Positions 1 through 51,163 are shown, counted from the stretch's first letter. The stretch is 51,163 nt of DNA from Thermoleophilia bacterium (GCA_025923055.1 JAICGP010000001.1:1-51163), one strand, 5' to 3'. The notes: generated by a model not told the origin, from the sequence alone. A program made the numbers and translations.

Positions 1-222
1 GCGGGCGTCGAGGTGCTCGTCGCCGTCGGTCCGCTCGCCCGGAACTACGTCCAGGGCGCGCGCGGCGTGCCCCTCACGCGCTGGGCGCCGACCGTCGAGC
101 AGGGCCTCGCCGCGCTCCGCTCAGTCCTCCGTCCCGGCGACTGCGTGCTCGTGAAGGGGTCACGAGCCATGGGTCTCGAGGTGATCGGCGAGGCCGTCAC
201 CGTCGTCCCCGCCGAGGCTTAG
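1..222 (+). CDS. murF: UDP-MurNAc-pentapeptide synthetase MurF, C-terminal fragment (5' end outside window)
   Basis: Frame-1 ORF enters from the left edge and stops at TAG 220-222, 10 nt before mraY. The tail ...DCVLVKGSRAMGLE... resembles a Mur-ligase C-terminus. The call rests mainly on position in the dcw cluster. Confidence 0.6.
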   Translation, partial: AGVEVLVAVGPLARNYVQGARGVPLTRWAPTVEQGLAALRSVLRPGDCVLVKGSRAMGLEVIGEAVTVVPAEA

Positions 223-231
223 GCTCCCTCC

Positions 232-1254
232 ATGGTCGAGGTGCTGCTCGCGGGGGTGCTGGCGATGGTCATCTCCATCCTCTCTGGCCCCAAGTTCATC
301 GACTTCCTGCGCAAGAACGAGTTCGGGCAGCAGATCCGCGAGGAGGGTCCGAAGGGCCACGTCGTCAAGCAGGGAACGCCGGCGATGGGCGGGCTCCTGA
401 TCATGATCGCCATGTCCGTGCCGTTCCTCGTCTTCTCGCAGCGGACGGTCCCCGCCGTGACGGCGTTCTTCGTCACGCTCGGCTGCGCCGCGATCGGCTT
501 CGTCGACGACTGGACGAAGGTGTCGCGGCGCCGCTCGCTGGGGCTCTCCGGACGCTGGAAGCTCATCTGGCTCGCCGGGATCACCGTCGTCGTCGGCCTC
601 GTCGCCTCGCGCGGGCTCGAGGACCCGCTCACGACCGACGTCTACATCCCGCTGGTCGACGCCGACCTGCCCCTCTCGTGGGGCTGGTACCTGCTCCTCT
701 TCGTCATCATCGCCGGGGCCTCGAACGGAGTGAACCTGACGGACGGGATCGACGGCCTCGCCGCTGGCACGACGACGATCGCGATCCTCACCTACACGGC
801 CATGAGCCTCGTCGCGGCGCTCGCCTCGATCCGCGCCGTGGGCGCCGCCGACCAGGTCGACCTCGACCTCGCGATCCTCGGGGCGAGCCTGATCGGGGCC
901 TCGATCGGCTTCCTCTGGTACAACGCCTTCCCCGCGCAGGTCTTCATGGGCGACACGGGGTCGATGGGCCTCGGCGGCGCGCTCGCGGCGTTCGCGATCA
1001 TGACGAAGACGGAGCTGCTGCTGATCCTGATCGGCGGCATCTTCCTGATCGAGGCGCTCTCGGTCATCGTCCAGGTCGTCAGCTTCAAGTGGTTCGGCCG
1101 GCGCGTTCTCCTGATGGCGCCGCTGCACCACCACTTCGAGATGAAGGCGTGGTCGGAGACGCGGATCACCGTCCGCTTCTGGATCGTGACGGCGATTCTC
1201 TGTGCGTGCGGCTTCGTCCTGTACTACCGGTACGCCTCTGAGTTCGCTTCCTGA
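232..1254 (+). CDS. mraY: phospho-N-acetylmuramoyl-pentapeptide transferase MraY
   Basis: 340-aa polytopic membrane protein. It carries MraY hallmarks NGVNLTDGIDGLA, FMGDTGSMGLG and APLHHHFE. ATG at 232. Confidence 0.95.
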   Translation: MVEVLLAGVLAMVISILSGPKFIDFLRKNEFGQQIREEGPKGHVVKQGTPAMGGLLIMIAMSVPFLVFSQRTVPAVTAFFVTLGCAAIGFVDDWTKVSRRRSLGLSGRWKLIWLAGITVVVGLVASRGLEDPLTTDVYIPLVDADLPLSWGWYLLLFVIIAGASNGVNLTDGIDGLAAGTTTIAILTYTAMSLVAALASIRAVGAADQVDLDLAILGASLIGASIGFLWYNAFPAQVFMGDTGSMGLGGALAAFAIMTKTELLLILIGGIFLIEALSVIVQVVSFKWFGRRVLLMAPLHHHFEMKAWSETRITVRFWIVTAILCACGFVLYYRYASEFAS

Positions 1255-2491
1255 GTCGGCGCTCGTCCTCGGCCTGGCGCGCTCGGGCGAGGCGGCGGCG
1301 CTCGCGCTCGCCCGGCGGGGCGTGCGGGTGCGCGGCGTCGACCGGAACCCGAGCCTGGACGCGGGCAGGCTTCGCCCGGCGGGCGTCGAAGTCGTGCTGG
1401 GCGCGGACGACCCCGCGCTCGTCGACGACGTGGACCTGCTTGTGAAGAGCCCGGGAGTTCCGAGCGAGGCCCCCCTCGCCGCCGCGGCACGCGCCCGCGG
1501 CCTCGCCGTCTGGAGCGAGGTCGAGCTGGGCGCCCGCCTGCTGCCCAACCCGATCCTCGGCGTCACGGGGACGAACGGCAAGACGACCACGAGCGAGCTG
1601 CTCGGCGCCATCTTCCGGGCGGCCGGGCGGCCCGTGGCCGTCGCGGGCAACGTGGGGCGGCCGCTCACCGCGCTCGACGGCGCCCTCGCTGCGGACGCCT
1701 GGATCGTCTGCGAGCTCTCGAGCTTCCAGCTGGAGGACGTCGAGCGGTTCCGCCCCCGCGTCGCCGTCCTCCTCAACGTCACGCCGGACCACCTCGACCG
1801 CTATCCCGACGTGGACGCCTACCGGGCGGCGAAGCTCCGGATGTTCGAGAACCAGCGGGATGACGACGTCGCCGTCGTCCCGGGTGGGTTCGACGCGATT
1901 CCCGGAGAGGCCCGGCGGGTCGAGTTCTCCGCCGACGACCCGCTTCCCGCCGAGCCGCGCATCCCCGGCGCCCACAACCGCGAGAACGCCGCCGCCGCAA
2001 CGGCGGCGGCCAGGGCCGCCGGCGTGCCCGACGAGGCGATCGGCGAGGGGCTCCGGACCTTCCCTGGCGTCCCGCACCGCCTCGAGCTCGTCCGCGAGCT
2101 CGACGGCGTGCGCTGGATCAACGACTCGAAGGCGACGAACCCGGAGGCCGCCGAGCGGGCGCTCGGCGCCTACCCACCGGGGCTCCGCGTGATCCTCGGC
2201 GGCAGCCGCAAGGGGACGCCGTTCGCGGCTCTCGCCCGCCGCGCCGCCAAGTCCGGCGTCGCGTGCGCGTACCTGATCGGCGAGTCGGCGGACGAGATCG
2301 CCGAGGCCCTGGCCGCCGCGGGTGTCCGCTTTCGCCATTCGCGCGACCTCGAGCGGGCGGTCGCGGAGGCGCACGAGGACGCGGAGCGCGGCGAGGTCGT
2401 CCTCCTCTCGCCCGCCTGCGCGAGCTACGACCAGTTCCGGGACTTCGAGGAGCGCGGCGCCCGCTTCCGCCAGCTCGTGGAGTCGCTGTGA
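1202..2491 (+). CDS. murD: UDP-N-acetylmuramoylalanine--D-glutamate ligase MurD
   Basis: Mur ligase with GVTGTNGKTTT P-loop, DSKATNP motif and an N-terminal Rossmann-like LVLGLARSGEAAA. The track start GTG 1202 overlaps mraY by 53 nt. The true start is probably nearer 1240-1265 but no clean start codon is visible. Confidence 0.88.
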   Translation: MRAASSCTTGTPLSSLPESALVLGLARSGEAAALALARRGVRVRGVDRNPSLDAGRLRPAGVEVVLGADDPALVDDVDLLVKSPGVPSEAPLAAAARARGLAVWSEVELGARLLPNPILGVTGTNGKTTTSELLGAIFRAAGRPVAVAGNVGRPLTALDGALAADAWIVCELSSFQLEDVERFRPRVAVLLNVTPDHLDRYPDVDAYRAAKLRMFENQRDDDVAVVPGGFDAIPGEARRVEFSADDPLPAEPRIPGAHNRENAAAATAAARAAGVPDEAIGEGLRTFPGVPHRLELVRELDGVRWINDSKATNPEAAERALGAYPPGLRVILGGSRKGTPFAALARRAAKSGVACAYLIGESADEIAEALAAAGVRFRHSRDLERAVAEAHEDAERGEVVLLSPACASYDQFRDFEERGARFRQLVESL

Positions 2492-3702
2492 GGCGGCGGC
2501 GCAGCGCTCTCGACTACCACCTGCTCGTCCTCGTCACGCTCGGGCTCGTCGCGTTCGGCCTCGTCATGGTCTACAGCGCCAGCTCGGCGCGCGCCGCGCT
2601 CGCCGCCGACGATCCGGCGTACTACCTGAAGCGCCAAGCCCTCTACGCGCTCGCCGGGATCGCGGCGCTCGTGCTCTTCTCGCGGACGGACTACCGCCGC
2701 CTCCGCCTCGCGATCCTGCCGCTCCTGCTCGCGAGCTTCACGTTGCTCGTCGCCGTCCTCGTCGCCGGCACCCCGGTGAACGGCGCCAGGCGCTGGCTCG
2801 CGCTCGGCCCCTTCACGCTGCAGCCGTCCGAGCTTGCAAAGCTCGCGCTCGCTCTCTGGATCGCCGCGCTCCTCGCGCGGCGGCCGGCGCCGCAGTCGCT
2901 CGGCGAGCTGCTCCGGCCGATCGGCGTCGTGGTCGGGACCGCGTTCGCGCTCGTCCTCGTCGAGCCCGACCTCGGGACGGCGATCGCGATCGCGATCATG
3001 GTCGCGGCAGTCCTCGCCGTCGCGGGCACGCGGCTCTCCACGCTCGCCGGCGGGGCGGCGATCGGCTTCCTCCTCGTGGCCGCGGCGATCTGGCTCGAGC
3101 CGTACCGCCGTGACCGCCTGCTCGCGTTCCTCGATCCCTGGCAGGACCCCGAGGGCACGGGCTTCCAGTCGGTTCAGGCGATGCTCGCGCTCGGCTCGGG
3201 CGGGTTCTTCGGCACCGGCCTCGGCGAGAGCGTCCAGAAGGTCTACTACCTGCCCGAGGCGTCGACCGACATGATCTTCGCGATCGTCGGGGAAGAGCTC
3301 GGGCTCGTCGGCGCCTTTGCGGTCATCGCGGCATTCGTCGTCTTCGGCTACGCGGGCTTCAACGTCGCGCTCGGCTGCCGCGAGCCGTTCGGGAAGCTCC
3401 TTGCGGCGGGCCTGACGGCGCTCGTCTGCGGGCAGGCGGCCGTGAACGTGAGCGCCGTGATGGGCCTGGCCCCTCTCACCGGCATCCCGCTTCCCTTCGT
3501 CTCCTACGGGGGCTCGAGCCTCATCGTCGGCCTCGCCTCCGTGGGGATCCTCCTTAACATCGCCGTCAGCGATGCCACAGGAGCCCGCGCCGAGCTGCCT
3601 CGTCGCCGCCGGAGGGACGGCCGGTCACGTCCTGCCGGCGCTCGCGGTCGCCGAGTCGCTGGAACGTCGAGGCGTGCGGGTCACGCTCGCCGGTCGGCCT
3701 GA
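2488..3702 (+). CDS. ftsW: SEDS-family peptidoglycan glycosyltransferase FtsW
   Basis: About 10-TM protein with PSELAKL, TDMIFA and PLPFVSYGGSS motifs. GTG 2488 overlaps the murD stop (GTGA). The Arg-rich last ~43 aa overlap murG. Confidence 0.9.
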   Translation: MRRRRSALDYHLLVLVTLGLVAFGLVMVYSASSARAALAADDPAYYLKRQALYALAGIAALVLFSRTDYRRLRLAILPLLLASFTLLVAVLVAGTPVNGARRWLALGPFTLQPSELAKLALALWIAALLARRPAPQSLGELLRPIGVVVGTAFALVLVEPDLGTAIAIAIMVAAVLAVAGTRLSTLAGGAAIGFLLVAAAIWLEPYRRDRLLAFLDPWQDPEGTGFQSVQAMLALGSGGFFGTGLGESVQKVYYLPEASTDMIFAIVGEELGLVGAFAVIAAFVVFGYAGFNVALGCREPFGKLLAAGLTALVCGQAAVNVSAVMGLAPLTGIPLPFVSYGGSSLIVGLASVGILLNIAVSDATGARAELPRRRRRDGRSRPAGARGRRVAGTSRRAGHARRSA

Positions 3703-4639
3703 CTCCGTCGAGGAGCGCCTCGCGCATGCGGCCGGCCACGAGTTCGACTCGTTCTCCGTCGAGGGCATCCCGCGCGCGCCCGGCCCTCGGCTCCTGCGGG
3801 CGGCCGCGCGCGGCCTCGTCGCGCCGGTGACCTGCCTGCGGATCCTGCGCCGCCGCCGTCCCGACGTCGTCCTCGGAGCGGGCGGCTACGTCGGCGGGCC
3901 CATGGTTCTCGCGGCCGGGCTCCTGCGCATCCCCGCCGCGCTCCTGGAGGCCGACGCCCACCTGGGCCTCGCCAACAGGCTCGCGGCGCCGTTCGCGAGA
4001 CGGGTCTTCCTCGCGTTCCCCATCGAGGGCCTCGACGGAGCGAAGTACCGGGTCGTCGGGCGGCCGATCCCAGCCCGCGCCCGCCCGCCGGCCGCCGCGG
4101 AGGCACGGAAGCAGTTCGGGCTGCCGGAAGAGGGGTCCGTCGTGCTCGTCTTCGGCGGCAGCCAGGGCTCGCGGCGGCTGAACGAGGCGTCCCTCGCGGC
4201 GTTCGCCGAGGACGGCCCGGCGGTGCTGCACCTCGCGGGCGAGCGTGACTTTCCCGAGCTGGATGGACGGGCGCGCCGGGAGGACTATCGCCTGCTTCCG
4301 TTCACGGACGCGTTCGGCGCGGCGCTCGCCGCCGCCGATCTCGTCGTCGCCCGCGCAGGCGGCTCGGTCTGGGAGGTCGCCGTCGCCGGCAAGCCGGCGC
4401 TGCTCGTCCCGTACCCGCACGCGACCGCCGACCACCAGGCGAAGAACGCCCGCTACTTCGAGCACCGTGGCGCCGCCGTCGTCGTGCCCGAGCCGGAGCT
4501 CGAGCTCCGGCGTCAGGTCGACGACCTCCTCGCGGACCCGGAGCGGCTCGCGCGCATGTCCGCCGCGATGCGGGACCTCGCCAGGCCGGATGCCGCCGAC
4601 GCGGTCGCGGAGGAGCTGACCGCCCTTGCCCGAGCTTGA
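3572..4639 (+). CDS. murG: UDP-GlcNAc:lipid I GlcNAc transferase MurG
   Basis: N-terminal AAGGTAGHVLPALAVAE G-loop, central VFGGSQGS, C-terminal ADHQAKNA. 355 aa. Confidence 0.93.
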   Translation: MPQEPAPSCLVAAGGTAGHVLPALAVAESLERRGVRVTLAGRPDSVEERLAHAAGHEFDSFSVEGIPRAPGPRLLRAAARGLVAPVTCLRILRRRRPDVVLGAGGYVGGPMVLAAGLLRIPAALLEADAHLGLANRLAAPFARRVFLAFPIEGLDGAKYRVVGRPIPARARPPAAAEARKQFGLPEEGSVVLVFGGSQGSRRLNEASLAAFAEDGPAVLHLAGERDFPELDGRARREDYRLLPFTDAFGAALAAADLVVARAGGSVWEVAVAGKPALLVPYPHATADHQAKNARYFEHRGAAVVVPEPELELRRQVDDLLADPERLARMSAAMRDLARPDAADAVAEELTALARA

Positions 4640-5828
4640 CGGCCGCCGGCTCTGGCTAGCGGGCATCGGCGGCGCCGGCCTCTCCGGGTACGCGGTCGTG
4701 GCGAAGGCGTGGGGCGCCGACGTCTCCGGCTGGGACCGGACGGAGACGCCCTACCTCGCCTACGTCCGCGCCGCCGGGATTCCGGTCGTCGTCTCGCCGG
4801 ACACGCCGCCTCCGCCCGCCGGGGCAGAGGTCGTCGTCTCGAGCGCGTACCGCGAGCGCGTCGCCGGCCGGAGCCGGGCCGAGCTGCTCGCCGAGCTCGT
4901 CTCCCTTCGCCGGTCGATCGTCGTCGCCGGCGCGCACGGGAAGACGACGACCGCGGCCATGGTGGCCTTCTGCCTGGACGCGTTGGGAGACGACCCGTCC
5001 TTCCTGATCGGCGGGGAGGTGCCGCAGCTCGGCGGCAACGCGCGAGCGGGGAGCGGCTGGCTCGTGGTCGAGGGCGACGAGTCGGACGGCACCGTGTTCG
5101 AGCTCCCGGCCGACGTCGCCGTGATCACGAACGTCGAGCTCGACCACCACGCCGCGTTCGGCTCGACCGCGGACCTGGAGGAGCGCTTCGAGCGCTGGGC
5201 CGCCCGCGTGGGCAAGGAGCGGGTCGTCTGGGGCCGGGACCTGGTGCCCGCCGACATCGTGCTCTCCGTCCCCGGCGAGCACAACCGGCTCAACGCGGCC
5301 TGCGCGCTCGCGGCCCTGGAGCTCGCGGGCGTCGATCGCGCCGCGGCCGCGGACGCGCTCGCGGCATTCCGCGGCGTGGGGCGGCGGCTCGAGGACCACG
5401 GCGAGGCCGGCGGCGTCCTTCTCGTCGACGACTACGCTCACCACCCGGCGGAGGTGGCCGCCACGCTGACGGCGGCGCGGACGCTCGCGGGCGACGGGCG
5501 GGTCGTCGCGCTCTTCCAGCCGCACCTGTACTCGCGCACCATGCACGTCGGGCGCGAGCTGGGGCGCGCCCTTGCCGCCGCCGACGCCGCGGTCGTCACC
5601 GACGTCTACGGCGCCCGGGAAGAGCCCGTGCCCGGCGTCAGCGGGAAGCTCGTCGCTGACGCACTCGCCGACGCGCGCCCCGGGATGCCGGTCGGCTGGG
5701 CGCCGGCGCTGGCCGACGCCGCCCACGTGGCCGCGTCGCTCGCGCGCCCGGGCGACCTGCTGCTCACGGTCGGCGCCGGAGACGTGAACACGGCGCTGCC
5801 GCTGCTCCGGGAGGAGCTGACGGCATGA
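4626..5828 (+). CDS. murC: UDP-N-acetylmuramate--L-alanine ligase MurC
   Basis: AGIGGAGLSGYA N-terminus, AGAHGKTTT P-loop, EGDESDG, DDYAHHP. TTG start overlaps the murG end. Confidence 0.92.
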   Translation: MPELDGRRLWLAGIGGAGLSGYAVVAKAWGADVSGWDRTETPYLAYVRAAGIPVVVSPDTPPPPAGAEVVVSSAYRERVAGRSRAELLAELVSLRRSIVVAGAHGKTTTAAMVAFCLDALGDDPSFLIGGEVPQLGGNARAGSGWLVVEGDESDGTVFELPADVAVITNVELDHHAAFGSTADLEERFERWAARVGKERVVWGRDLVPADIVLSVPGEHNRLNAACALAALELAGVDRAAAADALAAFRGVGRRLEDHGEAGGVLLVDDYAHHPAEVAATLTAARTLAGDGRVVALFQPHLYSRTMHVGRELGRALAAADAAVVTDVYGAREEPVPGVSGKLVADALADARPGMPVGWAPALADAAHVAASLARPGDLLLTVGAGDVNTALPLLREELTA

Positions 5829-6703
5829 AGGAGCAGGTCGCCCTCGGCCGCTACACGACGCTCGGGACCGGCGGCCCGGCCCGCTGGTTCGCCACGCCCG
5901 AGACCGAGGACGAGCTCCTGGAGCGCCTCGCCTGGGCGGACGCCGAGGGACTGCCGGTCGCGGTCGTCGGCCTCGGCTCGAACCTCCTCGTCGCCGACGA
6001 CGGCTTCCCGGGGCTCGTCCTGAAGCTCGCGGGAGAGCTCGCCGCCGCCGACGCGGCCGACGGGGTCCTCGCGGGCGGCGGCGGAGCACCCCTCGCCGTG
6101 TGCCTCCACCGCGCCCGGGCGGCCGAGCTCGGCGGGTTCGAGTTCGCGTGCGCCATCCCCGGGACGGTGGGCGGCGGCGTCTGGATGAACGCGGGCGCCT
6201 ACGGCGGCGACATCGCGGGCGTCCTCCGGCGCGCCCGCGTCGCCGACGCGACCGGCGCGAGGTGGCTGACGCCGCAGGAGCTCGGACTGCGCTACCGCAC
6301 CTCCGGCCTGCGCCACGGTCAGGTCGTCGCGCGCGCGGAGTTCTTGCTGGAGCCGCGCCCGCTCGAGGAGATCAAGGCGACGGTGGCGGCCATGCAGGCG
6401 CGCCGCAAGGAAGCGCAGCCGACGAACAAGCGCACGTTCGGGAGCGTCTTCAAGAATCCCGATCACGAGCTGAGTGCCGGGAGGATGCTCGAGGTCTGCG
6501 GCCTCCGCGGCTACCGCAGCGGCGGCGCGCAGATCTCCCCCAAGCACGCCAACTTCATCGAGAACGCGGACGGGGCGCGCTCGGCCGACGCCATCGCGCT
6601 GATCGCCGAGGCGCGCCGTCGCGCGCGCGAGCAGTTCGGCGTCGTGCTCCACCCGGAGGTGCAGCTGCTCGGCGCGCTGGAGGTGCCTCCGCTCGAGCCG
6701 TAG
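5825..6703 (+). CDS. murB: UDP-N-acetylenolpyruvoylglucosamine reductase MurB
   Basis: FAD-binding PCMH-type N-terminus (TTLGTGGPARWF, GLGSNLLV) and C-terminal GSVFKNP...ISPKHANF. ATGA overlap with murC. Confidence 0.93.
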   Translation: MKEQVALGRYTTLGTGGPARWFATPETEDELLERLAWADAEGLPVAVVGLGSNLLVADDGFPGLVLKLAGELAAADAADGVLAGGGGAPLAVCLHRARAAELGGFEFACAIPGTVGGGVWMNAGAYGGDIAGVLRRARVADATGARWLTPQELGLRYRTSGLRHGQVVARAEFLLEPRPLEEIKATVAAMQARRKEAQPTNKRTFGSVFKNPDHELSAGRMLEVCGLRGYRSGGAQISPKHANFIENADGARSADAIALIAEARRRAREQFGVVLHPEVQLLGALEVPPLEP

Positions 6704-6749
6704 GAAACCCGTCGGTAGGACCGGACGAGCCCGCGGCGAACTCGCTCGT

Positions 6750-7535
6750 GTGGTCACCAGACCGCACGTGTCGCTCGTGCCCGTAAACGGGTTGCGCGCG
6801 CGCGTTCGCGCGCCGCGGCGTCTACTGGCCGTGACGGTGGCCGTCGCCGCCCTCGCGGGGCTCGCCTACCTGGCTGCGCGCGAGACGCCGCTCTTCGCCC
6901 TCCGTGACGTCGAGGTCTCGGGGGCGCCCCGCGGCCTGGAGAAGGAGGTGCGCCGAGCGGCGGCGCCGTTCGTCGGCGAGAGCCTCGTCGCGCTGGACCG
7001 CGACGCCTTGCAGCGCTCGCTGGAGGCGCTTCCGGCCGTGCGCTCGCTCCGCATCGACCGCGCCTTCCCGCACGCGCTCCGCATCGCGGTCGTCCCCGAG
7101 CGGCCGCTCGCCGTCCTCCGCCGCGACGGGCAAGCGTGGCTCGTGTCCGAGCGCGGGCGGATCCTGCGCAGCGTCGACGCTCGGGCGCCCGCCTCGCAGC
7201 CGCGCGTCCGGGCGGACGAGGGCGTCGCCGTGGAGGTGGGGGAGAGCGTCACGGCAGGCCCCGTCCTCGCCGCGCTGGCGACGCTCCGGCGCGTGCCCGC
7301 CGATTTCCCGGTCGCGATCCGCTCCGCCCGCGCCGAGGAAGACGCCGTCGTGCTCGTGCTCGCCGGGGAGACGGAGCTGCGCCTCGGCGAGCGGACGCAG
7401 GTCGCGCTCAAGCTGGACGTCGCGGCCCGCGTCCTGGGGACTCTGGCTCCCGGGGAGCGCTCGGAGCTCGCCTATCTGGATGTGACCGTCCCCGAGCGTC
7501 CGGTTGCCGCAGACAAGCCTCAAGTCTCAGGTTGA
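6750..7535 (+). CDS. ftsQ: cell division protein FtsQ/DivIB (single TM plus POTRA)
   Basis: N-terminal TM helix (LLAVTVAVAALAGLAYLAA) followed by a POTRA-like segment (VEVSGAP...LVALDRDALQRSLEALPAVRSLRIDRAFPHALRIAVVPERP). Sits directly upstream of ftsZ. Confidence 0.8.
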   Translation: MVTRPHVSLVPVNGLRARVRAPRRLLAVTVAVAALAGLAYLAARETPLFALRDVEVSGAPRGLEKEVRRAAAPFVGESLVALDRDALQRSLEALPAVRSLRIDRAFPHALRIAVVPERPLAVLRRDGQAWLVSERGRILRSVDARAPASQPRVRADEGVAVEVGESVTAGPVLAALATLRRVPADFPVAIRSARAEEDAVVLVLAGETELRLGERTQVALKLDVAARVLGTLAPGERSELAYLDVTVPERPVAADKPQVSG

Positions 7536-7574
7536 GCTTGAGAGTACGGCGTCGTTTGCGCTGCAAATGAGGAT

Positions 7575-7603
7575 TTGACAACCTCCGGGGGTGGGCGTAC
7601 CCT
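7575..7603 (+). promoter_or_regulatory. candidate sigma-70-type promoter for ftsZ (TTGACA-17 nt-TACCCT)
   Basis: Perfect -35 TTGACA at 7575-7580, a 17-nt spacer, and TACCCT (TANNNT class) at 7598-7603, in the 104-nt ftsQ-ftsZ gap. Confidence 0.4.
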
Positions 7604-7657
7604 CAGCCGGACGCTCAAGCTGAGCCTCAAGCTCGGCACGTGAGGGAGAGGACGGAC

Positions 7658-8713
7658 GTGAGAGATCAAGCGGGCAACTACCTGGCCGTGATCAAGGTCG
7701 TCGGCGCCGGCGGCGGCGGCTCGAATGCCGTCAATCGGATGGTCGAGGCAGGCCTTCGCGGCTGCGAGTTCATCGCCGTGAACACGGACGCGCAGGCGCT
7801 CCTCATGGTGGAGGCCGACCAGAAGGTCCACATCGGCGCCTCGGCCACGCGCGGCCTGGGCGCGGGTGCGAACCCGGAGAAGGGCTACGAGGCGGCGATG
7901 GAGACGCGCGACGAGCTGAAGGAGGCGCTCAAGGGCGCCGACATGGTCTTCGTCACCGCGGGCGAGGGCGGGGGCACCGGCACCGGCGCCGCGCCGGTCA
8001 TCGCCGAGATCGCGCAGGAGCTCAGGGCCCTCACCGTCGGCGTCGTCACCCGTCCGTTCGGCTTCGAGGGCCGGAAGCGCGCCGAGCAGGCGCAGACCGG
8101 CATCGGCAACCTGCGCGACCACGTCGACACGCTGATCATCATCCCGAACGACCGGCTGCTCCAGGTCGTCGAGAAGCAGACGTCCGTCGTGGACGCCTTC
8201 CGCATGGCGGACGAGGTGCTGCGCCAGGGCGTGCAGGGGATCACCGACCTCATCACGATCCCGGGGCTCGTCAACCTCGACTTCGCGGATGTGCGCACGA
8301 TCATGACCGACGCCGGGTCGGCGCTCATGGGGATCGGCGAGGCCGAGGGCGAGAACCGGGCCGCCGAGGCCGCCCGGGCCGCCGTCTCCTCGCCGCTGCT
8401 CGAAGCCTCCGTGGCGGGCGCGACCGGCGTCCTCCTCAACATCACGGGCGGTCCCGACCTGGGCCTGTTCGAGGTGAACGAGGCCGCGGAGGTCGTCACG
8501 GGCGCCTCCGACCTGAACGCGAACGTCATCTTCGGCGCCGTCATCGACGAGAACATGGGCGGCAAGGTCCGGGTGACCGTGATCGCCACGGGCTTCGACA
8601 AGGCGTACCGCCGCGAGCGGCGCGAGGACATCGGCGAGCGCGAGCCCGCCGGCGAGGGGTTCGACGTCCCCTCCGACGTCCTCGAGGTGCCGTCGTTCCT
8701 GCGGCGCCAGTAA
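7658..8713 (+). CDS. ftsZ: cell division GTPase FtsZ
   Basis: Contains [17 protein letters not shown] and the tubulin signature [16 protein letters not shown] 7658 is preferred because GGGAGAGGA lies 5 nt upstream; the track start GTG 7640 is also possible. Confidence 0.95.
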
Positions 8714-8819
8714 AGGCTGCAGCCGGAACTAGGGGGGAGGCGGGGCAGCCGCCGGGGGCGTGGTACCCCGAAGGCACCGCCCTGGGGAGCGGCGCCGCTG
8801 CGGATAGGATTGCGCCCCG

Positions 8820-9851
8820 GTGCAGACGCTCCGGCGCACGCCACTCTTCGAGCACCACGCCGCTCTCGGCGCACGCCTCGTTCCCTTCGCCGGCTGGGAG
8901 ATGCCCGTGCAGTACGCCGGAATCGGCGCGGAGCATGCCGCCGTCCGCACCTCCGCCGGCGTCTTCGACGTCTCGCACATGGGCCAGCTGCGCATCGCCG
9001 GCGAGGGCGCGCGCGACTACCTGCAGGCCCGCGTCTCGAACGACCTCGAGCGCATCGGAGACGGCGGGGCGCAGTACACGCTCCTGACGAACGACGAGGG
9101 CGGCATCGTCGACGACCTGATCGCCTACCGGCGGAGCGCCGACGACTATCTGCTCGTGGTCAACGCCGCCAACGTCGGGGGCGACCACGCCGCCTTGCCG
9201 GAGACCGACGACGTCTCGGACGAGTGGGCGCTGCTCGCCGTCCAGGGGCCGGAGGCGCTCCAGCGGCTCGGGATCGCGGTCGAGCCGTTCACCTTCCGCG
9301 AGGACGTCGACGTGCTCGGCGTCCGCTGCCTCGTCGCCGGGACGGGCTACACGGGGGAGCGCGGCTGCGAGCTCGGCTGCGCGCCCGACGACGCGCCGCG
9401 GCTGTGGGAGGCCGTGCTCGAGCGGGGGATCGTCCCCTGCGGACTCGGGGCGCGCGACACCCTTCGCCTTGAGGTGTGCTACCCGCTGCACGGCAACGAC
9501 ATCTCGCCCGAGCGCACGCCGATCGAGGCGGGCCTCGGCTGGGCCTGCGCGCTGGCGAAGGACTTCACCGGCGTCGAGCGCCTCCGCCGCCTGAAGCAGG
9601 AGGGTCCGGCCGAGAAGCTCGTCGCCTTCGTCATGGAGGACGCAGGCATCCCGCGAACCGGCATGCCGATCGAGGGCGGAGGCATCGTCACGTCGGGCAC
9701 GCGGTCGCCGACGCTCGGCGTCGCCCTCGGGCTCGCGTACGTCCCGGCGGAGCGCGCGGAGCCCGGCACCCCGGTCACCGTCGATCTCCGCGGCAGGCCC
9801 CGCCGGGCGCGTATCGTCCCGAAGCCGTTCTACAAGCGAGAGGAGAGCTAG
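8820..9851 (+). CDS. gcvT: glycine cleavage system aminomethyltransferase (T protein)
   Basis: RTPLFEHHAALGARLVPFAGWEMPVQY...VFDVSHMG is a typical GcvT N-terminus. 343 aa, followed by gcvH/PA/PB. Confidence 0.93.
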   Translation: MQTLRRTPLFEHHAALGARLVPFAGWEMPVQYAGIGAEHAAVRTSAGVFDVSHMGQLRIAGEGARDYLQARVSNDLERIGDGGAQYTLLTNDEGGIVDDLIAYRRSADDYLLVVNAANVGGDHAALPETDDVSDEWALLAVQGPEALQRLGIAVEPFTFREDVDVLGVRCLVAGTGYTGERGCELGCAPDDAPRLWEAVLERGIVPCGLGARDTLRLEVCYPLHGNDISPERTPIEAGLGWACALAKDFTGVERLRRLKQEGPAEKLVAFVMEDAGIPRTGMPIEGGGIVTSGTRSPTLGVALGLAYVPAERAEPGTPVTVDLRGRPRRARIVPKPFYKREES

Positions 9852-10014
9852 TGCCCCGTCCGGTGATATTCAGGGCGTTTCCGGCGGCGCCAGGAACCGC
9901 CATGCTGCGTCCTCACTCGCGCCAGGACGCCCGCGTATTGACGCTCCCCGCGTCCTTGCCCGGCGGTGCTGCGCATTCGTTGGAGACGCGAGACCATCAC
10001 TCGAAGGAGCACTA

Positions 10015-10410
10015 GTGGCCGCGGACGAGAGCTATCCCGACGACCTCCGCTACCACGCCGGGCACGACTGGGCGCGCGTCGAGGACGACGTCGCGACGGT
10101 CGGGATCACGTGGTACGCGCAGGACGCGCTCGGCGAGATCGTGCACTACGAGCCGCCGGAGGAGGGCGCCTCGCTCGCGAAGGACGAGAGCTACGGCGAG
10201 GTCGAGTCGGTCAAGGCGGTCTCCGAGGTGATCGCGCCGCTCTCCGGGGAAGTGCTCGCGGTGAACGCGAAGGTCGTCGCCGAGCCGGAGACCGTCAACG
10301 AGGATCCCTACGGCGACGGCTGGCTCGTGCGCATCCGGCTCTCGGATCCCGCCGAGGTGGACGCGCTGCTCGACGTGGATGCCTACCGCAAGCTGCTCGA
10401 GGAGCAGTGA
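10015..10410 (+). CDS. gcvH: glycine cleavage system H protein (lipoyl carrier)
   Basis: 131 aa with the lipoyl-lysine motif VESVKAVSE. SD GGAG lies 5 nt upstream of GTG. Confidence 0.95.
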   Translation: MAADESYPDDLRYHAGHDWARVEDDVATVGITWYAQDALGEIVHYEPPEEGASLAKDESYGEVESVKAVSEVIAPLSGEVLAVNAKVVAEPETVNEDPYGDGWLVRIRLSDPAEVDALLDVDAYRKLLEEQ

Positions 10411-11738
10411 GCTTCCTCTCACTCACCCCCGACGACCGGCAGGCGATGCTGGAGGCGGTCGGCGTCGGCTCCGTCGAGGAGCTCTTCCGCGATGTTCCCG
10501 AGGCCGTTCGCCTGGGGCGCGAGCTCGCTCTCGAGCCGGCGCTCTCCGAGCCCGAGATCGTCGCCCACCTGAGCGAGCTGGCCGCGCGCAACGCGGACAC
10601 GACGAGGGAGCTCTCCTTCCTCGGCGCAGGGATCTACGACCACTACGTCCCCGCCGTGGTCGACGCCGTCCTCGCTCGGGGCGAGTTCCTGACCGCCTAC
10701 ACGCCGTACCAGCCCGAGATGAGCCAGGGCGTCCTGCAGGCGATCTTCGAGTACCAGACGGCGATCTGCGAGCTCACGGGCATGGATGTCTCGAACGCCT
10801 CCGGGTACGACGGGACCACGGTCGCCGCCGACGCCTGCTTCGTCGCCAGGCACGCCACCGGCCGGAGCAAGGTCGTCCTCTGCGAGACGCTCAACCCGCA
10901 GGTCCGCCAGGTGGTGAAGACGTACGCGCCCGGCTTCGGGCTCGAGATCGTCGAGATCCCGCACCGCGACGGCGTCGCCGACGTGGACGAGCTCCGATCG
11001 GCCTGCACGGACGCGGCGTGCGCGATCTTCCAGCAACCGAACTTCTTCGGCTGCCTCGAGCCGGCGCCGGACCTCGCCGCGGCCGCGAACGAGGCCGGCG
11101 CGTTGGCCGTCGCGCACGTCGATCCGGTTTCGCTCGGCGTCCTCGAGGCGCCCGGGGCCTACGGCTGCGCCCTCGCCATCGGGGAGGGGCAGGGCGCCGG
11201 GAACTACCAGTCCTACGGCGGCCCCCACTACGGGTTCATCGCCGCCCGCTCGGAGCTGATCCGCCGCATGCCCGGGCGCATCGTCGGCGAGACGACCGAC
11301 CTCGCCGGCGAGCGCGGCTATGTCCTCACACTGCAGACGCGCGAGCAGCACATCAGGCGCGAAAAGGCGACGTCGAACATCACGACGAACCAGACGCTCC
11401 TGGCGCTCGCGGGGCTCGTCCACCTCTCGTGGCTGGGCCCGCAGGGGCTGCGCGAGCTGGGGGAGACCTGCATGTCCCTCGGCGAGTACGCGAAGGAGCG
11501 GATCGACCTTCCGCTGGTGTTTCCCGAGACGGCAACATTCAAGGAGTTTGCCGTCCGAGTCGGACGGAACGCTCAGGAGGTCGTGCGTGCGGCGCGAGAG
11601 CGGGGCGTCCATCCCGGCTACGCGCTCGGGCGGGACTACCCCGGTCTCGACGACGCCGTGCTCGTCGCCGTCACGGAGAAGCGCACCCCGGCCGACATCG
11701 ACCGGCTCGCCGCGGTCCTCGGCGAGGTCGCCGCATGA
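10407..11738 (+). CDS. gcvPA: glycine dehydrogenase (decarboxylating) subunit 1
   Basis: GTG 10407 overlaps the gcvH stop (GTGA). FLGAGIYDHYVPAVVD and TPYQPEMSQGVLQAIFEYQT are typical of P-protein subunit 1. The upstream part of the 590-aa track ORF is a non-coding-frame read-through. Confidence 0.92.
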   Translation: MSFLSLTPDDRQAMLEAVGVGSVEELFRDVPEAVRLGRELALEPALSEPEIVAHLSELAARNADTTRELSFLGAGIYDHYVPAVVDAVLARGEFLTAYTPYQPEMSQGVLQAIFEYQTAICELTGMDVSNASGYDGTTVAADACFVARHATGRSKVVLCETLNPQVRQVVKTYAPGFGLEIVEIPHRDGVADVDELRSACTDAACAIFQQPNFFGCLEPAPDLAAAANEAGALAVAHVDPVSLGVLEAPGAYGCALAIGEGQGAGNYQSYGGPHYGFIAARSELIRRMPGRIVGETTDLAGERGYVLTLQTREQHIRREKATSNITTNQTLLALAGLVHLSWLGPQGLRELGETCMSLGEYAKERIDLPLVFPETATFKEFAVRVGRNAQEVVRAARERGVHPGYALGRDYPGLDDAVLVAVTEKRTPADIDRLAAVLGEVAA

Positions 11739-13234
11739 AGCTCGTCTTCGAGCGTTCCCGGCCCGGCCGCCGCGCGGGCTCGCTGCCGCGCTACGGCCTG
11801 CCGAAGGCCGACGTCCCCGCCGAGCTGCGCCGGCGCACGCCGCCGCGCCTCCCCGAGATCTCCGAGCCGGAGCTCGTGCGCCACTTCACCGCCCTCGCCG
11901 ACCGCACCTTCGGTGTCGACACGGGCTTCTACCCGCTCGGCTCCTGCACCATGAAGCACAACCCGCGGGTCAACGAGCGCGTCGTGAGCCTGCCCGGCTT
12001 TCGCGACCTGCATCCGCTCCAGGACGAGGAGGGCGCACAGGGGGCGCTCGAGCTCATGTGGCGCCTGCAGGAGATCCTCGCCGAGGTCTGCGGGCTCGAC
12101 GCGGTCTCGCTCCAGCCGGCGGCCGGCTCCCAGGGGGAGCTGACGGGCCTCATGCTCATGCGCGCCTACTTCGCCGACCGCGGCGAGGCGGAGCAGCGGC
12201 GGGTGGTCATCACCGCCGACACTGCGCACGGGACGAACCCGGCGAGCGTCGCCATGTCCGGCTACGAGCTCCGCAAGGTCGAGACGGACGACCGCGGCAA
12301 CCTCGATCTCGACGATCTGCGGGCGAAGGTGGACGAGCGCACGGCCGGCCTCATGCTCACGAACCCGTCGACGCTCGGCCTCTTCGACGAGCACATCGAG
12401 GAGGTCGCGGCGATCTTTCACGACGCGGGCGCGCTCCTCTACTACGACGGCGCCAACCTCAACGCCGTCTGCGGGATCTCGCGGCCGGGCGACATGGGCT
12501 TCGACATCGTCCACGTCAACCTCCACAAGACGTTCTCGCAGCCGCACGGCGGCGGCGGCCCCGGCGGCGGCCCGGTCGTCGTCCGCGAGCCGCTCGAGCC
12601 GTTCCTGCCGGTGCCGGCGGTGGTCCGCGACGGCGACGCGTTCGGCCTCGACTACGACCGGCCGAAGAGCATCGGCAAGGTGCGCGGCTTCACCGGCCCG
12701 TTCGGCGTCTTCGTCCGCTCGTACGCCTACATCCGCTCGTACGGGCCGGGCCTGCGGGAGATGTCGGAGGTCGCGGTCCTGAACGCGAACTACCTGCTCG
12801 CGAAGCTGCGCGACGTGTACGACCTCCCCTTCGATCGCCTCTGCATGCACGAATTCGTGCTCTCCGCGCGCAACCTGAAGCGGGAGCACGGCATCACGGC
12901 GCTCGACGTCGCCAAGCGGCTGATGGACCACGGCTTCCACCCGCCCACGATCTACTTCCCGCTCATCGTGCCGGAGGCGCTGATGATCGAGCCTACCGAG
13001 ACGGAGCCGAAGGAGACGCTCGACGCGTTCGCCGCGGCGTTGCGCGCGATTGCGAAGGAGGCCGCCCGCGATCCCCAGGTCGTCAAGGGTGCGCCCCACC
13101 ACCGGCCGGTTCGCCGGCTCGACGAGGTCAAGGCCGCGAAGCGCGCCGTCGTGAAGTACGGCTTCGACGAGCATCCCGACCTCTCGCGGACGCCGTCGGA
13201 GGGCGAGGCGCTCGAGGCGCAGAAAGGCGCGTGA
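11735..13234 (+). CDS. gcvPB: glycine dehydrogenase (decarboxylating) subunit 2
   Basis: ATG 11735 overlaps the gcvPA stop (ATGA). Contains YPLGSCTMKHNP and the PLP-lysine region NLHKTFSQPHGGGGPG. Confidence 0.93.
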   Translation: MKLVFERSRPGRRAGSLPRYGLPKADVPAELRRRTPPRLPEISEPELVRHFTALADRTFGVDTGFYPLGSCTMKHNPRVNERVVSLPGFRDLHPLQDEEGAQGALELMWRLQEILAEVCGLDAVSLQPAAGSQGELTGLMLMRAYFADRGEAEQRRVVITADTAHGTNPASVAMSGYELRKVETDDRGNLDLDDLRAKVDERTAGLMLTNPSTLGLFDEHIEEVAAIFHDAGALLYYDGANLNAVCGISRPGDMGFDIVHVNLHKTFSQPHGGGGPGGGPVVVREPLEPFLPVPAVVRDGDAFGLDYDRPKSIGKVRGFTGPFGVFVRSYAYIRSYGPGLREMSEVAVLNANYLLAKLRDVYDLPFDRLCMHEFVLSARNLKREHGITALDVAKRLMDHGFHPPTIYFPLIVPEALMIEPTETEPKETLDAFAAALRAIAKEAARDPQVVKGAPHHRPVRRLDEVKAAKRAVVKYGFDEHPDLSRTPSEGEALEAQKGA

Positions 13235-14148
13235 CGGCGGCCGAAAGGGACATCGGCACCCGCGTCGACGCACTCGCGCGCGAGCATCGGGGCGAGGAGT
13301 TCGCGGAAGCGGTGCGGCGACTCGCCGAGGAGCTCGGCCCAGAGGGCCGGCCGGCGCTCCAGCAGGCCCTCCTCGAGCGGGCGGCCGACGAGCAGAGCTT
13401 CCAGCGGGCGGTGCGGCGCCGCTTCGCCGAGAAGGGCTGGATGCGCCGCACCTTCGCGCGGCTCGAGCGCGCCTGGGGCGCGGACCGGGCCGAGGACGTC
13501 GTCGCCGCGCTCGAGGCCGGCCGCGACGGCGAGCCGGCGCTCGCCGCCGAGCTCGAGCGGCTGCGCCGTGAGCGCGGCAAGGCGGCGCTCGTGCTGGACG
13601 AGCTCTCCAGGCACGAGAGCCCACGGGTCCGCGCCTGGGTCCCTGGCGCCGCCGCGGACGTTCTCGGCGCCGGAGGCGTGCGCCTCGTGCTCTCGCTCGC
13701 GCGCGACCGCGAGGGTGCCGTACGCGACGCCGCCCTCTCGACGCTCCTGGAGCTCGATCGCGAGGCGGCGCGCGTTCTCGTGCCCGACCAGCGCCGCCGG
13801 CTTCACTCCACCGACGAGCGCGAGCGCATCGCGGCGGTCTGGGCACTCGCCGAGCTCGGGGACGACACCGTCGTCGGCGTCCTCCGCGAGCGCGCGGAGA
13901 GCGCGCCCGACTCCGGAGAACGCGCCGCCTGCCGGGCCGCCGCCCTCGCCCTCGTCGGCGACGAGGCGGCCGTCGTGGCCGCCCTGCGGGAAGACCCGGC
14001 GAGCGATGCGGCCGCATCGGCCGCGGCGGCGCGCATCCTCGGCTCGGAGCGAACGATCGCGGCGCTGCGCGAGCGCGCCGAGTCGGCTCCGGAGGAGGCC
14101 GTCCGGGCGGCCTGCCGCGCGGAGCTCGCGAAGGCGGGACGCGGGTGA
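13231..14148 (+). CDS. HEAT/PBS-lyase-like repeat protein, function unknown
   Basis: GTG 13231 overlaps the gcvPB stop (GTGA). High GC3 in this frame. Repeated helical units (SPRVRAWVPGAAADVLG, GAVRDAALSTLLEL, ERERIAAVWALAELGD, ALRERAESAPE occurring twice). Confidence 0.65.
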   Translation: MTAAERDIGTRVDALAREHRGEEFAEAVRRLAEELGPEGRPALQQALLERAADEQSFQRAVRRRFAEKGWMRRTFARLERAWGADRAEDVVAALEAGRDGEPALAAELERLRRERGKAALVLDELSRHESPRVRAWVPGAAADVLGAGGVRLVLSLARDREGAVRDAALSTLLELDREAARVLVPDQRRRLHSTDERERIAAVWALAELGDDTVVGVLRERAESAPDSGERAACRAAALALVGDEAAVVAALREDPASDAAASAAAARILGSERTIAALRERAESAPEEAVRAACRAELAKAGRG

Positions 14149-14507
14149 TGGAGGTGCGCAACCGTGAGAACGCCGAGCCGTTCACGACGCTGGACGGCTC
14201 GACGATCCGCGTCCTTCTCGACGCGCAGCTGGGCGGCGCCGGCGAGCAGAGCCTCGCCGAGGCGACGCTGGCCCCCGGACAGTCGACCCAGCGCCACTTC
14301 CACGCGCGCTCGGAGGAGATCTACGTCGTTCTCGCCGGGCGCGGCGAGATGGAGCTGGAAGGCGAGCGCCACGTCGTCGGGCCCGGTGACGCCGTTCTCA
14401 TCCCGCCGGGATCTCGCCACCGGATCGAGGCCGCCGGGGAGAGCGAGCTCCGCTTCCTCTGCTGCTGCGCGCCGGCCTACTCCGACGAGGACACCTTCCT
14501 TGAGTGA
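14145..14507 (+). CDS. cupin-domain protein
   Basis: 120 aa. Cupin motifs QRHFHARSEEIYVVLAGRG and GDAVLIPPGSRHRI. The start (GTG 14145 or ATG 14148) overlaps the upstream stop. Confidence 0.75.
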   Translation: MMEVRNRENAEPFTTLDGSTIRVLLDAQLGGAGEQSLAEATLAPGQSTQRHFHARSEEIYVVLAGRGEMELEGERHVVGPGDAVLIPPGSRHRIEAAGESELRFLCCCAPAYSDEDTFLE

Positions 14508-15054
14508 GCTCCTCGCGGCCGTCTACGCGGGCGACGAGCAGCGTGTCGCGGCGCTCCTCGCCGCGGCCCCGGAGCTCGACGTCTTCGAGGCCGCCGCGCT
14601 GGGAAGGACGGAGAGAGTCGCCGAGCTGCTCGACGCCGAGCCCAGCCTCGTCGCGGCGTGGGCGGACGACGGGTTCACCCCGCTCCATCTCGCCGCCTTC
14701 TTCCGTCGGCCGGAGACGGCCCGCCTGCTCGTCGAGCGGGGCGCGCCGGTGGATCCGGTGGCCCGGCACGAGCAGATCCGGGTGACGCCGCTCCAGAGCG
14801 CCGTCGCGGCGGGCCAGGCCGAGACGGCCGCGCTCCTGCTCGACCACGGCGCCGACCCGAACGCCCGCCAGGAAGGCCGCTTCACGCCGCTCCACTCCGC
14901 CGCCCGGAACGGCGACGAGGCGATCGTCGACCTCCTGCTCGCGCGCGGGGCCGATCCGTCGGCCGCGGCGGACGACGGACGCGCCGCCGCCGACTTCGCC
15001 CGTGAAGGCGGGCACGGCGCGCTCGCCGAGCGCCTCGCCGCGGCAGCGGCCTGA
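14500..15054 (+). CDS. ankyrin-repeat protein
   Basis: At least three ANK units (DGFTPLHLAAFFRRPETARLLVERGAPVD; VTPLQSAVAAGQAETAALLLDHGADPN; GRFTPLHSAARNGDEAIVDLLLARGADPS). The only in-frame start near the cupin stop is TTG 14500, so the start is uncertain. Confidence 0.75.
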   Translation: MSELLAAVYAGDEQRVAALLAAAPELDVFEAAALGRTERVAELLDAEPSLVAAWADDGFTPLHLAAFFRRPETARLLVERGAPVDPVARHEQIRVTPLQSAVAAGQAETAALLLDHGADPNARQEGRFTPLHSAARNGDEAIVDLLLARGADPSAAADDGRAAADFAREGGHGALAERLAAAAA

Positions 15055-15133
15055 CGCGCCTTCCCGGGCGCTCGTGCTCCACGAGCACAAAGTCCGGCGG
15101 CGGGCGACAGCGAGGGGAATACTTCGCTGCAGC

Positions 15134-15346
15134 GTGGTCGAACGCGTCGTCCTCGTGATCTACGCGGCCGGAGCCGTAGCCCTCGGGATCTTCTACGGGT
15201 GGGAGTGGCTGCTGATCGTGCTCCTCGTCGGAGTCGTCCCGGGAGCCGCGCTCGCCTACCTCGTCGTACGAGGCGGAGAGTGGCTGAGCGACGCCGCCGG
15301 CCGTCTCTACGGCGACGACCCGGGGCGGCGCCCGCCGCGGCGTTGA
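15134..15346 (+). CDS. small two-TM membrane protein (hypothetical)
   Basis: GTG 15134. Two hydrophobic helices (VVLVIYAAGAVALGIFYGW, LLIVLLVGVVPGAALAYLVV). GC3 is good but there is no recognisable family. Confidence 0.35.
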   Translation: MVERVVLVIYAAGAVALGIFYGWEWLLIVLLVGVVPGAALAYLVVRGGEWLSDAAGRLYGDDPGRRPPRR

Positions 15347-15453
15347 CTTCGTGAGCGTGGAGCACGAGCTCGGCCGGCGCGCCGGGCGCGACCTGCCCGG
15401 CCGACGCGGCTAGACGCCCCGAACGGGTGAGGCGGCACCTCGGGCGCCGTCGC

Positions 15454-15474
15454 TAAAATACTTAACGATGTTAA
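15454..15474 (+). promoter_or_regulatory. candidate -10 box (TAAAAT) plus palindromic MarR-type operator TTAAC-GAT-GTTAA spanning the marR start codon
   Basis: TAAAAT at 15454-15459 lies 8 nt before ATG 15468. The inverted repeat TTAACgatGTTAA at 15462-15474 sits in a sharply AT-rich island in a very GC-rich genome. Confidence 0.45.
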
Positions 15475-15905
15475 CTACTTCGGACCCGGTCGCGGTCGCC
15501 AACGGCCTTCGGCCGGCCCTGCTCCACCTCAACCGCCGGCTGCGGAAGGAGCTCGCTCCGCTCGGCATCACGGGCGGCCAGGCGGCTCTTCTCTGGTCGA
15601 TCCGCTCGCATCCCGGTCTGGGCGTGCGCGAGCTCGCCGAGCTCGAGGGCGTCTCGGCGCCGGCGATGAGCGCCTACGTCGATCGCCTCCAGGGCGCCGG
15701 CCTCGTCGGCCGGCGCCGCTCGACGACCGACCGGCGCCGCGTCGAGCTCGAGGTCACCGAGGAAGGAGAGCGCGTCCTCCGCTCGGCCCGCAGCCGGCGC
15801 ACGGCCTGGCTCGCGGCGCGCCTCCGCCGGCTCGATCCCGACGAGCTCGAGCGCGTCGAGGCGGCGCTGCCCGCGTTCGAGAAGCTGCTCGAGGAGGACG
15901 CGTGA
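15468..15905 (+). CDS. MarR-family transcriptional regulator
   Basis: 145 aa. Winged-HTH region LTGGQAALLWSIRSHPGLGVRELAELEGVSAPAMSAYVDRLQGAGLVGRRRSTTDRRRVELEVTEEG. Confidence 0.9.
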   Translation: MLTTSDPVAVANGLRPALLHLNRRLRKELAPLGITGGQAALLWSIRSHPGLGVRELAELEGVSAPAMSAYVDRLQGAGLVGRRRSTTDRRRVELEVTEEGERVLRSARSRRTAWLAARLRRLDPDELERVEAALPAFEKLLEEDA

Positions 15906-17173
15906 CCGCGGCTTTCCTCCGGGCGCAGCGGCGGACCTGGTCGAGCCTGCGCCGCTACCGCAACTACCGCATCTTCTTCGCCGGGCAGGTCGTCTCGGTG
16001 ACGGGCACGTGGATGCAGAACGTCGCCGCCGCGTGGCTCGTCCTGACGCTGACGCACTCGCCGGTCGCCGTCGGCGTCCTGATGCTCTGCCAGTTCCTGC
16101 CCGCGACCGCGCTCGGGCTCGTGGGCGGCGTCGTCGTCGACCGGCTGGACGTCCGCCGTGTCGTCGTCGCGACGCAGGCGGCGTCGATGCTCTTCGCCGC
16201 GGCGCTCGCCGCCGTGACGCTGGGCGGCGTCGTCGAGCCCTGGCACGTCTACGTGCTGGCGGGGCTGCGCGGCGTGTCCCTCGTCTTCGACCACCCGGCA
16301 CGGCAGCAGCTCACGTTCCAGATGGTCGGTCGCGAGGCGCTGCCGAACGCGGTCGCGCTCAACTCCGGGCTCTTCAACGGGGCGCGCGTGCTCGGCCCCG
16401 CGCTCGGCGGTGCCGTCATCGCGGCCTCCGGCCCCGGCACGGCCTTCCTCCTGAACGCGGTCAGCTTCCTCGCCGTCCTCTGGAGCCTCTCCCTGCTTCG
16501 CCCGCAGGAGCTCCACCCGCTCGACCGCGGCGACGACCGGCCGACGATCGTCCGAGGGAGCCGGGAGGCGCTCGCCTTCCTGCGCGCCGTGCCGCTCGCC
16601 GGCATCGTGCTCGGCCTCGTGCTGCTCCTGACGACGTTCTCCTTCAACTTCAACGTGCTGCTTCCCGTGCTCGCGAAGGACACGCTCGAGGAGGGGCCGC
16701 AGGTCTTCGGCGTCATCATGGCCTGCTTCGGTGCCGGGGCGCTCCTGGGCGCCCTCGTGTCGGCCTCGATCTCGCGCGCCAGCCCCAAGCTCGTCCTCCT
16801 GGGCGCCGCCGGCTTCGGCGCCGCCGAGCTGGCTTTGGCGCCGCAGACGACGCTCGTCGGCGCCGCCCCGCTGCTCTTCGTCGCGGGACTCGCCTTCACG
16901 CTCTGGACCTCGAACGCCAACGCGACGGTCCAGCTCGCGACGCCCGACCGCCTGCGCGGACGCGTCATGGGCCTCTACTTCTTCGCCTTCAACGGCGCCG
17001 GCCCGGCGGGCGGGATGCTGGCCGGCTGGCTGGCCGCGGCCGGCGGAACCGCGCTCGCGTTCACCGTCGCGGGCTCGGCCGCGCTCGTCGTGACGGCCGT
17101 CGCCGCAACGCTCCTCGCACGTGGGCTCGCGCGACCGCGCCTCCCCTCCCGCACAGGTACGGTGAGCGCGTGA
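15902..17173 (+). CDS. MFS transporter (EntS/MFS_3-like efflux pump)
   Basis: 423 aa, about 12 TM. N-terminus RNYRIFFAGQVVSVTGTWMQNVAAAWLVL is typical of this MFS subgroup. GTGA overlap with marR. Confidence 0.9.
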   Translation: MTAAFLRAQRRTWSSLRRYRNYRIFFAGQVVSVTGTWMQNVAAAWLVLTLTHSPVAVGVLMLCQFLPATALGLVGGVVVDRLDVRRVVVATQAASMLFAAALAAVTLGGVVEPWHVYVLAGLRGVSLVFDHPARQQLTFQMVGREALPNAVALNSGLFNGARVLGPALGGAVIAASGPGTAFLLNAVSFLAVLWSLSLLRPQELHPLDRGDDRPTIVRGSREALAFLRAVPLAGIVLGLVLLLTTFSFNFNVLLPVLAKDTLEEGPQVFGVIMACFGAGALLGALVSASISRASPKLVLLGAAGFGAAELALAPQTTLVGAAPLLFVAGLAFTLWTSNANATVQLATPDRLRGRVMGLYFFAFNGAGPAGGMLAGWLAAAGGTALAFTVAGSAALVVTAVAATLLARGLARPRLPSRTGTVSA

Positions 17174-18246
17174 TCGACCTGCGCACGGACACCCTCACGC
17201 AGCCCACGCCGGGGATGCGCCGCGCCATCGCCGAGGCGGTGGTCGGGGACGAGCAGAAGCGCGAGGACCCGACGGTGATCGCGCTCGAGGAGCGCGGCGC
17301 CGAACTCCTCGGGCACGAGGAGGCAGTCTTCCTCCCCACGGCGACGATGGCGAACCAGATCGCCCTGCGCGTGCTCTCCGAGCCGGGCGACGAGGTCGTG
17401 GGCGACGGGCTCGCGCACATCTTCCGCTACGAGCTCGGCGGTCCCGCCGTGCACTCGGGGCTCGTGCTGAAGGCACTCGAGACGCCGGACGGGCGCTTCA
17501 CGCCGGCACAGGTGCGTGCGGCCGTGAACCCCCCGGGAGACATGCACATGGCCCCGACGCGCGTCCTCTGCGTCGAGAACACCCACAACGGAGGCGGCGG
17601 GCGCGTCTGGATGCTGGAGCAGGTGCGCGCCGTCGCTGCCGAGGGGCGCCGCCACGGGCTCGTGCTCCATCTCGACGGCGCCCGGCTGCTGAACGCGGTC
17701 GTCGCCAGCGGCACGCCGGCCGCCGCGTACGGCCGCGAGTTCGACACCGCGACGCTCTGCCTCTCCAAGGGGCTCGGCTGCCCGCTCGGGGCGCTCGTCG
17801 CCGGGTCGCGGGAGCGGATGGCGAAGGCGAGGCGCCTCAAGCACCTCTTCGGCGGGGCAATGCGCCAGGCGGGGATGGTCGCCGCCGCGGGCCTCTACGC
17901 GCTCGACCATCACGTCGAGCGGCTCGCGGACGACCACGCGAACGCGCGCCGGCTCGCGGAGGGGCTCGTCGATGCCGGCCTCCCGGTCGACCTGGCGCAG
18001 GTGGAGACGAACTTCGTCCAGCTCGACGCGGGCGCGCTCGGGCTGGACGCCGACGACGCGATCGGGCGCCTGCGCGCGCAGGGAGTCCTGCTCTCGTTTG
18101 CCGCGCGGGACGGCGTGCTGCGCGCCGTCACCCACCTCGACGTGTCGGTCGACGACGTCGACGAGGCGATCGAGCTCATCCCGCGCGCTCTCTCCGGCGC
18201 CGCGCCGACGGCCGACCTCGCCGCCGACGCGCCCACTCCTTTCTAG
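17170..18246 (+). CDS. ltaE: low-specificity L-threonine aldolase (PLP-dependent)
   Basis: GTG 17170 overlaps the MFS stop. Contains DLRTDTLTQPTPGMRRA, GDEQKREDPTV, ENTHNGGGG and the PLP-lysine context LSKGLGCPLGA. Confidence 0.85.
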   Translation: MIDLRTDTLTQPTPGMRRAIAEAVVGDEQKREDPTVIALEERGAELLGHEEAVFLPTATMANQIALRVLSEPGDEVVGDGLAHIFRYELGGPAVHSGLVLKALETPDGRFTPAQVRAAVNPPGDMHMAPTRVLCVENTHNGGGGRVWMLEQVRAVAAEGRRHGLVLHLDGARLLNAVVASGTPAAAYGREFDTATLCLSKGLGCPLGALVAGSRERMAKARRLKHLFGGAMRQAGMVAAAGLYALDHHVERLADDHANARRLAEGLVDAGLPVDLAQVETNFVQLDAGALGLDADDAIGRLRAQGVLLSFAARDGVLRAVTHLDVSVDDVDEAIELIPRALSGAAPTADLAADAPTPF

Positions 18247-18329
18247 GCCCGCCGCGGGCGGCAAAAACCGCTCCTGCCTTGCCCGCGTAGTCCTGAGCGA
18301 GGGGAAGCCGCAGTCGATCGTAGGGAGGC

Positions 18330-19775
18330 ATGATGAGAACACCTCGACCGGGCCGGCGGCTCGCGCTGCTGGCCGCCCTCGGCGCTCTCGCGCTGCCCGC
18401 GCATGCGTCGGCTCAGCCGCTGCCGACGGTCGTCGACCCGAACCTGGATGTCCGGACCGTGGCCGACGGCCTGTCGCAGCCGACAGGCCTCGCGTTCATC
18501 GGCAAGGACGACATGCTCGTGAACGAGAAGGCGACGGGCCGGGTGATGCGCGTGCGAAACGGTGTCGTCGAGGGGCCCGTCCTCGACCTCGCCGTCAACT
18601 CGAGCTCGGAGCGTGGGCTGCTCGGGATCGCGCTCCATCGCAACTTCCTGGTCAACGGGTTCGTGTACCTGTTCTGGAGCGAGACCTTGTCGGGCATGGA
18701 CTCGACCTCGGGCACCGACGTACCCTTGCTCGGGAACCGGCTCGACCGCTTCGTCTGGGACGGCTCGACGCTGACGTTCGACCGGACGCTGATCCGCTTC
18801 CGCGCCTTCCAGCAGGACGCCGGCCAGCCGGTGCGGGCCAACCACGACGGCGGCGTCGTCCGCTTCGGCCCCGACGGCAAGGTCTACGTGATCGTCGGCG
18901 ACACCGGCCGGCGCGGCCAGATGCAGAACCTCGAGTTCGGCCCGTTCGGCCCGGGGATCCCCGACGACCAGTTCGGCGGGCCGGAGCCCGACGACGCGCA
19001 CTTCACGGGCGTGATCGTGCGGCTGAACGACGACGGGTCGACGCCGACGGACAACCCGTTCTACGAGGCGGGCGCGGCGATCGGCGGCGCGGCCGGCGCC
19101 AACATCCAGAAGATCTACGCCTACGGGATCCGGAACAGCTACGGGATGAACTTCGACCCGCTCTCGAGGACGCTCTGGCACAACGAGAACGGTGACGACT
19201 CCTTCAGCGAGCTGAACCGCGTCGAGCCGGGGATGAACTCCGGCTGGGTGCAGATCATGGGGCCCTCCTCGAGGGTCGCGCAGTTCAAGGAGATCGAGAC
19301 GAGCCCGCAGTTCTTCGGCCTCCAGCAGATCCGCTGGCCGCCGACGAACATCGCCGACACGGAGGAGGAGGCGCTCTCACGCCTCTTCATGCTCCCAGGT
19401 GCGCACTTCTCGGACCCCGAGTTCGCATGGAAGTTCGAGGTCGCCCCGGCGGGGCTCGGGTTCGTCGAGGGCCGCGCGCTCGGCCCCCAGTACCACGGCG
19501 ACCTGTTCATGGGCGGCGCCCGCGACTTTCTCCTCAGCGGGCACATCTTCCGCTTCCAGGTCACCGGTAACCGGCGCAAGGTCGGCGTCGACGACCCGCG
19601 CATCGAGGACCGCGTCGCGGACAACCTCGGCAAGTTCGACGTCACGGAGAGCGAGAGCCTCGTGTGGGGCGAGAACTTCGGCCTCACCACGGACATCCTG
19701 CAGGGCCCGAACGGGAACCTGTTCGTCCTCTCGCTGACGCACGGCGCGCTCTACGAGGTCTTCCGCGCGAAGTAA
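18330..19775 (+). CDS. secreted PQQ-dependent sugar dehydrogenase-like beta-propeller (glucose/sorbosone dehydrogenase family)
   Basis: Signal peptide with RR (RPGRRLALLAALGALALPAHASA). Contains LSQPTGLAF, ERGLLGIALHRNF and NHDGGVVRFGPDGKVYV. Confidence 0.8.
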   Translation: MMRTPRPGRRLALLAALGALALPAHASAQPLPTVVDPNLDVRTVADGLSQPTGLAFIGKDDMLVNEKATGRVMRVRNGVVEGPVLDLAVNSSSERGLLGIALHRNFLVNGFVYLFWSETLSGMDSTSGTDVPLLGNRLDRFVWDGSTLTFDRTLIRFRAFQQDAGQPVRANHDGGVVRFGPDGKVYVIVGDTGRRGQMQNLEFGPFGPGIPDDQFGGPEPDDAHFTGVIVRLNDDGSTPTDNPFYEAGAAIGGAAGANIQKIYAYGIRNSYGMNFDPLSRTLWHNENGDDSFSELNRVEPGMNSGWVQIMGPSSRVAQFKEIETSPQFFGLQQIRWPPTNIADTEEEALSRLFMLPGAHFSDPEFAWKFEVAPAGLGFVEGRALGPQYHGDLFMGGARDFLLSGHIFRFQVTGNRRKVGVDDPRIEDRVADNLGKFDVTESESLVWGENFGLTTDILQGPNGNLFVLSLTHGALYEVFRAK

Positions 19776-19791
19776 GACCCCCGGCACGAGA

Positions 19792-19820
19792 GGGGGCGCG
19801 GGCCGAGCGCCCGCGCCCCC
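19792..19820. terminator. bidirectional stem-loop terminator between convergent genes
   Basis: Perfect 12-bp GC stem GGGGGCGCGGGC (19792-19803) / GCCCGCGCCCCC (19809-19820) with a 5-nt loop. It is followed by ..GCTTTCC on the plus strand and lies between the stops at 19775 and 19831. Confidence 0.65.
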
Positions 19821-19830
19821 CCGTGCTTTC

Positions 19831-22413
19831 CTACTCGTACTGGAGCGCCCGGAGGACGTTCAGCTTCGCGGCACGACGGGCGGGCATGATCGCGGCGAGG
19901 ATGCCCACGATCACCGCGATGACGGCGAAGAACACGAGCTGTCCCCACGGGACCGAGAAGCGGACGTCGAACTCCTGGAGGGCCCGCGTGACGAGCGCGG
20001 CCAGGAAGACGCCGAGCGGGAGCCCGAGCGCCGCCCCGATCAGAGCCGTGATGACGCTCTCGTGGCGCACCATGCGGCGGGCCTGGCGGCGCGTCATGCC
20101 GACCGCGCGCAGCATCCCGAGCTCGCGCGTCCGCTCGTAGACGGACAGGACGAGCGTGTTCACCATCCCGAAGATGCTCACGATCACCGAGAGGGCGAGG
20201 AGGACGTAGAGCATCGTGAGGAACTGGTTGAAGTCCTCGTCCTGCTGGTTGATCCACGCCTCGCGCGTCTGGACCTTCGCGTCCGGGAAGTTGGCGACGG
20301 CCTCCGTGAGCGCCGCCGTGGTGGCGCCCGAGGGACCGCCGGCGACGTTGACGAAGGTGAACTGGTTCCGCGGCCGCTCGAAGGCGGAGTCGAATCGCTC
20401 CTTCGTGACCGAGACGCCTCCGAGGAGGGGATAGAAGGGGGGCGGCTCGTAGAGGCCCATGACCTCCTGCTCGAGCGTCTGGCCGGAGGGCGTGAGGACC
20501 CGGATCGTGTCGCCGACGGCGATGTCGTGATCCTCCGCGAAGTTCGCGTCCACGATGGCTCCGTCGTCGCCGAGCCCCGACGCCACCGAGTCGTTGCCCT
20601 CCTTCCAGTCGAAGCGATAGGTCTCGAGGATCGTGTCCGGCTCGATACCGGTCAGGTACGTCTCGGCGTCGCCGACCCGAGCGAGGTCGGAGCGAACGTT
20701 TGCAACGAGCTCGGCCTGCGGAGCCTCTGCGACGGAGTCTCCCGCCGCGGCCACGAACGGCGTGAAGCCGTCCTGCGCCGTCACGACGTAGTCGGCGATC
20801 ACCTGGTCCTCGATCGCCTCGCGGTTCGACGCCTTCATTCCGTTCGCGAGCACGGCCACGAAGGTGACGAGCGCGATCCCGATCATCAGCGCCGCGGCGG
20901 TGGCGGCAGTCCGCCCCGGGTTCCGCACGGAGTTCCCGCGCGCGAGCTTCCCGGCCGCGCCGCCGATCGCCCTTGCCGGCCAGCCGACGACGGCGGCGAG
21001 CGGGCGGACGAGGTGCGACGAGATCATCGCCACGCCGACGAAGAGCAGGACGACGCCGCCGGCGATCGAGAGCAGCCGCGAGGCCGTGTCCAGCTCGTCC
21101 CTGAACATGGAATACCCGAGCAGGAAGAGCGACAGCGCCATGGTCAGCACCGCGATGTACGGCGTGAACCGATGCAGGCGGCCGGGCGGAAGGGTGAACC
21201 CCTCGCGGACGGCCGCGATCGGCGGCACGCGCGTCGCCCTGATCGCCGGGAAGAGGCCCGCGACGAGGGTGATGATCGTGCCGACGAGCAGCGAGACGAC
21301 GATCGTCCGCGTGGCGAAGACCGTCTCCGCGGTGGGGAGGTCGAGCTCGAGTGCCTTGAAGAGCTCGTTGAGCCCGATCGCCAGGCCGAGACCTGCGAAG
21401 AGCCCGATGATCGACGCGAGGATGCCGATCGTGAGCGCCTCGACGATCACCGACCAGAGAACCTGGCGGCGGGAAGCGCCGACGGTGCGCATCGTGGCGA
21501 ACTCGCGCGTCCGCTGCGCCACGGTGATCGACAGGGTGTTGAAGATGACGAACGCGCCCACGAAGAGGGCGATCCCCGCGAAGGCGAGCAGGAAGTACTC
21601 GATGAAGCTGGTGAACTCGCTGATCTCCTCCTTGTCGTCCTGCGCCTCCGCGGTGGCGAGCCGCACCTGGGCGTCGTCGGGGAGGACGGGCTGGATCTCG
21701 GAGACCAGCTGCTCGGGCGTCGTGCCGTCGGCGCCGGCGACCGAGATCGTGTCCACCTGGCCCTCGCGGTCGAGGAGCTCCTGCGCTGCCGCCAGGTCGA
21801 AGATGGCGAAAGTCGCCGTCCCGAGCGAGTTGACGTCGCCGATCTTGGCGATGCCGACCACCTCGAAGTCCTGCTTCGGCCGGAGCGTCGAGATGGCGAC
21901 GGTGTCTCCGACCTGGTAGCCCTCGCGATCGGCCACGCCGGCGTCGAGGACGACCTCGCCGTCGCCCTCGGCCCACGTCCCCTCGACGAGGTTGAAGGCG
22001 TTGAAGCGCGAGAAGTCCGGGTGGGTGGCATCGACGCCGAACCCGAAGCTCGGCGCCCCCTGCGTGTTGAGCGCCTTCCCGTCCGAGCCGATGATCTTCG
22101 TGCTCGACTCGTCCGTGATCGCGCCGGCAGCCGCTTCGACGTTCGGCAATGCGGCCACCTCGTCGACGAGCCCCTCGTCGACGGACGGTGCCGCGGCGCT
22201 GGTTCCCTGGAAGCTGATGTCGGCGCCCTTGCCCGAGACGACGACGTCGGTCCCGGCGTAGGACTCGTCGAAGATCTGCGAGAAGGCCTTGTCGATCGTG
22301 TCCGTGAGGACGTAGGTGCCGCTCATCATCGCGACGCCGAGGATGATCGCGAGCGCGGTGAGAGTGGCCCGGAGCTTACGGCCTCCGAGCCCGCGCAGGG
22401 CGACGCGGATCAA
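19831..22413 (-). CDS. ABC transporter permease, double FtsX-domain (MacB-like)
   Basis: 860 aa with two 4-TM FtsX-type blocks separated by large extracytoplasmic domains. TTGA overlap with the upstream ATPase gene. Confidence 0.9.
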   Translation of the reverse strand: MIRVALRGLGGRKLRATLTALAIILGVAMMSGTYVLTDTIDKAFSQIFDESYAGTDVVVSGKGADISFQGTSAAAPSVDEGLVDEVAALPNVEAAAGAITDESSTKIIGSDGKALNTQGAPSFGFGVDATHPDFSRFNAFNLVEGTWAEGDGEVVLDAGVADREGYQVGDTVAISTLRPKQDFEVVGIAKIGDVNSLGTATFAIFDLAAAQELLDREGQVDTISVAGADGTTPEQLVSEIQPVLPDDAQVRLATAEAQDDKEEISEFTSFIEYFLLAFAGIALFVGAFVIFNTLSITVAQRTREFATMRTVGASRRQVLWSVIVEALTIGILASIIGLFAGLGLAIGLNELFKALELDLPTAETVFATRTIVVSLLVGTIITLVAGLFPAIRATRVPPIAAVREGFTLPPGRLHRFTPYIAVLTMALSLFLLGYSMFRDELDTASRLLSIAGGVVLLFVGVAMISSHLVRPLAAVVGWPARAIGGAAGKLARGNSVRNPGRTAATAAALMIGIALVTFVAVLANGMKASNREAIEDQVIADYVVTAQDGFTPFVAAAGDSVAEAPQAELVANVRSDLARVGDAETYLTGIEPDTILETYRFDWKEGNDSVASGLGDDGAIVDANFAEDHDIAVGDTIRVLTPSGQTLEQEVMGLYEPPPFYPLLGGVSVTKERFDSAFERPRNQFTFVNVAGGPSGATTAALTEAVANFPDAKVQTREAWINQQDEDFNQFLTMLYVLLALSVIVSIFGMVNTLVLSVYERTRELGMLRAVGMTRRQARRMVRHESVITALIGAALGLPLGVFLAALVTRALQEFDVRFSVPWGQLVFFAVIAVIVGILAAIMPARRAAKLNVLRALQYE

Positions 22414-23168
22414 AGGTGGCTCACCTCTTCCATGGTGGTGACGATCTCGTGCGCGTCCGCCTTGGCGACCTCGCGGACGATGAGCCCGTCGGCGAGGAAG
22501 AGCGTCCGGTCGGAGAACGAGCAGGCGTTCGGGTCGTGCGTGACCATGACGATCGTCTGGCCGAGCGTGGAGACGGACTCGCGCAGGAGGTCGAGAATCT
22601 CGGCCCCGGTCGTCGAGTCGAGGTTCCCGGTCGGCTCGTCCGCGAAGACGACCGTGGGCCGGGAGACGAGCGCCCGTGCGATCGCGACGCGCTGCTGCTG
22701 GCCGCCCGAGAGCTCGGCCGGCCGGTGCTTGCGGCGGTCGCCGAGGCCGACGCGCTCGATCACCTCGTCCGTCCAGGCCTTGTCGTTCTTGCCGCCGGCG
22801 AGGTCGAGCGGGAGGCGGATGTTCTCCTCCGCCGTGAGCATGGGGAGCAGGTTGAAGAACTGGAAGACGAAGCCGATGTGGCGGCGGCGGAGCTTCGTCA
22901 GCTCCGTGTCGCCGAGCCTCGCGATGGGCGTGCCGTCGATCGTGACCTCGCCCTCGGTCGGGCGGTCGAGCCCGGCGAGGATGTGCATGAGCGTGGACTT
23001 GCCGGAGCCCGACGGGCCCATGATCCCCGTCAGCTTGCCGCGCTGGATCTCGAGGTCGATGCCGCGAAGGGCGTGGACGGCCGTTTCGCCCGCGCCGTAG
23101 ACGCGGGTCACGTCGTTCGCGGTGACGACGGCGCCGTTCGTGCTCTGAGCCTGCGGTTCGGTCTGCAT
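22410..23168 (-). CDS. ABC transporter ATP-binding protein (MacB/LolD-like)
   Basis: Walker A GPSGSGKST, Q-loop, signature LSGGQQQRVAIARAL, Walker B VVFADEPTGNLD. ATG 23168 is preferred because GGAGG lies upstream; the track start GTG 23219 is possible. Confidence 0.92.
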   Translation of the reverse strand: MQTEPQAQSTNGAVVTANDVTRVYGAGETAVHALRGIDLEIQRGKLTGIMGPSGSGKSTLMHILAGLDRPTEGEVTIDGTPIARLGDTELTKLRRRHIGFVFQFFNLLPMLTAEENIRLPLDLAGGKNDKAWTDEVIERVGLGDRRKHRPAELSGGQQQRVAIARALVSRPTVVFADEPTGNLDSTTGAEILDLLRESVSTLGQTIVMVTHDPNACSFSDRTLFLADGLIVREVAKADAHEIVTTMEEVSHL

Positions 23169-23266
23169 GCTGGCCAACTTAGTCGAACCTCCGTTGGTGG
23201 TCGAGCCCGATCGTGTCACCGGCCTCGCAGAGCCACAAGGCGGAAAGCGCGACCCGTAACGTGCGG

Positions 23267-24319
23267 TTAACCGAACTCCGGCCGGTCGCCGACCAGGTAG
23301 AACGCGACCGCGACGGCGACGTAGGCGCCGATCAGGAGGAGCCCGCGCCCCCGGCTCGACCGGCCGCCCCAGAGCAGGATCGAGGTGAACACGAGCGCGC
23401 CCCCGACAGCGGCCAGCTCGACCGGCCGGAAGGAGAGCGCGAGCGGCTCGATCGCCCAGGAGAGGAGTGCGACGGCGGGGATGAGGAAGACCGCAACCTG
23501 CGCGCTGGAGGCGAGCGCGATCTCGGCGGCGAGCTTGATGTTCCCGCCGTAGGCGACCACGACCGCGCCGCCGTGCTCGGCGGCGTTGCCGACGATCGCG
23601 ACGATGACGGCGGCGACGAAGAACTCCGTGAGCCCGAGCTCCTCGGCGAAGACCTCGAGCGAGTGGACCAGCGTCTCCGCGACGAAGGCGGTGACGACGG
23701 TCGCCGCGGACAGCACGGCGAGCGACACCGGGAGCGACCAGCCGGCCATCCCGGCCGGCTCGTCGGAGACGTGCAGGCGGTGGTGGCGGCGAAGCGCGAT
23801 CCAGGTGACCACGACGTAAGCGATCAGCAGGACGATCGAGACCGGGACAGAGAGGACCGCGAGCGAGTGGCGGTCGGGATCGCCCTCGAAGCCGGGAATC
23901 GCCGGGATGAGAAAGAGCAGCAGGGCGAAGCCGATCAGCGCGAACGACGTCAGGCTCGACTCACGGTCGAGCCGGCCGCTGCCGCCGAAGAGGAGCGAGA
24001 ACCCGAGCACGAGCAGGAGGTTGCCGATCACGCTTCCGGTGAGCGAGCCGCGCACGACCTCGGTGAGGCCCGTGTTGACCGCGATCAGCGCGATGATCAG
24101 CTCCGGCGCGTTGCCGAACGTCGCGTTCAGGAAGCCGCCGATTCCAGGCCCGGTGTGATGCGCGGCGTGCTCTGTCGCCTCCCCGATCAGCCACGCGAGC
24201 GGGATCAGCGCGAGCGAGGCGAGCGCGAACAGCGTGATGTCGCCCGTGCCCGTGAACCTGTCGACCAGAACCGTGACCGGGCCCAGCGCGAGCAGGCCGA
24301 ACAGGATTTTGCGAACCAC
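23267..24319 (-). CDS. Ca2+/H+ antiporter (CaCA family, ChaA/CAX-like)
   Basis: 350 aa, about 11 TM. The two alpha-repeats are GNAPELIIA and GNAAEHGGA. Confidence 0.85.
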   Translation of the reverse strand: MVRKILFGLLALGPVTVLVDRFTGTGDITLFALASLALIPLAWLIGEATEHAAHHTGPGIGGFLNATFGNAPELIIALIAVNTGLTEVVRGSLTGSVIGNLLLVLGFSLLFGGSGRLDRESSLTSFALIGFALLLFLIPAIPGFEGDPDRHSLAVLSVPVSIVLLIAYVVVTWIALRRHHRLHVSDEPAGMAGWSLPVSLAVLSAATVVTAFVAETLVHSLEVFAEELGLTEFFVAAVIVAIVGNAAEHGGAVVVAYGGNIKLAAEIALASSAQVAVFLIPAVALLSWAIEPLALSFRPVELAAVGGALVFTSILLWGGRSSRGRGLLLIGAYVAVAVAFYLVGDRPEFG

Positions 24320-24339
24320 GGCCGGGGCACCCTACTCTC

Positions 24340-25071
24340 TTGCCGGTGACGCGCGCGGTTCTCTTCGACTGGGGGGATACCCTCTTCCACTTCGCCTACG
24401 ACGAGGCCCTGCTCGAGGCCGGCTGGGAGGCCGGCCTGGCCGCGGTGGGGCGCCGCGAGCTGCCCGCGCACGCCGAGACGGCGGAGCGCTTCCGCGAGCG
24501 CTACCTGCCGCTCCTGTTCGTGCCCGGGGCGCTGGACGAGGTCGAGTATCCGGGCATGATCCGTGAGCTCCTGGCCGGCTTCGGCGTCGAGCTCGACGAG
24601 GAGGAGCTCGACCGCTTCCTCGCCGCCGAGCACGCCGCGTGGGAGCCGGCCCGCCTGCTCGGCGCCCAGACGCACGCGCTCCTCGACTCCCTCCGCGAGC
24701 GGGGGCTTGCCACCGGGCTCGTCTCGAACGCGTTCGACCCCGGCTGGCTCCTGCACCAGGACCTCGAGCGCATGGGGCTCGCGGAGCGGCTCGACGCCGC
24801 GGTCTTCTCCTCCGAGGTCGGCAAGCGCAAGCCGCACCCGGCGCTCTTCGAGGCGGCGCTCGACCGCCTGGACGTGGGCGCGGAGGACGCCGTCTTCGTC
24901 GGCGACCGCCGCTTCGAGGACGTTCGCGGAGCGAAGGAGGTCGGCATGACCACGGTGCAGGCGCTCTGGTTCCGTGCCGACGACGACGAGCGCGGGATCG
25001 ATCCCGACTTCGAGGCGTTCACGCCGATGGACGTCCTCAACGTCGTCCGGCGGCTCACGGGCGAGCTGTAG
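24340..25071 (+). CDS. HAD-superfamily hydrolase
   Basis: Motif I LFDWGDTL, motif II VSNA, motif III/IV GKRKPHP...VFVGDRRFEDVRGA. The start is TTG 24340 or GTG 24346. Confidence 0.85.
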   Translation: MPVTRAVLFDWGDTLFHFAYDEALLEAGWEAGLAAVGRRELPAHAETAERFRERYLPLLFVPGALDEVEYPGMIRELLAGFGVELDEEELDRFLAAEHAAWEPARLLGAQTHALLDSLRERGLATGLVSNAFDPGWLLHQDLERMGLAERLDAAVFSSEVGKRKPHPALFEAALDRLDVGAEDAVFVGDRRFEDVRGAKEVGMTTVQALWFRADDDERGIDPDFEAFTPMDVLNVVRRLTGEL

Positions 25072-25169
25072 CCGCGCGTCCGCCGCCTACACCGCCCGGC
25101 GGGGGCTGTCAAGTCTTGCGGCGCCGCCGGAGGCCGTCAACAATTCGGAGACAGCCCGTGCGGCGCACC

Positions 25170-25571
25170 ATGTTCACCGGGACCGAGTTACCGCTCCGGC
25201 CTCAGGAGGAGACCGAGTGCCGGCGGTGCGAGGTGCACTGCGACAAGGTGGTCTACCCGTCGGCCTGCCTGGAGCGCTCGTGTCCGTTCCTCTACGCCTA
25301 CGAGGAATGGGGGCGGACCTACGTCGGCTGCATGCAGAAGGTCTACAGCGTCGAGATCGATCTCGAGATCCTGGCCGAGGCGCGCGGGCGCAAGGGCGGG
25401 TTCGGCGCCGTACGCGCCGTCCGCCAGCCGCTGCCGATGTGCCGGGCCGCCGTCTCGAGCTGCTACGAGCACCGGGCTGACGAGATCGGCTGCGTCAATC
25501 CCGAGTTCTTCGAGCTCCCCCACGGGACGCCGTCCTTCCGGGTCGTCGGCGGGCGCGACCCGGCTTCGTAG
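25170..25571 (+). CDS. Cys-rich hypothetical protein (133 aa)
   Basis: ATG 25170 lies within a longer track ORF and GC3 becomes high only from here. There are nine Cys, including CRRCEVHC and CLERSC. No family recognised. Confidence 0.55.
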   Translation: MFTGTELPLRPQEETECRRCEVHCDKVVYPSACLERSCPFLYAYEEWGRTYVGCMQKVYSVEIDLEILAEARGRKGGFGAVRAVRQPLPMCRAAVSSCYEHRADEIGCVNPEFFELPHGTPSFRVVGGRDPAS

Positions 25572-26424
25572 CAGCCCTCGCGCGGGCGTGGAGCTCGCGC
25601 AGCCGGGTGACCTCGGCCGCGTCCGGCCCGTGGTTGTCGGGACCGGGCGTCTCCAGGATCATCGGCAGCCCCTGGAGCCGGGGGTGCGCCACGAAGACGC
25701 CGAGGCCGTCGCCCATGACGCCGGAGCCCATGTTCGCGTGGCGGTCGCGGTTCGAGCCGAGCGGCGCGGCCGCGTCGTTCACGTGCACGCAGCGCAGCCG
25801 GTCGAGGCCGACGCGGTCGTCGACCTCGGCCACGGCCGCATCGAGTGCGCCGCGGTCCGTCACGTCCACCCCGGAGACCCACAGATGGCAGGAGTCGAGG
25901 CAGATCCCGAGCCGCGGATGGCCCTCCAGGCGGTCGACGAGCACGGCGAGCTCCTCCACCGAGCGCCCGATCGTGCCTCCGGCCCCCGCCGAGTTCTCGA
26001 GCAGGAGCCGGGCCTGCCCGCCCGACTCGCACGCGGCGAGCGCCTCCTGGAGGGCCGGCACGGCGCGCGCGAGCCCGGCCTCGAGCCCGGCGCCGAGGTG
26101 TGAGCCGACGTGGAGCACGACGTCCGCCTCGATCGCGCACGCCACGCCGACGGTGTGAAGGAGCGAGGCGCGCGACTTCTCCCAGACCGTCTCGTCCGTC
26201 GTCGCGAGGTTGATCAGGTAGAGCGCGTGGCAGGCCGCGTAGGCGATTCCCTCCTCGGCCCGGCGCTCCCTGAAGCGCTCCAGGTTCTCGGGCGGGTGGT
26301 TCGTCGGCCGCCAGGCGCGCGGGCTCTGCGTGAAGACCTGGACGGCCTCGGCGCCGCGCTCCACCGCCCGGTCGATCGCCGTGTGGATCCCGCCGCTGGT
26401 CGACACGTGGGCGCCCGCGAGCAC
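25495..26424 (-). CDS. nfo: deoxyribonuclease IV (endonuclease IV)
   Basis: GAHVSTSGG N-terminus, HALYLINLA, VLHVGSH, CLDSCH, HVNDA and LETP motifs of the AP endonuclease 2 family. It has an Arg-rich C-terminal tail. Confidence 0.9.
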   Translation of the reverse strand: MLAGAHVSTSGGIHTAIDRAVERGAEAVQVFTQSPRAWRPTNHPPENLERFRERRAEEGIAYAACHALYLINLATTDETVWEKSRASLLHTVGVACAIEADVVLHVGSHLGAGLEAGLARAVPALQEALAACESGGQARLLLENSAGAGGTIGRSVEELAVLVDRLEGHPRLGICLDSCHLWVSGVDVTDRGALDAAVAEVDDRVGLDRLRCVHVNDAAAPLGSNRDRHANMGSGVMGDGLGVFVAHPRLQGLPMILETPGPDNHGPDAAEVTRLRELHARARAATKPGRARRRPGRTASRGGARRTRD

Positions 26425-26441
26425 CGCACTACGATAACCGG

Positions 26442-27707
26442 GTGAACCCGAGGGTCCGCTTCGCCCCCAGCCCGACCGGGCTCCTCCACATCGGCGGCGT
26501 CCGTACAGCGCTCTTCAACTGGCTCTTCGCGCGCCACGAGGGCGGCGAGTTCCTGCTCCGCATCGAGAACACGGACACGAGCCGGGAGGTCGAGGAGTCC
26601 GTCGACCAGATCCAGCGCTCCCTGCGGTGGCTCGGCCTCGACTGGGACGGGGAGGTCGAGTTCCAGCTCGACGGCCTGGAGCGACACAGGGAAGCGGCGC
26701 AGAAGCTCCTCGCCGAGGGTCACGCCTACGAGGACGAGGGCGCGATCCGCTTCCGGATGCCCGACGAGGGGGCGACCGTCTGGGAGGACGCGATCAAGGG
26801 GACGATCTCGTACCCGAACGAGAAGCTCGAGGACCTCGTCCTCCTGCGCTCGGACGGCCGGCCGACCTACAACCTGGCCGCCGCCGTCGACGACGCCGAT
26901 TCGCGAATCACCCACGTCATCCGCGGCGAGGACCACGTCCCCAATACGCCGAAGCAGATCCACATCCTCGAGGCCCTCGGACGCGAGCTTCCCGTCTACG
27001 CCCACGTCCCGAACGTGTTCGGGACGGACGGCCGCAAGCTCTCGAAGCGCCACGGCGCGGTCTCGGTGGAGGAGTTCCGGGCGGAGGGCTACGTGGCGCC
27101 CGCGCTCATGAACTACCTCGCGCTCCTCGGCTGGAGCTACGACGACCGTACGACGGTGATGTCGCGTGACGAGCTCGTCGAGCGGTTCGGGCTCGAGCGG
27201 GTGGGCTCCAGCCCGGCGACGTTCGACTACGAGAAGCTCATGTGGCTCAACGGCGTGCATCTTCGCGAGCTGCCCGCCGAGGTGTACGCGGAGACCCTCG
27301 TCGCGTACCTCGCCGAAGCGGGCTTCGACGGTGACGAGGAGACGATCCGGGCGTCCGCGCCGCTCGTGCAGACGAAGATCGCGACGCTCGCCGAGTACCC
27401 GTCGTTCGCCGGCTTCCTCTTCCGCAGGGTCGCGCCGCCGCACGAGCTGCTGGACGGCGCCGGGGACCTCCTCGCGCGGGCGCGCGAGGCGCTCGCGGGC
27501 GTGGAGCCGTTCACGGCAGCGGTAATCGAGGAGGCCCTGCGCGCGCTGGCGGAGGAGCTGGAGCTGAAGCCGCGGCAGGCGTTCGGCCCCATCCGGGCGG
27601 CGGTGACCGGCTCGCGAATCTCGCCCGGGCTCTTCGAGAGCCTCGAGCTGCTCGGGCGCGAGGAGTCGCTCGCACGCTTGGACGCGGCGATCGCCGTCGC
27701 GGCGTGA
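26442..27707 (+). CDS. gltX: glutamate--tRNA ligase
   Basis: RFAPSPTGLLHIGGVRTALFNW (HIGH motif) and KLSKRHG (KMSKS). 421 aa, somewhat short at the C-terminus. Confidence 0.93.
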   Translation: MNPRVRFAPSPTGLLHIGGVRTALFNWLFARHEGGEFLLRIENTDTSREVEESVDQIQRSLRWLGLDWDGEVEFQLDGLERHREAAQKLLAEGHAYEDEGAIRFRMPDEGATVWEDAIKGTISYPNEKLEDLVLLRSDGRPTYNLAAAVDDADSRITHVIRGEDHVPNTPKQIHILEALGRELPVYAHVPNVFGTDGRKLSKRHGAVSVEEFRAEGYVAPALMNYLALLGWSYDDRTTVMSRDELVERFGLERVGSSPATFDYEKLMWLNGVHLRELPAEVYAETLVAYLAEAGFDGDEETIRASAPLVQTKIATLAEYPSFAGFLFRRVAPPHELLDGAGDLLARAREALAGVEPFTAAVIEEALRALAEELELKPRQAFGPIRAAVTGSRISPGLFESLELLGREESLARLDAAIAVAA

Positions 27708-27717
27708 GGGCCGGGAT

Positions 27718-28320
27718 CTAGGGGCGGTAGAGGACGAAGCCGCCCGCGAAGAGGGCGAGGCCCGCCGCCCAGACCGGCCAGGCGGCCAGGACGGCGCCGG
27801 CCGTGAAGAGGAAGGCGCCGCCGATCACGAGGCCCGTCGCCACGAGCGCCGAGACCGACGGAAGCTCGCGGGCGCGTCGGCGCCGTGGCGGAGGCTCCGG
27901 ATCCCCGTCCGACCCGATCGTCACCGTCGCGCTCTCGATGGCGCGCAGGCGCGCGAGGCGCACGCGGAAGAGCGCTCCTCGCCACTCGGGCAGGAGCGGG
28001 TCGACGAGGTCGAAGTCGCCCACCTCGAGCGCGTTGCCCACCTCGGCGGTCACGTCCCGCGCCTGGGCGAGCGAGGTGACGAGCTCCTCGTGCAGCTCTT
28101 CGGCGCCGTGCGGCGGGTCGATCCCGACCGCCAGCTCCGCGCCCGCGTGGAGCCCGTACTGGAGGTGGGGGAGCTCGTCGAGGAACTCGTCCGTGGCGGC
28201 CTCGGCCGGCGACTCGGCCACACGCTCGAGGCGCACGAGCGCTGCGCCGACGCTCTCCCAGAGGTGCGAGACGGCTTCCGTGTAGCCGTGCGGCTCTCCC
28301 CTACGAACCGTCCGCTCCAT
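27718..28320 (-). CDS. hypothetical membrane-anchored protein
   Basis: 200 aa. It has a soluble acidic N-domain and two C-terminal TM helices (VSALVATGLVIGGAFLFTAGAVLAAWPVWAAGLALFAGGFVLY). Confidence 0.6.
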   Translation of the reverse strand: MERTVRRGEPHGYTEAVSHLWESVGAALVRLERVAESPAEAATDEFLDELPHLQYGLHAGAELAVGIDPPHGAEELHEELVTSLAQARDVTAEVGNALEVGDFDLVDPLLPEWRGALFRVRLARLRAIESATVTIGSDGDPEPPPRRRRARELPSVSALVATGLVIGGAFLFTAGAVLAAWPVWAAGLALFAGGFVLYRP

Positions 28321-28355
28321 CGGTGGCGCATCATACGCGGTTACACTCGACCCGG

Positions 28356-28757
28356 ATGGACGCCCAGGTCCGCCGGCTGGTCGTCGTCGCGGACGACGAC
28401 GACGCGATCCGCCTCCTCTGCCGCCTGAACCTCGAGCTCGAGGGCTACCGGGTCGAGGAAGCCGTCAGCTCGCAGGAGCTGGCGAAGGTGACCGACGCCG
28501 AAGACGTGGCGCTCGTCATCCTCGACATCCACCTCGGCGCTGAGGACGGGCTCGACGTGGCCCGCGGGCTGCGCGAGCGGCGGCCCGAGATACCGATCGC
28601 CTTCCTCTCCGGGAGCGTCGACTTCGGCGAGCGGGCCCGCATGCTCGCCGACGCCTCCATTCGCAAGCCGTTCACGCTCGAGGAGCTGATCGGGACGGTG
28701 CACCGGTTGGCTCGGGGCTCGGCTCCTCCGGCTGCGCACCCGGACGCGACCTCCTGA
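28356..28757 (+). CDS. stand-alone response-regulator receiver domain protein
   Basis: Acidic pocket VVVADDDD, phospho-acceptor context LVILDIHL, conserved K (SIRKPF). ATG 28356 is preferred over the track GTG 28323. Confidence 0.8.
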   Translation: MDAQVRRLVVVADDDDAIRLLCRLNLELEGYRVEEAVSSQELAKVTDAEDVALVILDIHLGAEDGLDVARGLRERRPEIPIAFLSGSVDFGERARMLADASIRKPFTLEELIGTVHRLARGSAPPAAHPDATS

Positions 28758-29694
28758 TCTCGGTTTCGGCGTCGCGCACGTGCCCGCGCCAGCGGAGCGT
28801 GCCGAGCATGAGCAGGATCGCCCCGAACCCGAGCGCGACGTTCACGATCGTGACGACGAGCTGCTGGCCGAAGCTGAAGGCGAGGATCGTGCTCGACGAG
28901 GCGGCGCCGGCGAGCGCGAACACGAGGATCGCCTGCTGCGTGCCCGCGCCGCCGGGCGTGAACGGGAGCACGGTCGAGAGCCCGCCGACGACCAGCACCG
29001 CGAGGGTCGTCTCCACGGTCGCGTCGACGTGGAAGGCGCGCAGGAAGAAGAAGGTCGACGCGATGCGCGCCACCCAGCTCGCCGCCTGCCACGACACGAC
29101 GTCCCGGAAGTAGACGCGGCGGTCGCGGAGGATCGCGAAGCCCTGCGCCACCTTCTGACGAAAGGCGGTCACGTGCCGAGAGGCCCAGCCGATCAGGAGG
29201 ATGAGGCCGCCGAGGAGCACGCAGCCGAGGAAGGCCGCGATCCGCGGGTGCTCGACGACGAACGTCCAGTCGAAGGCGGGGATCCGGGGCAGGTCGGGGA
29301 CGCCGGGGAGGAGCCCCATCTGCACGGCCCAGAGGAAGAGGAACGTGGCGACGACGAAGTCGAAGAGCGTCTCGACGACGAGGCTCGAGGTCAGGGTCGG
29401 GTAGGTCGAGCCCTCGACGCGGTGCTTCGCGAGGTAGAGCTTGACGACGTCGCCGCCGCGCGCCGGCACGATCGCGTTGACGCCGACTCCCGCCATGTAC
29501 GCGCCGAAGACGCTGCGATAGGGCACGCGCGCCCCGGGGTAGGCGGCGCGGATGATGTTCTGCCAGCCGCGCACGCGCAGGACGAGGCGGAGCAGGTGGA
29601 AGAGCACGGCCAGCGTGAGCGCGCCCCAAGCCACCGCGGCGAGCGCCTCGAAGAACGCCTCGGAGGCGTCCAGGAACCCGCGTACGTCGTCCAC
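28672..29694 (-). CDS. flippase-like / lysylphosphatidylglycerol-synthase TM-domain protein (UPF0104-like)
   Basis: 340 aa, about 8 TM. RVRGWQNIIRAAYPG...GAYMAGVGVNAIVPARGGDVVKLYL is characteristic of this family. Confidence 0.8.
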   Translation of the reverse strand: MDDVRGFLDASEAFFEALAAVAWGALTLAVLFHLLRLVLRVRGWQNIIRAAYPGARVPYRSVFGAYMAGVGVNAIVPARGGDVVKLYLAKHRVEGSTYPTLTSSLVVETLFDFVVATFLFLWAVQMGLLPGVPDLPRIPAFDWTFVVEHPRIAAFLGCVLLGGLILLIGWASRHVTAFRQKVAQGFAILRDRRVYFRDVVSWQAASWVARIASTFFFLRAFHVDATVETTLAVLVVGGLSTVLPFTPGGAGTQQAILVFALAGAASSSTILAFSFGQQLVVTIVNVALGFGAILLMLGTLRWRGHVRDAETEIRRSRPGAQPEEPSPEPTGAPSRSAPRA

Positions 29695-29766
29695 TCTCTG
29701 ACCTTAGCGCCGGGGCGTGCTGGCGGCTCACGCGCCGCCGAGCTCGCGGTAACGCGCGATGGGTAG

Positions 29767-31857
29767 TCAGGAGGCGGCGGGAACCTCGCGGAGCACGGGC
29801 TCGTCGCCGTCGCCGTCCACGACGTAGAGGTGGACGGCGTTCTCGCCGGGACGGAGCGCCTCCTCCGGAACGAGCGCGGAGACGAGCGTCTCGCCGTGAA
29901 ACTCGAAGGTCCGGGTCGTCGCGGCGATGCGCCCGTTCACGGCGACGGCGACGTCGAGCCCGCCCGGCACCCCGCGGATCGATCCGTAGACACGCACCGG
30001 CGCAAACGCCGAGTCTGGGTCGTACCGCGTCTCTCCCCGGCTCTCGAAGGCGATCCCGCCGGGGGCCGACACGGCCAGCGCGTCGACGCGCGCGCCGATC
30101 AGGTCGGGGCGCGGCCCGGCGGCGTAGAGGCCGGGGGCGTCGTCGCGGTCGCCGAAGAGCTCCACCTGGCGGGCGAGCACCTCGTCGCGCTGGGCGACGA
30201 GCTCGTCGACGTCGCCGCTGACGCGCTCGCCCGACGCCGTGTCCACGACGACCCCGGGCTCCTCCGGCAGGTCGTCCTCGGCCAGCGAGCGCCCGTCCGT
30301 CTCCCAGGGGACCTCGACGCCGAGCAGGTCGGCGATCGTCGGCAGGACGTCCAGGGTGGTGACGTGCTCGTCGACGACGCGCCCCGCGGTCTGGCCGGGC
30401 GCCTTCACGAGCAGCGGGACGAGCGCGATCTCCGCCATGTTGCCGCTGTGGATGCGGCGGCGCTCGCCGTGCGGCCGGAAGCTGGCACCGTGGTCCGCGA
30501 CGACGACCACGACGGCGTCGTCGTACGCGCCGGCCGCCTCGAGCCGGTCGAGGATCCGCCCCAGCACGAGATCGACGTAGCCGACCTGCAGGAGGTGACG
30601 CTGCTGCGCCTGGACGGCGAGCTCGGGGTCGCCGACCCAGCGCTCGTTCACCATCCCCGGCTGTGTGCCGAGGTCGCTCGCGTACGCCTTCCCGTTCGGG
30701 AGGTACTCCCAGGGGTGGTGCGGCAGGAGCGTGTGCAGGAACCAGAGCGTCGGCTCCTCGGTCGGCCCGATCCGCTCGACGAACTGCCGTACCTGGCCGT
30801 CCCGGCCGATGTAGTCGGCGGCGCGCCCGCCCGGCTCGGTCGGGCCGCGCTGGAGCCGCACGACGGGCCCCTCTTCGGCGCCGAAGTCGCGCCATGACGA
30901 GGAGACGGAGGGGAGGCGCGCGCTCACGTCCTCGGGCAGGACGAGGTGGCCGTAGACGACGGAGAGATCCGAGAGGAGCGAGCCGACGCGCCGGGCGAGC
31001 GGCTCCCGGTCGTCGTCGCAGAGGTCGTCCGGGCAGAGGTGCGTCTGCGACTCCGTCACGCGCAGGCGGTAGCCGCCGCCGAGGAGCGTGAAGAGGTTGT
31101 CCGGGTGGTCGAGGTAGAGCGGAAGGTCGTCGGCCTCGGGGCGGACGCCCGTGAGGATCGCGGGCACGGCGGCGGTCGTCCACTCGTGCACGGTGGTCGC
31201 GTTGCGGTACCAGGTCGCGTCGGCGGCCAGCCGCGCGAAGCTCGGGTAGCGCACCGGGTCGATGCCGCCCTCGGCGTCCAGCAGCGAGACCGTCGGCAGC
31301 TCGTCGAGGACGACCATGACGACCGGCGCGGTCGCGGGGACCTCGGCCAGGCGCGGCTCCGGCGCCCCCGAGAGGACCAGCTTGGAGGCGGGCGAAGCCA
31401 GGAGGAAGAGGCCGGCGAAGACGAGCGGCGCCGCGCCGAGCACCGAGGCGAGCATCCGTGCCGGCCGGACTGCCGCGTACGCGGCGGCGGCCGTCAGCCC
31501 CGCCGCCGCGGCCGCCGCGAGCACGGCGGCAGTGCCCCAGTCTGCCGTCCTCAGGAGCTGGAGGACGACGAGAGCGACGAGCGCGGCGACGAACACGAGG
31601 TGGAGGACGGTCGCCGCCCGCCGGCCGGCCAGCCCCGCGACCGCCTCGGCGGCGACGAGCACGAGCGGTGCGAGGACGACGATCCCGACCGCGAAGAGGA
31701 CGATGTCCCAGCGGGTCGCCCCGCGGACGGCGAAGAACTCGGGGTTGCGCGCCAGCAGGTCGAAGAGCGGCTGCGCGACGGCGAACGCGGCGAGCCCCGC
31801 GAGATGGAGGGCCGCGACGCGGAACGACCCGGGCGGGTCAGGAGGGCGGGAGCGCAC
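29767..31857 (-). CDS. membrane-anchored sulfatase-fold (alkaline phosphatase superfamily) transferase, LtaS/EptA-like
   Basis: About 5 N-terminal TM helices. Catalytic domain has the metal site VVMVVLDELP, the nucleophile region HEWTTAAVPAILTG, and VVADHGASF. Confidence 0.85.
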   Translation of the reverse strand: MRSRPPDPPGSFRVAALHLAGLAAFAVAQPLFDLLARNPEFFAVRGATRWDIVLFAVGIVVLAPLVLVAAEAVAGLAGRRAATVLHLVFVAALVALVVLQLLRTADWGTAAVLAAAAAAGLTAAAAYAAVRPARMLASVLGAAPLVFAGLFLLASPASKLVLSGAPEPRLAEVPATAPVVMVVLDELPTVSLLDAEGGIDPVRYPSFARLAADATWYRNATTVHEWTTAAVPAILTGVRPEADDLPLYLDHPDNLFTLLGGGYRLRVTESQTHLCPDDLCDDDREPLARRVGSLLSDLSVVYGHLVLPEDVSARLPSVSSSWRDFGAEEGPVVRLQRGPTEPGGRAADYIGRDGQVRQFVERIGPTEEPTLWFLHTLLPHHPWEYLPNGKAYASDLGTQPGMVNERWVGDPELAVQAQQRHLLQVGYVDLVLGRILDRLEAAGAYDDAVVVVVADHGASFRPHGERRRIHSGNMAEIALVPLLVKAPGQTAGRVVDEHVTTLDVLPTIADLLGVEVPWETDGRSLAEDDLPEEPGVVVDTASGERVSGDVDELVAQRDEVLARQVELFGDRDDAPGLYAAGPRPDLIGARVDALAVSAPGGIAFESRGETRYDPDSAFAPVRVYGSIRGVPGGLDVAVAVNGRIAATTRTFEFHGETLVSALVPEEALRPGENAVHLYVVDGDGDEPVLREVPAAS

Positions 31858-33487
31858 GGTAGAGGATCCGTGTCCCGGACGGAAGCGGCTCGCGCCGCTC
31901 GATCCGCCAGCGCTCGCCGAGCGCCCGCTCGAAGGTCTCGGTCTCGTAGTCGGGGTTCGCCCCGGGGCCCTTGCGGTCGAGGAGGCGCTTCACCATCGGG
32001 TCGTCGCGCGTCGGGAACTCGATCACGAGCGCCGTGTCGAGCCCGGCGAGCCAGTCGAGGAGCTCGCGGAGCGGGACGTTCGCCGAGAGCGCGACGTGGT
32101 GGACGAGCGCCAGGCACAGAACCGAGTCCGGCCGGCCGCGATCGGCGAGCGGCCTGCGCTCCTCGCCGCGCCAGCCCAGGCCGGGGGAGGGGTCGGCGAC
32201 GTCGCCGACGAGGGGGAGGATCGTGCCCGCTCCCTCGTCGCGAAGCGCCCGGTAGAGCGCCTCCACGACCCCGGCGTCGGCGTCGACGGCGACCGCGTAG
32301 TCGGCCTCTGCAGCGGCGATCCGCGTGTAGCGGCCGTCGTTGCAGCCCAAGTCCCAGAGGAGCCTGCTGCGGCGAGCGCCGGCCGCCGAGCGCACGAACT
32401 CCTCCTTCGCGGCGGCGTCGGCCTCGTCGTACGGGTTCGCCTCCCCGTAGCCGGACCAGGCGGTGCGGCCCGCGTCCCAGCGGAGCCCTCTCACGAGCTT
32501 GCGCAGCTTGCGCGCGTTGGCGCGGATCAGCTCGGCGTGGAAGCCGGCCTGGCGCAGCTCGCGCCTGGCGTCGCGGTCGGCGTAGCGGTCCTCCAGGCGC
32601 GCGTGGAGGATCACGTTCGTCAGGACGCCGCGCCGGAAGCGGTCGCGGAAACCCATGAGCCTCCGCATCTCGGCCGGCTGGATTCCCTCCAGCGACCCGC
32701 GCAGCCACGGCTGGAAGGGGACGCCCTTGTACGCCTGCAGGAGGAGCGGGTAGAGGACGAGCGTGCAGAACTGACGGTAGCCCGCCCACGGCTCGCCCTC
32801 CCGCAGGCGCTCGAACGAGCCCACGTCGACGAAGACCGGACGGGTGCCGCGCCACTGGACGTTGTAGGGGCTCGCGTCCTTGAGGACGAGGCCCTCGTCC
32901 AGGGCGTCGAGCAGGAGGTCGAGCTCGAGGAGCGCGGCGTCCCGCAGCATCCCGAACGTCCACTCGTACGGGTAGGAGACGAAGGGGACGCGCTCGTGGC
33001 GGAGGACCGCCGCCACGCGGCTCTCCGCGAGCTCGGCCGGGAGCGCGCTCGGGTCCGCCACACGCTCGGTCGCGATCACGCTTCCGTCGGCGACGCGCGC
33101 GTCGAAGAGCCGGGAGGCGGCGAGCGCCTCCCAGTCGGCGAGACCGCGGTCGGAGAGGGCGCGCAGGACGGTGTCACCGGCGTAGAAGACGCGGCTCTCC
33201 GGGTCGCGAAACGAGCCTCGCTCGACCCGAGGCGCCGCCTCGCCTACCGGTCGTCGTTCTTCCGGATGCGCAGGAACCCGAGGAACCGCCGCCAGTAGAG
33301 CTTGCCCACGACCGCGGCGGCCGCGACGCCGCCGACGATCGCCTGGAGGATCATCGATCCCGAGCCGGGATCCAGGTATGCGACCAGGCCGCTCATCTGA
33401 AGCCTGGAGAATAGCCGCGCGGCCGGGGCGGCGAGCCGACCGGCGTTCTTGACAAGAGTCTCGTGAAGTTCGACATTCTCGTTGCAA
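31838..33487 (-). CDS. class I SAM-dependent methyltransferase with an N-terminal accessory domain (5' boundary unresolved)
   Basis: C-terminal SAM fold (LLWDLGCNDGRYT...AVAVDAD...VGDVADP). Coding-type GC3 in this frame starts only near 33245. The maximal ORF start is TTG 33487, but codons 33246-33487 look non-coding (see finding). Confidence 0.8.
   Translation of the reverse strand: MQRECRTSRDSCQERRSARRPGRAAILQASDERPGRIPGSRLGIDDPPGDRRRRRGRRGRGQALLAAVPRVPAHPEERRPVGEAAPRVERGSFRDPESRVFYAGDTVLRALSDRGLADWEALAASRLFDARVADGSVIATERVADPSALPAELAESRVAAVLRHERVPFVSYPYEWTFGMLRDAALLELDLLLDALDEGLVLKDASPYNVQWRGTRPVFVDVGSFERLREGEPWAGYRQFCTLVLYPLLLQAYKGVPFQPWLRGSLEGIQPAEMRRLMGFRDRFRRGVLTNVILHARLEDRYADRDARRELRQAGFHAELIRANARKLRKLVRGLRWDAGRTAWSGYGEANPYDEADAAAKEEFVRSAAGARRSRLLWDLGCNDGRYTRIAAAEADYAVAVDADAGVVEALYRALRDEGAGTILPLVGDVADPSPGLGWRGEERRPLADRGRPDSVLCLALVHHVALSANVPLRELLDWLAGLDTALVIEFPTRDDPMVKRLLDRKGPGANPDYETETFERALGERWRIERREPLPSGTRILYRALPPS
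33244..33396 (-). CDS. 50-aa single-TM mini-protein (MSGLVAYLDPGSGSMILQAIVGGVAAAAVVGKLYWRRFLGFLRIRKNDDR)
   Basis: ATG 33396 to TAG 33244, absent from the ORF track (under 60 aa). It has strong GC3 bias in this frame where the overlapping methyltransferase frame has poor GC3. The N-terminus is LDPGSGS-LQ type. Confidence 0.5.
   Translation of the reverse strand: MSGLVAYLDPGSGSMILQAIVGGVAAAAVVGKLYWRRFLGFLRIRKNDDR
33449..33477 (+). promoter_or_regulatory. candidate promoter TTGACA-17 nt-GACATT for the lipoprotein gene
   Basis: Perfect -35 at 33449-33454, a 17-nt spacer, and GACATT at 33472-33477, 17 nt before ATG 33495. Confidence 0.35.
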
Positions 33488-33494
33488 GCCGTCG

Positions 33495-34703
33495 ATGCGC
33501 TCGCTCGCCTGTCTGTTCCTGGCCGTCTGCGCGCTCCTCGCGGGGGCGTGCGGGGGCGACGACGACCCGACCGCCGAGGACCCCTCCGCGGCCTCGTGCG
33601 AGGGGGACGAGCACGCCGTCTTCTGGGGCGCGCGCCTGTGGCTCGAGCTCGGCGAGGCGCTCGCGAACGACGCCTCGCCCTGCAGCGAGTACTACATCTC
33701 CATCCCGCCGGAGGACGAGGACAAGACGGTGCTGCGCGGACGCGCCCAGTTCGACCGGATCAGGGCGCTCGACCCGCGGATCCATCCGGTCGCGGAGATC
33801 AGGTGGACGTCTCCGGAGGGCTGGCGCGAATGGGTGCTCCGGAACGGAGGCGACTTCTACGAGGGAGGCGTCACGGCGAGGCGGCGGATGCGGGAGCGAG
33901 GGCTCGACGTCGCGGCCGGGGAGACGTGGGCGTTCAACGAGCTGGACGAGGTGGTCCTCGAAGGCGCTCCCGGCGCGCGCGCCGAGGTGCTCGAGTTCAT
34001 GCGCGGCCTCCACGACGGCGAGCCGGGCATGCCGAAGGCGCGCGGAATCGTCTTCAACATCCGGATTCCGTCGGATGCGGCTCCGGCCGAGGTGGCGGCG
34101 TACAAGGAGAGCCTCCAGGCGTGGCTGACGGACGAGCCGTTCTGGAGCGAAGTCGACGGCTACGTCGACTTCTTCGCGAACGAGGTGTATCCCAGCTCCA
34201 CGAACTGGGGCGTGGGCGGCGCGTCCCTCGAGGAGAGGGCCGAGCACCTGAACGCCTACCTCCAGCACATGACGGCGCTGGCGGAGGCCGGCCCGGAGAG
34301 CGCCGAGGCTGCGCGGCGGTTCCTGCGCCGCGCGCACCTCCCGCTCGCGAATGCGGCCTGGCCGAGCGAGGTGATCGGGGCCACCGACACGCTCTCCGCC
34401 GAGACGATGGCGCACTTCGTCTCGACCCAGGTCTATGCGATCCGCGAGTACGCCGGCTCGCATCCGGAGACCGCGCAGGGCAGGCTGGGCTTCGCCTGGG
34501 CTCCTCTGGCGGAGATCGACGGCTACACCGAGGAAGGGAAGGATCTGCTCCGCGAGCGGCTCGCGAGCGCGATCCGCGAGTCGTCTGGGACCGGCTCCCC
34601 GATGGGTGCCTGCGGCACTCCGGACGAGCAGGTGTGGTGCGAGGGGGACGTTCCGGGGGCGACGTTCGCCGAGGTCTGGGCCACCTTCTCCGAGTGGGAG
34701 TAA
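33495..34703 (+). CDS. putative secreted lipoprotein, function unknown
   Basis: Signal peptide with a lipobox-like LLAGAC followed by GGDDD. 402 aa acidic protein, no family recognised. Confidence 0.7.
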   Translation: MRSLACLFLAVCALLAGACGGDDDPTAEDPSAASCEGDEHAVFWGARLWLELGEALANDASPCSEYYISIPPEDEDKTVLRGRAQFDRIRALDPRIHPVAEIRWTSPEGWREWVLRNGGDFYEGGVTARRRMRERGLDVAAGETWAFNELDEVVLEGAPGARAEVLEFMRGLHDGEPGMPKARGIVFNIRIPSDAAPAEVAAYKESLQAWLTDEPFWSEVDGYVDFFANEVYPSSTNWGVGGASLEERAEHLNAYLQHMTALAEAGPESAEAARRFLRRAHLPLANAAWPSEVIGATDTLSAETMAHFVSTQVYAIREYAGSHPETAQGRLGFAWAPLAEIDGYTEEGKDLLRERLASAIRESSGTGSPMGACGTPDEQVWCEGDVPGATFAEVWATFSEWE

Positions 34704-34803
34704 CTGAGGGCGCCGTGCGGCGCCGCTAGCCTCGCGGGTCGCCGCCGATGACGTCGCGGCGACGGCGAGGGTCTACACGGCAACCTCGACACGGAGGCGA
34801 GGA

Positions 34804-35352
34804 ATGGGAGCGATACACGTGCACGAGTTCATGAGCCTCGACGGCGTGATCGACGCGCCGACGTGGACGTTCGACTACGGCTTCCACCCCAGGATGGGGG
34901 AGGCCATCGGCGCGGTCACGGAGCGTTCCGGGGGGATCCTGCTCGGGCGCACGACCTACGAGATGTTCGAGCCTGCCTGGTCGACGCGGACGGTGGAGGA
35001 CGATCCAGGGTCGCCGTTCTTCAACGACACGACCAAGTACGTCGTCTCCTCGACGCTCACGACCGCGACCTGGAGGAACTCGGAGATCGTCGGCCCGTAC
35101 GACCCCGACGCGATCCGTAGGCTGAAGGACGAGGTCGACGGGCACCTCTACGTGAGCGGCAGCGGCATGCTGGTGCGGGCATTGCTCGCGGACGGCCTGG
35201 TCGACGAGCTGCACCTCTTCGTCTACCCGCTCACGCGCGGCCCCGGCCCGCGGCTCTTCCCCGAGGACGCGGCGCCGACCAGCCTTTCGCTCGCGGCCTT
35301 CGAGTCATACGAGAACGGCGTGCTCTATGTGGCCTACCGCCCGATGCCGTGA
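34804..35352 (+). CDS. dihydrofolate reductase-family protein (RibD C-terminal domain type)
   Basis: 182 aa. Contains FMSLDGVIDAP, LLGRTTYEMF, KYVVSSTL, HLYVSGSGMLVRALLADGLVDELHLFVYP. Confidence 0.85.
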   Translation: MGAIHVHEFMSLDGVIDAPTWTFDYGFHPRMGEAIGAVTERSGGILLGRTTYEMFEPAWSTRTVEDDPGSPFFNDTTKYVVSSTLTTATWRNSEIVGPYDPDAIRRLKDEVDGHLYVSGSGMLVRALLADGLVDELHLFVYPLTRGPGPRLFPEDAAPTSLSLAAFESYENGVLYVAYRPMP

Positions 35353-35427
35353 GACGCGACCAGAGCCGGATGCTGACGATCCAGCGGACTTCGACGAGGC
35401 GGGGTGAATCGCGCCGGGGGTTCGCGT

Positions 35428-37275
35428 CTACGGCGGCGCGAGCGGGACGCTGCCGGCGATCGTCGTCCCGAGCCCCGGGCTGGAGCGCACCGCGAGCGTT
35501 CCGCCCAGGGCTCCGACGCGGTCGCGCATGTTCGTGAGCCCGCTGCCTCGGCCCGAGGCCCGTTGCGGGTCGAAGCCGTCCCCGTCGTCGCGGATCTCGA
35601 AGCTCAGGCGGCCGTCGCCGTCCCGAAGGCGAATCACGGCCCGCGCAGCGCCGCCGGCGTGCTTGCCCGCGTTCTGGAGCGCCTCCAGACAGCAGAAGTA
35701 GACGGCCGCCTCGGTCTCGTCCGGATAACGGCCGATCCCCTTCGCATCGAGCCTCGCCGGCGGTGAGGCGCGCCCGGCGACCGGGGCCAGGGCGTCCACG
35801 AGCCCGAAGTCGCGGAGGAGCGAGGGGTAGACGCCCTGCGCGAGGGCGCGAAGCTCGTCGACGACGTCCTCCAGCTCACGTCCGAGCTTCAGCATGCGCG
35901 CCTTGGCGAGCTCCGGATTCGTCTCGGCGAGCTCGCCCGCGAGCGCCGCCTGCACCCGCAGAGCGACCAGGTGCTGCTGCGCGCCGTCGTGGAGGTCTCG
36001 CTCGAGCCTGCGCCGCTCGGCGTCTCCGGCCGCGACGGTCCGCGCCCTGGAGCCGCGGAGCTCCTCCATCGTCTCTTCGAGATCGGCCTGGAGCCGACCG
36101 TTGTCGAGCGCGAGCAGCATGGTTTGCCCTGCAGCTCGAACGAGCTCCGGATCCTGGTCGAGGCCGTCGTCGTGGACGATGAACGCGACCTGCTCGCCGC
36201 CTCGCTCGACCGCAGTCACCGAACGCCCGGCCCGAACGGCTGCGAGGTCGACGGGGTCGCCGCTCGAGTCGACGAGACGCCCGGATCCGCCGATCCGGAA
36301 CGCGAGCTCGAGCGATGGGTCGTCGAGCGCGTCGGCCACCAGGGCCCGGAGGCGAGCCGCATCGGGGTCGTCACCGAGGTGGGCGACCATGCGCTTCAGC
36401 GCGACGCCGGCGAAGAAGGCTGTCTGCACGATCGCGAGCAGGAATCCGTACGAGAGGGTCCCGCGAGCCACCGTGAGAAACCAGCCGAGCACGTCGACGG
36501 AGCCGGCGTCGAGCTCGATGAGCCCGACGTTGGCCGCCCGGAAGGTGCCGAACACGATCGTCAGGACGAGAGCCGGGACGTAGACGGGAAGGAGCGCGCG
36601 CCTCCGCGGCCGGGTGGCGGTCGCGAGGCGGTACACGAGCGCAGCGCCGATCGCCACCGACAGCGTTACCGCGAGGTATTCCTCCAGCGTGCCCGTGCCT
36701 GCTGCGAGACTCGGCCGGTCGGCGATCATGAGCGCGTTCTCGGGACATCCCGCATTGCAGGTTGCAAGCGGCGCCCCTCCGGAGACGACCGGTGAGAAGA
36801 GGAACCAGGGAAGGAACGAGGCCAGCAGGAAGACGAGGATGGCGGCGACGAGAAGCCTTTCGATCGGACGCGTGAGCCGGCCCTGCGGAAAGGCGAAGAC
36901 GAGGTAGTAGGCGAGGGCGAAGACGACCGCGTCGAAGAGGACGCCGATGCTGTGGACGAGGGGATCGGCCGCTCCCTGGAGGGAGACCCCCGCAAAGGCG
37001 GCGGCAAGCGCCAGCAGGAGCATGCCGATGCGGTTTCCGGGGCGCCGTACCAGCCAGTAGAGCGCGACGGCGACCGTGCCCAGGATCACGTTGCCGATCT
37101 GGAGGCCGTACGCGAGGGGGCGCTCCAGGTGGTCGCTCGTCGCGACCAGAATCGTGCCGCCCACTCCGACCGTCAGACCCACGGCGCCGACGGCGAAGAG
37201 GGTCCGCCGGCTGGCGACGGCCGCCCCTCTCTTCTCGGCGGGAGCGGCCGCAGTCGGGGCGACGGCTGTGGACAC
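35428..37275 (-). CDS. sensor histidine kinase, HisKA_3/NarX-like, multi-TM sensor domain
   Basis: About 8 N-terminal TM helices. H-box ERRRLERDLHDGAQQHLVAL, N-box CLEALQNAGKHA, G-boxes DDGDGF and GSGLTNMRDRV. Confidence 0.9.
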   Translation of the reverse strand: MSTAVAPTAAAPAEKRGAAVASRRTLFAVGAVGLTVGVGGTILVATSDHLERPLAYGLQIGNVILGTVAVALYWLVRRPGNRIGMLLLALAAAFAGVSLQGAADPLVHSIGVLFDAVVFALAYYLVFAFPQGRLTRPIERLLVAAILVFLLASFLPWFLFSPVVSGGAPLATCNAGCPENALMIADRPSLAAGTGTLEEYLAVTLSVAIGAALVYRLATATRPRRRALLPVYVPALVLTIVFGTFRAANVGLIELDAGSVDVLGWFLTVARGTLSYGFLLAIVQTAFFAGVALKRMVAHLGDDPDAARLRALVADALDDPSLELAFRIGGSGRLVDSSGDPVDLAAVRAGRSVTAVERGGEQVAFIVHDDGLDQDPELVRAAGQTMLLALDNGRLQADLEETMEELRGSRARTVAAGDAERRRLERDLHDGAQQHLVALRVQAALAGELAETNPELAKARMLKLGRELEDVVDELRALAQGVYPSLLRDFGLVDALAPVAGRASPPARLDAKGIGRYPDETEAAVYFCCLEALQNAGKHAGGAARAVIRLRDGDGRLSFEIRDDGDGFDPQRASGRGSGLTNMRDRVGALGGTLAVRSSPGLGTTIAGSVPLAPP

Positions 37276-37345
37276 CTAGCCCGGTATTCAAGCGGAGCCA
37301 CCCTTCGCGTGTCCAGACGCCGCTCCCGGCTTGGGGTGGCCGGGC

Positions 37346-37374
37346 TCACCCGGGTGATTCGCAGATCCGGGTGA
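37346..37374 (+). promoter_or_regulatory. three-box element TCACCCGGGTGA-N11-GGGTGA (copy C)
   Basis: Lies in the divergent gap between the kinase (start 37275) and the arylsulfatase (start 37444). The extra box faces the sulfatase. Confidence 0.5.
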
Positions 37375-37443
37375 TGGCCCGTTGGACGCGGCGATGGAAG
37401 TATCGACGCGGTCGCAGCGACCCGAACAGGAGGCGGTCCGCGC

Positions 37444-39825
37444 ATGCCCGAGTCCCCGAACGCGAACGCGCGCGCGCGCAAGATTTTGCCCATGCCGGAT
37501 CCGGTGTACGAGGGGGAGCTCCCCTTCGACGCCAGGGACCCGTCGGCGACGTTCCCGCCGATTGCGCCCCTGCGCCCGCCAGCGGGCGCCCCGAACGTCC
37601 TCGTCGTCCTCCTCGACGACGTCGGCTTCGGCGCCTCGAGCGCGTTCGGGGGCCCTTGCCGTACACCGACGGCGGAGCGGCTCGCCGCAAACGGCCTGAG
37701 GCTGAGCCGCTTCCACACGACCGCGCTCTGCGCGCCGACGCGGCAGGCGCTCCTGACCGGACGGAACCACCACACAGTGGGCATGGGCGGGATTACCGAG
37801 ATCGCGACGAGCGCGCCGGGCTACAACTCCGTGCGGCCGAACTCGTGCGCTCCAGTCGCCGAGATCCTCAAGCTCAACGGCTACTCGACCGCCCAGTTCG
37901 GGAAGTGCCACGAGGTGCCCGTCTGGCAGACGAGTCCCATGGGTCCGTTCGACGCGTGGCCGACCGGCAGCGGCTTCGAGCACTTCTTCGGGTTCATCGG
38001 CGGCGAGGCGCACCAGTACTACCCGGCGATCTACGACGGCACAACGCCGGTCGAGCCCGAGAAGACGCCTGAGGAGGGCTACCACCTCACGGAGGACATG
38101 ACCGACCGGGCCATCTCGTGGGTGCGCCAGCAGAAGGCGTTGATGCCGGACAAGCCATTCTTCGTCTACTTCGCGCCGGGAGCGGCGCACGCGCCGCACC
38201 ACGTGCCGAAGGAGTGGGCCGACAAGTATCGAGGCGCGTTCGACCAGGGCTGGGACGCGGTGCGTGAGGAGACGTTCGCCCGGCAGAAGGAGCTGGGTGT
38301 CATCCCACCTGAGGCCGAGCTCACCGAGCGCCACGACGAGATCCCAGCCTGGGACGACATGCCAGAGGAGCTGAAGCCGGTCCTCGCCCGGCAGATGGAG
38401 ATCTACGCCGGCTTCCTCGAGCACACAGACTTCCACTTCGGGCGGCTCGTCGACGCGCTCGAGGACCTCGGCGTCCTCGAGGACACGCTCGTCTACTACA
38501 TCATCGGGGACAACGGCGCCTCGGCCGAGGGCACGTTGCACGGCACGTTCAACGAGATGATCAACTTCAACGGCGCCGCCGCGCTCGAGACGCCGGATTT
38601 CATGCTCGAGCGGCTCGACGACTTCGGCGGGCCCGACGCCTACAACCACTACGCCGTCGGCTGGGCGCACGCGATGGATACGCCCTACCAGTGGACGAAG
38701 CAGGTCGCCTCCCACTGGGGCGGCACGCGCAACGGCACGATCGTCCACTGGCCCAACGGCTTCCCCGCCAAGGGTGAGATCCGTTCCCAGTTCCACCACG
38801 TGATCGACGTTGCTCCGACGATCCTCGAGGTGGCGGGCGTCCCGGAGCCGAGCACGGTGCACGGGGTCGAGCAGCGGCCGATGGAGGGGGTGAGCATGCT
38901 CTACGCGCTCCGCGACGGCGCCGCCGCCGAGCGCCACGAGACGCAGTACTTCGAGATGTTCGCGAACCGCGCCATCTACCACCAGGGCTGGACCGCGTGC
39001 ACGAAGCACAAGACGCCCTGGATCCTCATCGGCGGGGAGATGCCGGCCTTCGAGGACGACCGCTGGGAGCTCTACGACGTGTCCTCGGACTGGAGCCAGG
39101 CCCGCGACCTGGCGGACGAGCACCCGGAGAAGCTCGAGAAGCTCAAGGATCTCTGGCTCGACGAGGCGAGGAGGTACAACGTGCTACCCCTCGACGACCG
39201 CTCCGGCGAGCGGGTGAACCCGGACCTCGCCGGCCGGCCGACGCTCATCCGCGGCAGCTCGCAGCTCCTCTTCGGCGGTATGGGAAGGCTCTCGGAGCAC
39301 TCCGTCCTCAACATCAAGAACAAGTCGCACTCGGTCACCGCCGAGATCGAGGTCCCCGACGAGGGTGCGAGGGGCGTGATCATCGCGCAGGGCGGCAGCA
39401 TCGGCGGCTGGTCGCTCTACGCGAGGGACAGCGTGCCCACGTACTGCTACAACCTCCTCGGCATCCAGCACTTCTTCGTCCGTGGTGGGGACGCGCTTCC
39501 TGCGGGGCGGCACCAGGTGCGGATGGAGTTCGCCTACGACGGCGGCGGGCTCGGCAAGGGGGGCACGGTCCGGCTCTACGTCGACGGCGAGCAGGTCGGC
39601 GAGGGCCGCGTGGACGCGACGGCGGCGATGATCTTCTCCGCCGACGACACGTGCGACGTCGGCCGGGAGGGCGGAGCGCTCGTGTCGCCGGAGTACGGGC
39701 CGCACGACAATGCGTTCACGGGCCGGATCGACTGGGTGCAGATCGACATCGACGCGGCCGCGGAAGACGCCGACCACCTCATCGCGCCGGAGGAGCGCCT
39801 CGCGGTCGCGATGGCGAGGCAGTAG
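37444..39825 (+). CDS. Cys-type arylsulfatase (formylglycine-dependent)
   Basis: 793 aa. Contains NVLVVLLDDVGFG and the sulfatase signature CAPTRQALLTGRNHH. GGAGG lies 10 nt upstream of the ATG. Confidence 0.92.
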   Translation: MPESPNANARARKILPMPDPVYEGELPFDARDPSATFPPIAPLRPPAGAPNVLVVLLDDVGFGASSAFGGPCRTPTAERLAANGLRLSRFHTTALCAPTRQALLTGRNHHTVGMGGITEIATSAPGYNSVRPNSCAPVAEILKLNGYSTAQFGKCHEVPVWQTSPMGPFDAWPTGSGFEHFFGFIGGEAHQYYPAIYDGTTPVEPEKTPEEGYHLTEDMTDRAISWVRQQKALMPDKPFFVYFAPGAAHAPHHVPKEWADKYRGAFDQGWDAVREETFARQKELGVIPPEAELTERHDEIPAWDDMPEELKPVLARQMEIYAGFLEHTDFHFGRLVDALEDLGVLEDTLVYYIIGDNGASAEGTLHGTFNEMINFNGAAALETPDFMLERLDDFGGPDAYNHYAVGWAHAMDTPYQWTKQVASHWGGTRNGTIVHWPNGFPAKGEIRSQFHHVIDVAPTILEVAGVPEPSTVHGVEQRPMEGVSMLYALRDGAAAERHETQYFEMFANRAIYHQGWTACTKHKTPWILIGGEMPAFEDDRWELYDVSSDWSQARDLADEHPEKLEKLKDLWLDEARRYNVLPLDDRSGERVNPDLAGRPTLIRGSSQLLFGGMGRLSEHSVLNIKNKSHSVTAEIEVPDEGARGVIIAQGGSIGGWSLYARDSVPTYCYNLLGIQHFFVRGGDALPAGRHQVRMEFAYDGGGLGKGGTVRLYVDGEQVGEGRVDATAAMIFSADDTCDVGREGGALVSPEYGPHDNAFTGRIDWVQIDIDAAAEDADHLIAPEERLAVAMARQ

Positions 39826-39833
39826 GCCTCTCT

Positions 39834-39866
39834 TCACCTGGGTGAACGTCCGGGCCGGGCGGTGTT
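39834..39866 (+). promoter_or_regulatory. degenerate copy of the three-box element (TCACCTGGGTGA-N11-GGGCGG) (copy E)
   Basis: One mismatch in the palindrome and a weak third box. It sits 50-80 nt upstream of the gene starting at 39918, and a TGCGATACT extended -10-like box follows at about 39880. Confidence 0.35.
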
Positions 39867-39917
39867 CGGCGCCGCCGGAGCCTGCGATACTCGCGACGAA
39901 CCGCGAAAGGAGACGTG

Positions 39918-40436
39918 ATGGCAATTGGACCCGTCCAGCTGCTCGTGCTCGGGTTCCAGCAGCCCGACTTCAGGGGCGAGATCCTCGCCGAGCTCGACCG
40001 GCTGAAGGAGAACGACGTCGTCCGCGTGATCGACGCGCTCGCCGTCTACAAGGACGCGAAGGGCGAGGTGACCGTGCTCGAGCGCAGCGATCTGAGCGAC
40101 GAGGAGGCGGCGGAGTTCGGCGCCGTCGTCGGCGCGCTGATCGGAGCCGGGATGGCGGGGGCCGAGGGCGCCGAGGCGGGAGCCGAGCTCGGCGCGGAGG
40201 CGACGGCCGAGGGCGTCGACATCTTCGACGAGGAGGAGGCCTGGGACGTCGTCGCCGAGATCCCGGAGGACACGGCCGCGGCGCTGATCCTGCTCGAGCA
40301 CCGGTGGGCGATTCCGCTCCGGGATGCCATCGTCCGCGCCGGCGGCTTCCGGATCAGCGACGGCTTCATCCACCCCCTCGACCTCGTCGCGATCGGCGTG
40401 CTCGCCGCCGACGAGGCGGCGGCGACCAGCTCGTAG
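39918..40436 (+). CDS. conserved hypothetical protein (actinobacterial family usually found next to SHOCT genes; DUF6325/DUF1269-like)
   Basis: GPVQLLVLGFQQPDFRGEILAELDRLKENDVVRVIDALAVYKDAKGEV, then a Gly/Ala zipper, then LILLEHRWA. AGGAG lies 5 nt upstream of ATG 39918. The family name is from memory only. Confidence 0.72.
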   Translation: MAIGPVQLLVLGFQQPDFRGEILAELDRLKENDVVRVIDALAVYKDAKGEVTVLERSDLSDEEAAEFGAVVGALIGAGMAGAEGAEAGAELGAEATAEGVDIFDEEEAWDVVAEIPEDTAAALILLEHRWAIPLRDAIVRAGGFRISDGFIHPLDLVAIGVLAADEAAATSS

Positions 40437-40463
40437 ACGCACGATCGAGAAAGGAGAACGACG

Positions 40464-40703
40464 ATGTTCGGACCGTCCCGTAGGGTCGCCCGCCGCACGG
40501 CGCGGCGCACGTCCCGCCGGCAGGCGTATCTCCAAGACGCGATGAGCGGCGGCTACGAGGAGCCGGCGCCTCCGCCGGCGCAGGCCGCCCCGGTGGAGCC
40601 GGACTACGCCGCCGAGCTCCAGAAGCTCGCCAGCCTGCGCGACCAGGGCATCATCGACGACGCGGAGTTCGACGCGAAGAAGAAGCAGATCCTCGGCATC
40701 TGA
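40464..40703 (+). CDS. SHOCT-domain protein
   Basis: 79 aa. The C-terminal LQKLASLRDQGIIDDAEFDAKKKQILG is a canonical SHOCT motif. There is a strong SD (AAAGGAGAA). Confidence 0.8.
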   Translation: MFGPSRRVARRTARRTSRRQAYLQDAMSGGYEEPAPPPAQAAPVEPDYAAELQKLASLRDQGIIDDAEFDAKKKQILGI

Positions 40704-40705
40704 GC

Positions 40706-41686
40706 GTGGTGCCGCGGGAGGACGCGACGACCGCGGGAAGCTGCTGCGCGCCCGCGCCCGGCCGGGACACGACGGCTCCGCCGCCTCGGATGCCGGTCGC
40801 GACGTGGAACCGACGCGACGGCATGGTCCCGGTCGCCGGCGGCCCGTTCCTCCTCGGCAGCGAGGATCGCCTTGCCTATCCCGAGGACGGTGAGGCGCCG
40901 GTTCGCGAGGTCGAGGTCGGCCCCTTCTCCATCGACGCCTGCGCCGTCTCGAACGCCGACTTCGCCGGCTTCGTCGAGGCGACGGGCTACGTGACGGACG
41001 CCGAGCGCTTCGGGTGGTCGTTCGTCTTCGCAGGGTTCCTGCCGGACGACTTCCCACCGACGCGGGCCGTCGCCCAGGCGCCCTGGTGGCGCCAGGTCGA
41101 GGGTGCCGACTGGCGCCACCCCGACGGCCCCCAGTCCGATCTGGACGGGCGGCTGGACCATCCGGTCGTCCACGTCTCCTGGAACGACACGCAGGCATAT
41201 TGCGCCTCGCGCCGCGTGCGTCTTCCCACCGAGGCGGAGTGGGAGCTCGCCGCGCGAGGAGGGCTCCAGGGAAAGGCCTTTCCGTGGGGCGACGAGCGCG
41301 AGCCGGGCGGCGAGCATCGCATGAACGTCTGGCAGGGGCCCTTCCCGCACGAGAACACACGGGCGGACGGCCACGTCGGCACGTGTCCGGTCGACACGTT
41401 CCCGCCGAACGGCTTGGGGCTCTTCGAGACGACCGGCAACGTCTGGGAGTGGACGGCCGACTGGTTCCATGCGACGTTCCGCCAGCGGGACAGGCGGCGC
41501 GACCCGCACGGCCCCCCGCACGGGAAGCGCAAGGTGCAGAAGGGCGGCTCGTACCTCTGCCACCACTCCTACTGCCGCCGCTACCGCGTCGCGGCGAGGC
41601 AGGGGAACGAGCCTGACAGCTCGACCGGAAACGTCGGCTTCCGCTGTGCGCGGAGCGAGCGTGACGAGGACGGGCCAACCGCGTGA
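40706..41686 (+). CDS. formylglycine-generating enzyme (SUMF1/FGE family)
   Basis: Contains HPVVHVSWNDTQAYC, LPTEAEWELAARGG, GNVWEWTADW, and GGSYLCHHSYCRRYRVAARQGNEPDSSTGNVGFRC with the catalytic Cys pair. Confidence 0.92.
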   Translation: MVPREDATTAGSCCAPAPGRDTTAPPPRMPVATWNRRDGMVPVAGGPFLLGSEDRLAYPEDGEAPVREVEVGPFSIDACAVSNADFAGFVEATGYVTDAERFGWSFVFAGFLPDDFPPTRAVAQAPWWRQVEGADWRHPDGPQSDLDGRLDHPVVHVSWNDTQAYCASRRVRLPTEAEWELAARGGLQGKAFPWGDEREPGGEHRMNVWQGPFPHENTRADGHVGTCPVDTFPPNGLGLFETTGNVWEWTADWFHATFRQRDRRRDPHGPPHGKRKVQKGGSYLCHHSYCRRYRVAARQGNEPDSSTGNVGFRCARSERDEDGPTA

Positions 41687-42129
41687 TCTGGGCGATCCTG
41701 CTCGCGATCGGCATCCCGCTCTGGTTCTGCGCCGTGGGGATCCTCCTCGTCGCCCTCCGCAACCGCGGGCTGCGGCGACGGCCCGGGAACGTCCCCGTGC
41801 GAGTCCGGCGGCCCGGCAAGGATCGCTGGGTGCCCGGGCACGGCGTCTGGGTGCACGACGTGTTCGCCTTCCGGGGCAGCCCCGCAGCGTGGAAGGAGGG
41901 GCTCCTCTGGGTCACGGACGCGGCGGTGCGGCCGGCCGGCGCCGCCGAGCGAGACCGTCTGTATCGGATCGGAGACGCGCCGGTCGTCGCGACGTGTGAG
42001 CTCGCCTGCGGCGGCTCGATCGAGCTCGCAGCGCGGGCCGAGGATGCAGACGCGCTGCTCGGGCCCTTCGCCGCGGACGCCGAACCGCCGGCTTCCGAGC
42101 AGCCGCTTTCGACGAGCGGCCCGGTCTAG
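41683..42129 (+). CDS. N-terminally anchored hypothetical protein (DUF2550-like)
   Basis: GTGA overlap with FGE. One TM helix followed by a basic stretch and W...G.GVW..DVFAFR..., resembling the actinobacterial DUF2550 pattern. The family is assigned from memory. Confidence 0.6.
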   Translation: MIWAILLAIGIPLWFCAVGILLVALRNRGLRRRPGNVPVRVRRPGKDRWVPGHGVWVHDVFAFRGSPAAWKEGLLWVTDAAVRPAGAAERDRLYRIGDAPVVATCELACGGSIELAARAEDADALLGPFAADAEPPASEQPLSTSGPV

Positions 42130-42138
42130 GCCCCGCGG

Positions 42139-42870
42139 ATGGGCGAAGCCTTCCTCTGGGGGCTCGTGGCCGGCTCGTCCCTCGTCATCGGCGGGTGGGT
42201 CGCGCTCAGGGTGCGGATCGGCGGTCGAGTGCTCGGTCTCATCATGGCCTTCGGGGCAGGAGTGCTGATCAGCGCGGTCGCCTACGAGCTCGTCGCGGAG
42301 GCGTTCCAGGTCGGCGCCGGGAGCGGCGGGGTCGCGCTCGGCCTGGCGGCGGGCGCGGTCACCTTCCACTGCGGCGACCTGCTGATCGGCCGTCTCGGCG
42401 GCCGGAGCAGGAAGAGCTCCGAAGGCGAGCAGGCCTCCGGAGCGGCGCTCGGCATCGTCCTCGGAATCGTGCTCGACGGCGTGCCGGAGGCAATGGTGGT
42501 CGGGCTCAGCCTGCTCGAGGGCGGCTCCGTGAGCGTCGCCGTGATCGCCGCGGTCTTCCTCGCCAACCTCCCGGAGGCGATGGCGGCCACCAGCGGTCTC
42601 GCCGCCAGCGCGTGGTCTCGCGGGCGAATCCTGGGGCTGTGGGCGGGGGTCATGCTCGTCACCGGCCTCGCCGCCTTGCTCGGGTTCGCCCTGCTGGACG
42701 GAGCCTCAGTACGCACGCTGTCGTTCGTCCTGGCGTTCGCCGGCGGGGCGATCCTCACGATGCTCGCCGACACGATGATGCCCGAGGCCTTCGAGCACGG
42801 CGGCAAGCAGATCGGCCTGGCGACGACGCTCGGATTCGGCCTCGCGTTTGCGATCACCGCAGTCGCGTGA
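42139..42870 (+). CDS. ZIP-family divalent metal transporter (GufA/ZupT-like)
   Basis: 243 aa, about 8 TM. Repeated DGVPEAMVVG and ANLPEAMAAT motifs. Confidence 0.85.
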   Translation: MGEAFLWGLVAGSSLVIGGWVALRVRIGGRVLGLIMAFGAGVLISAVAYELVAEAFQVGAGSGGVALGLAAGAVTFHCGDLLIGRLGGRSRKSSEGEQASGAALGIVLGIVLDGVPEAMVVGLSLLEGGSVSVAVIAAVFLANLPEAMAATSGLAASAWSRGRILGLWAGVMLVTGLAALLGFALLDGASVRTLSFVLAFAGGAILTMLADTMMPEAFEHGGKQIGLATTLGFGLAFAITAVA

Positions 42871-42896
42871 CCGTCCAGGCGCGCTCTTCGGTCCGC

Positions 42897-44231
42897 CTAG
42901 CCCGAGAGAACGAGCGTCTTCTCGGCCTCGTACTCGTCGTCGGTGAGCGCGCCACGCTCCCTGAGGGCGGCGAGGCGCTCTAGGCGCTCGAGCTTGGCCG
43001 CCGGCTGAGCCTCCGCCGGAGGCGCGCTACCGTCGGCCGTGCGCGCTCGTCGGAACGAGCCCGGCGACCAGGCTCCTTCGCCTCGGACGGCGTGCGGGAA
43101 CTCCGCCACCGTCCGCCGGCGGAAGAGCTCCAGACCGACGAAGGCGAGGCCCGTGACCACCAGGACGGAGACGAAGCGCCGCGGCGTCCCGGTCGGCCCC
43201 CAGAGGAGGACGAGAAGCAGAACGGTGGCGAGGACGACATGGGGCAGGGCGGGCCGCTCGCGGAATGTCGGCGCGAGCCGGCGCCGGACCGCCGTCCCAG
43301 GCGCCGTGGGCCCCGCGGCCCACGTGCCCAGGAGGGCGAGCGCGCCGACGAGGATGCCCGCCGCAGCCGATTCGGCGAGCAGGGAGGTGAACACCGCCCA
43401 CACGTCGGCCGCGGCCGCCTTGAGGGACTCCGCCTCGACGAGGCCGTCGACCACCAGGTTGCCGCCGAGGCGACGGATGACGAGCAGCACGATTCCGAGG
43501 AGGATCAGGCTCACGGCGATCATGCGAACCGCCTCGCGCCGCCGCCCTCCCGCCAGGTACGCCGCGCCGGCCCACAGGGCCAGCCCGAGGATGAACGGCC
43601 AGAAGGAGAGTGCCTTCAGCGCCTCGACGGCTGTCTGGACGGTCGAGAGCTGGTCGGAGCGCATGATCACGATCGGCTCCACGCGCTCCTGCACGGTCTC
43701 GGTCGCCCCCTCGCCGACGCCGATGCGGCCGGCCACGTTCTCGACGATCTGGTCGACGTCCAGGACGACCGCATCCCCGGTCAGCTGCACGCGCTCGGTC
43801 TCGCCCTCGATGACCGCCAGGAGCTGCGCGTTCACGGCCCGGTTGGTCGCCCGCCAGAGCTCCTGGACGCGCGGCCTCGTCAGCGCCTGGCTGGCTCGCT
43901 CGTAGGCCACGCCCCGAAGCTGTGACGAGGCCGGCCCGGCGAGGGGCTTGAGCCGTTCGGGAAGCGCTTCCTCGAGCCGTTCCTCCACGTCGGCCGACGC
44001 GTACGCCTGATCGACGATGTGGACCGCCAGCGCGTCGCGAACGTTCTCGCTCTCGAGCAGCTGGCCGCTGTGATCGGCCCAGCTGTCGGGGTCGAGCGCG
44101 ACGTCGCGGATCCAGACGCTGATCGTCGAGACCAGCAGGCAGACGGCGCCGAGGACGACGAGGACCGGAACGAGGATGCGATGGTCGCCGCTGCCCTTCT
44201 CGCCCTCCGCCCGGGTCGTGTTCGCGCTCAC
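42897..44231 (-). CDS. polytopic membrane protein with C-terminal SHOCT domain
   Basis: C-terminus LERLAALRERGALTDDEYEAEKTLVL (SHOCT). The track start GTG 44273 lies inside the upstream GGGTGA box, so GTG 44231 is preferred, though uncertain. Confidence 0.75.
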   Translation of the reverse strand: MSANTTRAEGEKGSGDHRILVPVLVVLGAVCLLVSTISVWIRDVALDPDSWADHSGQLLESENVRDALAVHIVDQAYASADVEERLEEALPERLKPLAGPASSQLRGVAYERASQALTRPRVQELWRATNRAVNAQLLAVIEGETERVQLTGDAVVLDVDQIVENVAGRIGVGEGATETVQERVEPIVIMRSDQLSTVQTAVEALKALSFWPFILGLALWAGAAYLAGGRRREAVRMIAVSLILLGIVLLVIRRLGGNLVVDGLVEAESLKAAAADVWAVFTSLLAESAAAGILVGALALLGTWAAGPTAPGTAVRRRLAPTFRERPALPHVVLATVLLLVLLWGPTGTPRRFVSVLVVTGLAFVGLELFRRRTVAEFPHAVRGEGAWSPGSFRRARTADGSAPPAEAQPAAKLERLERLAALRERGALTDDEYEAEKTLVLSG

Positions 44232-44265
44232 GCGTGGACCTTGCCGCCGGCGGGACAGAGCGGCG

Positions 44266-44294
44266 TCACCCACGATTGTGGTTCACCCGGGTGA
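44266..44294 (-). promoter_or_regulatory. three-box element TCACCCGGGTGA-N11-GGGTGA (copy D, minus orientation)
   Basis: Lies between the LAL regulator stop (44311) and the SHOCT membrane gene. The extra box faces the SHOCT gene. Confidence 0.5.
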
Positions 44295-44310
44295 TCTCCT
44301 GCCGCCCTGC

Positions 44311-46566
44311 TCAGATGGCACCGAGCTCCCGGGCCCGCTGAACCGCGGCCTGGCGCGACGACACCCGGAGCTTCTGGTAGATCGACTTCGTGTGCGAGTG
44401 GATCGTGTTGAAGGACAGGAAGAGGATCTCCCCGATCTCGCGCTTGGCGAGGCCGTCCGCCAGGTAGCGAAGCACTTCCAGCTCGCGCTCCGTGAGCTCG
44501 CTGTCGCCGTCGATCCTCCGGTGAGCCGGAACCATCGTGCGCGTCACCTCCTCCAGCCGCTCGCGCAGCTCGCCGGGATCCGTACAGCCTTGGACCAGCG
44601 CCCGCGCCTCGGCGAGGAGCGCCCGCGCCTCTTCGCGGGCGCCGAGCGCTCGGCGGACGGGCGCGAGCGCGAGAAGCGCGTCGGCAACGAAGAGCTCCTC
44701 GCCGCGCGCGCGTAGCCTCGCAAGCCCCCGCTGGAGGAGCACGGACGCCTCGTGGAGCTCCCCCTCGGACGCGCGGACGACGCCGAGAGCCGTGTAGGCG
44801 AACCCGGAGCTGGGCTCGTCCGCGAGGCCGTGGGCCTCGACGAGCTCCACGGCGACGGCGGCAGCGGCACGGGCGCCGCTCATGTCCCCGACGGACAGCA
44901 GCGCGCGTGCGAGCAGCGCCCTGGAGGCGGAGGCCACGAGCCATTGCTGCCGCCGGCCGGCGAGGCGGGCCGCTTGCCGAAGCGGCGTCAGTGCGTCGGT
45001 CGTCGTGCCGCCCCAGACGAGCGCCGACCCGAGCGCGAAGAGCACCGTCGGCTGCCAGGCCGAGCGCCGCTCGCCTTCGAGCTCGGACGCGCGCGCGGCC
45101 GCCGAGGCCATCGTCCGCGCGTCGCCGTAGGGGAAGCACGCCCGTGCGAGCGCGCCGAGCGCCTCGAGCGAAGTCCCGTCCGCGAACGTCTCCGCGCTCT
45201 CAGCTGCCTCGGCGTCCGCCAGCGCCTCGAGCGCCTCCTCGCGGCGGTCGAGCCTGGACAGCGCCCAGGCCCTCGCGAGCGCGAGCCGGGCGTCGTGCTC
45301 GACGCGGGCGGCCGGCAGCAGGTCGAGCCAACGAAGGATCGGCTCCGCGCGCTCGACCAGGACGGCCGTGACCCACCGCTCGGCCACGAGGTCGGCAGCG
45401 GCGTCGAGGTCCCCGGCGGCGATCGCATGGCGAACGGCCTCGAAGACGCGACCCTCGTCGCCGAGCCACCGGGACGCGCGCCGGTGCAGCTCTCGCCTGT
45501 GCTCCTCGTCGCGCCTCGCGAGCTGGGTGCGCAGCGTCTCGGCGAACAGCTGGTGGTAGCGATACCACTCGCGCCGGTCGTCGAGCGGGAGGAGGAAAAG
45601 GTTGGCCCGCTCGATGGCGAGGAGGACGGCTGCGGAGTTCTCCCGACCGGTGACGGCGTCGCAGAGCGCCCCGTTCATGGACTCGAGGATGGAGGTCTCG
45701 AGCAGGAACTCCCGGACGTCGGGCTCGAGCGTATCGAGCACGACCTCCGCCAAGTAGTCGACGACGTGCCGGCTCGAGCCGCCGAAGCGCGCGACGAAGG
45801 CGGTCGGATCGCGGACCGTGCGCAGGGAGAGCGACGCGAGCTGGACTCCCACCGGCCAGCCCTCGGTCCGCTCATGGAGCACGGTCACGCTCTCGGACGA
45901 GAGCCCGAGCTGTAGCGTCTCGTTGAGGAACGCGGCCGCCTCGTCGCGCGTGAGGCAGAGGTCGAGGGCGCGGACCTCGAGCAGCTCGCCCGTGGCTCGC
46001 AACCGCCCGATCGGGATTGGTGGATCCGAGCGTGAGGAGAGCGCGACGGTGACGTTCCTCGGACGGCGCTCCAGGAGGAAGGCGACCGAGTCGTGGCACT
46101 CGCGGCTCTCGATCACCTGGTAGTCGTCGAGGACGAGGACGATCTCGTCGCCCAGCGACTCGAGCTCGCTCAGGATCGCCGGGAGGACCGTCTCGGCAAC
46201 GTCGGCGCGGCAGGCGGGCAGCGCGGCCAGGGCGGACGCGCCGAAGCTCGGCTGGAACCTGCGAATCGCCTCCACGACGTAGCTCCAGAAGACGGCCGGG
46301 TCGTTGTCGGCGCCGTCGAGGGAGACGCATGCAAACGGGCGGCCGTCGGCCTCCCGCCATTGCGCGAGCACGGTCGTCTTCCCGAAGCCCGGGGGTGCCG
46401 CCAGCAAGACGAGCGTCGGGCGCGCTTCCGCGAGGACGCCGGTCAGCCGGGGGCGGGGGAGCACCTCGCTCGAGCAGCGGACGCCCTCGAGCTTCGCCTC
46501 GAAGATGGCCGAGGGGTTCGGCCTCCGACCAACGATCGTCTCGTCCGCGACCTGCGCGCTTGACAA
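44311..46566 (-). CDS. LAL/MalT-like large ATP-binding LuxR-family transcriptional regulator
   Basis: Walker A LLAAPPGFGKTT, long helical/TPR-like middle region, C-terminal LuxR HTH (LTERELEVLRYLADGLAKREIGEILFLSFNTIHSHTKSIYQKLRV). TTG 46566 is preferred because GGAGG lies 8 nt upstream and GC3 rises there; the track start is GTG 46644. Confidence 0.88.
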   Translation of the reverse strand: MSSAQVADETIVGRRPNPSAIFEAKLEGVRCSSEVLPRPRLTGVLAEARPTLVLLAAPPGFGKTTVLAQWREADGRPFACVSLDGADNDPAVFWSYVVEAIRRFQPSFGASALAALPACRADVAETVLPAILSELESLGDEIVLVLDDYQVIESRECHDSVAFLLERRPRNVTVALSSRSDPPIPIGRLRATGELLEVRALDLCLTRDEAAAFLNETLQLGLSSESVTVLHERTEGWPVGVQLASLSLRTVRDPTAFVARFGGSSRHVVDYLAEVVLDTLEPDVREFLLETSILESMNGALCDAVTGRENSAAVLLAIERANLFLLPLDDRREWYRYHQLFAETLRTQLARRDEEHRRELHRRASRWLGDEGRVFEAVRHAIAAGDLDAAADLVAERWVTAVLVERAEPILRWLDLLPAARVEHDARLALARAWALSRLDRREEALEALADAEAAESAETFADGTSLEALGALARACFPYGDARTMASAAARASELEGERRSAWQPTVLFALGSALVWGGTTTDALTPLRQAARLAGRRQQWLVASASRALLARALLSVGDMSGARAAAAVAVELVEAHGLADEPSSGFAYTALGVVRASEGELHEASVLLQRGLARLRARGEELFVADALLALAPVRRALGAREEARALLAEARALVQGCTDPGELRERLEEVTRTMVPAHRRIDGDSELTERELEVLRYLADGLAKREIGEILFLSFNTIHSHTKSIYQKLRVSSRQAAVQRARELGAI

Positions 46567-46717
46567 CGGCTCTCCCTCCGCTCGACGTCTTCGCCGCCGC
46601 CAAATCTCGCTCGCGGACGTGCTGCGGGGCAATGAAGCTCGCACCGAACATGCCGTGGTGCGCGCATCCCAACCCGCAGGGGTGCGATACCGCGGGATTC
46701 CGGCGCCGGCGGCTGCT

Positions 46718-47455
46718 CTAGGAGGTTCCGGAGGGCCCCGGCTCGGGGGTAGCCACGGGCGCCTCCGCGAGGAAGAGGAGCGTCGCCATCACGCGCTTGC
46801 TGACGTTCTCCGCCTCGGAGAGGCCGAGCTTGAGGAAGATCGAGTTGATGTGCTTCTCGACGGCGCGCTTCGTGAGGACGAGCGACTCGGCGATCGCGGC
46901 ATTGCTCTTGCCCTGGGCGATCTCGGCGAGCACCTCCTGCTCACGCTGCGTCAGCTCCGCGAGCGGCGACTGCTCGCGGCGCGCGCTCGCCGCCACGAGC
47001 ACCTCGACGATCCGGGGGTCGATCACCGACCCGCCGCTCGCCACCGACTCGATGGCGGAGACGAGCTGGGCCCGGTCGTGGACGCGCTCCTTCAGGAGGT
47101 ACCCGCGCCGGTCGGAGCCGGCCTCGAGCAGGGCCAGCGCATAGCGAGGCTCCGCGTACTGGCTGAGGACGACCACGCCGACCTCCGGATGGAGGCGCCG
47201 CAGCTCGACCGCCAGCCGAATGCCTTCGTCGGTTCCGGAAGGCGGCATGCGGATGTCCGTGAGGACGACGTCGGGCTGCGTCGTCTCGACCGCCTCGAGG
47301 AGGGAGGGGAGATCTCCGCACGACGCGACGACTTCGACGTCGGGCTCGGAGGAGAGGATCTGCTGAAGACCTTCGAGGACGAGGAGGCTGTCGTCCGCGA
47401 GCGCGACGCGAATCGGCACGAGGTCACGATAGTCACAGGGCAGGCGGGCGGGCAT
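46718..47455 (-). CDS. NarL/FixJ-family response regulator (REC plus LuxR HTH)
   Basis: IRVALADD, VVLTDIRMP phospho-acceptor, and C-terminal LTQREQEVLAEIAQGKSNAAIAESLVLTKRAVEKHINSIFLKLG. The start is ATG 47455 or GTG 47419. Confidence 0.9.
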   Translation of the reverse strand: MPARLPCDYRDLVPIRVALADDSLLVLEGLQQILSSEPDVEVVASCGDLPSLLEAVETTQPDVVLTDIRMPPSGTDEGIRLAVELRRLHPEVGVVVLSQYAEPRYALALLEAGSDRRGYLLKERVHDRAQLVSAIESVASGGSVIDPRIVEVLVAASARREQSPLAELTQREQEVLAEIAQGKSNAAIAESLVLTKRAVEKHINSIFLKLGLSEAENVSKRVMATLLFLAEAPVATPEPGPSGTS

Positions 47456-47550
47456 GCGCGCACGTCCGGAGAGAGACGTGTCGGCCACCGTGCGCGAGAC
47501 CGGCGAGCCCCATTGCGCGGGGCTCGCCGCCGGACGAAGGTTTCGGCGAG

Positions 47551-47964
47551 ATGTCGGAGGAGCAACGGGGCCCGGTCGGCGTTCTCGTCGTGGACGATCA
47601 GGCGCACTTCAGGCGAGTCGCCCTCGAGGTGATCGAGGCGACGCCCGGGTTCGAGCTCGTCGGCGCCGCCGCTTCGGGCGACGAGGCGCTCGCGCTCGTC
47701 GCCAGGACGAGCCCCGATCTCGTCCTCATGGACGTTCGCATGCCGGGCATGGACGGGCTCGAGACGACGCGGCGCCTCCGTGCTGCGCACGCGCCGGCCG
47801 TGATCGTCCTCGTGTCGATCGACCGACGAGCGGAGCTTCCCCGGGAGATCGACTCCTGCGGGGCCAGGACGCTGCTGCGAAAGCAGGATTTCGGGCCGCT
47901 CGCGCTGCGCCGTTTGTGGGAAGCTCACGGGACGCCCGGCGCGTCCCCGGCGCCCAGGCCGTAG
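47551..47964 (+). CDS. receiver-only response regulator (CheY-like, no output domain)
   Basis: VLVVDDQ, LVLMDVRMPGMDG, LLRKQDF. 137 aa. Divergent from the NarL-type regulator. Confidence 0.8.
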   Translation: MSEEQRGPVGVLVVDDQAHFRRVALEVIEATPGFELVGAAASGDEALALVARTSPDLVLMDVRMPGMDGLETTRRLRAAHAPAVIVLVSIDRRAELPREIDSCGARTLLRKQDFGPLALRRLWEAHGTPGASPAPRP

Positions 47965-47997
47965 GCCTCTCCCGCATCGCAGCGAGCCGCACGCCGT

Positions 47998-48025
47998 TCA
48001 CCCGGGTGAACGAGCGGGCGGGTGA
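47998..48025 (+). promoter_or_regulatory. three-box element TCACCCGGGTGA-N10-GGGTGA (copy A; 16-bp perfect palindrome GTTCACCCGGGTGAAC at 47996-48011)
   Basis: About 95 nt upstream of ATG 48122, in the gap after the receiver-only regulator. Confidence 0.5.
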
Positions 48026-48121
48026 GGACTCGTGCCGCCCGCGGGCCGAGACTCGGCACCGCGGGACGCCCGCGGTCGGCTTCGGCCGCAGGCGCCCGCC
48101 CAACGAAAGGAGAAGGCGGAG

Positions 48122-48499
48122 ATGCTCTTGGCGGAATCGTTCCTGGACGTCTTCTGGTGGATGGTCGTCGCGTTCTTCTGGGTGATGTACTTCTGGGTGT
48201 TCATCTCGCTCTTCGGCGACATCCTCCGTCGCGACGACCATTCGGGCTGGGCGAAGGCGGGCTGGATCGTCCTCCTGTTCGTCCTGCCGTTCCTCGGGGC
48301 GTTGATCTACATCATCGCCCGTCCCAAGGTCACGCCGCAGGACGTCCGTGCCGCGACGCAGATCGAGGCAGCGCAGCGCGCCGTCGCAGGCGTCTCGACT
48401 GCGGACGAGCTCTCGAAGCTCGCTGAGCTTCGCAGCCAGGGCGTGCTGAACGACCAGGAGTACGAGGACCTGAAGCGCAGGGCCCTGGCCGGGGCATGA
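48122..48499 (+). CDS. PLDc_N-type small membrane domain fused to a SHOCT domain
   Basis: ATG 48122 with SD AAAGGAGAAGG. N-terminal two-TM unit ...GWAKAGWIVLLFVLPFLGALIYIIARP, and C-terminal LSKLAELRSQGVLNDQEYEDLKRRAL. Confidence 0.8.
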   Translation: MLLAESFLDVFWWMVVAFFWVMYFWVFISLFGDILRRDDHSGWAKAGWIVLLFVLPFLGALIYIIARPKVTPQDVRAATQIEAAQRAVAGVSTADELSKLAELRSQGVLNDQEYEDLKRRALAGA

Positions 48500-48574
48500 G
48501 CATTGCCGGCCAAAGCAGCGCGCGCCCGGCACATGGGCGCTCGGGCGCGCGGCCCGCGGAGGAGCGAGTGCGAG

Positions 48575-48604
48575 TCACCCGGGTGAAACCGGGGCGGCGG
48601 GTGA
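48575..48604 (+). promoter_or_regulatory. three-box element TCACCCGGGTGA-N12-GGGTGA (copy B)
   Basis: Lies in the 170-290-nt gap upstream of the next membrane-protein genes. The third-box decamer GCGGGTGAGG is identical to copy A. Confidence 0.5.
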
Positions 48605-48670
48605 GGTCAGCCTGCCTCTCGGCTGCAACGCTCGCGCTCGTGCACACGCCCTCGAGACACTGGAGGCTCG

Positions 48671-48850
48671 GTGCCTGAGGCGGTCGAGCCGTCCGTCCTC
48701 GCTCTGCTCGCGCTGGGAAGCGGTCTCGGGCTCGTCCTGGCGGGGGTCGCCCTGCGGACGAACCTCCTCGAGGAGCGCGCCCGCCCGGCCCGATGCGCCG
48801 CGTGCGGGCGACTTCGCCCAGCGAACCGGGGATGTCGGTGTCCGGGCTAG
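48671..48850 (+). CDS. possible 59-aa TM mini-protein with C-terminal CxxC...CxC
   Basis: GTG 48671 lies 4 nt after GGAGG. It has one TM helix (PSVLALLALGSGLGLVLAGVAL) and the tail CAACGRLRPANRGCRCPG. GC3 is good for about 40 codons. It is below the track length cutoff and overlaps the next ORF's N-terminal extension. Confidence 0.3.
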   Translation: MPEAVEPSVLALLALGSGLGLVLAGVALRTNLLEERARPARCAACGRLRPANRGCRCPG

Positions 48851-49281
48851 AGGCGGGCGAGCGCTCCACGCGGGACGCCTCCGTCGACCGGTCTGGTCGC
48901 GTCCGTTTCGCCGGAATCCTCGTGATCCTCATCGGAGCGTTCAACGTCATCCAGGGGATCGCCGCAGCCGCACAGGAGACGTACTTCGCGGTGACGCCCG
49001 ACGGGCTCCTCGTCTGGGACTACGACGGCTGGGCGGGAATCTGGTTCGTGCTCGGCGGCCTGCAGCTGCTCGCCGGCCTCGGCATCCTCGCCGGAAAGCG
49101 GTGGGCGAGAGTCGCCGGAGTCATCCTCCTCATGCTCGTCGCAACGGGCCAGATCGCATTCCTGGCGGCGTTTCCGCTCTGGGCGGTGCTCACGATCGCG
49201 ATCGCGGTCGTGGCCATCAACGCGCTCGTCGTTCACGGTGAGAGCTTCGGCCCGACCGCCGAACGGGGCTCGCGGTCGTGA
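48793..49281 (+). CDS. four-TM membrane protein (DUF7144-like), paralog 1
   Basis: Core FAGILVILIGAFNVIQGIAA...WAGIWFVLGGLQLLAGLGILAGKRWARVAGVILL... aligns with the 49542 gene. The start is ATG 48793 or ATG 48832. Confidence 0.75.
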   Translation: MRRVRATSPSEPGMSVSGLEAGERSTRDASVDRSGRVRFAGILVILIGAFNVIQGIAAAAQETYFAVTPDGLLVWDYDGWAGIWFVLGGLQLLAGLGILAGKRWARVAGVILLMLVATGQIAFLAAFPLWAVLTIAIAVVAINALVVHGESFGPTAERGSRS

Positions 49282-49499
49282 GGACGGCCACCTCTCTCTT
49301 CGCCGACGTCGCGGTCTTCGAGGGCCTTCTCTTCCCGCTCGTGAACCTCGCCGTCCTCGCGACCTGGGGCTACGTGCTCGTGGACCTCTTCCGCAACCCG
49401 AGGCTGTCCGGCGGGGCGAAGGCGATGTGGCTGCTCGCGATCGTGCTCCTGCCGATCGCCGGGGCGGTCATCTACCTCGCGGTGCGCGAGGACTGGTAG
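49278..49499 (+). CDS. PLDc_N-type small two-TM protein
   Basis: 73 aa. VLVDLFRNPRLSGGAKAMWLLAIVLLPIAGAVIYLAVRE parallels the N-terminus of the 48122 gene. GTGA overlap with the upstream gene. Confidence 0.7.
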   Translation: MRTATSLFADVAVFEGLLFPLVNLAVLATWGYVLVDLFRNPRLSGGAKAMWLLAIVLLPIAGAVIYLAVREDW

Positions 49500-49541
49500 C
49501 CCGAGGGACGTCCACTGTCCGGTTCGGAGAAAGGAGCCAAG

Positions 49542-49964
49542 ATGAGTGAGTACGAGACCACACGAGCGCGGGAGCCCCTCAGCGGCTGGGCGGTCGGCGG
49601 CATCGCGTTCGCCGGCGTCATGCTCGTCGTGCTGGGGCTCTTCCAGACGATCTCCGGGCTCGCGGCGATCTTCGAGGACGACTTCTTCGTCGTGGCCGCG
49701 AACTACACCTTCGAGCTCGACGTGACCGCCTGGGGATGGATCCACCTCGTCCTCGGGATCGTGATGATCCTCGCCGGCTTCTCGCTCTTCGGGGGGAGCA
49801 CGTGGGCCCGCGTCGTCGGCATCGCGCTGGCGGTGCTCGCCGCGATCGCGAACTTCTTCTTCATCCCGTACTACCCGTTCTGGTCGCTCCTCATCATCGC
49901 GCTCGCGGTGTGGGTGATCTGGTCGCTGACGCGTCCGCTCGACCCCGTGCGCCGAGGAGCCTGA
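49542..49964 (+). CDS. four-TM membrane protein (DUF7144-like), paralog 2
   Basis: SD AAAGGAG. Contains SGWAVGGIAFAGVMLVVLGLFQTISGLAAIFEDDFFVV...WGWIHLVLGIVMILAGFSLFGGSTWARVVGIALAVL... Confidence 0.8.
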   Translation: MSEYETTRAREPLSGWAVGGIAFAGVMLVVLGLFQTISGLAAIFEDDFFVVAANYTFELDVTAWGWIHLVLGIVMILAGFSLFGGSTWARVVGIALAVLAAIANFFFIPYYPFWSLLIIALAVWVIWSLTRPLDPVRRGA

Positions 49965-50054
49965 GAACGAGGACGGATTGAGGTGGACAGGGAGAGACCC
50001 CTCGGTTAAGGATGCCGCCTCGAGGGGGGACTCGCCCAGAAGGAGGGACAGGTC

Positions 50055-50402
50055 ATGAGACGACTGCTCGTTGCGGGCCTGGCTGCGCTGATCGCGCTCG
50101 CAGGGGCGAGCGTGGCCCGCGCCGATCACACGCACGTGCTGATCCTGCCCAACGGCAAGTGCGCGATCCTCGCCGCCGCGGGGAACGAGAAGTATCAGAT
50201 CCTTCCGGCCGTGCTTTTCAGCAACAACCCGAACGTCGACGCCGACGACGCGGCGGGCGGCCTCGACAACCTGCCGCTGAACCGCAGGCATCCCCTGCAC
50301 GTGCTGGTGCACCTCGGCGTGCCCGGGGCGGACGGGGACATCGCGGTCATGGGCTCGGCCCAGGACCCCTGCGCCGCGACGGGTGACTACGTGAACGGCT
50401 GA
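50055..50402 (+). CDS. small secreted hypothetical protein
   Basis: SD GAAGGAGGG. Signal peptide MRRLLVAGLAALIALAGASVARA. The mature part is 92 aa and His-rich, with 2 Cys. Confidence 0.6.
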   Translation: MRRLLVAGLAALIALAGASVARADHTHVLILPNGKCAILAAAGNEKYQILPAVLFSNNPNVDADDAAGGLDNLPLNRRHPLHVLVHLGVPGADGDIAVMGSAQDPCAATGDYVNG

Positions 50403-50529
50403 ACGGCCCGCGCCGGTTCGCGCTCGGCCGGTGGTCATCGCCGAATTGGCGGCCCAGCCTGGCGGCGGCGGTAAGGGCCTGACCAGCGTCGCGTTGAGCT
50501 ACGTCAGTCAGGCCCATGCCTCGCCGGTC

Positions 50530-50814
50530 TCAGGCGCTTCCGACCGTGTTGTCGCGGAAGACGAACGCTCCCTCACCGAACGGCGGCAAAGGCTTGATGC
50601 ACGTCCAGCCGTCACCGTTTCCGTCGAGCGAGGCAAGGCCGCTCTGGTCTTCCGGGGGTACGCCGAGGCTCTCGACGGTGACCAAGTCCCACTTGTCGCT
50701 CCCGCCTTCGGGGCATCCCCCGATGTTCTTCCCGACCGCAGTGCTCGGGACGAGTAGCGCAGCGGCTATGGCCGCCAAACCGAAGACGAGAGCGAAACGC
50801 CGAAACGTGCTCAT
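50530..50814 (-). CDS. small secreted hypothetical protein
   Basis: SD GGGAGGAAAG. Signal peptide MSTFRRFALVFGLAAIAAALLVPSTAVG. The mature part has 2 Cys. An upstream TTGACA (50870-50875, minus strand) with 18 nt to TTACTC is promoter-like. Confidence 0.6.
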   Translation of the reverse strand: MSTFRRFALVFGLAAIAAALLVPSTAVGKNIGGCPEGGSDKWDLVTVESLGVPPEDQSGLASLDGNGDGWTCIKPLPPFGEGAFVFRDNTVGSA

Positions 50815-50993
50815 CTTTCCTCCCGGGGTTGGACGAACGAAGCCTGGAGTAAGGCAAACCGGAGGCTCCTTGTCAAGAAGCGCACAAGCGCCGAAGAAGG
50901 GCGCGGGCGGGCGGAAAGGGCATCCAGAGGGTGCGCACCGAGTACGCAGGGGGACGCACTTCCGACGCTCGAGATCAGCTGACCCGCTCGACC

Positions 50994-51163
50994 ATGCGGA
51001 TCACGCATGGCATTACGGCCAGAGAGGCGCATACGGGATTCGAACCCGTGCTACCGGAGAACGCCGCAAGCACGCCAGACTCCGGTAACAGGGGCCAGAC
51101 CGCTCCCGGTAGCGAGCTGAACCCGCATCTGCGCGCGGTGCTCGAGCGCCTCAAGGAGCGGGA
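50994..51163 (+). CDS. possible 5' part of an ORF running off the right edge
   Basis: ATG 50994 is open to the window end (MRITHGITAREAHTGFEPVLPENAASTPDSGNRGQTAPGSELNPHLRAVLERLKER...). GC3 is convincing only from about 51090, and there is no family call. Confidence 0.25.
   Translation, partial: MRITHGITAREAHTGFEPVLPENAASTPDSGNRGQTAPGSELNPHLRAVLERLKER
51025..51049 (-). other. tRNA-like 3' fragment (T-arm plus 3' acceptor strand plus U73; tRNA-Cys-like), not an intact tRNA
   Basis: The minus strand reads ACGGG-TTCGAAT-CCCGT-ATGCGCC-T, which is a canonical T-stem/T-loop followed by a 7-nt acceptor strand and discriminator U. No matching 5' acceptor strand (GGCGCAT), D-arm or anticodon arm is present at tRNA distance. 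Confidence 0.35.

Follow-up and report, generated by a model that had tools for sequence, protein, structure and literature searches.

The locus considered here raises the question of what reads a short, repeated DNA element that stands in front of five transcription units. The stretch of DNA analysed, named the window, comprises 51,163 nucleotides from a Thermoleophilia bacterium (GCA_025923055.1 JAICGP010000001.1:1-51163). Two readings had been offered in the original prediction: (a) an operator for a dimer plus one extra protomer, bound by a LAL/MalT-type or a NarL-type regulator encoded in the cluster, and (b) an alternative-sigma promoter. It is proposed here, with a probability of roughly 0.75, that the five elements are promoters without a -35 element, activated by the MalT-type LAL encoded at 44311-46566.

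The element and its copies in the window

A scan of the 51-kb window found the palindrome TCACCCGGGTGA exactly at 37346, 44283, 47998 and 48575, and with one mismatch, as TCACCTGGGTGA, at 39834. Five copies compare with 0.09 expected by chance, and none of 100 shuffles gave five. As originally claimed, each palindrome has a GGGTGA-type box (box 3) 10-12 nt away, which in all five sites faces the start of the downstream gene:

37346..37374, + strand: site 1, palindrome 37346-37357, 11-nt spacer, box 3 GGGTGA at 37369-37374; upstream of the arylsulfatase gene
39834..39862, + strand: site 2 (degenerate), TCACCTGGGTGA, 11-nt spacer, box 3 GGGCGG at 39857-39862; starts 9 nt past the sulfatase stop codon, upstream of the DUF6325-SHOCT-FGE-DUF2550-like-ZIP operon
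44266..44294, - strand: site 3, palindrome 44294-44283, 11-nt spacer, box 3 GGGTGA at 44271-44266; starts 17 nt past the LAL stop codon, upstream of the SHOCT membrane-protein gene
47996..48025, + strand: site 4, 10-nt spacer counted from the 12-mer, box 3 GGGTGA at 48020-48025; upstream of the PLDc_N-SHOCT gene
48575..48604, + strand: site 5, palindrome, 12-nt spacer, box 3 GGGTGA at 48599-48604; upstream of the DUF7144, PLDc_N and DUF7144 genes

All five sites lie between called genes, and a scan in which as many as 4 of the 18 specified bases could mismatch added no convincing copy in the 51 kb, in agreement with the earlier statement that coding regions contain no full copy. Spacers and flanks are unrelated between copies, so the described lack of conservation outside the boxes holds, as does the 16-bp perfect palindrome of the 47998 copy (GTTCACCCGGGTGAAC, 47996-48011). 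The flank described as usual, tTCACCCGGGTGAAc, has to be corrected: it is complete in one or two copies, with the 3' A in 4/5 and the 5' T in 2/5. The earlier gene annotations proved essentially right, and the units downstream of the sites are as follows:

37444..39825, + strand: unit 1, arylsulfatase (Sulfatase and C-terminal lectin-like domain)
39915..42870, + strand: unit 2, DUF6325, SHOCT (79 aa), FGE-sulfatase, DUF2550-like and ZIP transporter genes
42897..44231, - strand: unit 3, 444-aa membrane protein with a SHOCT domain at the C-terminus
48122..48499, + strand: unit 4, PLDc_N-SHOCT protein
48793..49964, + strand: unit 5, DUF7144, PLDc_N (73 aa) and DUF7144 genes

A -10-like hexamer at a fixed distance

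The window sites form a three-box class, with no fourth box and no -35-like core, and no sigma-70 consensus promoter was found anywhere in 37200-49000. Each of the five sites nevertheless has an ANNNT hexamer at offset 29 or 30, counted from where box 3 begins, against a background of 0.038 per site. The predicted -10 hexamers are:

37398..37403, + strand: site 1, AAGTAT, positions 30-35 from the start of box 3
39886..39891, + strand: site 2, GATACT
44238..44243, - strand: site 3, CAAGGT
48048..48053, + strand: site 4, GAGACT
48627..48632, + strand: site 5, AACGCT

With these -10 positions, predicted from conservation, site 1 would have its TSS near 37410, leaving a leader of about 34 nt up to the ATG at 37444, and box 3 would span about -41 to -36, just upstream of the position of a -35 hexamer. 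At site 3 the hexamer is followed 6 nt later by the called GTG start (44231), so that a leaderless transcript is possible.

Conservation of the three-box layout

The three-box pattern was scanned in 185,579 reference genomes. Spacers of 9, 10, 11, 12 and 13 nt were counted 11, 22, 71, 19 and 7 times, with 11 nt strongly preferred, and 86 of the 93 copies with 10- or 11-nt spacers are intergenic, compared to 10/37 at other spacers. An independent test was made with 53 further palindromes, chosen without regard to the third box. Box 3 (at most 1 mismatch) follows 10, 11 and 12 nt away in 11, 25 and 6 of them, and each remaining spacer between 0 and 29 nt yields 0-3 third boxes. The hexamer is kept as well: counted from the first base of box 3, the genome sites show nAnnnT at positions 30-35 (A31 in 67/86, T35 in 63/86), with ANNNT at the modal offset in about 75% of them, and it is present in 33/37 metagenome sites.

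The boxes persist in front of orthologues: orthologous targets (36-90% protein identity) retain the boxes and the -10 hexamer, while the spacers diverge. The gene order of site 3 (LAL stop, site, SHOCT membrane gene) recurs in four other loci, counterparts of site 4 precede PLDc_N-SHOCT genes in nine, and sites stand before DUF7144 genes, as site 5 does, in eight. Even the deviating third box of site 2 has its parallel in GGGCG(A/G)-TGTTCGG, kept in five loci; other third-box variants of relatives include GGATGA, the core of the MalT box. Some palindromes of relatives are shared by a divergent gene pair and flanked by third boxes in both directions. Most sites outside the clade of the window carry, in addition, an inverted fourth box between -35 and -10 and a TGAC -35-like core; this four-box class accounts for 57/86 genome sites. 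Judged by these comparisons, the three-box arrangement is a conserved layout of putative promoters, found across many actinobacteria including mycobacteria, and the comparative data agree with the claim that the five transcription units share a protein-binding or promoter element.

The MalT homologue and its link to the boxes

The proposed reader of the boxes is encoded within the cluster:

44311..46566, - strand: LAL regulator, MalT homologue, 751 aa

The protein combines a Walker A motif (GFGKTT) and a MalT-like NOD and TPR region with a LuxR/GerE HTH at its C-terminus. It is 30% identical to MalT over 569 aa (E=1e-54), and the E. coli MalT entry 8bob is matched at 1.2e-53; the recognition helices read NTIHSHTKSIYQKL in the LAL and TTIKTHIRNLYQKL in MalT. 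Because its score against the NCBIfam MalT equivalog, 358.8 bits, stays under the cutoff of 537, it is a paralogue and not MalT itself. A MalT-type NOD homologue is encoded within the 8-kb locus at 31 of 86 genuine sites (36%), often directly adjoining the site, either divergently or with the site just past its stop codon. In unbiased clustering of all predicted proteins from 78 motif-selected loci, a LAL family of about 756 aa ranked first (26/78) and was the sole recurrent regulator family beside the motif.

The reciprocal test started from 80 metagenome loci (651 kb) selected solely by LAL homology. These contain 42 palindromes and 37 three-box sites at spacers of 10-12 nt, compared to 0-2 at other spacers, which is an enrichment of about 40-fold, and the motif is carried by 20 of the 80 loci. 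Its presence tracks the LAL recognition helix. Sites co-occur with helices of the NT[IV][HK][ST]H type and are absent from about 45 loci with NTVR[ST][HQ] helices; one clade of the latter instead has TCACCAC / GTGGTGA boxes, arranged in the same geometry, in which 7 nt separate the arms of the inverted repeat and TACCTT occupies positions 30-35. The limited shares of sites near a LAL and of LAL loci with the motif count against the LAL as reader, as do a clade with the similar helix NTVKSHTRSIFRKL, which has zero sites within 18 kb, and a subgroup of five loci with the exact helix of the window, which has zero sites in its flanks.

Alternative explanations

Three further signalling genes of the cluster have to be considered:

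46718..47455, - strand: response regulator of the NarL type, encoded by the next gene upstream of the LAL gene and co-oriented with it, across a 151-nt gap
35428..37275, - strand: HisKA_3 histidine kinase, divergent from site 1, whose palindrome has no third box on the kinase side
47551..47964, + strand: single-domain receiver protein, divergent from the response regulator and lying shortly before site 4

The response regulator and LAL genes probably form one operon, and the kinase is the likely partner of the response regulator. This arrangement permits the view that the regulator, phosphorylated by the kinase, occupies the palindrome as a dimer, alone or with the LAL on box 3, after the model of the BldM homodimer and the BldM-WhiI heterodimer. 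BldM, of the NarL/FixJ family, binds TCACcCgnncGgGTGA, and the heterodimer uses one GGGTGA half-site (PMC4125116). The pair of response regulator and LAL, with receiver and kinase, is also conserved among the nearest relatives of the window: the pair in L124, L125, L128, L138 and L141, the receiver synteny in L124 and L125, and a kinase adjoining the regulator in L138 and L141. Kinase and regulator also adjoin in L054, which has five or six sites beside the orthologous response regulator and the end of the kinase gene. However, L054 is the only one of the 78 motif-selected loci with a NarL homologue or a kinase fragment, so this view is unsupported as a general explanation. In six loci with sites, the 7-8 kb around the LAL lack a response regulator, the regulator's helix, RAVEKHINSIFLKL, misfits the NT[VI][KH][TS]H pattern of MalT and the motif-associated LALs, and the half-sites of BldM are 4 bp apart, whereas the window palindrome has no gap. 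Control by the response regulator is thus considered unlikely, though it keeps some probability in the window's own clade, where its gene is paired with that of the LAL; of the dimer-plus-protomer operator, the LAL/MalT half is upheld by recurrence, enrichment and helix tracking and the NarL half is not. The response regulator, kinase and receiver probably feed into LAL expression or activity, and they are not needed to explain the boxes.

The alternative-sigma promoter, in which TCACCC would be the -35 and the third GGGTGA the -10 element, draws on the promoter-like 16-18 nt between TCACCC and box 3. GGGTGA also loosely recalls the GGGTA(T/C) -10 of SigB/SigF-type promoters. However, 23-24 nt past box 3 there is a conserved ANNNT hexamer separate from the boxes; it places box 3 at about -38 and not at -10 and leaves this part of the original prediction unsupported. 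Boxes 1 and 2 make a perfect palindrome, which in relatives serves two divergent genes with third boxes on both sides, an inverted fourth box is common, and a sigma factor stands beside the motif only as an occasional downstream target (ECF sigma, two loci); the sigma promoter is therefore very improbable. Somewhat less remote, though still improbable, is the use of the boxes by the LAL or another GerE-type protein for repression or dual control instead of simple activation. In the four-box class, boxes 3 and 4 bracket the TGAC core (about -41 to -23), and a protein bound there could occlude RNA polymerase. The five window sites are, however, of the three-box class, and their lack of a -35-like core and of a fourth box is the signature of activator-dependent promoters; moreover, MalT and its Actinoplanes homologue activate from the same position (PMC7567727). 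Finally, the clustering of the copies and the hairpin that GGGTGA-N7-TCACCC could form might suggest a small mobile repeat, or a transcribed RNA element with alternative hairpins (box 1:3 versus 3:4). We give this the least credence. An Rfam search returned no match, the box sequence is conserved and not covarying, and spacers and flanks are unrelated between copies; the window sites have no box 4, so the hairpin is impossible there, and the -10 hexamer is conserved downstream of all boxes, so the boxes would not be transcribed.

A proposed mechanism of activation

The reading of the elements as LAL-activated promoters builds on what was computed directly: the element and its fixed geometry, its conservation before orthologues, its association with the LAL and the homology of the LAL to MalT. 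It is proposed that the 751-aa protein oligomerises through its ATP-binding NOD upon its signal, and that its LuxR-type HTH domains then fill the three boxes, namely the inverted abutting half-sites (TCACCC|GGGTGA), which would be centred near -58, and the direct half-site 10-12 nt downstream, at about -41 to -36, with an ordinary -10-like ANNNT 23-24 nt further. The protomer on box 3 would recruit RNA polymerase to a promoter unable to fire alone. The arylsulfatase, the DUF6325-SHOCT-FGE-DUF2550-like-ZIP operon, the SHOCT membrane protein, PLDc_N-SHOCT and DUF7144/PLDc_N would be switched on jointly. Apart from sulfatase/FGE, the regulon would then consist of small membrane-protein genes that form a conserved set.

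Comparison with known systems

A tripartite site is reportedly bound by ComA of Bacillus subtilis, another reader with a LuxR-type HTH: an inverted repeat with a third half-site downstream. ComA is a response regulator, and its half-site sequence and spacing are unlike those of the window element. BldM and BldM-WhiI of Streptomyces venezuelae share the identical half-site (TCACCC / GGGTGA) and a LuxR/GerE-type HTH, and BldM uses both palindromic and single half-sites; however, it is an orphan NarL/FixJ response regulator, not a LAL, its half-sites are separated by 4 bp and a third box at fixed distance is not described (PMC4125116). The PTTMP promoter of Rhodococcus jostii TMP1, controlled by the LAL TpdR, has one repeat upstream, another overlapping -35 and, between -35 and -10, a short partner in inverted orientation, which is the layout of the four-box class, although the TpdR box, TnnAAnnGCGGAnTC, is unrelated in sequence and the spacings differ too (PMC6099782).

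The closest parallels are MalT and its relatives. MalT of E. coli and Klebsiella is homologous to the window LAL in its NOD, TPR sensor and LuxR HTH. Both systems use an asymmetric half-site, GG(G/A)TGA here (box 3 pattern GG[G/A][T/C]GA) and GGA(T/G)GA in MalT, and several boxes per promoter in mixed orientation without a -35 element. The predicted resemblance of the third box to the MalT box was borne out by the published consensus GGGGA(T/G)GAGG (PMC7567727), to be compared with GCGGGTGAGG at sites 4 and 5, and by E. coli malPp, in which CAAACT occupies positions 29-34 relative to the proximal GGATGAGG box, a distance as in the window. The differences are that the third base is here usually G, not A, that the upstream boxes abut in a perfect palindrome whereas those of malPp are spaced, and that the regulon is unrelated to maltodextrins. 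In Actinoplanes sp. SE50/110, a MalT-like regulator (ACSP50_3915) activates a gene cluster via TCATCC-N5-GGATGA, a motif that overlaps the -35 region and has its 3' end 34.4 +/- 1 nt from mapped TSSs (PMC7567727); about 35-36 nt is predicted here. In both cases an actinobacterial LAL is associated with clustered, mostly uncharacterised and membrane-protein genes, and the motif is kept among relatives while gene order is shuffled. The Actinoplanes box is GGATGA instead of GGGTGA, its inverted repeat has a 5-nt gap, where the window element has an abutting palindrome and, 11 nt on, a third box, the two clusters differ in gene content, and that case is backed by transcriptomics and genetics, whereas the window element is known from sequence. 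The element was originally called undescribed; this holds for the arrangement of its boxes but not for its kind, as MalT/LAL boxes abutting the -35 region are already known.

Genes and sites of the window

The five elements of the window are read here as promoters that depend on a LAL (large MalT-type) activator, to which we give a probability of about three in four. Activation would follow from the position of the boxes, the missing -35 element, and the precedent of known systems. The window has a G+C content of 72% and matches metagenome contigs, and the gene map of the original prediction is supported by codon-position G+C and Pfam.

Genes of the cluster (window coordinates; each assignment supported by codon-position G+C and Pfam)
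35428-37275, minus strand, HisKA_3 kinase
37444-39825, arylsulfatase
39915-42870, DUF6325 / SHOCT / FGE / DUF2550-like / ZIP
42897-44231, minus strand, SHOCT membrane protein, 444 aa
44311-46566, minus strand, LAL
46718-47455, minus strand, NarL-type regulator
47551-47964, single receiver
48122-48499, PLDc_N-SHOCT
48793-49964, DUF7144 / PLDc_N / DUF7144

In the window, 9.4 kb separate the kinase from the NarL-type regulator, an interval occupied by the LAL and three of its putative target units; in the comparison loci L054, L138, and L141, the two are close neighbours. From this gene order, the LAL regulon appears to lie within a two-component locus or to be fused with one. A second cluster, located upstream (27718-33487), is devoid of any copy of the element.

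Genes of the element-free cluster
28356-28757, another single receiver
28672-29694, LPG_synthase_TM protein
29767-31857, second sulfatase-family protein

The exact palindrome (boxes 1 and 2) TCACCCGGGTGA occurs in the 51-kb window at 37346 (site 1), 44283 (site 3, minus strand), 47998 (site 4), and 48575 (site 5), and its one-mismatch form TCACCTGGGTGA at 39834 (site 2), whereas 0.09 matches are expected by chance and none of 100 shuffles gave five. Each copy is accompanied by a third box (box 3), which is GGGTGA at 11, 11, 10, and 12 nt from the palindrome in sites 1, 3, 4, and 5, respectively; site 2 has the degenerate GGGCGG, also at 11 nt. None of the five sites lies within a gene, and box 3 is always on the side of the next gene start, so the predicted existence, non-coding location, and orientation of the three-box sites were borne out; the 16-bp perfect palindrome claimed for the 47998 copy was confirmed as GTTCACCCGGGTGAAC at 47996-48011. 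A relaxed search of the 51-kb window (up to 4 mismatches of 18) returned these five sites and chance-level matches inside genes, and no sixth site. A degenerate inverted partner directly upstream of box 3 (e.g., AGATCC in site 1) was considered and rejected, as it is not conserved across sites.

Conservation of the three-box arrangement

The pattern TCACCCGGGTGA-N9-13-GGGTGA was searched in one genome per species (185,579 species), which gave at least 120 loci with at least 130 sites. Among the matches listed, spacers of 9, 10, 11, 12, and 13 nt were found 11, 22, 71, 19, and 7 times, respectively (chi-square p=2e-21). In the same listed set, sites with N10/11 were intergenic in 86 of 93 cases, whereas those with N9/12/13 were located inside ORFs in 27 of 37 (Fisher p=1.5e-13), as is expected of chance matches. 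The genuine sites among the matches listed belong mainly to Mycobacterium and related genera and to uncultured Actinomycetota, the latter represented by Ilumatobacteraceae, Gaiellaceae, Egibacteraceae, Solirubrobacterales, and Propionibacteriaceae MAGs. Because the genome scan itself imposed box 3, an independent test was run with 53 further palindromes (up to one mismatch) from the listed loci, not chosen for the presence of this box. A GGGTGA-like box (up to one mismatch) was found at N10, N11, and N12 in 11, 25, and 6 of these 53 palindromes and in 0-3 at each other spacer between 0 and 29; the three-box grammar is therefore a real one. Box 3 reads GG(G/A)(T/C)GA, with the variants GGGCGA, GGATGA, and AGGTGA, and GGATGAGG is present as third box at orthologous positions in several mycobacteria.

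Spacer-12/13 matches in L018 (559-589) and L090 (322), from Polaromonas and a relative, and in L108 and L121 are parts of conserved ORFs that come up repeatedly as coding sequence; being due to chance, they served as an internal negative control. In a Solirubrobacterales MAG (L073:5757-5787), two full palindromes, TCACCCGGGTGA-ttgatgc-TCACCCGGGTGA, stand 7 nt apart next to a DUF7144 gene, which is a third arrangement of the same half-sites.

Promoter geometry

The 86 genuine genome sites among the matches listed were aligned on box 3, the downstream positions not being part of the search pattern. A fourth, inverted box (box 4) follows in 57 of these 86 sites (GGGTGA-TGACnnC-TCACCC) and is absent from 28. 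This bimodal distribution defines two classes, a four-box and a three-box one, and the five sites of the window, in which the positions of box 4 are not conserved, belong to the latter. Further downstream, a -10-like nAnnnT was found at positions 30-35 from the start of box 3, with A31 in 67 and T35 in 63 of the 86 listed genome sites. In the window, ANNNT occurs at offset 29 or 30 in all five sites (background 0.038 per site, joint probability 7.6e-8), and such a hexamer is also present in 33 of 37 metagenome sites.

Predicted -10 hexamers of the window sites
Site 1 (37346), AAGTAT
Site 2 (39834), GATACT
Site 3 (44266, minus strand), CAAGGT
Site 4 (47998), GAGACT
Site 5 (48575), AACGCT

If transcription starts about 7 nt after the hexamer, box 3 would be located at approximately -41 to -36 and the palindrome would be centred near -58. 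The proximal box stands at a fixed distance from the -10-like hexamer and, with the start placed in this way, would abut or replace the -35 region, and in every copy the palindrome adds two more half-sites 10-12 nt upstream of box 3. A scan of 37200-49000 for sigma-70 consensus promoters returned none, and one terminator-like site, at or below chance; the lack of consensus promoters fits activator-dependent promoters without a -35 element. In the genomes, a co-directional gene start lies within 400 nt in 54 of the 71 listed sites with enough flank.

In several relatives, a single palindrome between divergent genes is provided with box 3 and a -10-like hexamer on each side (L007:5431, L025:7282, L046:196, L067:4722; further cases are L033:6251, L054:3401, L094:2485, L139:11099, L148:4462, L165:2850, and L173:1021). 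All these sites look like bidirectional LAL promoters with one common anchor. The two-sided box 3 shows that the palindrome is a symmetric anchor and that direction is set by box 3. At site 3, 6 nt separate the predicted hexamer CAAGGT from the GTG called as start of the SHOCT membrane-protein gene behind it (44229-44243, minus strand); such a gap suggests that this mRNA may be leaderless.

The proposed reader of the boxes

The LAL (751 aa) has the architecture of a MalT-like STAND protein, with a P-loop NOD, a TPR-like sensor, and a C-terminal LuxR/GerE HTH, the C-terminal domain covering about residues 680-751. Pfam assigns AAA_22, TPR_MalT, and GerE, with WHD_MalT also listed, and Walker A (GFGKTT) and Walker B-like (VLVLDDY) motifs were seen. 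The protein matches E. coli MalT in PDB 8bob (1.2e-53) and by BLASTP (1e-54; 30% identity over 569 residues, the HTH being aligned separately). It was not accepted as an orthologue of E. coli MalT, since its score against the NCBIfam MalT model PRK04841 (358.8 bits) is below the equivalog cutoff of 537; no mal genes were found in the window cluster.

The association of boxes and LAL was followed in both directions. Starting from the motif, every window protein was compared by tblastn with the motif-selected loci, and a MalT-type NOD homologue was found in the 8-kb locus of 31 of the 86 genuine listed sites. The LAL gene often adjoins the site, being divergent from it or ending with its stop codon just ahead of it; the latter is the arrangement at 44294 in the window. 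When all 874 predicted proteins from 78 listed loci were clustered without bias, a LAL family of ~756 aa came first (26 of 78 loci); another 6 listed loci come from a second group, AAA_16+GerE, and no other recurrent regulator family emerged. Starting from the protein, 80 metagenome loci (651 kb in total) were chosen only for a relative of the window LAL (35-73% identity). They contain 42 palindromes, compared with ~1 expected at the window chance rate, and 37 three-box sites at N10, N11, and N12 (3, 30, and 4) vs 0-2 at other spacers. Co-occurrence thus holds both from motif to LAL and from LAL to motif.

The recognition helix reads NTIHSHTKSIYQKL in the window LAL, TTIKTHIRNLYQKL in MalT, and NTVKTHQRAVYRKL in mycobacterial LALs adjoining sites. 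Sites occur with the window-type helix NTIHSHTKSIYQKL (~12 of 23 loci) and with NTVK[ST]H-type helices, and are absent from ~45 loci with NTVR[ST][HQ] helices. One of these latter clades, with helix NTVRTHTKNIYAKL (L180, L182, L183, L186, L198, L200-L203), carries instead TCACCAC-N5-TCACCACATGTGGTGA-N7-TCACCAC-N10-TACCTT right downstream of the LAL gene (e.g., L198:3435-3500). Here the half-site is changed and the geometry is kept, namely the inverted repeat with a 7-nt gap, as in boxes 3 and 4, and the -10 hexamer at 30-35. Such co-variation of helix and box with conserved geometry is as predicted by direct recognition by the LAL. In the LAL clades without the motif, k-mer enrichment was dominated by coding and HIP1-like words, and only the TCACCAC motif of one clade emerged. 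No sites were found in the short flanks of the subgroup with the window's exact helix or within 18 kb in a clade with helix NTVKSHTRSIFRKL, and TCACCC-N6-GGGTGA pairs in L136, L140, and L132 were discarded, being inside a conserved ORF.

Two further groups of loci are worth mentioning. LAL relatives with helix STVRTHTKRIYSKL (L177-L179, L181, L185, L190, L199) lack the element, and their loci are rich in the HIP1-like word GCGATCGC, which suggests a cyanobacterial origin. In L003, L036, L038, and L041 (e.g., L003:6384-7776), the element is directly followed by the gene for a truncated LAL-like regulator of ~457 aa, which has TPR and GerE domains and no ATPase domain; this hints at regulatory cascades within the family.

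Other explanations of the element

In the original prediction, the element was also considered as a promoter of an alternative sigma factor, with TCACCC as -35 and GGGTGA as -10. This reading is not supported, since a distinct -10-like hexamer is conserved 23-24 nt beyond box 3, the palindrome works in both directions, and clustering of the listed-locus proteins revealed no sigma gene co-occurring with the element. A cis-regulatory RNA or a MITE is not favoured either: an Rfam scan of 36000-51163 (E<=1) gave two sub-threshold, unrelated sRNA matches only, and the boxes alone are conserved while spacers and flanks are not, as had been noticed when a MITE was originally argued against.

As reader of the boxes, both the LAL and the NarL-type regulator had been proposed. 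The gene pair of response regulator and LAL, together with the single receiver and often the kinase, is conserved in the nearest relatives of the window, and BldM, a NarL-family protein, reads the same half-site as TCACcCgnncGgGTGA (PMC4125116). However, a homologue of the regulator is present in only 1 of 78 listed motif-selected loci, the only one with a kinase fragment, and sites without any response regulator within 7-8 kb are found in L137, L139, L144, L007, L025, L046, and the mycobacterial loci. Its helix, RAVEKHINSIFLKL, also falls outside the LAL/MalT pattern. A NarL-family operator, recognized by a dimer-compatible inverted repeat and co-occurrence with a response regulator, does not match these data; a small probability may be kept for the NarL-type regulator as reader in the window's own clade. 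The LAL half of the proposal is supported by co-occurrence in both directions, and the two-component genes are read as probably feeding into the LAL rather than binding the boxes themselves.

Putative target genes

The idea of a regulon is borne out by the families located behind the sites. In genomes with proteins only 36-90% identical to those of the window, PLDc_N-SHOCT, DUF7144, DUF6325(-SHOCT-...-ZIP), and the SHOCT membrane protein are preceded by sites, as is the sulfatase orthologue in L027. Gene order is shuffled across relatives, which share nothing but the boxes and the -10 hexamer around these genes. The degenerate site 2 (GGGCGG-TGTTCGG) is validated by the variant GGGCGA-TGTTCGG conserved in L007, L025, L046, L067, and L134, and in L067, TCACCCGGGTGA-N11-AGGTGA stands ahead of the DUF6325 orthologue. 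In mycobacteria, the four-box form fronts genes other than those in the window; cultivable species with four-box sites beside LAL genes include Mycobacterium colombiense, M. mantenii, Mycolicibacterium agri, and Mycolicibacter kumamotonensis.

Genes behind four-box sites
SDR
91-aa protein without Pfam family
Pyridine-nucleotide disulfide oxidoreductases
DUF417
MsrB
Zinc-type dehydrogenases
DUF4440
ECF sigma factor (in Egibacteraceae)

The gene that most commonly comes first behind the element encodes the ~91-aa family without Pfam match (…YRICVRGHLSERL…GEIHDQSQLYGLLDRVRDLGLELISV…), as at L004:6657-6932 and in 12 further loci. This family is found in mycobacteria, Ilumatobacteraceae, and uncultured Actinomycetes, sometimes fused to, or ahead of, ABC-transporter genes.

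Meaning and comparison with known systems

Actinobacterial LALs are abundant, and a defined DNA site is available for very few. The grammar described here (palindrome near -58, box near -38.5, optional inverted box near -25, plain -10 hexamer) predicts which genes one large LAL clade controls directly in hundreds of genomes, those of environmental and opportunistic mycobacteria among them, and it ties SHOCT, PLDc_N, DUF7144, and DUF6325, domains of unknown function, into one putatively co-regulated unit. The helix-box co-variation is a natural example that could be used to read or engineer LAL specificity. A wider proposal, which we consider tentative and rather unlikely as a whole, is that an ancient, Actinomycetota-wide clade of MalT-like STAND proteins has the element as its DNA code, with the box co-varying with the recognition helix. 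In the window lineage, the LAL would be coupled to a two-component system, made up of the kinase, a NarL regulator encoded on the same transcript as the LAL, and an orphan receiver, and together they would control a conserved uncharacterised response made of SHOCT, PLDc_N, DUF7144, and DUF6325 small membrane proteins and a sulfatase/FGE pair. If so, uncultured soil actinobacteria would have a new regulon for envelope or membrane stress, and non-tuberculous mycobacteria a sister regulon of redox enzymes (SDR, pyridine-nucleotide disulfide reductase, MsrB, DUF417).

The original claim that the element is undescribed holds for the arrangement of its boxes, although not for the kind of system, which is already known; the type of mechanism is not new. 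The searchable literature yielded neither this arrangement nor its conservation across the phylum, mycobacteria included, and neither the co-variation of helix and box nor the regulon of membrane-protein and sulfatase genes. Searches with the palindrome core CACCCGGGTG gave primers or unrelated sequences only, those with GGGTGA, TCACCC, and LuxR only the BldM paper as relevant (PMC4125116), and those on MalT-like/STAND regulators in mycobacteria nothing further pertinent, the paper on IniR, a mycobacterial STAND regulator, giving no DNA site.

The E. coli MalT box, as quoted in PMC7567727, is GGGGA(T/G)GAGG with the core GGA(T/G)GA. The likeness to this box noticed originally is close, as GG(G/A)(T/C)GA indicates, without being identity: GCGGGTGAGG, seen in two window copies, agrees with the consensus at 8 of 10 positions, and GGATGAGG is the third box of several mycobacterial sites. 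In the promoter region of E. coli malP, a putative -10, CAAACT, follows the proximal GGATGAGG at positions 29-34; box and hexamer are as far apart there as in the element. The promoter of the Rhodococcus LAL TpdR has an analogous layout, with one repeat upstream, another over -35, and a short partner in inverted orientation (PMC6099782). The closest published case is the MalT-like system of Actinoplanes sp. SE50/110, in which the regulator activates a cluster of 51 genes, for the most part uncharacterised and membrane genes (PMC7567727). Its motif, TCATCC-N5-GGATGA, overlaps the -35 region, with the 3' end 34.4 +/- 1 nt from mapped TSSs, and is conserved among relatives in which gene order is shuffled (PMC7567727).
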